Source: Lingula anatina
Lineage: Eukaryota; Animalia; Brachiopoda
Reading direction: 5' to 3'
NCBI GenBank assembly: GCA_051362555.1
Contig: CM120645.1
Span: 17,174,001-17,238,000, forward strand
DNA: 64,000 nucleotides
This document shows, one piece after another, positions 1-64,000 of the stretch (positions are counted from its first letter, which is position 1; each line of letters starts with the position of its first letter). Below the pieces are notes generated by a model, which saw only the letters and a list, made by a program, of their open reading frames with translations, did not search any database and had not been told where the DNA came from. The position numbers and the translations under genes are program-made.

Positions 1-330
1 GGCTGAGTGAAAATTGATCCTGATCTTACGTACATAATAAAATAAACATTTTGACATTTCCACTGGTCTTGTTACGCTGATTGTATAAATAGTATTTATT
101 TTCTGGGCTTGTAAAATACCTTCTACTTTCTGCTCACGTTGGAATAAAATTATTTATCTATCTATATAGCAAGCCGTCACAAGCATCGGAGAGGCAACCT
201 CAAATAGACTTGGGTATTTTGAGCTGATATGTATATTTATATGTGGAGAGGAAGAGCAAACTGAGTAATTGTGCTCTGATATGAAATGTTAAAACCTTGA
301 GATTATATTAACCCTTTTTGTATTTTTCAG

Positions 331-590
331 GTGCGACAGACCGCGGAACAAAAGGATTAAAAATGTTCCTCGTTCGTGCCTGCATCGGTCGACCATATCT
401 CACACGTGAGAAGAAACAATTTCCACGGCCTCCTTGTACTGAGAAAGGCTGCATGCAAGTCGTATGCAACCATACCAGTCACTTTGATTCCGTGATAGCA
501 GACGTTTCCAATATGTTGTACAGAGAGTTTATTATTTACGAGAAAACAATGTGTTATCCTGAATATATCATCACGTACGACAGAATATAG
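331..590 (+). CDS. Last coding exon of an upstream PARP-catalytic-domain gene (paralog of the 5680-13199 gene); earlier exons lie off-window
   Basis: Acceptor tttttcag| at 330. Translation ...LVRACIGRPY...FDSVI...YREFIIYEKTMCYPEYIITYDRI* matches the PARP catalytic C-terminus and differs from exon 12940-13199 at about 10 residues. Confidence 0.85.
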
Positions 591-1058
591 TATTGAATCC
601 AATTTAAACGACTTAATTCAATATTCGGTGAAAAGTCCCTTTGATTTCTATGCCAGAGCTTCGTGACTGCGAGAATGAGAATGCGCCAAGATGCACAAGG
701 GGACGTATAGCCTCAACCGAATGACGTTAGGGGAAATACAAGGTGGTTATACAAGGTGCATTGAAGAAAGCAAATATAACAGGTGCATGGCTCGCAATAT
801 GGCAGTAACAACAAATTGCTAGTTTCATTGGTTCTCTATAGCGAATGATTACCCCAGGTGTCTGCACTCATTGACACCACCTCTCGATTTTTCACCGAAT
901 GATTGACAAGTGGCAACCAAAACAGGTCAATTGACATCAATTAAGTTGTTCATTTCATCATCATTGCATTTAAATTGTTCTGCTCCTCCTGGACCCCGTA
1001 ACTCAAAAGCATCGCGCATTGCGACCGAGCGCAAGCGTCTCGATTCCATAACTAGCCC

Positions 1059-1604
1059 TGTTGTCGCTTACGACAACAAGTTGCAATTACGGTCGTATCA
1101 GTAGTCATCTTTGTTTTGTTATGCAAATGATTTGCTCAGTATATATACGGCCAGCAGTAGTTCTGGGCGCGGCCACGTTTGTATTTGACGAGCAGAAGGC
1201 TCAGGTCGCCAAGTATCAAGATTTTGTGTAGTCACTTCGGCAAAATCTGTGGATCACCATCGGGCGGGAAAAGCCACATTTCTCTGTACGTATTGTTAAC
1301 TATTTGCACAATGTATATGTAAAAGCGTAAGTCGTTTTTGTCTAGCCAAATTTATAGTATGCACAACATTTCCAGTTTCTTATAATTTTAATTATATTTA
1401 ATTAATTAATTAAAATTAATTATTTCTTTTTATATTTGTATTCAGTTTATATTATATTTGTGTATTTTTATATAATCAGTTTGGTGTTTATATTTCATTA
1501 TTTTGTTATTTTAGTATCACCATGTCCATGTCAGTGTATGTGCGTGAATAAAGGTGTGAACATTTTCCCGTTGTTTGTGTTCGTTTGGCGTGGGATCCGC
1601 AACA
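1059..1604 (+). mobile_element. Probable solo LTR (546 bp)
   Basis: TGTTG...CAACA termini; TATATATA near 1140; donor GTAAGT at 1327; acceptor ttttag at 1514; AATAAA at 1547 followed by a GT-rich tract; absent from duplication copy 2. TSD is imperfect (agccc/agtac). Confidence 0.55.
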
Positions 1605-3283
1605 AGTACTCGACACATATAATACACTGCGGCCTCTATGTGATATCGTTATTCGCAATGCCCGATGCTTTCCAGTTACGGGGCCCTGTTTTTTTTTTTT
1701 TTTTACTCTGCTCTAGTATATGTAATTACTACATGATCAAATGTAACTATACTGCATATCTTTGACTGTGAAAAAAAAAGCCTTTTTGTGGCTGTGAGGT
1801 GTGTTTCTGCCCGAATATCATCTGTCTGATAACAGTGGCATTAAACATTAAAAAACATTTATAAAACTAGAAGTAAGAAAGGATAAAAATTAGGGTAGAA
1901 TAAAAAAAACGAATGTTTATATATAATTTTCTTTTAAAAATGAAGCTAATTAATGAAGCTTAAGGCAAAATAAAAATTACATTACAGCCATGGAAATACC
2001 AAAGATGAGTTCATCGATACCACGGGCCGACGACCATGTCCAAATATTTCACCCACTGCCCCAACCTTTTTTTTTGGAATGGTTAGCCTTTCCCCGCCCA
2101 CTTAAAGGTTATTTACCCCGTAGCTATAAAAGCTGTCATATGTTCGAGTTCTTTTTCTTTTATTTCGAAGTAGCCTATACAATACACTATACAAGTATAT
2201 GATATTAAAGCATTTTAATGACGCAACATTACTAATTAAATTTCTAAATATGTACCGTGCCGCTTTATGGACATGTCAAAGTGAATGCACCATGCTACTA
2301 TCAATGTGCCACTGATAACGTGTGCATTCCCAGCTACCGCAATGTGTACTGTACAAAATTTCATAGCGCTCCCCCAAGGAGGCTATATTTTCACCTCCGT
2401 TTGTCTGCTACCAGATACCAGCTCAAAAAGCTACAGATAAATTTTCATGAAAATAGACTTGTTCAGAATAGGTCACAAATGTGTTAACTTAAAAACGATA
2501 AGATTTTGTTGGTGATCTGAATCCAAATATTTTTAAAGGATTCTACATCTTTGCGATGTAGAGCCAATGACTCGAACTTGTACCATACCATAGATTTGCT
2601 CTCAGCTACCAGTGTTTATCACGACAGGTTGCTTGGCGGGTGTTTTTATTTGGTTTTGGACTGAAAGAAGAGCATAGCGGATTAATTGAGTCAAATAAAC
2701 ATGTATTTTTATGTTTTCGCTTACAGCATCGGTAGTCCATGCCTAGAAAGATTCTTCCCTCAACCTGCAAATTCTGGTTTATCTTTTTCCCTTGCTTTGC
2801 CTCGTGGTTTTAAACGTTTTGTATCTAGAGTCCCTTAGACTAGCAACTGTGGGTCTGTAACCCTTGATGGGCAGATAAGCAGGGAAATGTTGAAATTTGA
2901 AGATAAGCAGCTGATCCCCAACAGATCTGGGGCTATATTCTCGAACGTATTGTAACTTTTCAATAAAGTCCGATTGTTAACGTAAGTTGATACATACCGG
3001 TCGTTTGAAAATGTTATACACTAGAACTAAGGGTGCGGACGGTTCATAAAAATTGAAAAGTTTATCGAAGTATTAAAAACCTCTGTCTTTCGGAATTCAT
3101 TGCCTAAGACTATAATAGTCTAAGAATACTTCTATAATTAAATCACAGACAAACAAAAAAGTGGTTGCATCATTAAGGTGTTCATTTTCATATGGTGCCT
3201 GTGACAATAAATTTAAAATGCCTGGATATAGGGGTTACATTTTAGTGTCTGAGCATTATTTCAGCCTTTGTACAAAAAAGAAA

Positions 3284-3900
3284 ATAATAATAATAATAAT
3301 TTTACTGAAAACAAGAAAGATATTGTGCTACATTGTATATACATTGTACTATACATGTGTTGTTGATTTAAAGGCGGTTTTCAGGCTTAGACCATGGCTT
3401 ATAACCAAAGACTTCCAAATCTGCTGCAAAAAAATTTAATTCCATTGAGTTCAGCCTGATACAACTGAGATAGGCCAATATACTCTTTTCTGTCAGTTTT
3501 AGATTTCTTCTTTAATCTTTAAATTCACTTTTAAAGGTGGTTAAAAAATAAAATTAAAAAATACCAGGGTTAGACAATTTCCTGTGTAATAATAATAATA
3601 ATAATAATAATAATTTTACTGAAAACAAGAAAGATATTGTGGTACATTGTATATACATTGTACTATACATGTGTTGTTGATTTAAAGGCGGTTTTCAGGC
3701 TTAGACCATGGCTTATAACCAAAGACTTCCAAATCTGCTGCAAAAAAATTAATTCCATTGAGTTCAGCCTGATACAACTGAGATAGGCCTATATACTCTT
3801 TTCTGTCAGTTTTAGATTTCTTCTTTAATTTTTAAATTCACTTTAAAAAGTGGTTAAAAAATAAAATTAAAAAATACCAGGGTTAGACAATTTCCTGTGT
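3284..3900. repeat. Two near-identical tandem copies of an about 314-bp unit, each starting at an (AAT)n microsatellite
   Basis: tttactgaaaacaagaaagatattgtg at 3301 and 3615; both copies end gggttagacaatttcctgtgt. Confidence 0.9.
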
Positions 3901-3939
3901 AATTCCCAATGTTCGTTTTAAATGTTCGATGTCGTTGTC

Positions 3940-4141
3940 TAAGGGTGCATTCCCTGAGATTTAGATCGATCCAGAGATTTAGATTTAGATCGACCTAACT
4001 CCCTGGTGGTTCACGCTTAATTGCAGCTTTTTACAGCTTTTAGTAGGCGGTACAGACATTTAAGCCCGTTAAGCTGACACCAATCTATTGAGACTCCCCA
4101 GGGGGATAGATCGATCTAAAATCTATGGGAAAGGGGTCTTA
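3940..4141. mobile_element. MITE, copy 1 (possibly PIF/Harbinger-type)
   Basis: Imperfect terminal inverted repeats (taagggtgcattccctgagatttagatcgatc ... gatcgatctaaaatctatgggaaaggggtctta) with TAA/TTA ends; second copy at 16899-17119. Confidence 0.7.
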
Positions 4142-5679
4142 TTCTTCCAGTTTGATGATCATACGGAATTGCGTACGAAAACCACAGTCTGGACATAGGA
4201 AACCATGCGTCACGTGCCCTTGCGTCACGTGCTCTTGCGTTACGTGCCCTTGTGCGTTCAGGCATCATGATCTATAACGTAACGGATGAATCCTGGGGAA
4301 CCCTTAAGGGGTCACTTGAAAATTGGCTGCCCCTTTTTGTCGGGCGTGAGACCACCTTTTTTTGCCGTACCAATTACTTTTTTTTGTCATTTTTGATGAT
4401 CCGTTGACAGGCTAAAATGCCGACTTGTTGCACTGCACCATACCCTAGGTGTCTGAGATAAACACCATCCGCGGGTATACGACACGAGGCGTTCATACAT
4501 TGTAAGGGTGCCTCACTAAAAGCACCTTTGAATATCTATTTCAAATGTCATTTTATACAGTCTAATTAATTAACAAATAGATCTTAGGCAGAGATACATT
4601 TACAAACTGGTTAAGTCAGTACCTCGAAGGACAGACAACGTCATACGGTTTCGTAGCAGTCACGTGAGATCATATACCAAATATAGCTTACTATATCCCA
4701 CCAGAAGTAACCCAAACGGAGAAAGTTTCACAAATGTTGAAAGTCTTTTGATAAAACGAGAAAGTATAGCAAAGCACTAACATTCAGGTTGATTGATGTA
4801 TTTTCTCATAGTTTTAACTTACTTAAATAACAGATGTACATGTAATACACATACATGTATTTTGTTGAAATGTTCCTCCGTTTAATACATTTTGCAATGC
4901 ATGCATCTTTTTGTACACTACTGCAATTTATAATCTCCATTCCCGGTTTTGTCGAATGTCATATTTAGCGTGTGTGTCCTCTTCTAATTTAACTATATTT
5001 AGTAATCAATTGTTATATTCTTGGAAAGACCAATAAAGCGTCGGCAGCCAGCGCTCTACTTTTTCTGACAGTCTTCCAAATTATCTTTGTTGAGCCATCC
5101 CCATTTTTGACCGTCTTCCGACAGAAAAAGTTAGATACCCGTCTATATAAAATCTTGAAAAGAGACCCAGAAGACGGCCTACATGTAAATCCGCCCCTGG
5201 TAACTATACAGATCGATGTATTTCACATGACTGAAAAGAAAAAGGGCTTATTACTAAAATAATTCGGAAAGAATATGACCGGTAAAAGTTTTTAGAAGGT
5301 TTGCCAAAACACTGAACACAAATCCAAAGGAGAAAAGAGGTTATTTACTCAAGTTAAGAACCACGTAGCATTTTACGAAATCAAAAACGTTATTATGCGG
5401 CGAGATAACTGTGACCCAAGAAAACACGTTAATCAAGCTAGCCAAGGAAACTAGATACGAAAACATGTTGACTTTACCTACGCGCTGTGATCATCCTGGA
5501 TAGCTGCAGTCGTGACGCTATTAATTTTGACAGTCCCAATTCAGCTGCATTGGGGTGTCACCTTGGCAGCACGAAGCTAGTAAACCCTGTAAAGCGGAGG
5601 ATCTGCGTCTACCTTTCCGTTATCTAGGGCCCCTTGTGACAAAACCGGACTCTGCGCTCTTGCATACCTTCCCTGCATC

Positions 5680-8600
5680 ATGGCGAATGCAACCAACGGG
5701 ACCCTATTAGGCAACATTACGACGTTGTCAACATGGTCGAGTAGTGAAACTACCACTGACAGTTATTTCACAACCACCGATCTCGGACACGTCCATTCAC
5801 CCGTACCTACCGCGAATTATTCCAATTACTCTTTGGAAACTTACACAACTATCTACTGGTCAGGTAGGTTTAATTTTAATTGTTAAACCGTTAAATTGAA
5901 TATTCGGTACAAATAAACTGTTAATATTTGTAAGAACCCAGTGATATTGTGGAATTGTTTTTATCAGCGGACAGGAGATTTTTGTCAACTATAGAGTACG
6001 CATTATTTTTGATCATTAGTTACAGGTACGCTTTGATACAGTGAGCTTTATTATTACCTGAACACTAAGCTGCATGGGGCTGTTTAAGACATTTGGGGTT
6101 TATAAGCGACGCCGCGATCAATGATAAGGGTATCTCCTCTGGTCAGAAAATGTCCTCATTTCACATAGTCTGGATGACTGGTGCTATATTTTGGCCAAAT
6201 TGCTCAAAATGTGGAAAAAGCATGAAACTTGGCACAAATGTTCTTTTGTCTATACGGATCATTTTCAAGGGCAGTGCCCAAAATTTCAAAGCGTTGCTTA
6301 GCAACCGTTGCTATGGAAGTGAATTTCCTTAGTAACAAGCTAATTAGACCTTTCTTGTCCAGTTTAAATTGTTTAGAAATGCTAATAACTATATTTCAGG
6401 GCATCAGAACTGTCACTTGACTATTTAAAGGCAATTAAAACCCAAATTAACCTTAGCTACGATTGCTAGGCAGCATATTACCCTAGCAACAAGCATTAAA
6501 AGTTGCGTTAGTCTATTAAGTAAGGCAAATCTATAATACTAGCTATAAGAACTACACTTTTGAGCAAGATGTACATACTTTTAATCCAGTAAGTTGAAAC
6601 AATTGTGTGATGTTTACACACATCCGATCAAAAACATTGCCAGTGCAGATACTTAAGGCAGCCTGTTCAAAGTTAGTAACCAGCCATTTCCATGCTTTAA
6701 TCATTTTACGACTCTTTATAAAACTTTGCAATAGTTAAGACGTTAAATTCTCCCTTGTATGTGCAATATACAGTGCATTTTGCCCTTGCACATTGTCAGC
6801 CTCTACATTTGCACTTACATGCACACTGGAGCAACTCTGGGCAGGTGAATAGCTTCTGGCAAATGTGTCCTCAAGGGTCCACTGTTCCGCACAAGTCCAA
6901 CCAGAGTGAGCACATGGTATCCGATAACATGGCACCGTATTGCTGATTCAGATATGTTCATCTCGCAAGAATACTCTTATATTGTTGTAGAGCAGCCTTG
7001 GTGGAAGTGAGATATGGCATCTAACAGCCTTTGGGTGTGAACAGAAACTTTTGAACTTCATTGATTAACAAAAAGAATTAAAATAGAACCATGCAGGTGT
7101 ACTTAAGGTACTTGGTAGAGAATAGAAACTGACAAAATACAATGTGAAAAAACTTTTTAGAAAATATTGAACAAAATGAAAAATATCTTGGAAATCTGGT
7201 CTCTGAGAAACCTTTCAATAATAGGAAAGTCAACAGTGGTTAAACCTATAGTATTTCTCATCTTACGTTGTGCACGTATAAGCTCTCCTACCAGCCCCCC
7301 CTCCCTCAAGGTACCGCAAATAAAAATTTTACTAAGGCCCTAAACTTTACATGGCTTAAAGACTTCTTTATGAAGAAAATAAGAGTAAGTGGAGAGCATT
7401 TTTGTCGGCGAAATGTCAGGAATTGGTAGTAACATGATCGAAAGAGGCCGTTATACTAAAATCGACAGAGATCAAAGGTTTTGCCCTTTATGTCTCAGAC
7501 TAGGCATTCACACAGTAGAAGACGAAATGCATTTTTTACTTTTATGCCCCTTGTACGATGAATTCAGAATGAAATACTTTAGAACTGAATGGACATCCCG
7601 CTTTCCAAATAAACATTTGTTTACAACTATAATGTCTGACGAGAACGAAGAGAGTATTTTCTCACTGGCTAGATTTTTATTGAACGCCTTTACTCTAAGA
7701 AGTAAAATAGTAGATAACAATGTTAACCTTCCAGATATGTAAATGAAATAATTGTATATGTATGGTGTATTCATAATTTATTTCTGTATGTAAAGCCTTG
7801 ATTGTATATGTCATCTGTGTTTATACAGATTGTAATGTATTGTTGGCCAGAGGCCTTAAACTACAAAGAATAAATAAATCATCATTATCATCACAAAAGG
7901 TGGATTAAAAATACTAAAAGCAACTTCTTATCCTTTTTGGCAAAGATTGGTTCCTTGAGTGAAATTCAGGAAAATTTCAATTTAACCCCAGATGAAATCC
8001 TTTCACAACCATTATGTCAAAACTCAAAAATTGAAAGAAATTGCAAAAACTATTTTCCATAAAAGATGGTGTAAAAATGTTTTTTTTTACATCAATGATA
8101 TTATAAATGACATTTGAAATCCCCTCTGTCTAGAGGAACTCAACATAAAATCAACCTTAACACTAACTTTCTAGGCTAATTCAGCATCCAGAAGAGCTAA
8201 CCATCTGAATGGCTATCTCTTCCCATGGAAGTAAATTGAGCATAGCAATCCAAGAAATAATTGACTCAATTAAACAAGTTTCCAAACCATCCAGATATTT
8301 TTTCACAAAAAAATCCTCCAAAGCCATAAAATATCACCAGATAAAGGTGTAGGTGAATGGCAGACATATTTTTAAAAAACCTTGAGTACTGATAATTGGG
8401 AACTAACATTTAAGAAACAGATCACAAGAAAATGAAGTTGCTCCAATTCAGAATAAATCATAGAATATTCAATACTTATGCTTATTCTATGAATTTGAGA
8501 ATTTTGCAATACTGCTAGGGGAAATATTCTGTACGTTTTTTGGGAATGTCCACATGTAAAAAATGTTTGGATGTGCATCATTTGCCCCGCTAAAGATAAT

Positions 8601-11600
8601 TTAGGTGTGGTCATTGATAGATCTCCGGAGATATTTGTATTTGGGCTTGTGCAAGCATACACTATTTATGTACCTATCTTAATAATTAAGAAACATGTTA
8701 GTATATGTAGAATGGGAACAGAAAGATCTGGGAACAGAAGGAACTGGGGGGTATGTAAAATGCTACAGAGATATCTGTATATATATTATTAAATATATAA
8801 TGTTAAATACTTGTTGCTAGGGTAATATGCTGCCTAGCAACTGTTGCAATGGTTTACTTGGGTTTTTAATGCCTTAAAATAGTATAGTGATAGTTCTGAT
8901 GGCTTGAAACATTATTAAAAGTCTTTTTAAATCGTTTAAACTGAACAAGAAAGGTCCAATTAGCTTTTTACTAAGGTAAATCACTTCCTTAGCAACGGTT
9001 GCTAAGCAACGCTTTGAAATTTTGGGCACTACCCTTGAAAATGATCAGCATAGTCCAAAGAACATTTGTGCCAAGTTTCATGCTTTTTCCACCTTTTGAG
9101 CAATTTTCTCACCAGTCATCTAGACTAACAGGCTTTGAGATATGCAACGCATTCATCAAGTTATTGACTTATATAGGATTTGATAATAAAGTCTGTCTTT
9201 GTAGACAAGAAGTTTGAATAAATCAAAATTTCGTCATTTCAAAATGGCCGTTTGCTATAGACACAAACCACTACGTCTTTTAATAAATATCTGTAAAACT
9301 TTAATAGAGCAAATTATCACCGCCTAATTAAATCAAAACTTTAAGTTTTATTGTTTAAAACTCTCTACTTAAACGTACAAAGTGCGCAATGTCGCACTAC
9401 ATCTTGCCTTCTTTCACTTTGGAGACAGCTTTTTCGATGTAAATGCTAAAGCATATTGAATTGTGAGGTTTTGTGCTGGCAGTGTATTCATTAGTTAACA
9501 GGTTCAAATAAAAAATTGATAAACCCCTTTTTTATTCTAATTAGAATATAATAACAAGTGTTTTGGAAAAACACAACGATGTCGCATGTTCTCTTGCGAG
9601 CTATTCTGGCGGGTTTATCCCTAAAAGTCATCGCCAGAAGGCGCATTTATCGGATAGGAAAACTTACGTGCTGGGCTAATTGATACAGCACTGAAATAAA
9701 ACTACTGTCTTCTTTTTATCCTGTCGGGATCCTCTCACTACCTGTGTTGTAAAGCAATGGGAATACTGATGATACTTCCTAGTTTACTTATGATTCTGTA
9801 GGTAAAACATCCAGTCTATAATAAAAAGCAGTTAAAATCTGAAAATGAAATATCCCTGTGTGATGAGACATTTATACTGGGAAATAAACCGGTTTTAAGC
9901 ATGAATCACGCCATAAAAAGAATTTTTCTAGTTTAAGCTTGTCAAAGAATTCTCATTTCGCATTTAAAGTTTGAGGTTTCTCGTCATCTCACTTAGCAAA
10001 TATATTAATATATTTTCCTACAATCACTTGTGCTTCTATCTTAATGAACACAAACATTAGCCCATTTTACATTAGAAATCAGTTTAAAAAAAATAAATTT
10101 GTGTTCTAAATTTGTATTGAAAAGGAAAGACACATTCATTACAACCCTTGAATGTTTTACTTTTGCAGTATCGGCATCTTCTCTAATGCTTGTTTTACTC
10201 GCCTGTGTCTGCCTCCAAACTTACGTTTACAGGAAAGAAAAAAAGTAAGTAATCACAACCAGTTCCTGTTTTTAAAGTTAAAGGAGATGCATATTGGACA
10301 CTGTTTTTTATGATAAGCCCTTCACAAAATGGGCTATTGAAATTTCAATCATTAATCCATTTGAGTATCATTTATGTACAAAATATTGTTCACTACATTA
10401 ACATTCGTCACTATCTTAAATAGTTAATGCACTCATTTTTATTATTTCTACAATCGGATATAATTAAGAGGTTTCCTATTACACAGTAAAATATATGATG
10501 GTTTGACGAGGGAGAAAACCATGGGCATCAAAACATCAGTGGAAATAGAAGAAGATGAAGACTTGTGCGTGTGGTCTGTAAAGATACTCATGGAGATAGA
10601 GCGGCCTCTATTGGTGGATATATTTAAATGGGCAGGCGTTTGTGCTTTATGTTTGGGGCTATTGCTGGCGATTCCTGCAACATATGCATTAATTCCACTA
10701 CTCCTGTATGACGTATCACAAGCCATTCACGTATGTGTGTTGTATATGAAAAAGATGGAAAGCAAGGACAAAGGTTTTGTATTTCCAGATGTTAAGCGCT
10801 TTCATCTGTCGTATACACTTCTTGCTGGATTTCCCGCTGGATCAGTGGCAAAGATTCTTGGCACACTGTGGCTGGACGGAATATGGGACTATTCAGATTT
10901 TGGCTTTACTATTCTCTTCACACCTCATACAATCCTTATTCTGATTGCTGCACCAATTATGTTTTTAACATTTTGCTGCGCATGTTGCAAGTGCCGTGAA
11001 TCAGAACCGTGTAAAGACAGAAAGTTTTTGCTGATTTGCTGTTTTCTATACGTCATCTTTAGCTTATTGTGGCTAATTGGAGCGGGTTTGATGATATCAA
11101 GTTCCCCATACGACAACGGTATTGTCCACCAGATAAGTGCTGCCATCTATACAATCATAGTGCAGGATATAAACACGGACCTTCCATTTGCCGTTGGCTT
11201 CGCTTTTGTTTTTGGTGCCTATTTCCTTTATGCGATGGTACTGTTCCTGTATGTCGCCATCAATGGTGAGTTGTCAAAGTATACGAATAACGTCGAAATA
11301 AAATAATTATTGTTTCTAGAACTGCCCTGTAGTCAAGCGTTTTTTATTTTTGTAATGGTGTTAAAGGCCTGTTGTTTACTTTTCCTCGGGTTAGAGATGA
11401 TGTGCTAAAGAGTGAAATGACTTTACATGAAGCGTGGAAAGACTGGGTTCAAAGGTCCATTTATCATGGATTCTATATTCCAGGAAGACTGTTGAAAGTT
11501 ATCCCCGAATTCTCAGATACCTGGTGTTTTGGTTGGTCGTCAGTGATACTGGTTTACTTCCTTGACAACCCGGGTGACGTCAGTTCGTCGTATATCAAGG

Positions 11601-13199
11601 TGTATGCCATGTTGCCGCTGCTGTTCTCCTGTGTTTTAGGTCTAATCTATGATATCTATAGAATCTTCCGAATGGCCAGAAAACGACAAAAGCTTTTGGA
11701 GAAAAGAAAAATACAGCAAGATGAAGCGAATCAGGTGACGGAAATGGAAGTACAGGCTCCAGTTTATTGGGTCAATTTTCAAGACGATTTTAAGAAATAC
11801 GCAGGTAAAAAAGTACCATTTTTATCATCTTAATCTATTCTATTCTTTGTAGACAAGCTCTGTTTACATAAACATAAGTAACGTGTTGACAAATCTTTCT
11901 TATTCTGTACTCTTTTACATAAACTATTGTTATTTTTCACTGCGTTTAAATTGAGTAATTTTTTTAATAAAAATTTAAAGAATCAACATTTTTGGAAAGA
12001 AAAGATTCAAATCTGTTTTACACAAGAAAAACATACGCAAAGAAAATGAAATTCCTGTTTCTCATCTTGTAGGGGAGGAAGGAAGTGTCATGACAGTTGA
12101 TGTCAGTGGCCAGATTTGGGACGAGGTCAATCATATGATGAGAGAGTCTTGGTCTAAAGAAAAAATGCTTATCCACGGAAGAGACAATAGTGATCTACAT
12201 CACACTGATTTTAAAATAACGAAGATTCAGCGTGTCGAGAACCCCCGACTGTGGAGCCAATATTTTTGCAAATTACAAGATTTATCCAGGAAATGTGCAC
12301 GAAATCCCATTGGTAGAGCGCCATGGATGCACGCCTATACGTGCCAGCTTTCCGGAATCTTAAATGCGCGCCTTAAAAATGAACTGAATGAATACTATTT
12401 TTTTCATGGGACGAGCACAGGTATTGCTGAAACAATATGTGCCACTGGACTGGATTTTAGAATTGGAAACGAGGGACTCTTTGGGAAGGGTATATACCTT
12501 GCAGAAAATTCCTCGAAGTCGGACCAATATGGAAAACTAAGTAAGACCGCCATTTGTATACAACTTTAGATAAACAGCCAAATCGGTGTTATTATATCGT
12601 TATTCAAAAACGCATTTTGTAACAAAGTACCATCATACTTATAGATGAATAATGTATTAATGAAACCATTTAAATAGGACTTTCCCTTTAATGGTGAAAA
12701 ATGAAAAAAGCAATCTGGCTGATGGAAAATTGATCCTGATATTACGTATTGTAATTTTAACACTTTGACATTCAAGTTGGTCTTGAAGGAAACCGCCAAC
12801 AGCATCGGGGAGGCAAGCTTAAATAGACTTTGAAGGGAAATTTATATTTATGTATTAAGAGCAAGAGCTAATTGGGTAGTTGTGTTCTGAAACGACATGT
12901 TATAACCTTGAGTTTTAATAACATTTTTGTATTTTTCAGATGATACATGCCGCGGAAGAAAAGGAATAAAAATGCTCCTTGTTCGTGCCTGCATCGGTCG
13001 ACCATATCTCACACGTGAGAAGAAACAGTTTCCACGTCCTCCTTGTACTGTTAAAGGCTGCATGCAAGTCTTATGTACCCACACCAGTCATTTTGACTCC
13101 GTGATAGCAGACGTTTCCAATATGTTGTACAGGGAGTTTATTATTTACGAGAAAACAATGTGCTATCCTGAATATATCATCACTTACAACAGAATATAG
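5680..13199 (+). CDS. Multi-pass membrane protein fused to a C-terminal PARP (ADP-ribosyltransferase) catalytic domain, about 734 aa, 6 exons
   Basis: Exons 5680-5863, 10169-10244, 10487-11265, 11367-11804, 12073-12540, 12940-13199. All introns GT-AG with matching phases (1,2,1,1,1); total 2205 nt. Motifs FFHGTS, GLDFR, GLFGKGIYLAENSSKSDQY, REFIIY..YPEYIITY; about 8-9 hydrophobic segments in exons 2-4. Confidence 0.8.
7040..8790 (+). mobile_element. Degraded L1/Tx1-type LINE ORF2 fragments (about 7040-7270 and 7893-8790) inside the Academ element
   Basis: Frameshifted remnants LEIWSLRNLSIIGKSTVVK (about 7188-7245) and FWECPHVKNVW (about 8538-8570) are typical of the post-RT and zinc-finger region of L1/Tx1. 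Confidence 0.55.
7400..7892 (+). mobile_element. 5'-truncated CR1/L2-group LINE 3' end nested in the Tx1 remnant
   Basis: ORF 7389-7742 contains GRYTKIDRDQRFCPLC...VEDEMHFLLLCPLY (LINE C-terminal zinc finger), followed by a 3' UTR ending AATAAATAAA(TCA)n. Confidence 0.7.
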
Positions 13200-15810
13200 A
13201 ATTGAATCCGATTTAAATGACTTAATATTCGGTGAAAAGTCGCTTTGATTCCTATGTCGGAGCTTCCTGACTCTGCTAGAATGAGAATGCGCCAAGATGC
13301 ACAAGGAGAGGTAGAGCTTCAACAAGTCTAGTTTACAAAAAGGCGTTACTTAAAGAGGGCAGACGATATAATCACTAATGGTAGGATTGACATTCGCTTG
13401 TGTTTATGTGGTTCAACAAAATATATATGGTAGAACACGGTGATTCTATATATGCAGTTTCAAGACAGATCAAGGGCATCTGCACTTGTATATTTGATTA
13501 CAAAAATATTGAAAAAGGAAAATTAATATATTACTTTTAGTGGGAGGGCGGATAATAGTGAGCAGTATATTTGTAAAATTTCTTCCCTTAAATGAAACGC
13601 GTGCATGTACTCAAAGGTGCGGGTTTATGTATTTTCTGTGACATACTAAGTCATATGATCGTGGTGATGATGAAGATTTGACCAATTTTGTAAGCATTTT
13701 AAAACCAGTTACGTAGAGTGTAACTGTTTGTGATGAATTGTGTACATATGTTGTGTTACTGAGAACTCTCATTATAAGGCATGGACTTAATAACGTATAT
13801 ATTTGTATATCCACTGAAGATTTAGAAATGCGTCTTATTTAAAGCTTAATAAAATTTTGTATTACTATGATGATGATGATAAAGTTGAATTACTGCATAT
13901 AATTAATAGATACTTTAATATTTACTGACCGCTTATTTTTCAGTTCTTACCATGTTTGCAATAATGATCACAGGACCATAAATTTTTAGGAAAACTTTGC
14001 CACTTTTAAAACATTTTTCAGACCAGTGAATCTTCGGACAATAAACCATATCGGAATGTAAGCAGTGAACAATGAATTCGTGCCCCACCTTTGCAAACCC
14101 AAACGCTTGCTCGGTGCAGACGAAGTCGTCTGACGTTTCATAATTCCATCACAGGTGTTTAATTTTTGAAGGAGCATGCCTGCCTTGGTTATATACAAGG
14201 TGAATTGAAGAAAGCAAATATAACAGGTGCATGTCTCTCAATATGGCAGTAACAACAACTTGCTAGTTTCAGTGGTTCTCTATAGCGAATGATTACCCCA
14301 GGTGTTTGCACTCATTGACACCACCTTTCTCGATTTTTCACCGGATGATTGAAAAGTGGCAACTAAAACAGGTCAATTTACATCAATTAAGTTGTTCATT
14401 TCATCATCATTGCATTTAAATTGTTCCGCTCCTCCTGGACCCCGTAACTCGAAAGCATCGCGTATTTCGACCGAGCGCAAGCGTCTCGATTCCATAACTC
14501 GCCACATATAATACACTGTACAACGCCTCTGTGTGATATCGCTATTCGCAATGCACGGTGCTTTCGAGTTACGGGGCCCTGGTTTTTTACTCTGCTCTAG
14601 TATATGTAAGTACTACATGATCAAATGTAATACTACATGTATTTGACTTCGAAAAAAAGCCGTTTTGTGGCTGTGAGGTGTGTTTTTGCCCGAATATTAT
14701 CTGTCTAATAACAGTGGCGGCAAAACGTTAAAAAAACGTTTATAAAACTAGAATGAAGTAAGAAAGGATAAAAGGTAGGGTAGAATAGAAAAAACGAATG
14801 TATATATATATTATTTTTTAAAAAATGAGGCTAATTAATGAAGATGAAGACAATATAAAAATTACATTATAGCCATGGAAATACCAAACATGAGTTCATC
14901 GATGCTAGGGGACGACGACCATGTCCAAATATTACACCCTCTGCCCCAACCTTTGCATTTTTTTAATGGTTAGCCTTTCCCCTCCCAGTTAAAATTTACT
15001 TACCCCGTAGCTATAAAAGCTGTCATATGTTCGAGTTCTTTTTGTTTTATTTCGAAGTATACAATACACTATACAAGTATATGATATAAAAGCATTTTAA
15101 TGACGCAACATTACTAATTAAATTTTTTAATATGCACCGTGCCACTTTATGGACATGTCAAAGTGAATGCACCATGACTACTATCAATGTGGCATTAATG
15201 ACGTGTGCATTCCCAGCTACCACGATGTGTACTGTACAAAATTTCATAGCGCTTCCCCAAGGAGACTATATTTTCACCTCCGTTTGTCTGCTACCAACTC
15301 AAAAAGCTACAGATGGATTTTCATGAAAATAGACTTGTTCAGAATAGTTCACAAATGTGTTAACTTAAAAACGATAAGATTTTGTTGGTGACCTGAATCC
15401 AAATATTTTTAAAGGATTCTACATCATTGCGAGATAGAGCCAATGACTCGAACTTGTAGGCTACAATGGATGTGCTCTCAGATACCAATGTTTACCACGG
15501 CTCATACTAATAATACGAAACGAGGTGCCATTATCTATAACATAGCGAATGAATCCTAGGAAACCCTAAGGTGGCCACTTGAAGATTGGCTGTCCCTTTT
15601 TGTCGTGCGTGAGACCGCCCTTTTATTTTTTTTACTTGTTTGTTATTTTAATTATCCGTTGATAGGCTTAAATACCGACTTGCTGCAGTGCATCAAATTC
15701 ATACTGATAATACGTCACGAGGCGTCCATACGGGTGCCTCACTAAGAGCATCTTTGAATATCTGTTTAAAATGTCGTTCCATACAATGTAATTGCATTAA
15801 CTGACAAATG
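12717..15810 (+). repeat. Segmental/tandem duplication, copy 2
   Basis: Matches 1-4575. Carries an extra stretch of about 870 bp (about 13325-14190) and lacks the 1054-1610 and about 2620-4265 segments of copy 1. Confidence 0.9.
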
Positions 15811-15931
15811 ATCAAAGAATCTTCCTTCTCTTTCTCAAACATATCTAGGACCAATATTTGTCAAAATAAGCGGACCTTTTTTTATTTTCCAGGACGCTGC
15901 TTTGGATATTTGGCAATAAAGAAGTTTTACG

Positions 15932-16734
15932 TTATGTTTCAAACTGAACTGGTAGCTCATGCGCATAACCGCGTTTTAAATAGTGGCCCCAGTTCTCTTG
16001 GTTCGTCATCATGTCTTTTACATCCGCCCTTTGTCTCTGATGGAAAACCGTAGAATGCACGAGCTGGTTTTTCTCTCCCTTCTCTGTACTTGTCAGTCGC
16101 TGGTGTCTCTTGTGAATAAGGGCCTTGTTTAAGACTAAAATGAAAAGTAGATTTTATTGGAATATTTTGTAATATCCTGAAGTATTTGATATATCATTTT
16201 GATAACCATACGAAACAGATATTATAATTAACATACCTGTTTAATGCAAAAGAAACCCCAGAGGAAAAGGGCGGTAAAAACCAGAGGTCTATACACTTGT
16301 GGACCTAAACAAGAATGCTTTTTTTGCGGGGCCCTCGTTTTCATTTATTTCTCTTTTTTCACTAGAGGCGTAGCCTTCTCCAACGTCCCTCTGAATAGAC
16401 AACCAAACGTCCACTTTCGATGGGCATTGAAACTAAATCATTTTAATTAAATTAATTAATTTAATCAATTAATTAGTAATTAAAATGCGTGTACGTCTAT
16501 TTGGAAGCCGTTTACATACATCGTTGCTAGCTATAAAAGAGCGACGCTTCTGATAAAAAAATCTGACTCCGGAACTCGGTGTGACTCACGTAGGTCCCTC
16601 AGTGATGGGGTTTTCCGGTTGCGCAGTTTTTCAATTTTGAACCTGAGCAGAATCACGATGGCTGCAACAGCTATCACAGCGTATAGAGCGCTCCTCGTTT
16701 GGCGCAACGGAGACCTGCCGCAGATGCGGGCCAT
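15932..16734 (-). pseudogene. Possible truncated two-exon type II membrane protein remnant (about 115 aa)
   Basis: ATG 16734; basic N-terminus and hydrophobic ALYAVIAVAAIVILL; donor GTGAGT after 16590; acceptor ttttag before 16134 in matching phase 1; open to TAA at 15932. No recognisable domain. Confidence 0.3.
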
Positions 16735-16898
16735 GTTCAGCTTAAACTAGACAACAAAATTCAAGAAAAAAAGATGCATTTCAGATTACACACCTACCAT
16801 CTTTCTTAAACATGGAATCCCGATATCTGATATTCATATTCCTATTCCAATTCGTATTATTATTATTATTATTGTTGAAATATAAGATAAAAAACCTC

Positions 16899-17119
16899 TA
16901 AGAGTGCATTCCCAGAGATTTAGATCGATCCATTCGGATCGACCTAACTCCCTGGGGGTTCACGCTAAATTGCAGTCAGCCGAGCGCGCACGACAGTTTA
17001 TTACCCCCTTACAGCTTTTAGTCGGCGGGACAGACGCTTAAGCCGGCTCAGCTGACAGTAATCTAGTGAGACTCCCCACAGGGATAGATCGATCTAAAAT
17101 CTGTGGAATTGGGGTCTTA
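16899..17119. mobile_element. MITE, copy 2 of the 3940-4141 family
   Basis: Same TIRs and internal sequence (gacctaactccctgg...cacgc...gagactcccc). Confidence 0.7.
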
Positions 17120-20100
17120 CATTACATCTGTGGAAGAGTCATTAAGAAAAACAACAGCTATATTTCTGTCCAGTTCAATTATCTCCCCCATTTGATGTTC
17201 AAATCCAAACCGAAAGTTCTCTAAATATAATTTTGGGATATTTTTATGACTACCATGTCCTATATTCCATTGGTGGCCATATAGGGCATAGTTCACTCGC
17301 AATTTTGAAAGAGGGTGCACTTTGGGGTACTTTTCGTGTATATAAAGCATGCTTGTGTTGGCCCAAGTGTCAGTCTTTCGCGGGGCTCCGGATCACTCAA
17401 TCATTTTCATTTGAAAGTGATCCCCCTAGCTTGTCGTCTGATAAAACGTTTAGATTTACAGTAGTCTGCACACAAGTAAAAACATTATCGGCATAGCGTT
17501 GTGGTTGCATGTCTAATTGTAACAAAGGTAAAATGGAAGTTTGTTTAAAAAGCACGTAGAGGTAGCATGACTTGATAAGCGAGTAATGGCCACCAAGGAA
17601 AAAAAGTCAATTAAAAGTAAGCCTAGACCGATAATAATACGAACACAAAAGGGTAACATGGAGACACTTGCCGCATACATGATATTATACATGTACATTC
17701 CAGTATAGAACAAATATCTTTATACACATAGCGAGTGAAATGAGGCCAAAATATCTACCCCTCGTATTTTTGGCAAAGTCCTCGGTCTAGCAGTGATATG
17801 CCTAAAGTTAAACCAATCAATATTACAGATAGCTCATCTCACCTCCATACACTGAACGTCAACGCTGTAGGAGTTTACACCTGACACATGGCGTTCCTTG
17901 AATGGTTAAAATTTTATCCTATCACGGAGCTGACGACACAGGTACATGTACTTACCTGTAACAGTATTAATACGAAGTCAGCGCAGCCTCTGCAGTGAAC
18001 ATTTCACCATAATGACGAAAGATAATGTTGACCTCAACTGAATATAGGCCCTGTAGGGTCGACTGTTATTTCTAAAAGGCGTTTAAATGGCCAATAATTC
18101 ACCATAAGAAAGATATAATGCTCTGTTGGACAACAGATAGAATAGTTAAAAGCCATTTAGTAAAGAAGGAGGAAACTATAAGAAATACGGGTACATGTAA
18201 ATGTGCTGGCTAAAAGCAACGGCATGATAAAAAAAAACACTGTTAGAAAGCGAGAATATGCAGCAAATCGAAGTTTTACATTACTAAGAACACTACACAA
18301 TATTGCGGTACCTCTCTTATAAGCGCAAAGTAGCGTTGATTTGATGAATAATTTTCCCGAGACCTGTTTAACTTATCATAAAAAACACTAAATTTACAAT
18401 CGAGGCTTCAGCACGGAAAGTTGGTGAATTGGTTAGGCCTACTATTGCGTAAACAGGTGAGCATCTCAGTGAGAGGTGTTCAGACAGGATCAAGGCAAGA
18501 TGATGGAGAAGAAGGAAGCCTCATGCAACATTTCCACAGTGTCCACGTGTTAGTCGAATATATTTGCAGCAATCTGTCGTAAGCATTGTTTTGTGAAAGG
18601 GATTTTTGTTTGATTTCAATTACTCTTAGTTTCAGCTACTATCATGTGGAAAAAAATGGGCGTAAGGAGCACTTTCTGCTTGAAACTCAACATTGAAATA
18701 ACTCAATTTATACTAAGCTTCAGCCCTGAAGTTTAATTGTTCATAGTTGATGGTAAATGTATTCTACTGTTGTTGCACAGTACTCTTTAAAAACTCTTAC
18801 TGTTACATACTCGTACATACTGTTTTAATGGTAATTTGTTTTTATTAATTTTTGAAATTTTTTATTCTTAAATGATATAATTTTTTTAACGACCAAAGTG
18901 ATTGCTAAAAAAATTAGCACCCAAGTAATTTTGATGAAGAGAACTGTGCCACATTTGAGGCGGCCGCTTTATACACGTATTTTGTCCAGGCAAAAACCTG
19001 CGATTGGACACTACTGTGCACGTGTTTTTATGTGTGCATGAATTAAGAGGTGTCTCTGGGGCTGGGTTGCTGTCAGAAATTACGTGTTTTCTTTACAAAA
19101 ACAGACATAGTTGATAGTTGAAAATGTCTTTTTATTGACATTTGTACTTTGGTTAATACACAAATATTCGTATCCGAACAATGAGATTTTAACCAATCTA
19201 ATAAAGTACATGTTATAGTGAATATTATATTAGTAAAGCGTGTTATCAAGCGTGTGGGTAGGTACCGGTAAATATAAGTCATGTCGTAAAGAAAGTTTTA
19301 CATTGTACGCCTTTAGACAGTGAGTCTTTGGTTTGATTTTTTAAACTTTTATTGCGCCTTAGAGCATTTCGTACACAAAGACAAAAGCGGTATATGCTCT
19401 GTAAAACTGTGCAGGATGATGATCTTTGACCCTCACAATAAATTGCGCTGAGTGTTCAAACCCTTATACCCTGTTGGCTATGCAGAGTTCCACGCACACG
19501 CAGTAGTTTATAATGTGGGGCGTGAGCTGCATTTGTTCGATTTATACTTAATTTAAATATAATATAAACTGTGTTGCTCTCTGGAGAAGTTTAGAGTGTA
19601 TTCGTTGTTTGTCACTATTGCGGTCAGTCATCTGAACAAAAATCTGTGGAAAACCGTCCTCCCTGACCTCATAAAGATAAATGAACATTTCATACCTTGC
19701 GTACACAAAACTCCTCATCGCACGATGCACAAGGCAGGCTGATTGGGTTCTTCACAACACATCTTAAGTTGTATTTACAAGTATTTTTTGTTTATTCAAA
19801 TGCCAAAGATGTTAAGAGAAGACACCTCTTCATATCCCTGACAATAATACTATAACAAAAACTAAGATATTAAGCAAATGGTTCTCCTTGTACATTAAAT
19901 AGAACGATGAACCATTAAGCCACATCTAATGAAAACAGCAACCAGAAAAATCACTCTCATAGTTAAAACATTTAAATATATCAATATGATGTTTAGAAAA
20001 CCACATGAATACGTTTTGAAAATCTGATTTTACTGTAAGATAACATTCAATAATGAAACGGAACGAAAACAAATAAAAGTAATTACTCACATATGAATTC

Positions 20101-21148
20101 CACGAAGTAAGTAAAACGCTTCGCTTAATCCAATATAACTGTTTGTAAAAAATGGTAAAATCCAATAATTTTCATAAAATACCCATATTGATATTTAAAC
20201 TGAGCTCGCCTTTCAAACAAATGAAGACTATAAGGAAACTGTTAATAACACTAAATTAAGGTTAAGAAATTAAAGTGGCGAACTTGAAAAACATTACCAA
20301 TCTAATAGACCTTAATTTTGTAAAAAAAAAAAAAAAAAAAAATGGTCCGATCTTGTCCGTTTTTCGAAGTCAGCTGGACTTTTATCACCAAAACTTTATA
20401 GTAATATTGAAATAAACTAAAATTCAATCTGGCTTCAATGATGATGATGATCTATTAGAGCGGCAATGGTATTAGTGGTGGAGACAGTGACATCATGGAC
20501 AGACGCAGGTAATCAGAATATATAGACACTTAGCCTTCGGTGTCTATATATGCAGTAAAAAACAACGTTTAAAACAAATCTTACATTTAGTATCAACTAG
20601 TTTAAGCCTCCACTCAGACATGTACAAAACTGAATACAAGCATAAGAGCCTAGCAACGTCAAAATAGGAATTAAAAGCAATATTTTATAATTTAAACTAT
20701 ACATCTTTAAATAGACTCATCGATAGCAGGGAATATATTATACATTTTCGTTTGCAAATATTATAAAAATCAAGTGACCAAATACCGACTAGGCGACTGA
20801 GGTGCGTCAATCGGGCATGCAGTCACAAAGTTCTATGTCACTGACTTTAGTAGGCCCTATAGTTCAAAGGAGCAACTGGCAACCACGAAGAGAACTCTAG
20901 GCCATGTTTGAGATCCTGATATTTTTATTTTTAGTCGCTCCAGGTTGTCGGTGCACAAAAAATGTCCCAAATCTGTCAGTGATGACTAGCCACCTGCTAG
21001 CAAACTAATACGATGTACCACTTCAAAAAATTATTGCAGCTGAGGTTGCATGAAGGTTTCCAAAAGGGTGTTAGTTCCGTGTGACCAAGGCTTAACAGTA
21101 CACCATACTTTCTCGATTTACATGGGCGGCTCATACAATGTATTTATT

Positions 21149-24100
21149 CTATAATCGCGTATTTTCATGTCCACCTGTTGTCAGTCTCTCTGTCCTTGTC
21201 CCCTCGGAATCCGATAGAGATCGTTCAGGAGCAGCGGTTTTACCAGTTGACTTAAATCCAGCCTGTAGAAATAACCGCTCAACTTTCTTCCACAAAGGCC
21301 CCAAACAAATGCGCATAAAAGCACATACCACGGGTCTCATATTTAGCATAACTATCTGCACCCACTGAGCAGCGTTCTCAGACACCGGCGTGTTCTTTAA
21401 GTGCAAGACACACGAGACAGCGAACGGGAACCAACGTATAGCATCGGAAAAGGCAATTTCAAAAAAGCTGCACATACTGTAAAAATCGGTTATCGATGAC
21501 GGAGATTTCAGAGAGTACAACAAATATAGAAAAATTAGTGCGAAAGTCGTTAAAGAAATTATTGACATTGATAGATATGTGATTTCAACTGCAAAAGCCG
21601 CGTACTGTATCTCTGTTATAAAACTGCTTAAGACAAAAGGATAGCAGGTGCCGGAATGAATTTCAACGTTCATGGACAAAAGAATACCAAGACAAGCTGA
21701 CATTGCAAGGACAACAACTATGCCAACGCACATTGTGCGCTTTAAAATATGCGGTTTTTCAATTTCAGTGATACGTCCGATGATTGCGTGGATAGCAGCG
21801 AAAAATACTAATAAAGGAACACAAACCTGAGGAAAAATATAGAAAAACAATGCAACGTGACACGATGGGCTCTTCCGCCACAAACTGGACATGTTGAAAT
21901 AAGTATCTGTCATCTGCATACTATTAACAAATATTATCAAAACTGGTATAATCATTTGCATTTCAATGACATTCAATGCAACAGCAAATTCTTTCATCAG
22001 AAAAAATCCTGACAGCCTAAAATAAGATATAAGCAATCCTATAGACGACACCACTGAAATTAGAACCACACCTAAACAACAGTACTTAATTACGTCATCC
22101 ATAAACATATCTGAGCATGAAGCAAAATAATCAACTTGTGACTGACATAAATTTGAGTGATGTAACATGCAGCAGGCACTGAACGTATCTGCAATTATAA
22201 TGTCGACATCACCCGGTGCCCCGGCATGTGTGACCTCCAATGGGTTCTGAGACAGATCAATCGACTTCACTTTGTGCCAACCACAAAACAGCCAGGTATC
22301 AAATGACTGGATAAAGTTTTTTGAAATGTTGAAGACAACAATGGAGACGTTATGAAACGAACAGTTGTCCAGGACCTGTATTAGACTAGCTGACAGATCA
22401 AGATGCTGCAAAGCAGGAAGATTGTGGAAACAATGTCGCGGAACGGAAGTTATTGGGTTGTTGCTTATGTTCAGCATTTGAAGAGAAATCATATTGGAAA
22501 ATGCACCACTTCGGATGATGCTTATGTTGTTTTTTGACAGGTCAATACTGCGTAGATTAACAGCGTCTTGAAACATTCTTTTATCAACTTCCACCAGTGA
22601 GTTGTTTGAAATGTCAAGAAATAACAGTACCCGCAAGAAAATGCAGTAGTATCGAAGTAGCAAAGAAGCATTAACGCAGTAGTGGTGTGGAGCATATTTG
22701 CAGTAGAAATGCAGTATAGCCTACTGCAATTCTACTTCAAAAATTACATAGGATTGTACAGAGGAGGAGCATTAATGCAGTAGATTAGCAGCATGATAGA
22801 AGCATGTTTCAAATATGCTAATTAGCTCCCACATCGAAGCAGATTTGAAGCATGTTTGCAGTATGATTGCAGTAGTCTACTGCGCTGGAGTATCTACTTC
22901 GTTTTCGTGCGGGTAGCGCGCAGCTTTCCAATGTTGCATTTGATATGCGGTTATCTTTTAAAATGAGACTTCTTACCATATCTCTTCCTATTATATAAGG
23001 AACTTCAGTTAATAATCGACTCTGATTAAAATACTGTGACCTCTGCAATAGTGCCCCAGTGCAGATTACCGAGAACCCGTCACAAAAACACACAGCAGGA
23101 CACTGAAAACCATAGAATGCTTCATCATCTCGCAGTTTACATTGAGGGATTCCGTCACGCACCTGTCTCTGGGGCAAACAATTGTTCTGTCCTCTACATC
23201 TGTACATCCCTGGGCAGGAATAGCTGCTGCAGGCGATTTCGTCGCTCCCATCATGACAGTCTTTGGCCCCGTCGCAAACCGACCCGGCAGGTATGCAATA
23301 TGACGACGGACATTGGTGATATAAATCTTTGGGACATGTGAATTCATGACATAATGGCGATGTACTTGTGCCTAGAAAAGCATATTCTCTACCCATAAAG
23401 CTATATTCTCCTATCCAGTGCTGGTTAGAGACGTTTTGTACAAGATGTCTACCATTCCTACAGGTTGATAAGGTGCCATATTTATCTCTTTTGTAAAAGC
23501 AAGACGCGTTGCCATAGAACACCTGAGTATTTCTGTAAATTCTTCTGCTTGATGGAGGCTCACCAAGAAAAAATACCTTTTCTTTATAAGTGTATTTTTC
23601 GCAGATGTAGTTTCGACACGTCCACGAGTCGTAATCACCCCCCTCGCACTGCACAAGCGATGGTGCTTGTGATGTTAACTCATCTTCTTCGAAAGGCCCT
23701 AGACAGTCAACCACGCCATCATGTTTCTGTGAATACGGGATGAATGTATCAGCAAAACAAGAATAGAATTTACTCCTGTAGATATTTGCACACTGTGATT
23801 CATCTGACCCGTCCTTACACTGGTGTATTAAGTCGCATCTTTCGTTCATTTGAATGCATTCTCCGCTGCTACAGCGAAACTGGTGTGCTTTACAAGGTGG
23901 ATAGATACAACCTATTTCGTCCGAGTTGTCCAAGCAATCAGTCACTTTGTCACAAAATCGGGATAAATGAAGCTTCTGTCCATTTTTACAACGCCCAAAA
24001 TAAAGTAGATGACAGGTGACATTTTCGTCGCTTCCGTCTAGGCAATCTTTTCGTCCGTCACACCTAGAATCTATGGAAACACAGGTCCCGTCTCCGCATT

Positions 24101-27100
24101 CAAACTGGAAATCAGAACAGGTTCCATTGTTGGTCTTTTTTGATGACATGCGGCGGTCACTGCTTTCGTTGGCGTGTCTTGGGTATTCACATATCACAGT
24201 GGCTGTATGGAATTCTTGCGGGCATGGAATCATGATCCAGTTGGACGAGTAGTGTGGATTGGTGACAATCATAGCCGCACATGATGTACCATGGTCATAA
24301 ACAGGATGCTTTATGTTGAGAAGATTTGACCTCGACATGAATGCAAAATCGTTGTGAACATTTTGTGAATATTTAGCCGCGGTTCGAAAGCGCTCCTCTA
24401 CAAATAATCTGTCATAGTTTGGATGGTACCAGTCCGAAAACACAAGGGGTGTGCTGTCTATCCAGCGGAGTGTGTTCTAAAACAGGTAATAGGATAAAAA
24501 TATACCTTTATATACTAATACACGGAAATATTGCTCCTTGGATCTGAACGTTTATGATGCCTAGCGCAATACTAAAACCTAAAACTCAATTCTGAAAAGT
24601 TCAGCTTTCTATGTATCGCCAATGAAATAACAATTTTTTCAATTGCCTTCCAGCTAGATTGACTTAGATACATCCCATCCAACTGTTGTCTCGCAAAACA
24701 TTAGTTTCTTCAAGTTTTTGAAATAAAACCCATGACACCAATATCGTTTGCTAGTTACTTTTTGCTGCTGCATGGCTGTATGTTTAGACAATTATGAATT
24801 TCTTACCTGTTTTTCTCGTCTTAGGCCCAAGAACAGAAGGAACCGATGTTTGATATATATCTCCGAAAACCAGATCTCATCAATTACAGTTTGATTCAAA
24901 ACGACCTTTAAAGTGATATCGTCCAAGGCGGTCGGCAGTTCGCCTCCACTGGCCAGACACAGTTCACGTGATCTCAACCAGGTAAGGGGAGGACTTGCGT
25001 CTTCGGACTGTGAATCAAATGTAAGTAATTTATAGCATTTTCCAAAGATACATGACGTTCCTCTACTGTTATGGATATCTCCTACTAATCTGTCAGAGAC
25101 GTTAACGTAGCTCTCTAGCTTGTAACGAAGTCGAAGATCTGGATAGTCGTGAGGGGACGAATCAGCGGGAAGAGGTTCTAAGACAATACAGACCCTCCAG
25201 GCACTGAGCGTGTTCCAGGTGTATCCGATAAAGCCATTTTTGTATCTAGTGTTTTTCACGGTAAAAGTCGGTGTGATAAAGAGTATGCGATCGTTGGAAG
25301 TTTCGTTATGACTGACCACTGACGTATGCGAGTAATATTCCTCTATTTTAAGTTTCAGTTCATTAAATGAATTAAATGAGTAAACACAGCGCTGAATTCT
25401 AAGTTTGAGAGAATAAAAGCATGATTCGCAATACTGGTCCTTTTTTATTGTTATTGTATATGTGATTCCGGTATATTGTCGTCTACAAAACCCAGGTAAT
25501 ATCCCATTTGATTGAGTAACCGTTTTGTTGCGTGTTCTTTCTTGTCCTTCTTTGAAAACGTTACTCTCTTGATCCACGTTGTTGTCTAGCCACATAAAAT
25601 AAAAGTAAGGGGTTGAACAAAGAGTTCGAGTTACTAGCAAGTTTCCAGTATATCCATCATTCACTAAAAATATCTTGAACACTTTACCCTCAAATGGATC
25701 ACTGTATTCATTGGACAAAAACTGACACTTTCTGTCTCCCGGAACTGCATCTCTAAGTTCAAAAGATATCGTCAGTGGAGTATCAAATTTGAAAAACACG
25801 TTCCCATGTTTTGGACTCTCCAAATATATGAACATTCTTCCGTCAATATGACAGTCAGATCCGATAGACACGGTCACATAACTTGTTTCAGATAATCCAG
25901 AACTTTCATTATATCCTACCTGGCACGTGTTTTTGCCCTCAAAATACAGTAGTCTACCCCACTGACGGATCTGGCGGTCCATATAGAACACTCTGAATGT
26001 TAAGACGCGGTTAGGCATGAAACATGACCCACTGGCATTGTTAAATCGGAAACAGTAGAATGTTACACGCAGTCGACTAAAAGTGATAGTCGCCTTCAAT
26101 TTCTCCATATCATAGTAGGTGCAACTCGGCCCCATCATAGCTAAGTTATTATTTGAGTCACTGAAGCTAGTTAATACTATTCCAAAGAAAGGGCATCTTT
26201 CGCCAACTATCCCGGACGGGATAGCAGAGGGCGAGGTTAAGTCGCGGAAGTTACTTATAAACTCCATATAAATGCTTTCTAAGTCTACCATGAAATTTGG
26301 GAAAAGGTCAACATCATGTCGAACTAAGGGTTCAGGAATTAGAGTTAAACTAACTGAAGTGTGGTTACTGAAGTCTGTACAAGATGTGTTCAGGCGAGCA
26401 AAAAGATTTCTAGAAGATTGGCATGCTGTCCCGGGCTTATAGTGTGTTACGATAGAAGTGTAGTGAGCAACAAACACCCACGGGGTAGGACCCAGTATGT
26501 ACCTTTCTTCAGTTAAGTTGAAAAATGCATTCCAACCTATTGTACGGATGGAACCATTTTTCAGTGGGATATGCGTGTCCGTGGGATGCAAAATAATCCT
26601 AGATCCTGGGGGTCCTTCGTATACTTGCAATGTATACGGCACAGAGGTGTTGGAATAAGTGCCTGAAAGCACTTCCCAGTGCAGTAAAATCTTCTCGCCA
26701 ACTCGAGCACTGATATGAACGTGATATTCCACTTTACTGTTGCACTGCGTCGAAATAAGCTCTGTTACTGGATGGAATACGCCTCGGTGTGAAGACAATA
26801 ATGCGGGTAGTCGAACCTGGTAACAGTCTGAAAATACTGCCTGGTATTCGATGTGAAATCCGGACGATTCCCAATCACTATCTGTAGAAAATTCGACACA
26901 GAACTCATTTCCGGCTAGGGTGAGTTCCGTTGAGTTGAGAATTGTAAACTTTCCGCAAAATTTATCGAACAGACGGGATGCATTACATTGCCCTATGAAT
27001 ACGGCAAGATAATCGAATATACAGTTAACGTCTGAATATTCTAGTGAGAAATGGTTTAATCTTAACCTTACCCCGCTACCCTTAGCAATAGTTATCATCC

Positions 27101-27440
27101 AGCTCTGTCTGTGCGACGGTGGATAAGAACCTTGGCCAAAATTTGGACTTTGAATGATACCGCATATCCCAACTTTGTTCAGAACAGTTGAATTACCCTC
27201 TGTACGTGTATTCGTCTGTCCCTCACACGAATCCCAGGCACATTGTTGAATTAACTGCGACGATTTATAATTCGCCAGCGCCGGTGTTTTCAGCGTAATC
27301 GTCTTCAAACATTCGCGAAATAATGAGCGCGCATCAGACATTTTCAAGAGGCTAATGCCATCACTTTCTCTGCATACAAAGAAAAGTGAGAAAACTGAAA
27401 GGAACATGGACCGCGTCTTTTTGCTCATTCTCATGGCCAT
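21149..27440 (-). pseudogene. GRL101-like leucine-rich-repeat GPCR (signal peptide, CUB, C-type lectin, LDLa repeats, LRRs, 7TM), about 1891 aa when restored; this allele is interrupted by a MITE
   Basis: Exon 1 27440-24807 (CUB CGIIQSPNF...CIFDYL...FSTDSDWESSGF; CTL start KCYKL...LTW...C). Phase-0 intron; exon 2 from 24476 ([16 protein letters not shown]), LDLa repeats ([39 protein letters not shown]), LRRs (IDLSKNNI, LNISNNPI), hinge SCSDM, WRKSPSC, about 7 TM. Frame is restored by removing 22630-22915. Confidence 0.85.
22630..22913. mobile_element. 284-bp MITE with TA target duplication (Tc1/mariner-type) inserted in a coding exon
   Basis: TIRs cccgcaagaaaatgcagtag / ctacttcgttttcgtgcggg; TA at 22628-29 and 22914-15; internal gcagtag subrepeats. 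Confidence 0.9.
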
Positions 27441-28772
27441 GTCTCATAAGCATCTGTCGATGAATGCACACTTGCACGTGCGAAAAAAGCTTCGTTCTGT
27501 TTACTTGTGTAACCAGCATATATGGGAGTGGTGCAATCTGATGATTTATCGATTCCAATACATTAATATTTCAATTGTGTGTCCACAATTTACAGCTTCG
27601 CGAGTTGGGCATTATAATGTATCTCAGAACTACACTATGACTTGGACATGTACAATGTAAGTGCAGACGTCAGAGGCCTGAGAGGTTTTACTTGGCTGTT
27701 GGAAGTGTTGATTTACACCGAACTAGTTTACAACATTTAAAATCTATCAACTAGGCAAATGATACATCAATACAACGCGTCCCATTAGATGATGGATACT
27801 CGTCATGTGATGTATTCCCTAGATTAAATGATATCGGAGTGATGCGCGTAACAATCAATTTACTTTAATGCGTGACATTAAAACAGTATACTTTATTGGA
27901 ATAAAACACATGAGTAATCTGACTTATGTAGAAATGTCACAGTATGAACAATACATCATTGCCCATAAAAACTTAATGAGACGACAATGAAGGAGAGTGG
28001 TTTCAATTGTCTGGTGTCCACTCTCCCCGTCCCCTTTCACTGTCATAGAACATAATGCTTGATTAGTACGGTTGTGATTGATGGAAAAGGTCGCTGACAT
28101 CCCTGGACCGGGAGAGAGAGGAGCGCAAATTGTGTTCAGTAATTAATTTTTTTTTACAAATTAATACCGTCGCAGTCAGCAAGCCACTATGCTAATGGTG
28201 GTATGGTTAAAATAACCGGTCTTGGTGAAGTATTTGCGTCTATTAAAAACATAAAATGAATAAATCATTTCGATTCGGTGTTTTTCTTTTTGCACCACCG
28301 TTCTGGCTGTGAGGCACTGACTTTACAGGTATATGCTAAACTTCTTATCAAAGGCTGCCAGTCTTTGATATTTAGAATCCACTTTAGACTTTCAACTGCG
28401 TAAACGTTATGGTACTCATACCGCCAGATTGGATGGTAGGAAATAAGATGCACGAGCAAAAAGAACCGAGTAGGATCGACAGGTTACGAACAAAAAATCC
28501 ATAGAAAATTAATGCGTCGTCTTTAATAGAAAGTGTTTTACGTGTACAATCAGGGTGTCTTCCGTACCATCCCTCTTTCACTGTCATAGAGCAGGGTGCT
28601 TGATCAGTACAGGAGTGATCTATGATACAAGCACGCAGAAAACTCTATCTAAGAGAGAGAAAGAGAGATTAAATTGAGACATCAATCATACATGGTATTA
28701 TTTCAGCGTCCACATTAAGGGAGATATAAATCGAGTATGTTTATCTTAACAACACTGGATGCTCTGTCAGTT

Positions 28773-28930
28773 ATCTGCTTTAACAGGGGAAATATTAAAA
28801 ACTACGAGTATCAAGGATTTTAGATGATTTAATTTCACGATGACGGTAGCTCAGTAATCTGCTTTAACAGGGGAAAATATAAAAAATATCAAGGGTTTTA
28901 GATAATTTAATTTCACGATGACGGTAACTC
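28773..28930. repeat. Two tandem copies of an about 84-bp unit
   Basis: atctgctttaacaggggaaa...taatttcacgatgacggta occurs twice. Confidence 0.75.
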
Positions 28931-30382
28931 CAAGATTTACCGGTAGGGTTACTATACATTGTCTTTTCTTTCCAAGCAATTTACACAGGGATGGAGGTCA
29001 GATTATCACGTCGACAATGGGGCATGGGATTATGCACATTTCGATTAACGGTGTTACTAGGGCGACAGATTAATTTTTCACATATATTCACAGATATGTC
29101 TCTAGATAAGTAGTCATTTGGCTGTGTTTTCCCGTTTTTCCCTATACAATCTGGCACCTTGGTAGAGGTTAGAATTTTGTACTGTTAACATTATGTTTCG
29201 CATATTATATTTTGAAATAAATTTTCTTATGCCGCTTAAAATCCATGTATTTCTTCGCTATATTACTCATACACCCAGTTTGGATGCAAACATCCACATT
29301 GCACATCATCCAATCAGACAGTCGGTGTAAGAAACGACACAAGTATACGGAAAGATAGAAAGATTCTATTTCATTTATGTATTTATATTTCTGACTGAGA
29401 ACGCCGCATTTTGATGTACAACATAACTGCGAGTCTTCCCACAAATGGAAATACGCTAATTGCGACATGCAAACGATATTATAAATGCATTTTAAGTGTT
29501 GTGGAAAGGCGTTAAGTGCACCCGCATTGCACTTTTGCAAGTCACCTAGTGATGAGAATAAAATAAGAATAAAATCGAGTTCTCTATAATTCATTATTGA
29601 ATTTGTCAACTGCTAAAAACAGCTAATACCTGTATTTTGGCGTTTGTCTCAACATGATTGTGACGTCCACCACAGAATTGATGGAAATGTGCTAGATGTG
29701 ACAAGATGTTAGCCGCTGGATAAACGAATCTTTAACCATTTACTTCGCTAACAAACAGCGTTGAAGGGACTTTAATGTACATGTATTTGCACCTTTGTTC
29801 CTCGTCTGATGTTAATTGGCTCTTTTATATTTCCATTCTCTCTGAAGTAAACGGCGAGATTGTGCATTCATGTATCGCTGTGAGCACTATTTAATATGTC
29901 TGCACTCTACTTCTACCATTAATGGTAATGTCCACCAAGAGAGGATGAAACGCATTTTTTTATATGCCCAAGGTACTGGTACAGGCACAGACAGACTTTT
30001 TTTTTTGATAAACTTGTTCTTTGAAAAGAAAAGTACAAACTGATACTGAATTGAGACACCAGACCCTGGTGAAAAACTGTCGTATCAAGAATAAAAAGCC
30101 TTTCTGTTGTACATGTAAGATGGCTTTTTAACTTATTTTTATGTTGCCATAGAAATAAATAATAATAGAATGTGTATCACTAGGATCTAATATTTAAGTA
30201 TTTTAATTTTATTCCTATTTGCATGTATTTTTTATTGCTATATAATTTTTTTGCATATGTAATTGTACAAAATGTAATTTTAGCCAAAGATAAATATTTT
30301 CATAGGGTGACCAGGTTGAATAATGAGGTCATCAAGTCAAATTTAGTGTACTACACTGGGAGTGGGGTTTGGAGGTTGCCCA

Positions 30383-30455
30383 TTTTAGCTAGTCAAAATT
30401 CTAATTTCAAGAGGGGAATATTGGTGTGATATATTTTTCAGAAACCAAGGGGTAT
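30383..30455 (-). repeat. Fragment of a dispersed repeat family (also about 45498-45605 and 48059-48175)
   Basis: Shared core gaaaaat...tcacaccaata(t/c)tcccctcttga...aattttga, here on the reverse strand. Confidence 0.65.
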
Positions 30456-33089
30456 CTGCCCCTGGTACATTATACCCATGACCAGTAGGGTAAACTTGTG
30501 ATTTAAATAATTATTCATTGTTGCATGATAATTTTTACTTTTAAGTGATTAACAATTGATTTATCAAGTCTAAACTGGTTAATCTCTCAAATCATACAGG
30601 TGTCTTCTATTTTTAAATGGTAACATGCATAAAAGTTAACTACTTTGAATAAATTAATCAATAACATGAACTTGTAGAAAGTTGTATAACATTGCTCTTT
30701 TTTATTCATATAGTATACAAAAATGTACTGAAACCAAATACATGGACAAAACAATGTAGATCTTTCTGAAAAAGAAAATTGCAAAAATGTTAAGCAGACC
30801 AAATTGTCACAGTGCATGCTTAATAAATACTTATTAAGATTCAGTATAGAGTGGTTTGGGAATTAGAGTGCTCTGCTGATTCTTTTTATTTCTATTTACA
30901 GTCCCACATTTTGCTGACCAGATCTCCCTATAACCCAGCTTGTAAAAGGAGGGTCCCATTGGGAATTGTTGTTACGTACCATGGAAACCATTTATTATTA
31001 CCCCTCCCCTTTCGAGATTCCTGAAATATTATTATTAAAATTCATATTATTTAGCTTGCTCCATAAAGAACCCAAATCTATCATATGTGAAGGCAGCTTT
31101 TTATTCTTCATCATTCGTCACACACCAGACCCTGGTGAAAATATCCTTAGAATATCCTTATTCTAAGTGACTTGTGATTTTCAATGCAAATTTCTTGCGA
31201 TTTCAATAGGATATGAATACGGTTGGGACCCCTGAAATAAAGAGATATATGGGGATTACTTACATTATGAAAACAGATGTCTGTAACATTTGCTGCCAAA
31301 ACTGGCCAACAATACAGGGGCCAGGTGAAAGCAACCAGTGTCCAGATATTTAAAGTGGTGAAAACCAATAAAATTGCCCCTTAAGCTTCTTTATTTTTAA
31401 TAATAATAACAATAATAATTTATTTCTTAAAACCTCACTACATGTCTCAGCACTGCTTACATATTAAATCTAAAACTACCCCTACCAGTACAAAGATTTA
31501 TTCAAAAGAAATACATAAGCAACAATTTTAATAACTATCATTAGTGTCATAAAGAGAAACAATCAATTGGTTGGTAAAATTTGATAATAAATTTGATTCT
31601 GGGATTTCAAAACTTTTTTCCATTTGTTATTAGTCTTTTGCATATTTTTGCTTTCACAATTTAAAGTTGCCTGCTTGACCTAAGTATTCTGATGGGATTT
31701 GCTAGCTTTATAATATTATACTGATAAAATGGACAGTGGCCCTTTACAGCTATCAAAGTCATGGGTAGCATTTTGTAAACTATTCTTTGAGATACAGGCA
31801 ACCAATGGAGATCACTCAGGACTGGTGTAATGTTATCAGACTTGCAAGTTTTATGTAAGAGATGTGCAGCTGAATTTGAATAGGCAGATTTTTTTCACAT
31901 TTGATTGTTACATGTAGGTATATCAACCAAGAAGATACTGCAACAATCAAGTCTCTAAGTCACAAAAACATGGACGAGTTGCTCTGTTTGCTTATTATCA
32001 ATAACATTAGTTCTAAATATTTGTTGCAGGTTTAAATAAGATGATGTACACAGTTTGTTCATGTTTGTTGTTAAAGTTACACCCAACTTTCAAACTTTTG
32101 TGCTTGTTTTGATAACAGGATATCCACCTTTGATACTATCTAGTGTGGTGCTGTCTTCGAAAACCAATTAATTCACTGAAGACTATAAATAATTTAACTT
32201 GAGCCAGGATATGAGTTCATGCACACAAGCCTCGATGGTTGCTTTTTTATCACAAGGATTTTCTCACAACATATATCTAAGAACCATCTGTATATAACAA
32301 TAAATTGAAATGATGTCTATTTTTTTGTTGATTTGCCATGGAATTCTGGGAAAACATTTTTTAAACATTCAGAATTATAGAAAAAAGAATCACACAGAAA
32401 ATGACCACAACAAAAGTACTGTGATAAGCATCTGCACTTAATTCAAACGTCAGAAAAAAATAAACGTGAATGCATTGCCCCAAGAGATTTCCATTTTCCA
32501 TCAACATTATAAATAAATAAAATTTTACCAGGTATAAAACCACAGGATTTTAAAGGATTTTAATATATATTTCTTTTGTGAAACAATGTATAAATAAAGA
32601 AAAACTTCAAAACAAGCTAGTAGTTGCTTCAAGCTGGGAAAGAGCTAAAAAAGATCACAGTCAATTTTGAGATTTAAAAAGCTGGTGTCTTAATATACAT
32701 TTACTCAAAATCAGAATATCCACACAATATATTAGTAAGCTCAGAATAAGGAATGTTGTCCCCTATTTCCTCACCAAATATCAACCTAGATGTGAAATTT
32801 TGTTCAATCATACTTGAAATGTGCTATGAGAACAGAAGCACGAAAGAGTTAAAAGCAATGATCACTTCCAACTTTTCAAAGCTGAGTAGATGAGCATTGT
32901 GATGTACGTATATACTTCTAGACCTTTTTGCACAGTGGCTACAATGTCATGGTCATGATTGGTGGGTAGAATGTTACAGAAAATGTCGATCCCATGCCAG
33001 TTTGGTTTATGTACCTTTTTTGCACCAAAATCCAGTTTTGTGTCAGAAACCAAGAATCAGGGGCACAGTGTTATTCTGTCTCATTTACT

Positions 33090-36000
33090 TCACCCTTCAT
33101 CCTCTAGTTTAGGAAACCCAGCCACAGGCAGCACTCCAATCTTCAAATAATGTGGGCCACAGTACTCCTTCTCCTCAAACTGGTTAGTCTCAAAGTCATA
33201 CTTGAACAAATACCTTTCAGAAGAGGTCCCTCCAATAATATACAGTTTATGACCAAACACAGTCACTGACCGTTGGAAATGTCCAAATTCTTCGGGAGTG
33301 GGCGTTAACTCTGTCCATTGGTCTGTCATAATATCATAAACTTCATTAATAAAGCAGTCGCGCATGTTCCAGCCATCCTCGCTACTGTACCCTCCGAATA
33401 CATACAGTTTATTGTTATACAGAGACATGCTGTGGCCCTGACGAGTGTGTAACATTGGGGCTTTACTCTCCCAGCTTATATTGGTTGGATAAAACACAGA
33501 CATGTGACTGACTGGCACGGAGTCCAGGGGATTGTCAGAGATGCCGCCGCTGACAAAAATGCAACCATCCTTCACAGCAGCTGCAATATCAAAACAAGGA
33601 ACAGGTAGCTTTGGCAGGCTGATCCATTGGTTCTCTTCAGGGTCGTACCTTTAGGAATATAAAAAAAGTTTCTATAGATGTACTGCATGAATGTGTAAAC
33701 AGAGAACTATCAGTAAACCATCACAGTGTACATACATATTTAGCATGTATGGTTTACAATTAAAACACTTATAAAAACACACTTGTACACGTACTGTATA
33801 TCCACATATCCACCAAAACACACGCGCAACAACAAGCACACATACTAGTACAGGTACAAGTATACTAATGCACAAACACACACAACCACACTTATAACCA
33901 CATAACATATGCACATGCACACCAACACACAGCATATACACATGCTAACACACATCAGCCACATGCAGGCACAAACAGCCAAATGTACATTAAAACATCT
34001 GAACACATACACAGCTAGACACTAATATTCATGTGTGAACCGATAATAAATATAAGGGCACTTCACAGAAACACACACCTTTCCACAGTGTCTAGTAACA
34101 ACTCCTGGTCCTGTTCTGTGTGGTCCACACCACCTATAGCATACAAATACCGGCCATCATTGACCAGCGCAAAGTTCACACGGTTATCTTGCATTGGAGC
34201 GCACTCAATCCACACCTGCCACCTAGGGTCCAGGCGATACATCACATTGGTGCTGCAGTAGCTTCGACCATAACCACCAGCGGCAAATGCAAAGTCTCCC
34301 ATAAATGTCACACTGGCATATTCCAGAACCAAACTGAGGCTGCTAGTGGATAATGGCTGCTCACACATACCAGGTATACCTAAAGTAATGGAGAGAAGAT
34401 TTTACTTTGATAAAAAAATGGTTTCCATAAGGGTCCATGAGCTCTTACTGAAAATAGGCCTAGGCAGTACATTCACAAACTCATGGCCAGCAAGAGATGT
34501 ATAAGAGGTTCAAATCTGGTGGTCCCTTGCTTATTTGTTCCCTTGTTATGAACTCACTGACATACTGTAACCCTACTGCTTCTAATTAGTTTAATTAGTA
34601 GTAAATTCAATAAAATTTCTCATATTTGTTTGCCTGAGCATAGAATAATGTACGTAAAATAAACAAGTGACAAAACATCAGTGCACAAAACATCAGTGAA
34701 AACTTCGACAAATTTCTAGGTGCATCTTCTAATGAAAAGAGCATATCAATTTTACTAGAAGATAAATAATTACTACTAGTATTATATATAATATCTAAGG
34801 GTGTTTTTTGAAGATTTTTGTCTTTACATGAAGGAGATACCTGGTACTTTGAACTGTATACTCTCTGCATCATCAACAGCTGAGATCATGGAGACCAGTG
34901 GCTGCGCCCCGCGGACGCGGGTCCGTTCTGATGCCACGAGACACTGACTGTATGGGTTGGCCTGGTATTCCTTTGCCTCTGTAACCAAGGCCTCAATCCC
35001 AGGGTATGCAAGCAAATCTTCACGGATTTCCTCAAGTTGCTGGGAATTCAAACAAGGAAATCGAATCAAGCCTACAATTTCCTCCAGGTGTTTCAACCGA
35101 TCCGAGTTATGGTCTAACCAATCCAAGACCGTCTTGAGGATATACCCCTCAGGCGCGGCAATGAAGTGATCACTGGCTAGTATTTTGTAAAGCAGTTCAT
35201 ACTGGATCAATTTGAAATTTGGTTCTTCAGATAAAGGAATGAAACTCTGTCCTATATACTCGAATATATCAGGGTTCAGGTCGTCCAGAGCATACCTGTC
35301 CATCAAGTCCAACACTAAACCATAGTTTTCTATACTGAGATGATAGATCAGGTAGTAGCAGCACAGTTCTGACAACCATCCAACCTGAAATATTGGAATA
35401 TATTAAATTTACTATATGTATATAGTTCACATATGCAGGCTTATCTCAGCTTTTTAGTCTCATACATGTCCATCAAGGTGAACAATTTTGTCTCTCTAGT
35501 TCCATTACTGGTGTTGCTTAAAAACAAATTTAACATTAATTTGTCTACAGTGTTTTAAGATGACAGCAAATAATGACAGTACACTTCTTACTTTTTCAGG
35601 CAACTATGGAAGTACTAAGTAATAGGAGTAGTACTAGTATGTTTAAATAGCCATTTAGGATAAATGTTCAATCTAATGTTTTCTTAAACATACATAAAGT
35701 TTATGAGGAGATTCTTATTTCTTAAATAATCTATTTAACCTGAAAGAACTGAGAAGCTTCAATGACATCCTGAATCTTTTCAGCGTCTAGAGACACATGG
35801 CCATGGTAAAAGTATTCCAGCATGGCTGCAAAGCCTATAGGACTGATCTCGAACAGTTCAATGTCTTTCATTTGCTTCTCTTGCATGTCATGACTGAACA
35901 TGGCAGAAAAATAATCACTGGCTTCAGATAATATGTCACGATGTGCACTGAAGGTTTTATCTCCAACTGTTAGTTTAACATCACAGTTGTAGTCATACAT

Positions 36001-36114
36001 TCTTGCAGACACTTTCTTGTAGTTCTTGTTAACGAATCTGTGCTTGCCTTCTGAGAGTTTCAAAACCTGAAGACTGTCAGTGAAAGAGCTGGGGTCCATC
36101 GAGGTATCATGCAT
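33090..36114 (-). CDS. Kelch-like protein (BTB-BACK-Kelch; Cullin3 adaptor family), about 592 aa, 4 coding exons
   Basis: Exons 36114-35740, 35384-34841, 34379-34079, 33648-33090 (phases 0,1,2 consistent; 1779 nt). BTB CDVKLTVGDKTFSAHRDILSEASDYFSAMF; BACK LIRFP; Kelch repeats (AAGGY, YAIGG, VERYDP, YVFGG). Confidence 0.9.
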
Positions 36115-36689
36115 TTTTTTTTTTGTTAAATTCTGCTACACAGGCCTGCAATACAAAACAACATACACTGTAGAATATACATGAACATTAGCAGTGAATT
36201 TTACCATAACTGCATGTCCACAAATCCATGTACAATATCAGTCAGGAGAGAGAGAGATTTCTGACTTGAGCACACCTTATTTATGCATATAATAGTCGAA
36301 TGCTTTTAATAGATTCTCAACAAGGGTGACTGCTACAGCACGGGGAGTGTACTTATGATAATGTTAAAAAGGTGTGTTTTACACGTACAGGTACACGTAA
36401 CGATACATGTAAGTCTGAACAGCATGGTGCGTGATAGGGATCCAGATAATAAACACTGATATCCTACACTTTGAGTCTATTCATCAGCTGATGTGATACA
36501 CGAGTAAATGCGAGCAAGTGAGTCATGATTGCCGACTGCTAAAACAAAATGCACTGCAGTCTCTTTACAGTAGATTTTCAATTGATAACTGGCACCGATT
36601 TTACACGGACAGCAGTAGTACAACGTTAGTAGTCTACACTGACACTTATCTGTCTTTCTTTAAAAAGCATCGTATCTAAGCTCAAAACC

Positions 36690-36740
36690 TAACCCACCTT
36701 GTTTTTTGCGAGAACGGGAATGACATCCGGTGAATAAGCT
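36690..36740 (-). promoter_or_regulatory. Probable promoter and non-coding first exon of the Kelch gene
   Basis: Minus-strand ETS-like CCGGATGT (about 36723-36730) followed by donor AAG|GTGGGT near 36698; a matching acceptor tgcag| lies near 36146 upstream of the ATG. Confidence 0.4.
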
Positions 36741-37480
36741 TATTCACTGCGCAGGAACAGGAAAACCTGTTTTCTAAGTCATGACATCCCCGTATCAACA
36801 CAACACACATATGCTGCAGCTGCACAGTGCGCAGGAACTCAATGTTTTGAGAACTAAGCGACATCTAGCGACACACTACACACCAACAGACACAAATATT
36901 AGTGAAATCGTGAAAATAGCACTCGTATTGCATACATGCATAGGATTTCCGGATTACCTTATCTGCATGGGCTGGGAAGGGGTTTGCCTGGCCATTATTA
37001 TTATTATTATTACTATTATTATAATTATTTTTTTAATCTGCATATAGGCTTTCTGCCCCCCTCCCTCCCCACCTCTCCAACGTCACCGGTAGGCCTACAG
37101 AAACAGGGCCAGATCGGCTGCACAAATACATGAATATTTGACCGAATTTCATTTATCAGTGGCACTTGTTAATATTAAGAAAAACATATCCTTCATTTCA
37201 ATTCACTAATCCAGTTTAACAAGGGGATTTTTTTTTATCTTTGTAAGTCAAAGTACCGGCTAGTCATAAGTTTTTATCTTATGTAGGCCTATATTTCAGA
37301 CACTTACAAGTAAAGATTGTGATGACTGCAAGTTTAATTGAGGTTATTTTCTCAAAATTGATATTTATTATATTATGTTTGTTTACATCAAAAAAAAAAA
37401 AGTATTGATTTTGTTTTGCCCCCCTCCCCCCCCCCCCAACCCGGCTGAATGCTCTAAATATGTATGACATACAGTACACG

Positions 37481-37511
<31 letters not shown>

Positions 37512-37649
37512 TTTTTTTTTAAATTTTTTTTTCGATTGTTAAAACATCAACTGGATCAGCGGAGTACGGTATCTGGACAGTACTTACTGTACTCGCTGGT
37601 TGAACAGCTTACTGCGACTTACCACTCCGCTTACACTTATTATCGGTAG

Positions 37650-38474
37650 TGTTACTGCCAGAGCAGTGTTTTATAGATAAATCTTATTTCTTTACTTCGG
37701 ACGCGCTACTCACTTGTTTGTCGCATCGGTGTTGAGTAACAATTGTTTTTAGCGCGCTTATGATAATGATGGGATAGAATGTGATTGCACGAGGAATGAG
37801 ATCGGCTGATATTAAATGCTGAGACAGCCGTAATTACAAGTGTTTTTGTAACAGGAATCTGGCCCATAAGGTTAGCAATTAATTTTAAGTTATGAAAGTT
37901 CATTTAAAGATAATTGCGAGAAGATAAAATTAGTTTTCCATTGTAAACTGCAACTTTGAGTAGCGTTAGAAATGCCGGTCTGATGTACAATGCACAGTAC
38001 ATGTAACACAATCACTGTACCTTTCAGTATTGGAGTAAAGAAAGTTCAGTAAAGTGTAGTGTATTGTTTAGAAACGAGAATGTAGTTGTACTAGTTGCGA
38101 GTTAAAGATTGTTTGTTTTATGTTCGTAATCAATGTTATTTTAAAAGCGTATTTTTTCATTGTGTTAGTTGCGCCAGATGAGATTTACTACACAATCATT
38201 TAGAACCCAGTCGCTTGCATTACACTAGAATAGCCCAAAGTCGGTAAGAGTTACTTATATTTTGGAGATAAAGATAGGATAACATGCAACTGTTAAGTAA
38301 AGATGTTATTTAAGTGACTTAATAGCATTATATAAAAGAACTAGGGCAAGAATATGAGATGATTTTCATATTTTATTTCAATTATTCTTTTCAGTTGACG
38401 GTTTAAGGTTAAATAAATCAGTAAAAACGACGCAAAGCTGTTGTTGTTGTGTGTGAGTATTGCAAGTGGCTACA
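37650..38474 (+). repeat. 5' LTR
   Basis: Direct repeat of 44611-45435; contains donor G|GTAAGA at 38244, acceptor ttcttttcag| at 38394 and AATAAA at 38412. Confidence 0.97.
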
Positions 38475-39087
38475 GTCAACGACTAGGATTTGAGATGGCC
38501 TTACCAATAGTCCACAACTAAAGCCCTGAGACGGCCCGTACCGAACAACCGAACCAAGAAGACAGAATTTATGACCTACTTACAACCTGTGGTAACTCTA
38601 GATATCTGAGATGCCTGGAGCCAGTCAACAGCCATTATTTAGATGACCCGGCCCAGTCAAGTACTAGCAGTTACTGGTGGGACTGTAATTAAGGAAATTG
38701 AACTAAGATCCAATCCGCAGCTTGCAATAAAGCTGAAATTGAGACTTTCTCGAGTATATGTTGACACTTGATTTCATATCCACAGATAACTATAAATACT
38801 AGTAGACCTCAGTGTAGCTGAATATATTATTGGCTATCTAAATATACATATGATTATTAATTTATTTGTTTGTTAAAATTAAGATACTCGGCAATTTGAC
38901 ATGTTTGCTGTTGATGTTCAAATGTTTTAGCTAGCTTATTACTTATAGAGAAACTGTCTACATTTTGAAATTTACTTGTCTTGTGTAGTGTAGATAAGTT
39001 TATTTGAATTCAAATAAGTTACGCTGCCCATACCACCTGCCCCCTCCCTCCTTTCTAAGAATACCTGCTCACTGCTTGACATTAAAA

Positions 39088-42000
39088 ATGGATGCAGCTA
39101 CCATTACCAAGACTCCCAGCACTAGGACAGTTCCTTCTCAGACACCAACTGACCAAGAAGTAACATTCAGAAACATATCGCCTAAAGATGATTTGAGAAG
39201 AAGACTAATTGAGGAATTAGATCCAGATGACTCCGTCAGTCAAGCCGGCTCAAACGTATCTTTTAAGGAGCGACAGTTAGAAGAAGAAGCTAGACAGGTT
39301 GCTTTGAAGGAAAGGCTGAAGTACCTTACAGCACAGCAAGAAATAGAAGAGCAACAGATACGTTTAGAGCAGAGAAGAAAGCGGCTCTTGTTAGAATCAG
39401 AACTGAATGAAAGCAAGAAAAGGGAAGAAATCTTTAGGAAAGCATTGGGAGGTGAAGATACTACTAAGAAGGAGTCAGACAGCAGCTATAGCCATGATGT
39501 TGTGAGGGCCTTAGAGAAGTTGAGCCTGAGTAGATTACCGATTCCAGAGCCACCTGTATTTGAGGGAAATTATCTAACATATGTAACATGGCGACTAGCA
39601 TTCAAGACTCTAATAGAAAGCAGAAATATCCCACCCAGTGAGAGGCTGTACTACCTAAAGAGGTACCTCAGAGGAGAAGCTAAAGAGACAGTGGATCATT
39701 TGTTTTACTTAGATTCAGAAGAGGCTTACATTGAAGCCCTTGAGATACTTGAAGATAGATATGGTGATAAATTCTTGATAGCAGAGGCTTTCAGAGACAA
39801 ATTAGAAAAGTGGCCCAAGATTAACAGTAGAGACAGTAAGGGACTTAGAAAACTATCAGATTTTCTCAGGCAGTGTTTAGCAGCAACAGATCATGTAGGA
39901 GAGTTGAAGATCCTGGACGACTGTCGGGAAAATAGGAAGTTACTTCAGAAACTACCTGAATGGATCACACGAAGATGGGCCCGAATTGTCGAAGAATCAC
40001 AAGGTTTCCCAGGCTTCAAGAGGTTTGTAGAGTTTGTAAAAAAGGAATCCGACATTGTAAATAACCCTGTTATGAGACCAGCTGAAACTGCATTTAGCAA
40101 GAAAACCCCCACTTCCACCAGCCTTATGACGAAGACGAGCGATCAAGCTATACCAACGCCTCCTGTCACGAAAAATGCCTGTACATTCTGTGAGAAAATA
40201 GGACACGACATCAGAGAATGCCGAAACTTCGAAAGAAAAACGCCACAAGAAAGAATGGAGTTTATAAAGAAAAGAGGTCTTTGCCTAAGCTGCCTTAGAA
40301 ACGGTCACTTAGCCAAGGAGTGTAAAAGGAAGGAACAATGCAGTAGATGTGGTCGTAAACACCCTGCCATACTACATGGGGACTACGAAGCCCTACACCC
40401 AGAAGATCAACATGTAAGAACATTGTCAAGTACTTGCCAAGAGGGAGCTATCAGTTCAATGACAATTCCAGTCTATGTATCTGTAGGAAATTCCGGGAAT
40501 GAAATCCTGACATATGCTCTTCTAGATAGTCAAAGTGATGTTACATTCATTAGCGACGAGTTAGCAGCCAAGCTGAATGCAGAAAGCGTACCTACAAGTA
40601 TCAGGATTACAACAGTCAACTCCAGCTATGTAGTCAAAACTTCAAAGGTGTCAGGATTGACTGTAAGAGGTTTTAACTTAACAGAAACTATAGCACTACC
40701 AACCTGTTATACAAGAGAAAACATACCATTCAACAAGAAACATGTACCTAGACCATCGGATGCGAGAAGATGGAATCACCTGCAAAATATACAGAGCCAA
40801 ATTGCACCGCTCCAGAATTGCGACGCAGGTTTACTTATAGGTTACAACTGCTCTCGTGCATTGGTACCCCTTAGTGTCAGAGTAGGAGCAAACGAGGAAC
40901 CCTATGGAATACAGACACCCCTGGGATGGAGCGTCGTGGGAAGGACCGGACGAGAAGACACAGATGAATATCACCTCAGTCACAGAGTGATGAGGAAAGA
41001 AATACAAAAGGATTTGAGAGTCGATGATAGAGGAGAAGTGACTTTTGTCCACAGAACAAAGGTTAAAGAGACAGTAACTGAGCCAGAGATAATTCAGTTA
41101 CTGGAAGCGGACTTCAGGGATGAGCACAAGTCAGAAGATTCCTTGTCCCAGGATGACTTGAAGTTCTTAAGGAAGATGAAAGACACAATCTATCAAGACC
41201 AAGACAATTTCTATACCATGCCTCTACCATTTAGAACTGATGCCCCACAGTTGCCTGACAACATGCCCATGGCCATGAGAAGACTTGAGCATCTGAGAAA
41301 GAAATTTGCAGACAAAGAATTTGCCGCCGAATATAAGAAGTTCATGGACGCGATGATAGAAAGCGGAGAAGCTGAACCTGTTCCAGACAAAGATGTAGCT
41401 GGAGGACACAGATGGGTCGTGCCGCACCATGGAGTTTACCATAAACGTAAAGGAAAGCTCAGGGTAGTATTTGACTGCGCAGCGAGATATAAGAACATTA
41501 ACCTGAATGAGAACCTCATCTCAGGTCCAGACCTCACCAACAGTCTGATAGGATGTCTCCTGAGATTCAGAGAGGGATCAGTAGCCGTTGTAGGAGACAT
41601 AGAACGAATGTTTTATCGGTTCAAGGTAGACCCACGAGATCGTAACTACTTCCAGTTCCTGTGGTGGGATGGAGACCTAGAAGGCACACCTAAGCTATTT
41701 AGGATGACAGTTCACCTGTTTGGAGCTGCCAGTTCCCCTGCGTGTGCTTACTTTGCTTTGAAACAACTGGTTGAAGACTATGGAGAAGAATTTGATGAGA
41801 AGGTTTGCTGGGTAGCTGGTAATTGCCTTTACGTAGACGACTTGTTATTAAGCATTGATTCTGCTGAGGAGGCAAAGCAGCTTATTGAAGGCGTACGTCA
41901 GCTATTTCAGAAAGCAAATATAAGACTTCACAAGTTTATTAGCAACAACCAAGAAGTTTTGGAGAGTATTCCCGTATCAGAAAGAGGGGCACAGAGCACC

Positions 42001-44409
42001 ACTGTTGATTTGCCTTTACCTGCCACAGAGAGAGTATTGGGAATTCAGTGGGATACCCATAGCGACCAGCTCAGATTTCAGTTAACACTGAATGAAAGAC
42101 CGATGACTAGAAGAGGAATTCTTTCGACTGTTGCCTCTGTCTATGATCCCTTGGGTTGTATAGCACCATTTATCCTATTAGGCAAACAGATACTGCAGGA
42201 GATGTGTGCGACCAAAGCCAGCTGGGATGATCCAATATCAGAAGAACTCAGACCAAGATGGGAGAAATGGCTGCGTGAATTGCCAAAGCTAGCAGAAATT
42301 CATTTATCAAGATGCTATATTCCCCAAGACTTTGGAAAAATTGTCACAGCAGAGATACACCACTTTTCGGACGCAAGTACCAGAGGATATGGCCAATGCT
42401 CCTACCTTCGAGTAGTGAATAACAAAAACGAGTGCCACTGCTGTATCGTGTTGGGCAAATCTCGAGTCGCGCCACTCAAGATTACTACAATTCCGAGATT
42501 AGAGCTTACAGCAGCCACAATGTCGACCAAGATGAGTACTCTGCTGAAGTCTGAAATTACCTATAAAAACCTCAAGGAGTATTTCTGGACAGACTCCAAG
42601 ATAGTGCTAGGATATTTGAAGAACAATGTAAGAAGATTTCATGTCTTCGTAGCCAACAGGATTCAGACGATTCAAAACGCTTCTGACCCTAGTCAGTGGC
42701 ACTACGTGCCAACCAATGATAACCCGGCCGACCATGCTTCTAGAGGGCTGTATCCAGAGGAACTGATGGCATCAAATTGGTTTAAAGGCCCAGAATTCCT
42801 GAGAAACCCAGTTCTAAGCATGGTAGAAGAAAATCCAGAGGTTGATCCAAATGATCCAGAGTTGAAGAAAGCAACAGTAAATGCAGTGGAGACTACAGAA
42901 AAAGCAGGAACATTTACACAGAAGTTCAATAGATTTTCATCCTGGACCAATGCCATTACAGCAGTGACAACCATTAGAAAACGTCTACTCAAAATGGGTT
43001 CATCATTGTCTGCTGACCGACGAAAGGCAGAACTTACTATTCTTAAGCTGCTTCAGGCTGAACGGTTCCAAGACGAAATTAGGCAAATCAAAGATGGATC
43101 GCTTCCGAAGAAAAACCCTCTCTCCAAGCTGGATCCTTATATTGACGAAGAAGGAACCCTGCGAGTAGGAGGACGTCTGACACGATCCTCACTCTCTTAC
43201 GAAGTACAACACCCTGTAATTTTGCCAAAGTCAGGACATATTGTAGACCTAATTGTGCGTCATTGCCATCAGAAGGTAGCCCACCAGGGAAGAGGTTTCA
43301 CTCTGAATGAGATACGTTGCCAAGGGTACTATATCATTGGTATAGGCAAGACGGTTGCTTCTGCAATACACAGATGCGTAACCTGTAGAAAAAACAGGGG
43401 CAAAAGTGAAGAACAGAGGATGTCAGATTTACCAAGGGATCGAACAGAACCTTCACCCCCATTCAGTTACTGCGGCATTGATTGCTTTGGTCCCTTCCCT
43501 GTGAAAGAAGGTCGCCGTGAAGTTAAGCGATATGGATTGATAGTGACCTGCATGGCGTCGAGAGCAGTACACATCGAATGCCTGGATGACATGACGACAG
43601 ATAGTTTCATAAATGCTTTAAGATGTGTGATAGCTTTGAGGGGTCCCATACGGCAAATCAGATGTGATCAGGGATCAAATTTTATCGGAGCAAGAGTGCT
43701 TTTAGATAAATCACTAGAAGAGGTCAAAAATGACGAGTTGAAGAAATTTATGATTGAGAACAAGTGTGATTTTGTGTTTAACAGCCCACACTCAAGCCAT
43801 ATGGGAGGTGTGTGGGAGCGACACATTAGAACCATCAGAAGTATACTAGCAGCAATGTTGGAGCAACATGGTTCTCGTATTGACACAACCACCTTAAGAA
43901 CCTTCCTATATGAAGTTATGGCCATTATTAACTGTCGACCTTTGACCGTACAGAACCTACATGATCCACTTGGTCCAGAATCACTTACTGCGAACCATTT
44001 GTTGACAATGAAGCCAAAGGTAATATTGCCATTGGGAGAGTTTGGACCTGAGCACCTGTATGCAAGGCAAAGATGGCGCCAAGTACAAGTGTTAGCGGAT
44101 AATTTCTGGAGTCGCTGGAGGAAGGAATACCTTCTTAATCAGCAACAACGAACAAAGTGGAATGGGAAACGAAGAAACCTAGGAGTGGGAGACATTGTTT
44201 TGCTCAAAGATGAAGGATTATACAGAGGAGACTGGCGACTTGCCAGAGTGACAGAGGCGAGCATAGATGAGGATGGATTAGTTCGCAGAGTGAAGATTCT
44301 TTTGGGGAATCCTGATCTTTCTGCCAAAGGCATCCCCTCCTCTACGTCTACTATATTAGAACGTCCAATCCATAAACTAGTTTTGTTGTTAGAAGGGGAT
44401 AAGTTGTGA
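39088..44409 (+). CDS. BEL/Pao Gag-Pol polyprotein (Gag, aspartic protease, RT, RNase H, integrase)
   Basis: Frame open from 39004, first ATG 39088. Three Cys/His knuckles (CTFCEKIGHDIREC, CLSCLRNGHLAKEC, CSRCGRKHPAILH); ALLDSQS; RVVFDC, GDIERMF, YVDD; HHFSDAS, IPRLEL, WTDS; integrase HHCC, GIDCFGP, CDQGSNF, GGVWER. Confidence 0.96.
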   Translation: MDAATITKTPSTRTVPSQTPTDQEVTFRNISPKDDLRRRLIEELDPDDSVSQAGSNVSFKERQLEEEARQVALKERLKYLTAQQEIEEQQIRLEQRRKRLLLESELNESKKREEIFRKALGGEDTTKKESDSSYSHDVVRALEKLSLSRLPIPEPPVFEGNYLTYVTWRLAFKTLIESRNIPPSERLYYLKRYLRGEAKETVDHLFYLDSEEAYIEALEILEDRYGDKFLIAEAFRDKLEKWPKINSRDSKGLRKLSDFLRQCLAATDHVGELKILDDCRENRKLLQKLPEWITRRWARIVEESQGFPGFKRFVEFVKKESDIVNNPVMRPAETAFSKKTPTSTSLMTKTSDQAIPTPPVTKNACTFCEKIGHDIRECRNFERKTPQERMEFIKKRGLCLSCLRNGHLAKECKRKEQCSRCGRKHPAILHGDYEALHPEDQHVRTLSSTCQEGAISSMTIPVYVSVGNSGNEILTYALLDSQSDVTFISDELAAKLNAESVPTSIRITTVNSSYVVKTSKVSGLTVRGFNLTETIALPTCYTRENIPFNKKHVPRPSDARRWNHLQNIQSQIAPLQNCDAGLLIGYNCSRALVPLSVRVGANEEPYGIQTPLGWSVVGRTGREDTDEYHLSHRVMRKEIQKDLRVDDRGEVTFVHRTKVKETVTEPEIIQLLEADFRDEHKSEDSLSQDDLKFLRKMKDTIYQDQDNFYTMPLPFRTDAPQLPDNMPMAMRRLEHLRKKFADKEFAAEYKKFMDAMIESGEAEPVPDKDVAGGHRWVVPHHGVYHKRKGKLRVVFDCAARYKNINLNENLISGPDLTNSLIGCLLRFREGSVAVVGDIERMFYRFKVDPRDRNYFQFLWWDGDLEGTPKLFRMTVHLFGAASSPACAYFALKQLVEDYGEEFDEKVCWVAGNCLYVDDLLLSIDSAEEAKQLIEGVRQLFQKANIRLHKFISNNQEVLESIPVSERGAQSTTVDLPLPATERVLGIQWDTHSDQLRFQLTLNERPMTRRGILSTVASVYDPLGCIAPFILLGKQILQEMCATKASWDDPISEELRPRWEKWLRELPKLAEIHLSRCYIPQDFGKIVTAEIHHFSDASTRGYGQCSYLRVVNNKNECHCCIVLGKSRVAPLKITTIPRLELTAATMSTKMSTLLKSEITYKNLKEYFWTDSKIVLGYLKNNVRRFHVFVANRIQTIQNASDPSQWHYVPTNDNPADHASRGLYPEELMASNWFKGPEFLRNPVLSMVEENPEVDPNDPELKKATVNAVETTEKAGTFTQKFNRFSSWTNAITAVTTIRKRLLKMGSSLSADRRKAELTILKLLQAERFQDEIRQIKDGSLPKKNPLSKLDPYIDEEGTLRVGGRLTRSSLSYEVQHPVILPKSGHIVDLIVRHCHQKVAHQGRGFTLNEIRCQGYYIIGIGKTVASAIHRCVTCRKNRGKSEEQRMSDLPRDRTEPSPPFSYCGIDCFGPFPVKEGRREVKRYGLIVTCMASRAVHIECLDDMTTDSFINALRCVIALRGPIRQIRCDQGSNFIGARVLLDKSLEEVKNDELKKFMIENKCDFVFNSPHSSHMGGVWERHIRTIRSILAAMLEQHGSRIDTTTLRTFLYEVMAIINCRPLTVQNLHDPLGPESLTANHLLTMKPKVILPLGEFGPEHLYARQRWRQVQVLADNFWSRWRKEYLLNQQQRTKWNGKRRNLGVGDIVLLKDEGLYRGDWRLARVTEASIDEDGLVRRVKILLGNPDLSAKGIPSSTSTILERPIHKLVLLLEGDKL

Positions 44410-44610
44410 GTTTTCCATAGAATAAGGTTCGAGTATGGTTTTGTGATACATGATGTTCAAAGAACTGTTAAGTGAAGATCTAATGGTATTTGGGAGTACC
44501 AAAGCTATTGTATAGTGAGTTAATAGTTACAGTTTACCAGTTACATTGTTTCATGTGTAAGTTAGTTTTGTTTGTTTGTATAGAAAATCAATTAGATTTT
44601 GGCTGGGGAG

Positions 44611-45435
44611 TGTTACTGCCAGAGCAGTGTTTTATAGATAAATCTTATTTCTTTACTTCGGACGCGCTACTCACTTGTTTGTCGCATCGGTGTTGAGTAA
44701 CAATTGTTTTTAGCGCGCTTATGATAATGATGGGATAGAATGTGATTGCACGAGGAATGAGATCGGCTGATATTAAATGCTGAGACAGCCGTAATTACAA
44801 GTGTTTTTGTAACAGGAATCTGGCCCATAAGGTTAGCAATTAATTTTAAGTTATGAAAGTTCATTTAAAGATAATTGCGAGAAGATAAAATTAGTTTTCC
44901 ATTGTAAACTGCAACTTTGAGTAGCGTTAGAAATGCCGGTCTGATGTACAATGCACAGTACATGTAACACAATCACTGTACCTTTCAGTATTGGAGTAAA
45001 GAAAGTTCAGTAAAGTGTAGTGTATTGTTTAGAAACGAGAATGTAGTTGTACTAGTTGCGAGTTAAAGATTGTTTGTTTTATGTTCGTAATCAATGTTAT
45101 TTTAAAAGCGTATTTTTTCATTGTGTTAGTTGCGTCAGATGAGATTTACTACACAATCATTTAGAACCCAGTCGCTTGCATTACACTAGAATAGCCCAAA
45201 GTCGGTAAGAGTTACTTATATTTTGGAGATAAAGATAGGATAACATGCAACTGTTAAGTAAAGATGTTATTTAAGTGACTTAATAGCATTATATAAAAGA
45301 ACTAGGGCAAGAATATGAGATGATTTTCATATTTTATTTCAATTATTCTTTTCAGTTGACGGTTTAAGGTTAAATAAATCAGTAAAAACGACGCAAAGCT
45401 GTTGTTGTTGTGTGTGAGTATTGCAAGTGGCTACA
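44611..45435 (+). repeat. 3' LTR
   Basis: Direct repeat of 37650-38474, preceded by the PPT and followed by TSD GGTAG. Confidence 0.97.
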
Positions 45436-45497
45436 GGTAGTATTTGGTAAAATTTCAAAATTCAGACTATGTACTTGTTGTTTGCTACACTACAATA

Positions 45498-45740
45498 CAG
45501 TGGCAGATTTAGAGAGGGGGCCCAGGGGAATCCCCCTTCGGTTTCTGAAAAATATATATCACACCAATATTCCCCTCTTGAAATTATAATTTTGACTAGC
45601 TAAATTATAGTTCTAAACCGTACCAAAGGGCACTGTTTGCTAGCAAAAGACCATTTTTTTTGTCGAGGCCGTTGAGCAGGCCCCAAACCCCACACCAAAA
45701 GGGCGATGGTCTACTTTGCATCTGAAGCCTGTCGGTCCGG

Positions 45741-45785
<45 letters not shown>

Positions 45786-45822
45786 ACACACACACCTTCT
45801 AATAATCCTGGATCCGCCCCTT
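45498..45822. mobile_element. Degenerate MITE-like element of the dispersed family
   Basis: Ends cagtggcagattt... and ...ggatccgcccc resemble imperfect inverted termini; 5' part is shared with 48059-48175 and 30383-30455. Confidence 0.5.
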
Positions 45823-46574
45823 CACCTAACCGCAGCAGCTGAAGTCGCAAAAACAACGGCACTGTAAGGGCGTTTTGAACTATTTTATCCACGCTTACTG
45901 CAGTAAAATAAACTAACAAAATAGTTACAAGAGCGAAGAAGCGGTTTGTTTTTTAAATAGGATAGTAATATTTTTCTTTACAGTTGTATTTTTGTTTCCC
46001 ATCCACTTATTATCACAGGTCCTTGCTAACATTTAGCCCCGCAAAAATTAAACCACTTATCTCAACCACAACACGAATGTCACCTTTAATGAAGATGATT
46101 TAGTATCGTTTTATTCATTTATTTAGTTACTTATTATTTTGCAGAAAGTAGACTTTGACAGTAAAAGAATCTGTCAATATTCCACACATTATGCAAATAC
46201 ATTTATTCTTCCTTCTTCCACGCACATGCTGGAGCACATACTGTGATTTCAAGCCGTCGCTCTCATAAAAATAAGTAACCAAGCAAGGTTACAGTTGTAC
46301 CAATTTTGAAATGACTCGTGCGCTACCTCCAGAATGACGTCAAATGTCATATTTCTTTACTTGAATCTGTTTTAAATTGGTTTCTTTTGCTAAATTCTTC
46401 TTTTTACAAAATAATTTGTAATCTAGAGTGTCGTATTAGGCATGCTGAAGGTGGAAACATGTTGTATATATTCTCTCGAAATACATGTACAGTATATTGC
46501 AAGTTAATTACTAACTTCAGATTTTAGCGCTCTCTTTCGGCGTACTCACAGCGAGAGATATCACGGTGCACGAT

Positions 46575-46970
46575 GATTGACGTCTGTTTATATAACCTGC
46601 CAATCAAGCTGTTATTACTTGACAGCAACTATCAAAACTAACTGAATTTGATTGGCACCTTGTCAATCAAATGATGTAGGAAGCTTGAACTAAATGTGTT
46701 CGACGACTATAGTGATCCACTGTAATGATTGTGATTGACGTTTGTTTATATAACCTGCCAATCAAACTGTTATTACTTGACAGCAACTATCAAGCTAACT
46801 GAATTTGATTGGCACCTTGTCAATCAAAGGATATAGGAGTTTTACATGTTCGGAGAGAAGAGTGTAGTAATTGTGTTTGACGTTTGTTTAAAAAACTATC
46901 ATTCATTGTCGTGTGCGGTTGACAGCTTCCATCAAAGCTGAATTATCCTGTTTGAATTTGATTCATACCT
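46575..46970. repeat. Tandem repeat of about 158 bp (two good copies plus one degenerate) with CCAAT motifs
   Basis: gattgacgt.tgtttatataacctgccaatcaa...ttgattggcaccttgtcaatcaaa at 46575 and 46733; weaker copy near 46875. Confidence 0.75.
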
Positions 46971-48409
46971 GCCTATAACAATACATTCTGGAAGTAGGGG
47001 GCATTTTATTTTATTTTATTTTATCTTATTTTATTTTATTTATTTATCTATTTTTTTTTTTTTTTTTTTTTTTTTTTTGCAGCGCGTTAAAAACGTCGGG
47101 TTCTTTATTTCAACCGAGAGACTGAAATTTAACAACGTGAAAGAGTCCCGGGTTCTTTCACAGGCGTTTTTAATTGTATTAAAAATCAGTTGTCATTCTT
47201 TTTCTGAATATGATGTAAAATGACTATACATGAATTAACGTTGTTGTCGATGGTTGATTCTCCATAATCCTTTCTCTGGTGCTCGTACGAAATCGGAACT
47301 TCGTATACGAACTGAACTAATATTACTTTAATCATACTCATGTTCTTTTACACAAATTAATATTTTTGAATCGTTTTTAAAAAACGAATGGTATAAAAAG
47401 TAAAAACATGTCATGTTTTTTTCATGAGTTGCGGAGAGAAAAAATGCCGAGATAATGATGTTAGTGGCTAAGTAAAATTAAATACTACCGGTTTTGTTCG
47501 TTCCTTATAAAGGACCGGGGCAATAAGTACCGCGGTAGCCCGTCTCTGACAGGAGGGTGCGTGAAAACTGTTTTTAAGTAAACTACACAATTAAAACTGC
47601 CAAATTAAAACTGAAAACAATTTTATGCAATGCATGAACAATATTTCGAGCTTTAATCTGCGATATATTGTTAGTACTTCATAAGTATAAAAAAAATCCA
47701 GATTTTAATAACGTGTGAAAATTAATAAACTAATAGTGGAATAAGTCGGGGAAAGGCCCCCTCCTCACACACCTACTGTACGGCTGCCCAAGGCAGTCGG
47801 AGCGCGGGCTGTAAAAAGAATGGTGTTTTAAACGCCCCCTGCCCACTTTTTTTCACGTCAACACAGGAAGGGACTGGCTAGTTCTTCTATTTCTTCTTCT
47901 CTCCTTCTTTTTTTGTGGGAGCGCAAACTGGTCGAAAGTTAACACTTTTTGAGACCTTTCCTGTCGTGCGTAAGCACAACCAGTAGGCCTACAACGCATG
48001 AATTTTGTGCTAGCCGTCACAATGAGGCCGCAGCACAGGCAAAACACTGCAGCCTAAGCAGTGGTGGGTTTAGGGGGTTGTCAGGGGGATCCTGCGCCCC
48101 CACCCCTCCGCTTCGGTTCCTGAAAAATAAATCACACCAATACTCCCCTCTTGATATTAGAATTTTGATATAAATCGTATAGTATAGCGTCACGGACCTG
48201 CGGACCTCACGGTCAAATTAAATCTCCAGGTACCGGTGTGTATCATTACTATCAATGAACAGCAGCAGCCGTCGCCAGCTACATATGCCAGAGAGACTTT
48301 TAGCCGTCATGGGAATCGTAAATGACTTTTAAAAGACGCTGCATGATGTTATGGTTGTATAATAAACACCCAAACCCAATATAGAGGTGCATTTCACATG
48401 TTGAAGTGT

Positions 48410-48457
<48 letters not shown>

Positions 48458-50358
48458 ATAAATTCAAAGTGGTATTCAATTTTTTAAACATATATGTGTA
48501 TAAAACAAAAATCCACGACTGTCTCAATTTAAATTCAAATTTTAATTTTAATCATGTCTTTAACATTACGCAAAGAGCCCTAAATAGTAACGTATGTTCC
48601 AAAAACGTACGGTAACGTATGTTCCGGGTCATTTAATTTTAATTTTTATACCAGGTTCCAACATATTTTGTAGTGGTTCAGTCATGGTAAATTAGACACG
48701 ATGTAAGGACAATTTATTGCGTTTGACAATTTATGTTCCCTAGAAAAATTGTCAAAATATTTCATTTTGTTTAGTATTTGGTGCAAGAGAAAACAATGTT
48801 TTCCTTTGCTGACCGAAAAATATATTGTGATTCCACGATAGTTTGACATTTCTGATATATATAATATTTGGAGCACGAGGGGAAAAGTAATTTATTTAAT
48901 GCTTATTTTACTGTCGGTAGGGTGTATTTTCTCCCTTTTTTTTAAATATTCAGTAACATGCAAACTTAAGTTGCTCAAAGACAATTAATTGCTCTATACA
49001 GAAGATTATTATAATTTTTTACATCGTTATACTTTTAGAAGTTAAATCAAATAACGAAAACCAGTGATTATTGAATTTTCAGTGAGTAAAACGTTTCATA
49101 CTTGAACGTTTTGCATATGTGACAGTAACGCATGTTCCTTTTTGGGGGACAGAAGTTGAATTATTTTGTATTATTCATGGTTCCAGGAGAGTGAAACTTT
49201 GATACAAACTTCTTCACGTGGGACCCTAAAATAACCAGACATAGTTTGCAATTTGTGCACTAAATATTTTTAAGAGCATACCTGTGACATCAATTGCACC
49301 TTGGGTTTTGGTGTAAAGTGAAATTGACCGCATAGAAATGAAAGGAGAAACTGTTTGACAGTGTCTTGTAAAGTCATGAAAAAAGTTTAACAAACATATA
49401 CTAGTATTAAAAATGTAGGGCCCTAAGGCCTACTTTAGAATTATGCAAGCAGTCGAATGAGTGAGTAGCTTTTAATTTCAGGGTAATAACAGTTGAATCC
49501 ATTTCATTCGTCTTTTACAGTTTATGTATATTAGCTTATCAAATATCTATTAATATATAATCTTTTATCTCTTTAATAATTATTTATTTATTTATTTATT
49601 TACCCAGCTCTGAAACACTAATTCTGCTAATTGCTTCTTCACGGGAAACCCTTCCAGGCTGGCTAGAATAGATTAATAGAAATCAATCCATTTAAACATC
49701 ACTTTATTGTTCCAATGACATTTGTGAAAAAAATATCCTTGCTAACTCTTGGCAATGGCATAGCCTATATTGTTATTGGTAATGGATTAACCACTCAGAC
49801 CAATCTTGTCCAGGTTTATAGCTGCAGAATAATGTATTTATTTTAGATTTATGTAATGTTTGACGATTTGTATAATAGAACTATATAAAGTTGGCCTATT
49901 GGCCTAAAGAAGTGATAACCCTCCTCCCCCCCCCCCCCCTCCCCGGACGCAGTTGAAAAAAATGTCACGGTTTGTTTAAAAGATAAGATAATAATGTAAA
50001 CTGAGGATATTTTAAAAACCACTGGTACAATTATCATCCAAATTCAAAAGCAAAATTTGACAATTTTCAAAAGCTGATTTTCTTTTTATTCGCATGTGTT
50101 CCAGTCGTCCCCATACATAAAATGTCTACTGAAGCCCATCTTCGGTTTAGCATTGAGGGTTTTAACCTTTCGGAAAATTAAAAAAAGTGTTTGTATGTGT
50201 GGTTGCTACTATGGGCGAGAAGGGGAAGGCCAGTTCAGTTGCTTGAAAAAAATCTGAGCATCATCCTTTTATATGTTATATTTGGCAAAATTCAGATAGA
50301 CCGAGATAAAACGATATAAGAAGAAGCCCCCCCCCCCAACAATGTTTTCATACATCTT

Positions 50359-50577
50359 TGCGCATGCGCATCAGAATCCAGTATTGCGAGTGGAGAGAGG
50401 AGAGAGAAGAAGGAGGTGGTAAACTAGGTGTTTCTGGTAAGTTGACAACGTTACGTAATGAAAAGATACAAACCAAAACCTGAAACAGACACCAGCGAAG
50501 ATGTCTCTGCTGGATAGTTTCATTTTTAGTAGAAACGACGTGTAAATACCTCAGTGATAAGAAATGCAAATGGCCGC
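50359..50577 (+). promoter_or_regulatory. CNBP promoter and non-coding exon 1
   Basis: Perfect NRF-1 palindrome TGCGCATGCGCA at 50359-70; purine-rich exon ending at donor G|GTAAGT (50437); YY1-like AAATGGCCGC at 50568-77. Confidence 0.65.
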
Positions 50578-52138
50578 TTTTTTTATACTTACTACATGTG
50601 CCAGTGACTGACCTAATGCAGCTAATGCAGTGTGCCTCCAAACTTACGAGTCTTTGATTTTTAATGTTTTCTAAATTCAGTGAAGTTTTGTTCATCGTTT
50701 TTGCTTTTGATCAATATCTCCTATATTCGTAAAAGTTAGTTTTGTTATTTACTTTTACAAGATATACTTCAAGCCTTGATACATCTAATGTGTGCAGAAA
50801 TTATCCATATGAGATTAGTTGTGATTATAATTACACACGCTTGTAAGCTGTGCAATTTTTGTAAAATAAAACTGCTTACATGCCATATAAAAATGGTTTT
50901 CAATTAATGTCACAGGCAATGTAAAAGCAGGAGATTATCACTGCAGCTGGTCCATTGCAGTTTGGTTTGTCAGACCTTGCCCAGAGATTCTTTCCAATGT
51001 AATGATGCATAATACTCCATTCACCACTTTACAGATACTTACAAAATCGCTGCGCGCTTGCGTGAGAATTGCATTGTGGGAAAAAATAGAGCAAAACAAA
51101 AACAGCGAGTATCCGAATAATGGAGAATAACCTCGACGACTCTGGTCCATGATTGTAAAATTAGCAGGAAATTACCTTTCTCGACACCTTCTATCATTTC
51201 TGCAACTTGAAACACAGCAGGTAGTCATTATTTTGTGTTCAAGAGCCTTCGCGCCATGAGTTCACGCTCTTTTTTTCCCCCCACAATGCAGTTCGAGTTT
51301 CCTGTCGACGTACAACGTTACTGTAAAGTGATGAATGGCTGTAGAAAGGAATTATAACATGTGTTGAAAGCTTTGGGTCTTTTTCACAAATGACTTAATG
51401 CAAATATTGGTTTAGCAAGAATTACAGTCAACTGTAGTTTGGATACTAAGATGTGTGTCACAAAATGTCTTGTAAAAAAGACTGCTTACCTCCAAGTTTG
51501 TAGAATGTGAATTGTGCTTGTCATAACATTTGAGTTTTACTCTCAACAGTGACAACAGTTCATTAAAGTTTGTGAACTATTATATTTGGTCAAATTTGTG
51601 TAGAATGCTCCTGGACCAATATCACAATGTCATTTTTAGGAAGTTATCTGCCAGAGTTGAGCAACTTCTAACATTTAAAAAAAACTACGGTACACGGGCA
51701 TTATGAATTTAGCTTGGTGTTGTTTGTTTGCATACTTCTAGTCTGCAGCCACTGGCCTGTGTATGCATAGACAAAGACAGATCTGCAAGATACAAGATAT
51801 TCCTTGTCAAATGCTGAATATAAAACTGATGTTACTTAGTAATTTAGTGCACAATGTAGAACTTAAACACTGTCAAGAGAAGGCTTGTCCTATCTCTATC
51901 CTGTCCTAAGACCCAGAATGTGTGATAGGTAATATCGTCTGAATGCAGTGTAGCAGGACTATAGCTTATTGAGGGTAAAATTTATCAACTCTGTGTTGTT
52001 TTACATTCATCCTATGTCCTCCCCTCCCAACACACATGCCCACACTGCAAACATATGTATGACTGATTCTTTGTAGTTAAATAGAAACACATTTTCTCAC
52101 CCAATTGTTTGTGTTTGTGTTGTAGAGGGGTAGTAGAG

Positions 52139-54630
52139 ATGAGCAGTGGGCAGAAGACGTGTTACAAGTGTGGCCAACCTGGTCATATCTCCAAGGAGTG
52201 TGGGAATGGCGGGGGTGGCCGTATGTTTGGTGGAGGTGGCAGAGGAAGAGGGGGGCGCTCAGGTGGTAAGTGCACAGGTGCAAGTACAGTGTGTCTTTTA
52301 ATTTGACACGAATTTAAGGATAATTTCTTTTATCTTTTTAATTATCTCATTTGGCTTAAGTAACAAGAATATACCAGTGGAGGATCAGATATGTTGTGTT
52401 AGAAGAAAAATAGTTCTTCACCCATTACCTGTTGTATGAACATGTTGCTGTATGTAGTATATCTATTAATCAGTCAAAACTGGTCTTTTGGGAACAAAAA
52501 GGAAAAAAAGTAAAGATCATATTCACTTTGTTAATTCTAGGGAAATGTTTTCGCTGTAGCCGCCATGGGCATTACGCCTACGAGTGCCGAGAAACATCAG
52601 ACCGCTGCTACAAATGTAACCAATTAGGACATATTGCTAAAGACTGCCCCAAAGAAATTGAGTCAGGTTGGGAATGTTTTTGTAGAAAAGAATTTTTTTA
52701 AAGTTTTTTTATGCATGTTACACATATGCAAAAATATGTTTTCATATTCTGTGAAATACTCAAAATACTAGTCGCTGTAACTTCAGTAAGTTTGTTCAGT
52801 ATGTTTGTTTGAAGATTTAGATATAACCATATATTTGCAGATAATTTTATTGTTGTTTGCCTGGATCTTGTAATACCTGGATCTTCCAAATAAGTAAATC
52901 ATACCTCTGTACTAGTGTTTTCAATTGATTGCACACTAGTTGATTGTTTGAATTAATCCATCTTTTGGTCACATGCTTGTCAAATTCAAGATAAAAAATG
53001 ATTTTTTTTTATTTTGCTTTTTTTCTGATTAAGGTGTGATTTTTAAATACATTGTTGAAACAGAAAAATGTTGCAGTGTTCAACTGCTGCTAACTACTGA
53101 CTTGAAAAATGATGCCTCTATTACCATACATTTAAAGGGATAATAACGCCTTGTTTTGGCCAAAAAATGAATTTTCCTGGAGTAAACAACAATTTTCCCA
53201 TACTTACCAATGGTTAATGAATCCATTTTTACATTCAAAGTTAGTTCCTGCTTTTTGTCTAAAAAGTTTGGTTTTTTGTTAAAATCTCTTAAGAGAATAT
53301 AACAGAGTATAGCTATCAATGGAAGTCACGTGGTCTGAAGACAAGCTCAGATATCAGAATAATAGCTATAACTGTCGTTATGTGGTAAAACTGAATATAT
53401 TATATTTGTATGAGTTATTCACAATGTTTTATTGTGAAATATAGATCTCATACGAAGAGTTATTATCCTTTTAACATAAAGGTAACAGATCACATTTTCT
53501 TTAATGTGTTATTATGTTTTTTTTCCTAATCAGTCAAATGTTTTGACTTTTACATCAGGCCCGTAGCCAGGGGGGGTTCGGGGGGTTCGAAAGAACCCCC
53601 CTTTTTGCTGGAAAAAGGTCCACTCTGGGTAAAATTTGACCTAGGTGCATGGGGGTTATATGGTAAAAGGTCCACTTTTTCAGAAAAAGAACCCCCCCTT
53701 TGAAATTGCTGGCTACGGGCCTGTACATCCATATTATTTTGTGTACTCTCAGGTGCCTGCTACAACTGTAACAAGAGTGGGCATATCATGCGTGACTGCC
53801 CAGAGGAGCAGGGAAATAAGAGCTGTTACCGCTGCAACAAGGAAGGGCACATTGCACGGGACTGCCCCGAGGAAGCTGTCAAAACTTGCTATCGTTGTAA
53901 CAAGGAAGGTCACCTGGCTCGCGATTGTCCCGACTCCCTGGAGTTTGGTGGTGGGAGAGAGTGTTATAATTGTGGAGAGAGTGGTCATCTGGCCCGAGAC
54001 TGCCCAAATAATACAGATGGAGGTAGACGTGGTGGTGGAAGGAGAGGCGACAGAAGTAGTGAAACTTGCCACAAGTGAGATTATGTTTTTATTTGTATAG
54101 TTGTACCCTCTTTCTGGAGTAATATGATAGATTGTTATTTTTTAAAGTTTCTGCTACTTTATCCTGGCTGTATAGTTTGAGTGCTTGTAAACCAAGACCA
54201 CAGTAAGTGTTAATTATAATATGGTCTTAAGCCTGACCCAGCCACAAACCCACAGTTTTGCCCACTGGAAGTAAACTCAATATTGTTGTCCTGACTGACA
54301 ATACATGTTCTCTATTCTCAACAGTGTCGCTCAACACTGCTGCCGTTTCATAAAGTAGTTCAAGTTGTTCAGAAATTTCTTAAAAGATTCATAAAACAAA
54401 AGACAAAGACCAAGTATGGAGCTCAAGATTGGTTCTATTGAATCATGTTATAATGACATATGTTTTGTTAGGATATTGGGAACAAAGCAATTTATCAGTT
54501 ATGTTATATTAACAGGTGTGGTGAAGCTGGTCACTATGCTAGGGACTGTCCAGAAGCCAAGAAGGATGTCCAGTGTCGCAAGTGTGATGGCTTTGGTCAC
54601 TTTGCTCGTGAATGCACTGCAGAAGTGTAG
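52139..54630 (+). CDS. CNBP: CCHC zinc-knuckle nucleic acid-binding protein (CNBP/Gis2-like), 229 aa, 4 coding exons
   Basis: Exons 52139-52265, 52541-52666, 53753-54074, 54516-54630 (phases 1,1,2; 690 nt). MSSGQKTCYKCGQPGHISKEC followed by an RGG box; nine CX2CX4HX4C knuckles. Confidence 0.85.
53556..53723. mobile_element. 168-bp MITE in a CNBP intron
   Basis: Perfect 15-bp TIR caggcccgtagccag / ctggctacgggcctg; direct repeat tacat at 53551-55 and 53724-28. Confidence 0.9.
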
Positions 54631-56285
54631 ATGGAGCCACAATGCCTAGGCAACTAGATGGAATTGAAACTAATGTTGATGGAGTGATAAGATATTTAAG
54701 CTATCTGACCTTGGTATTTGTTGTTCTGTTGTTACGAAGCTATTATACTTTTATAAGTATGGTTGATTTGCATGTTCAGTCCTTGCATAGAATGGGGTGG
54801 GTCTCATTTGCTTGTTTTTAATTTTAGAAGTATATTGTTTTTAATCCTTTTTGTGCTTGTATTCAATCACTCTTTAGATCAGTTTGTTAGAAAGAATTAA
54901 ACAATATATTGCTTATATTGTTTAACTAATATGATATCATAGTTATTTATTTGAGCAAAGATTGCTTTCATATTGCAGCTTGTCATAATTTTGTACAGAA
55001 TTATTCAAATGGCACTTTTTGAATTTCACTCTTTTTGATAAAGAGGTGAAAGATACAGGTAGTAGAAAAAGTCCAGTGTATCTTCAGGGTGTTAATTGTA
55101 AAGCATAGAAAATTATTTATTTTGGAACCATTTTGTTTACCCTCAATATATACACAATATCACTAGTTATAAATGACATTTTTTCAGTGTACACTAAGGG
55201 TGGGGTTATTTGTTATATGACCACTTTCGTAGCTGTAAATATGAATGAATGTGAAGTTGAATTTTGAATCAAAATATATACTTTCCCCAGTGGCCTAGTA
55301 AGTAAAGCAGTACAGTTGGGACTTGGGATGGAAGGCAGCCTGCATCACTTCCATTACATGCAGTGAAATGGAAATGTTTGTTTGCACTGTTGTAAGTTTA
55401 CAATATGCTGTACTAATTTTGCAGTTGTGAGAAGTAAGTGGTGGGGAAAAATTCTAAGGCAGCCATTCTGCATTTTGCTAAATGCATCATTTTTATTTGT
55501 AAATTTTTTATCAAGCCATTTAAGATACTAACGTGTAAGTTATTTAAAGATTTGTTGCTTTGTGGGGTTGACATTTCTTATGAACTAAAATAGATTTTCT
55601 GGATAACATTTATCTGATTGAAAAGAGAAAATAGGAAAAAAATCTGAATTTCAAATGATTGGTTTACATTTCTATATTGCATTGATAAGTATTGTAACAT
55701 CAAAACAGAAAAGAAAGTATTTGTTTATGATAAGTGTCAACAACACAAATTTAGCCATTAAGGTTGGAAAGCTGGTGTTTGGAGGTGGCAGTGTATAAGT
55801 AAGGTGATTTCAGGACCTTCCTCAAGGCTGCCCCATGGTATCTTCTTGATCAGGGCAGATTTTTCAAAGTTTACAAACCTTTTAATTTAAAGTGAGAGGA
55901 AGAAATTAGCATGACGGTTTGACACTTGTTAAGAATCTAAATTGTAAGAACCATGTTGAAGTTGGCATTTCTTGTGGGATTCATTGTTCACCTCATTTGC
56001 AAGACAAACCATTGAATGAAAACATAATGTCAAACATTTAAAGCCTTCTTGGGTGCAGAAAGAAACTGCCAAATTGTCTGATGCCTGAAAATTCATAGCT
56101 AACTCAATGCTTTGACATGTATGCTCAGTTGACAAGTGTAAAGATCTGTGAGCTTTTGAGAATATGACTTTGAGAAGGGGAGGATGAGGGTGTCACAAGT
56201 TTGGGGATGTTAGAGGAAGTAAAGGTAGGCATATTTTTTTGTATGAAGTTTGGTTTATATTCATAATCATAATCCTTATTTATTG

Positions 56286-57917
56286 TACCACCAGCGTTAG
56301 CGCTGGCGGTACACATGGTTTCGGTCTCGTCCGGATCGTTCCGCCGGCTCCGCCGGACGGCTACCGTTACCGCTTCTCCTCCTAGACGGTAAGGCCCCCC
56401 ATACCCATCTCATGGATTTAGGTCACCTATAATCTCAACTCGTTCCACGTAAAATTTGGGCTTTGTCGGTATTGGGGTCTGGGTGTGGCACTCATTGCAA
56501 TGCACCCTTGTCCAAAAATGGCAAAATTAAATGCTAATTATCTACCCTACGGAAGGAGTTACGGGAAAAATTTCTACAGACGGCTTTCCAAAAGTCATAT
56601 GTGTAGATTTCAAATATACCCTCGGATTTGACCTTTGACCTTTACTTCAAGGTCAAATGGGCCAAAATTTTCAAAAAAATGAAATTTTTTACGAAAAAAA
56701 AATTTTTTGCCCTGTTATTCAGACACCACACAGACTTAACCAATAATATTATTGGAAAGTGTTACCCTTCAGGTCATCTTTCATCTCCGTGAATTTGGGG
56801 TCAATCGGTGCATTTTCACAGGAGTAGCGGCCATAAGATACCGAAACTGAAAACTGTCTCTAATTCGGGAACCGTTAATGCTAGAGACCCATTCTTTTTT
56901 GCATTTTGTAGAGCATGTAAAGCCCAACACTGGAGGTGGTCTCGATTTTTTTGTATTCCATACGGTTTTCGAGTTACGCTGTATCAAAAAGTACATATTG
57001 GTGGTGAAAGGAAAATGTACGGAAGCCCACTGGTGCCATATGTAGAAAAAAAAATTATCTCGAAATTTCGAGATACTATTTTGAAATTTGAACAAAAAAT
57101 TTACCACCAGCGTTAGCGCTGGCGGTACACATGGTTTCGGTCCCGTCCGGTCCGTTCCGCCGGCTCCGCCGCCATGTTACCGTTACCGCTTCTCCTCCTA
57201 GACGGTAAGGGCCCCCGTACCCATCTCATGGATTTAGGTCACCTATAATCTCAACTCGTTCCACGTAAAATTTGGGCTTTGTCGGTATTGGGGTCTGGGT
57301 GTGGCACTCATTGCAATGCACCCTTGTCTAAAAATGGCAAAATTAAATGCTAATTATCTACCCTACAGAAGGAGTTACGGGAAAAATTTCTATAGACGGC
57401 TTTCCAAAAGTCATATGTGTAGATTTCAAATATACCCTCGGATTTGACCTTTGACCTTTACTTCAAGGTCAAATGGGTCAAAATTTTCAAAAAAATGAAA
57501 TTTTTTACGAAAAAAAATTTTTTTGCCCTGTTATTCAGACGCCACACAGACTTAACCAATAATATTATTGGAAAGTGTTACCCTTCAGGTCATCTTTCAT
57601 CTCCGTGAATTTGGGGTCAATCGGTGCATTTTCACAGGAGTAGCGGCCATAAGATACCGAAACTGAAAACTGTCTCTAATTCGGGAACCGTTAATGCTAG
57701 AGACCCATTCTTTTTTGCATTTTGTAGAGCATGTAAAGCCCAACACTGGAAATGGTCTCGGTTTTTTTGTATTCCATACGGTTTTCGAGTTACGCTGTAT
57801 CAGAAAGTACATATTGGTGGTGAAAGGAAAATGTACGGAAGCCGACTGGTGCCATATGTAGAAAAAAAAATTATCTCGAAATTTCGAGATACTATTTTGA
57901 AATTTGAACAAAAAAAA
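56286..57917 (+). repeat. 816-bp tandem duplication of the element's 5' block
   Basis: taccaccagcgttagcgctggcggtacac at 56286 and 57102; near-identical throughout. Confidence 0.92.
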
Positions 57918-58125
57918 TTTTTATCTCGAAATTTCGAGATAGCATTTTGAAATTTGAACAAAAAAAAAATTATCTCGAAATTTCGAGATAGCATTTTGAT
58001 ATTTGAGCAAAAAAATTTATCTCGAAATTTCGAGATAGTATTTTGAAATTTGAACAAAAAAAATGCTATCTCGAAATTTCGAGATAATTTTTTTTTTCAA
58101 CATATGGCACCAGTCGGCTTCCGTA
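57834..58125. mobile_element. Foldback MITE, IS3EU-like, nested in the HINE
   Basis: TIR tacggaagccgactggtgccatatg / catatggcaccagtcggcttccgta; 6-bp TSD aaaatg on both sides; five internal tatctcgaaatttcgagata palindromes at about 47-50 bp spacing. Confidence 0.8.
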
Positions 58126-58375
58126 AAAATGTGCAGTACGGTAATGGATAATAAATTTTGAACTCCGGAAAAATAAAACATAATGCTTGGCAAAGCAGAC
58201 AACTTGTGGTCAAAAATGACATTATTTTATCAAATTTAAACTTCTGCAACTTCAGAGAACCTCCCATTTCAAGAACTTTGACCAAAATGACCTTTTCTTT
58301 ATTTTAATTAATTTTTTCTGTAGGAAATTTATGGCACATTATGGTAACTCCAAAATTATAACATTTAGTCCCTTA

Positions 58376-59960
58376 TATCTCCAAAACTGGCAGAGATAGG
58401 TCCATAGTTACTATTGAAGTTGAATAGGAAGTCATATACTGGCAATCTTACTGTGACCTTGACATTGACCTTTGACCTACTTTTCACCATGAACTGAACT
58501 TTGCAAATTTTGCTTCCCTTTTATCTCCAAAACTGGCAGAGATAGGTCCATAGTTACTATTGAAGTTGAATAGGAAGTCATATACTGGCAATCTTACTGT
58601 GACCTTGAAATTGACCTTTGACCTACTTATCACCATGAACTGAACTTTGCAAATTTTGCTTCCCTTTTATCTCCAAAACTGGCAGAGATAGGTCCATAGT
58701 TACTATTGAACTTGAATAGGAAGTCATATACTGGCAATTTTACTGTGACCTTGAAATTGACCTTTGACCTACTTTTCACCTTGAACTGAACTTTGCAAAA
58801 TTTGCTTCCCTTTTATCTCCAAAACTGGCAGAGATAGGTCCATAGTTACTATTGAACTTGCATAGGAAGTCATATACTGGCAATTTTACTGTGACCTTGA
58901 AATTGACCTTTGACCTTCTTTTCACCATGAACTGAACTTTGCAAATTTTGCTTCCCTTTTATCTCCAAAACTGGCAGAGATAGGTCCATAGTTACTATTG
59001 AAGTTGAATAGGAAGTCATATACTGGCAATCTAAATGTGACCTTGAAATTGACCTTTGACCTACTTTTCACCATGAACTGAACTTTGCAAATTTTGCTTC
59101 CCTTTTATCTCCAAAACTGGCAGAGATAGGTCCATAGTTACTATTGAAGTTGAATAGGAAGTCATATACTGGCAATCTTACTGTGACCTTGAAATTGACC
59201 TTTGACCTACTTATCACCATGAACTGAACTTTGCAAATTTTGCTTCCCTTTTATCTCCAAAACTGGCAGAGATAGGTCCATAGTTACTATTGAACTTGAA
59301 TAGGAAGTCATATACTGGCAATTTTACTGTGACCTTGAAATTGACCTTTGACCTACTTTTCACCTTGAACTGAACTTTGCAAAATTTGCTTCCCTTTTAT
59401 CTCCAAAACTGGCAGAGATAGGTCCATAGTTACTATTGAACTTGCATAGGAAGTCATAAACTGGCAATTTTACTGTGACCTTGAAATTGACCTTTGACCT
59501 TCTTTTCACCATGAACTGAACTTTGCAAATTTTGCTTCCCTTTTATCTCCAAAACTGGCAGAGATAGGTCCATAGTTACTATTGAAGTTGAATAGGAAGT
59601 CATATACTGGCAATCTAAATGTGACCTTGAAATTGACCTTTGACCTACTTTTCACCATGAACTGAACTTTGCAAATTTTGCTTCCCTTTTATCTCCAAAA
59701 CTGGCAGAGATAGGTCCATAGTTACTATTGAAGTTGAATAGGAAGTCATATACTGGCAATCTTACTGTGACCTTGAAATTGACCTTTGACCTACTTTTCA
59801 CCATGAACTGAACTTTGCAAATTTTGCTTCCCTTTTATCTCCAAAACTGGCAGAGATAGGTCCATAGTTACTATTGAAGTTGGATAGGAAGTCATATACT
59901 GGCAATTTACTGTGACCTTGAAATTGACCTTTGACCTACCTTACAATGAACTTAACTTTG
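58376..59960. repeat. 146-bp tandem satellite, about 11 copies
   Basis: tatctccaaaactggcagagataggtcc at 58376, 58522, 58668 ... 59836 (exact 146-bp period). Confidence 0.97.
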
Positions 59961-62271
59961 ATTGCACCATTTTTAGTTATATATATTTTTTGCATATTTT
60001 GAAAATTCTTGTTGATTGCATTTTTACAGCTTGTCAAGCACAAGACTGGTGGCTGCACCCCTTATTTTGTGTATGTGGGGGTCTATACGAATGCGCTTGC
60101 TCCAGCTGGTGGTACAATATTCGGAGGCGGTATCGCCTCTCTGATCCTCTAGTTATATTTCATATCTTGAGAAAGAGGGCACTCCAGGATTTCATGGTTT
60201 AATTATGCGAATGTTCATCACAATGCAAGTGTCTTACTTTGTCAAAATCTGATGCCCAGCAGTTATAATAGTATGATGTTGAAGTTCCTTTTGCTTCGAT
60301 GTGAAAGCAGATAAAAATCAAAGCTTTAAAATGTGTTAGAACACAGTGCGTTGCAAGATTTAATAAGAACAGGGATAATCAGTTGTCAGTTTTTTTAATT
60401 CTGCTGTATGCCCCAATAGGTAAACTTTAAATAGGTTTAAAATTACTGTACTTATTGGAAGCTGTTTGTTTTGAACTTTTATCATATTCTGCGAAGAGAT
60501 GAGAGGCATGGTTTTTAACATTCAGATTCATGTTTTAAATTAAGTACTTCATTTAACAGCAGCACTTGTTTTCAAGACGTGTATAACATTTGCAACATTC
60601 TATAAGTTTTATGTATATTTATGAATCATTCACACTTGCTGTGCCTCATTACAAATTTGGCATATTTGCAGTTTTCAAACTTGGCCAAAGACGGCATTTG
60701 GTTAATCAGGTGTGAATTGTATTATATTATTTAGAATGCTTAAGGAACAGGTTCAAGGCAGATAGACACTGCTGCACAGTGGACACAAATGTCTGGTGAT
60801 TTTTTTTTTTTTTTTGACATTTTTAACAATTATTTTGATACCATTCTGAATACAACTTGTAACACTTTTAGTAGATGTGGTTTTATTGTAATGCCAGTCT
60901 GTGGGCTACTGGTGTTCTTGGTTTGGTTGAAGACAAAGGACGTAGAGGTGCCTGTCTGTTGGTGTAGTTTTCAGAGGCTGGGGGGGGGGGGGGGGGGGGG
61001 GGGGGCTTGGAGGGTGGTGGGGGATTTGTAAGTCTTTGAACCAATATTGTGTGTGTAATTATGTTACCATTCTTTTTGTAAACCTGTCTCATTCATGCTC
61101 CAGTTTCTACCAAAATTAGTGGGCAACTGGTAAAATGAAGATAAGATTGTATAGAAATGTGGAATTGTGCAACTCATTTTGCTTGGAGCTTTTGTGTGGT
61201 ACATGTCATCAAAGAATTGTCACTTTCAAAGAACAGAAAATTACTTCATAGTCTGTTGTAAATGGTCTGAAAATGGTGGAAAAAGGTATTTTACCCCATG
61301 AAAAATAATTTTCAGTTCATTTCTTTAAGACTCATTCATAGGCAGCCAAAAGTGTAAGGTGGATAAAGAGACTGAATATGGCCAATTTAAAAACTTAAAA
61401 ATTTTATTTAAGTTTATAAAATGGCAGTAATTTATTATTAATACAAGAATTGGAATTTTAAAATTCTCTTTGAAGTAGTCACCTGGAGAGGTGCTGAACA
61501 GCAATTGGGCTCTTTTTGCTAGATGTTGTCCCTCTGGTGTCCAGCATGTCAGCAGGATGAGGACAATATTGATCGGAAATGGTGATTTTTATAACAATAA
61601 ATTTTTTACAAATATTTTTGTCTTGTTATTTATTCCAGTGACACAACATGAAGATCCATTTGGCATTTTAATTCTTATTAATCAAAAATTCAAACAATTT
61701 CTCTGAATTATATTTCCAAGTAATGTGGATGATAAAATTCTTTATAAATGTGGAATTAATCGCACTTAAAAACCCACTTATGTTAAAATTGCATTAAAAG
61801 AATAAACCAATTCTGTCCACAAATTACTTCACTTATGTAAGTGGTAGTAAATTCAATTTTACCTTACATGGATCTATTACTTGACTAACAATGTCTTGGT
61901 CATATGAGATGATCACAGATGGAAACACCTCCATGTCTGCCATCTCAACTTAAGGGATTTATAGCAGTTAACATAATACTTTCAAAAAATCAATCAGTAA
62001 GTTGAAGACATTCAGTGTCTCTCCTCACAGACATGCGTCTTATTCTTTGCCATACACTTCCATGAGGGTGGAGGTATCAGGTTTGCCTTTATAACAGATT
62101 TGTATGTCCATAAGTGATTATTATGCTCAAGGCCACATTTATATTCATCTACAATACATAGCATTCAAGGACGTCCTCTGTTCTGTTACAAGGTGTCATT
62201 TTGCTGAAGGCATTGCTGATCCAGCGCCTATCCATTCTTAGATTTTTGTGTGAAACTAATGCTGGCGAATT

Positions 62272-63675
62272 TCACTGCATTTTACCGAGTACGTTTTTCC
62301 TTTCCTTAATGTCTCGTTCCCACTGTTTTCTGGTCATTGTGTATATTCGCATGGCAGCTTGAGCATCCTGAACCTGAAATACAAACTCATTCCTTGAAAT
62401 TTCTAACATAAAGCAATCTTATAATTAAGTAACATCAAACCAGCTCTTTAAAGTTTAAAATTATAATGAAAATATATTGTATTCCCAATGGATTCTAAAG
62501 GTTGACTGTGTACTGAGGCACAGTCCAGGTTGAACTACAACATTACTCCTTACCGAATTGTGTTCCCCTTCTTGCACTTTGACACCTAACAGCTTGTCGG
62601 TCAGCTTCTTAAGAGAGGGCGTCTTCCCATTAAAGAGTTTTCTGAAGGGTTTGTACCTGGAGGTGTCCCTGATTTGCTTCTTAGGATGATCTAAGTAGAG
62701 CACCTGAAGTAAGAGAACAAAGTTAACTACTACATCTGGATAGGTTCAATGTCTTATCAACTTAATAATACTAGTGTACAATTACCGTGATTTATATTTA
62801 AGGTGTGATCATTTTCATGCTTATTAACATAAAGCTGCACAAGCTTTACAACAGACAAAAGGTTAGACATTACTTAATGACTGATTATCAACCTGGTACA
62901 ATTTATAATTGTGAGTAATTCATTTTTTAAAAAACTGAGTACTTGAACATCACCAGTATTACACATGTTATAGGTACTTTGCATGGTGATATTGCAGTTG
63001 TCGTAAGTTACCTTGAAATCATTCATAATGGCATGGCCAACTACCACTCGACCTTTGAGGATTTTGCCAACATCTTCTTGAACTGATTTAAAGTCTTCTC
63101 CTGTAATAGAAAGAACAACTTTTCAAGAGGAAATAAATTTTAAAGGTTAACAGATCAGATGGTGAATTAAATCATAGATGCGATTTTTCTGGGATTTTTT
63201 TTCCTTGGGGGGGGGGGGGGGGGGGATTTCCATTTTTTTTAAACTTCATTTTCTTAAATTTCTTTTTTTTAAGTTCATTTTTTACATTTTCTGGGATAAA
63301 AGCTCAACATTTTCAATTTTCAGCCCCCCCCCTCACACACAAACACACACACACACACAAAGCACATCCCTGTTAAATTGAAATAAATAACACAGGTCTT
63401 AAAAAAAGCATCTTTAAAAACAAGACATGGACCTGTAAGTATGAATACACATCCTCAAATGTAATCACAAACAATTACCCTGCTGAAGTAAATCTTCCTT
63501 CCTGATCCCACTCACTGCCGTCCTGTAGTCCGTCACTTCCTCAGTTGGGGTGACGTATTTGTCTAGTACGCACTGTCCATACTGGTTCACAATGGACACT
63601 CTGGCCAGTATACTGTCCTTGCCCCCAGCTCCAACACCCACCATCTCACAGTCCATAGCCAGCACTTTGGTCAGC
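62272..63675 (-). CDS. REXO4: RNA exonuclease 4 (DEDDh), last four coding exons; 5' part off-window
   Basis: Exons 63675-63479, 63100-63012, 62703-62554, 62373-62272 with consistent phases. Motifs [71 protein letters not shown]. Confidence 0.93.
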
Positions 63676-64000
63676 CTGACACAGATACAGATACAGGAGT
63701 CATAAAATTAAGGCTTCTTTTGCTTTTCTGATGATCATCATTACACTGTCTACACTGGTTGACAGTGGACACTGGTCATAGCCTCCCTGACTGTCCTAAC
63801 ACCGACCACTTCACACTTCATGACTTAACCTTGATCAAGATGAATTTCTGAATGCTGAGGAATCAGCACTTTGGGAAAATGGACAGGTTAATTTTATGAA
63901 AGCTGAGATATTTAATTCTTTATATACTTTCGTGTATAGGCTTCAAAAACTAATGCCAAATAACTTGCACATATTAATCATAAATTGGCAAAATTATACA

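Follow-up and report, generated by a model that had tools for sequence, protein, structure and literature searches.

Three kinds of primer have been described for reverse transcription in long terminal repeat (LTR) elements, namely a whole tRNA, half a tRNA and a contiguous self-primer (PMC6317226, PMC4600332). The self-primer of Tf1 is 11 bp long and depends on RNase H for its cleavage (PMC7175516). In the accessible portions of the sources, Tf1 and Tf2 of S. pombe, Tj1 of S. japonicus, the Tf1/sushi group and plant Tcn1 and TAR all have a primer-binding site (PBS) that is complementary to their own LTR RNA over about 11 bp, lies at the LTR edge and has no tRNA counterpart, as does the element described here (PMC7175516, PMC4600332, PMC6317226). 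The published screen for self-primers used blastn and accepted matches of at least 10 bp in the LTR (PMC6317226).

Elements of the Belpaoviridae family have LTRs of 0.2–1.2 kb, genomes of 4.2–10 kb and an 18-nt PBS for tRNA-Arg or tRNA-Gly, and their replication is called poorly understood (PMC8742986). We found no report of BEL/Pao self-priming or of an intron-split primer in the literature searched, which included the accessible parts of PMC554778, PMC3118150, PMC3601003, PMC8220671, PMC6238403, PMC5443660 and PMC11042837, with subscription journals, Repbase and supplements outside its scope.

Here, we analyse an intact LTR retrotransposon that spans 37650–45435 (7786 bp, plus strand) of the window, i.e. 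of the whole 64-kb stretch of Lingula anatina DNA under study. Its main parts are as follows:

37645–37649 (left copy) and 45436–45440 (right copy), plus strand: target-site duplication GGTAG, 5 bp, read from the sequence
37650–38474, plus strand: 5' LTR, 825 bp, with TG..CA ends (TGTTAC..GCTACA), defined as a direct repeat of the 3' LTR
39088–44409, plus strand: single Gag-Pol open reading frame (ORF) of 1773 aa with DUF1759, RVT_1, Peptidase_A17, H2C2, rve and DUF5641 domains
44601–44610, plus strand: polypurine tract GGCTGGGGAG, read from the sequence
44611–45435, plus strand: 3' LTR, defined as a direct repeat, with both LTR introns still present

The two LTRs are identical at 824 of 825 positions, the sole mismatch being at 38174, and together with the flanking GGTAG duplication they set the LTR end independently of any primer hypothesis. 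The Gag-Pol domains occur in the order DUF1759, RVT_1, Peptidase_A17 (E 7e-46), H2C2, rve, DUF5641, and the same domains were found in 1731 homologs of the ORF. Its closest homologs are 44–55% identical, and those with names come from fish, echinoderms and one hemichordate, a host range in keeping with what is available on the Sinbad, Sailor and Suzu lineages of BEL/Pao (PMC6238403). By its sequence, then, the element is a young BEL/Pao-type retrotransposon. It falls within the Belpaoviridae size ranges (825-bp LTRs, 7786-bp element, TG..CA ends) and shares the PR-RT-RH-IN order of Gag-Pol, the Pao-type Pfam domains and a polypurine tract of about 10 nt that precedes the 3' LTR, here at 44601–44610. 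An 18-nt site for tRNA-Arg or tRNA-Gly is absent from the element and from its readable relatives; having no TGG PBS, the element is BEL/Pao-type by its proteins, yet departs from the ICTV description in its priming. The N-terminus of the ORF (39088–39700) is about 200 aa shorter than in most homologs, and tblastn found no such part upstream of the ORF. A search of the viral collection found no relative.

Elsewhere in the window, three long open frames on the minus strand at 21149–27443 encode CUB, LDL-receptor class A and leucine-rich repeat domains and probably belong to one host receptor gene. About 11 copies of a 146-bp unit form a tandem array at 58223–59982, and the segment 315–4361 is duplicated at 12924–17119 (12.6–13.4 kb apart, 83–96% identity).

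The features that bear on priming lie in and next to the 5' LTR:

37871–38168, plus strand: upstream LTR intron, 298 nt, GT..AG, its joint found in six of seven RNA runs and in two variant reads of run X4
38169–38243, plus strand: 75-nt exon whose last bases form the predicted primer's 5' half, skipped in two reads of run X8
38239–38243, plus strand: predicted 5' half of the primer, AGTCG, opposite PBS positions 6–10, from the sequence and from a compensatory change in relative L002
38244–38394, plus strand: primer-splitting intron, 151 nt, GTAAGA..ttttcag, covered by nine junction reads in three of seven RNA runs
38395–38399, plus strand: predicted 3' half of the primer, TTGAC, from the sequence; cleavage would fall after 38399
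38412–38417, plus strand: poly(A) signal AATAAA with a GU-rich tract downstream, from the sequence
38475–38484, plus strand: predicted non-tRNA PBS GTCAACGACT, flush with the LTR end, from the sequence

An earlier note, made from the letters alone, had ended the LTR at 38474, described a PBS without TGG beyond it, and pointed to AATAAA at 38412 and to a 151-nt intron inside the LTR (donor G/GTAAGA at 38244, acceptor ttattcttttcag ending at 38394, the slash marking the cut). It had further claimed that splicing joins AGTCG (38239–43) to TTGAC (38395–99) into an exact 10/10 reverse complement of 38475–84. These readings hold: the two LTR copies back the LTR end, the PBS GTCAACGACT begins at 38475, the poly(A) signal occupies 38412–17, RNA reads cross the junction, and the match survived a recheck of its coordinates. 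The G.A mismatch that the note saw just past the duplex exists in the window (G38400 against the terminal A of the LTR) and is common but not universal among relatives. The second LTR intron at 37871–38168 is absent from that note.

On its plus strand, the whole 64-kb window contains no contiguous copy of the primer 10-mer, and unspliced LTR DNA offers six contiguous bp to the PBS. The LTR allows 17,424 junction registers (57 GT × 61 AG), among which one perfect 10/10 match to the PBS was found against 0.017 expected under uniform base use. That sole perfect register is the 38243^38395 intron, and its donor at 38244 ranks first among 14 LTR donors scored blind to the PBS (P = 0.018). The LTR end of the element and its surroundings lack a TGG. 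The PBS is followed by GGATTTGA, at a spacing reminiscent of a tRNA T-arm. ARAGORN found no tRNA genes in the 64-kb window, and an Rfam search gave nothing relevant, its one match being at chance level (Thr_leader, E 0.45).

RNA reads came from seven of nine available runs with the same species label, of which 6–30% each was examined. Nine reads cross the 38243^38395 joint, the check that the earlier note had named, and they come from three of the seven runs and two studies: X4 contributes six sense-strand reads from five starts, X7 two reads over the 151-nt joint in a variant copy, and X6 a single read; X1, X5, X8 and X9 have none. The junction reads reach up to 62–70 nt on their shorter side; they may stem from 5', 3' or solo LTRs and could also derive from genomic copies that lost the intron. 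Two reads of X8 join 37870 directly to 38395, so that the 5' half of the primer is lost. In X4, most reads over the 5' part of the intron are unspliced, depth being 33–42 there as against 7–12 near the intron end. Start or end peaks are absent over the element in all seven runs. Within the intron, sense depth in X4 falls about threefold just after TATATAAAAG at 38330–38345, as if some copies ended there. Depth is also near zero at 38890–39059, ahead of a pyrimidine tract with an AG at 39059, shortly before the Gag ATG; this is a possible leader intron, with no joint among the reads.

We gathered relatives with an alignment of 22 proteins, which gave 76 metagenome loci and 14 genome-contig loci (90 in all; best-segment protein identity 33–55%). 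The first scan fixed no more than a ‘CA’ followed by a stretch complementary to a donor/acceptor joint, and the same layout came back repeatedly. LTR end and primer site are readable in 39 of the 90 loci, the other 51 having no 5' part, beginning inside U5 or yielding nothing. A perfect split match between junction and PBS, 10–14 bp long, occurs in 30 of these 39, which include the near-copies L011/12, L016/17, L045/48/52 and L046/47/53 and represent 17 distinct PBS 10-mers. L084 has a split match with one internal mismatch, L032 is ambiguous, and seven loci have only a contiguous match of 9–10 bp (L014, L043, L062, L076 and the truncated L004, L033 and L049). A TGG-type PBS at the LTR end was seen in none of the 39. 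Some matches rest on weak donors (L010, L011/L012, L018, L026, L071, L077), and an 11-bp match in L041, which has no LTR-like end, was set aside as chance.

Several relatives depart from the usual layout in small ways. L086 (7190–7894), L018 (1323), L050 (573) and L085 (145) have LTR ends other than CA, yet retain the split-primer layout with 10–14 bp; L007 (3208), a near-copy of L006, has intact splice sites and a mismatched first PBS base. The PBSs of most relatives start with GT right after the terminal CA of the LTR, and some are strong splice donors (ACA/GTAAGA, e.g. L046 at 1097 and L043 at 926). Such a site exists only after the 5' LTR and might help to suppress the 5' poly(A) signal. 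L077–L090 are animal retrotransposons on contigs filed as bacterial metagenome-assembled genomes (MAGs), and these assemblies likely contain host contamination.

Junction and PBS change together in relatives down to 33% protein identity, the covariation by which the note had proposed to judge its idea of a primer made by splicing, and that idea thus gains support from both the junction reads and the relatives. In L002, of all readable relatives the closest, one pair is swapped on both sides, a compensatory change. A donor that gives 10–13 bp is present in 18 of 24 elements, and in an 18 × 18 cross table each junction pairs with its own PBS over 10–13 bp and with other PBS types over 0–8 bp. 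With random PBS tails, the chance of such a match is 0.002–0.07 per element for 17 of the 18 and 0.16 for L081. In 10 of 24 elements, the donor with the top score blind to the PBS is also the one that matches. Since complementarity guided most choices of LTR end and acceptor, we considered separately the six elements in which two LTR copies define the end. The layout is present in all of them (the window element, L028, L048, L081, L084 and L086), L084 with its one mismatch; L065, L080 and L083, whose repeats mark no LTR end, and L046, whose repeat marks the start only, are outside this count. Of 11 out-of-sample loci with a truncated 5' LTR, there are four in which the 3' LTR supplies a matching donor, ranked first or second. 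No such donor was found in the other seven, for which the 3' sequence amounts to at most 330 nt in four and 448–554 nt in three.

The commonest match length is 11 bp, the same as that of the Tf1 primer in the portion of the source available (PMC7175516). Pairing extends into the LTR in none of 22 elements; the base that follows the primer is G in 17, C in four, A in one and T in none, and since it is never T, pairing stops at the LTR edge. AATAAA or ATTAAA lies downstream of the acceptor in 15 of 18 elements. In a quick tree of 85 rows, each locus represented by one aligned segment, loci with the split form occur throughout, the most distant branch (L081, L082) included, and L014, L043, L032, L024 and L025 make up one starred clade without a good donor. 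The tree labels predate the resolution of L011/L012, L018, L026, L050, L071, L085 and L086.

Splicing strengthens the duplex in all 22 folded elements, in the window from −7.1 to −14.3 kcal/mol. Its formation in nested folding depends on how much of exon 1 is included: the window duplex has a probability of 0.00 with 45 nt of exon 1, 0.83 with 20 nt and 0.99 with 12 nt, and with 45 nt only 6 of 22 elements reach at least 0.7. A longer leader, as modelled by nested folding, hence does not favour the duplex. The competitor is a predicted 11-bp helix, 38209–19/38461–71:

38209–38219, plus strand: predicted 5' arm of a second helix, 11 bp with 38461–38471, in a similar register in 8 of 22 elements
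38461–38471, plus strand: predicted 3' arm of the second helix, adjoining the LTR end

The two helices interleave as a pseudoknot, and the folding program draws nested structures only. For 11 of the 22 elements, no U5 pairs better with exon 1 than its own (permutation p 5e-5, the relatives not being independent), and the pairing has z ≤ −2 against dimer-shuffled U5 in eight of the 22. In 8 of 22, a top helix couples positions −35 to −12 of exon 1 with the last 17 bases of U5. This modelling suggests that the primer has a 5' tail folded onto U5, or else that the fold is an alternative that must be undone. Retroviral tRNA primers likewise fold onto U5.

The same structures could be read as regulatory, such that the duplex is real and serves poly(A)-site choice, packaging or translation while something else primes. 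The junction region does have competing U5 partners around the poly(A) signal, and foamy viruses offer a parallel, their LTR poly(A) choice being governed by a splice donor and RNA structure in the part of the report available (PMC3694450). We nonetheless think this improbable, because in 22 of 22 elements the last pair falls precisely at the LTR boundary, the very place required for the end of a minus-strand primer, and no other site for a primer is apparent.

Lower still in probability is priming without splicing, in which transcription would start at the Inr-like TCAGTT at the acceptor, the short 5' end (6 bp) would prime as in Tf1, and the intron would be incidental. The unspliced 6-bp core of the window folds with a probability of 0.78, and where exon 1 ends in AG the unspliced RNA already pairs over 8–9 bp. 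Seven relatives have contiguous matches of 9–10 bp, among them L014 and L043 from the same starred clade as L032. Against this, sense reads run through 38391 with no start peak, and such priming leaves unexplained why, over 17 PBS types, the exon end on the donor side follows the PBS. The note itself had worried that its splice model rested on four extra matching bases; that worry is answered by six GTAAAATATC-type elements, in which 5 bp before splicing (about −1.5 to −2.3 kcal/mol) become 10–11 bp after it.

Priming in trans, to which we give even less weight, would have both LTRs spliced in most RNAs, with unspliced RNA as the template and the primer supplied by intron-less copies or by co-packaged spliced RNA. 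Spliced and unspliced reads do coexist, the contiguous matches of the short-LTR loci L014 and L043 resemble intron loss, and the 5'/3' asymmetry discussed below would no longer be needed; retention of the intron in 30 readable relatives suggests, on the contrary, a need for it in cis. Least credible of all is that a host tRNA or tRNA fragment primes and that the junction match is a by-product: the family is tRNA-primed according to the ICTV (PMC8742986), and the spacing of GGATTTGA after the window PBS resembles that of a T-arm, but the element has no TGG, its relatives have 17 different PBS 10-mers, L002 retains the first eight PBS bases without the T-arm-like tail, and neither a tRNA gene in the window nor a relevant Rfam match was found. 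A degenerate tRNA PBS was likewise rejected, on L002 and the diversity of PBSs. We also rejected the free 3'-OH of exon 1 after the first splicing step as the primer, as the 5–8 bases past the acceptor also track the PBS.

We consider it probable that a self-primer assembled by splicing and otherwise like that of Tf1 replaces the tRNA in this element, with the following course of priming and cleavage. Transcription would begin within the 5' LTR, ahead of the donor, and splicing would then remove the intron. The resulting joint would anneal to the PBS, perhaps held in place by the second helix, which would pair exon 1 with the end of U5 in a pseudoknot topology, and the element's RNase H would cut after 38399, as described for Tf1 in the accessible text (PMC7175516). 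Strong-stop DNA would then comprise 38400–38474 and jump to an RNA whose 3' end keeps the intron and offers about 35 nt of R, so that this transfer would restore the intron in both new LTRs. During plus-strand synthesis, the primer would serve as template for the new PBS, and this copying would in itself maintain the match between junction and PBS. Only 17 nt separate the acceptor from the downstream AATAAA, and cleavage and polyadenylation may therefore outrun splicing at the 3' end. Alternatively, the 3' intron could come from co-packaging of spliced and unspliced RNAs.

Foamy viruses provide a precedent for the asymmetry between 5' and 3' ends that this course of events needs. As far as the available text goes, each of their LTRs has the major splice donor upstream of its poly(A) signal, and the two ends handle this donor differently (PMC3694450). 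The present element likewise has a donor upstream of AATAAA in both LTRs; the foamy virus case concerns poly(A) choice rather than a primer, whereas here a whole intron, donor and acceptor, lies within the LTR. The differences from the Tf1/sushi group are of another kind. That group is of Ty3/gypsy chromovirus ancestry, and the present element, with its Pao-type domains, stands outside it. Its members have a primer that is contiguous in LTR DNA and made up of the transcript's first bases, whereas here only 6 bp are contiguous and a spliceosomal intron splits the primer, which probably also has a longer 5' tail than theirs. A primer split in this way would escape the blastn screen for self-primers as outlined in the part of that report available (PMC6317226).

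A broader reading, to which we give an even chance, is that splice-gated self-priming is the default in a large and old BEL/Pao branch of aquatic animals. A capped primer built by the spliceosome would grip the template in two places, the PBS and the end of U5, much as a tRNA does; the same RNA would be spliced in its 5' LTR and unspliced in its 3' LTR, whereby the intron is inherited; and the intron-less, Tf1-like forms would be secondary. In its own right, a primer present only once splicing has occurred would add to the forms described, in a family officially listed as tRNA-primed, and would explain why these elements have no recognisable PBS and escape PBS-based annotation. It would pose the question of how one RNA splices its 5' intron yet transmits the same intron from its 3' end. 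It would also give the host spliceosome control over reverse transcription; the isoform that skips the exon has no primer.
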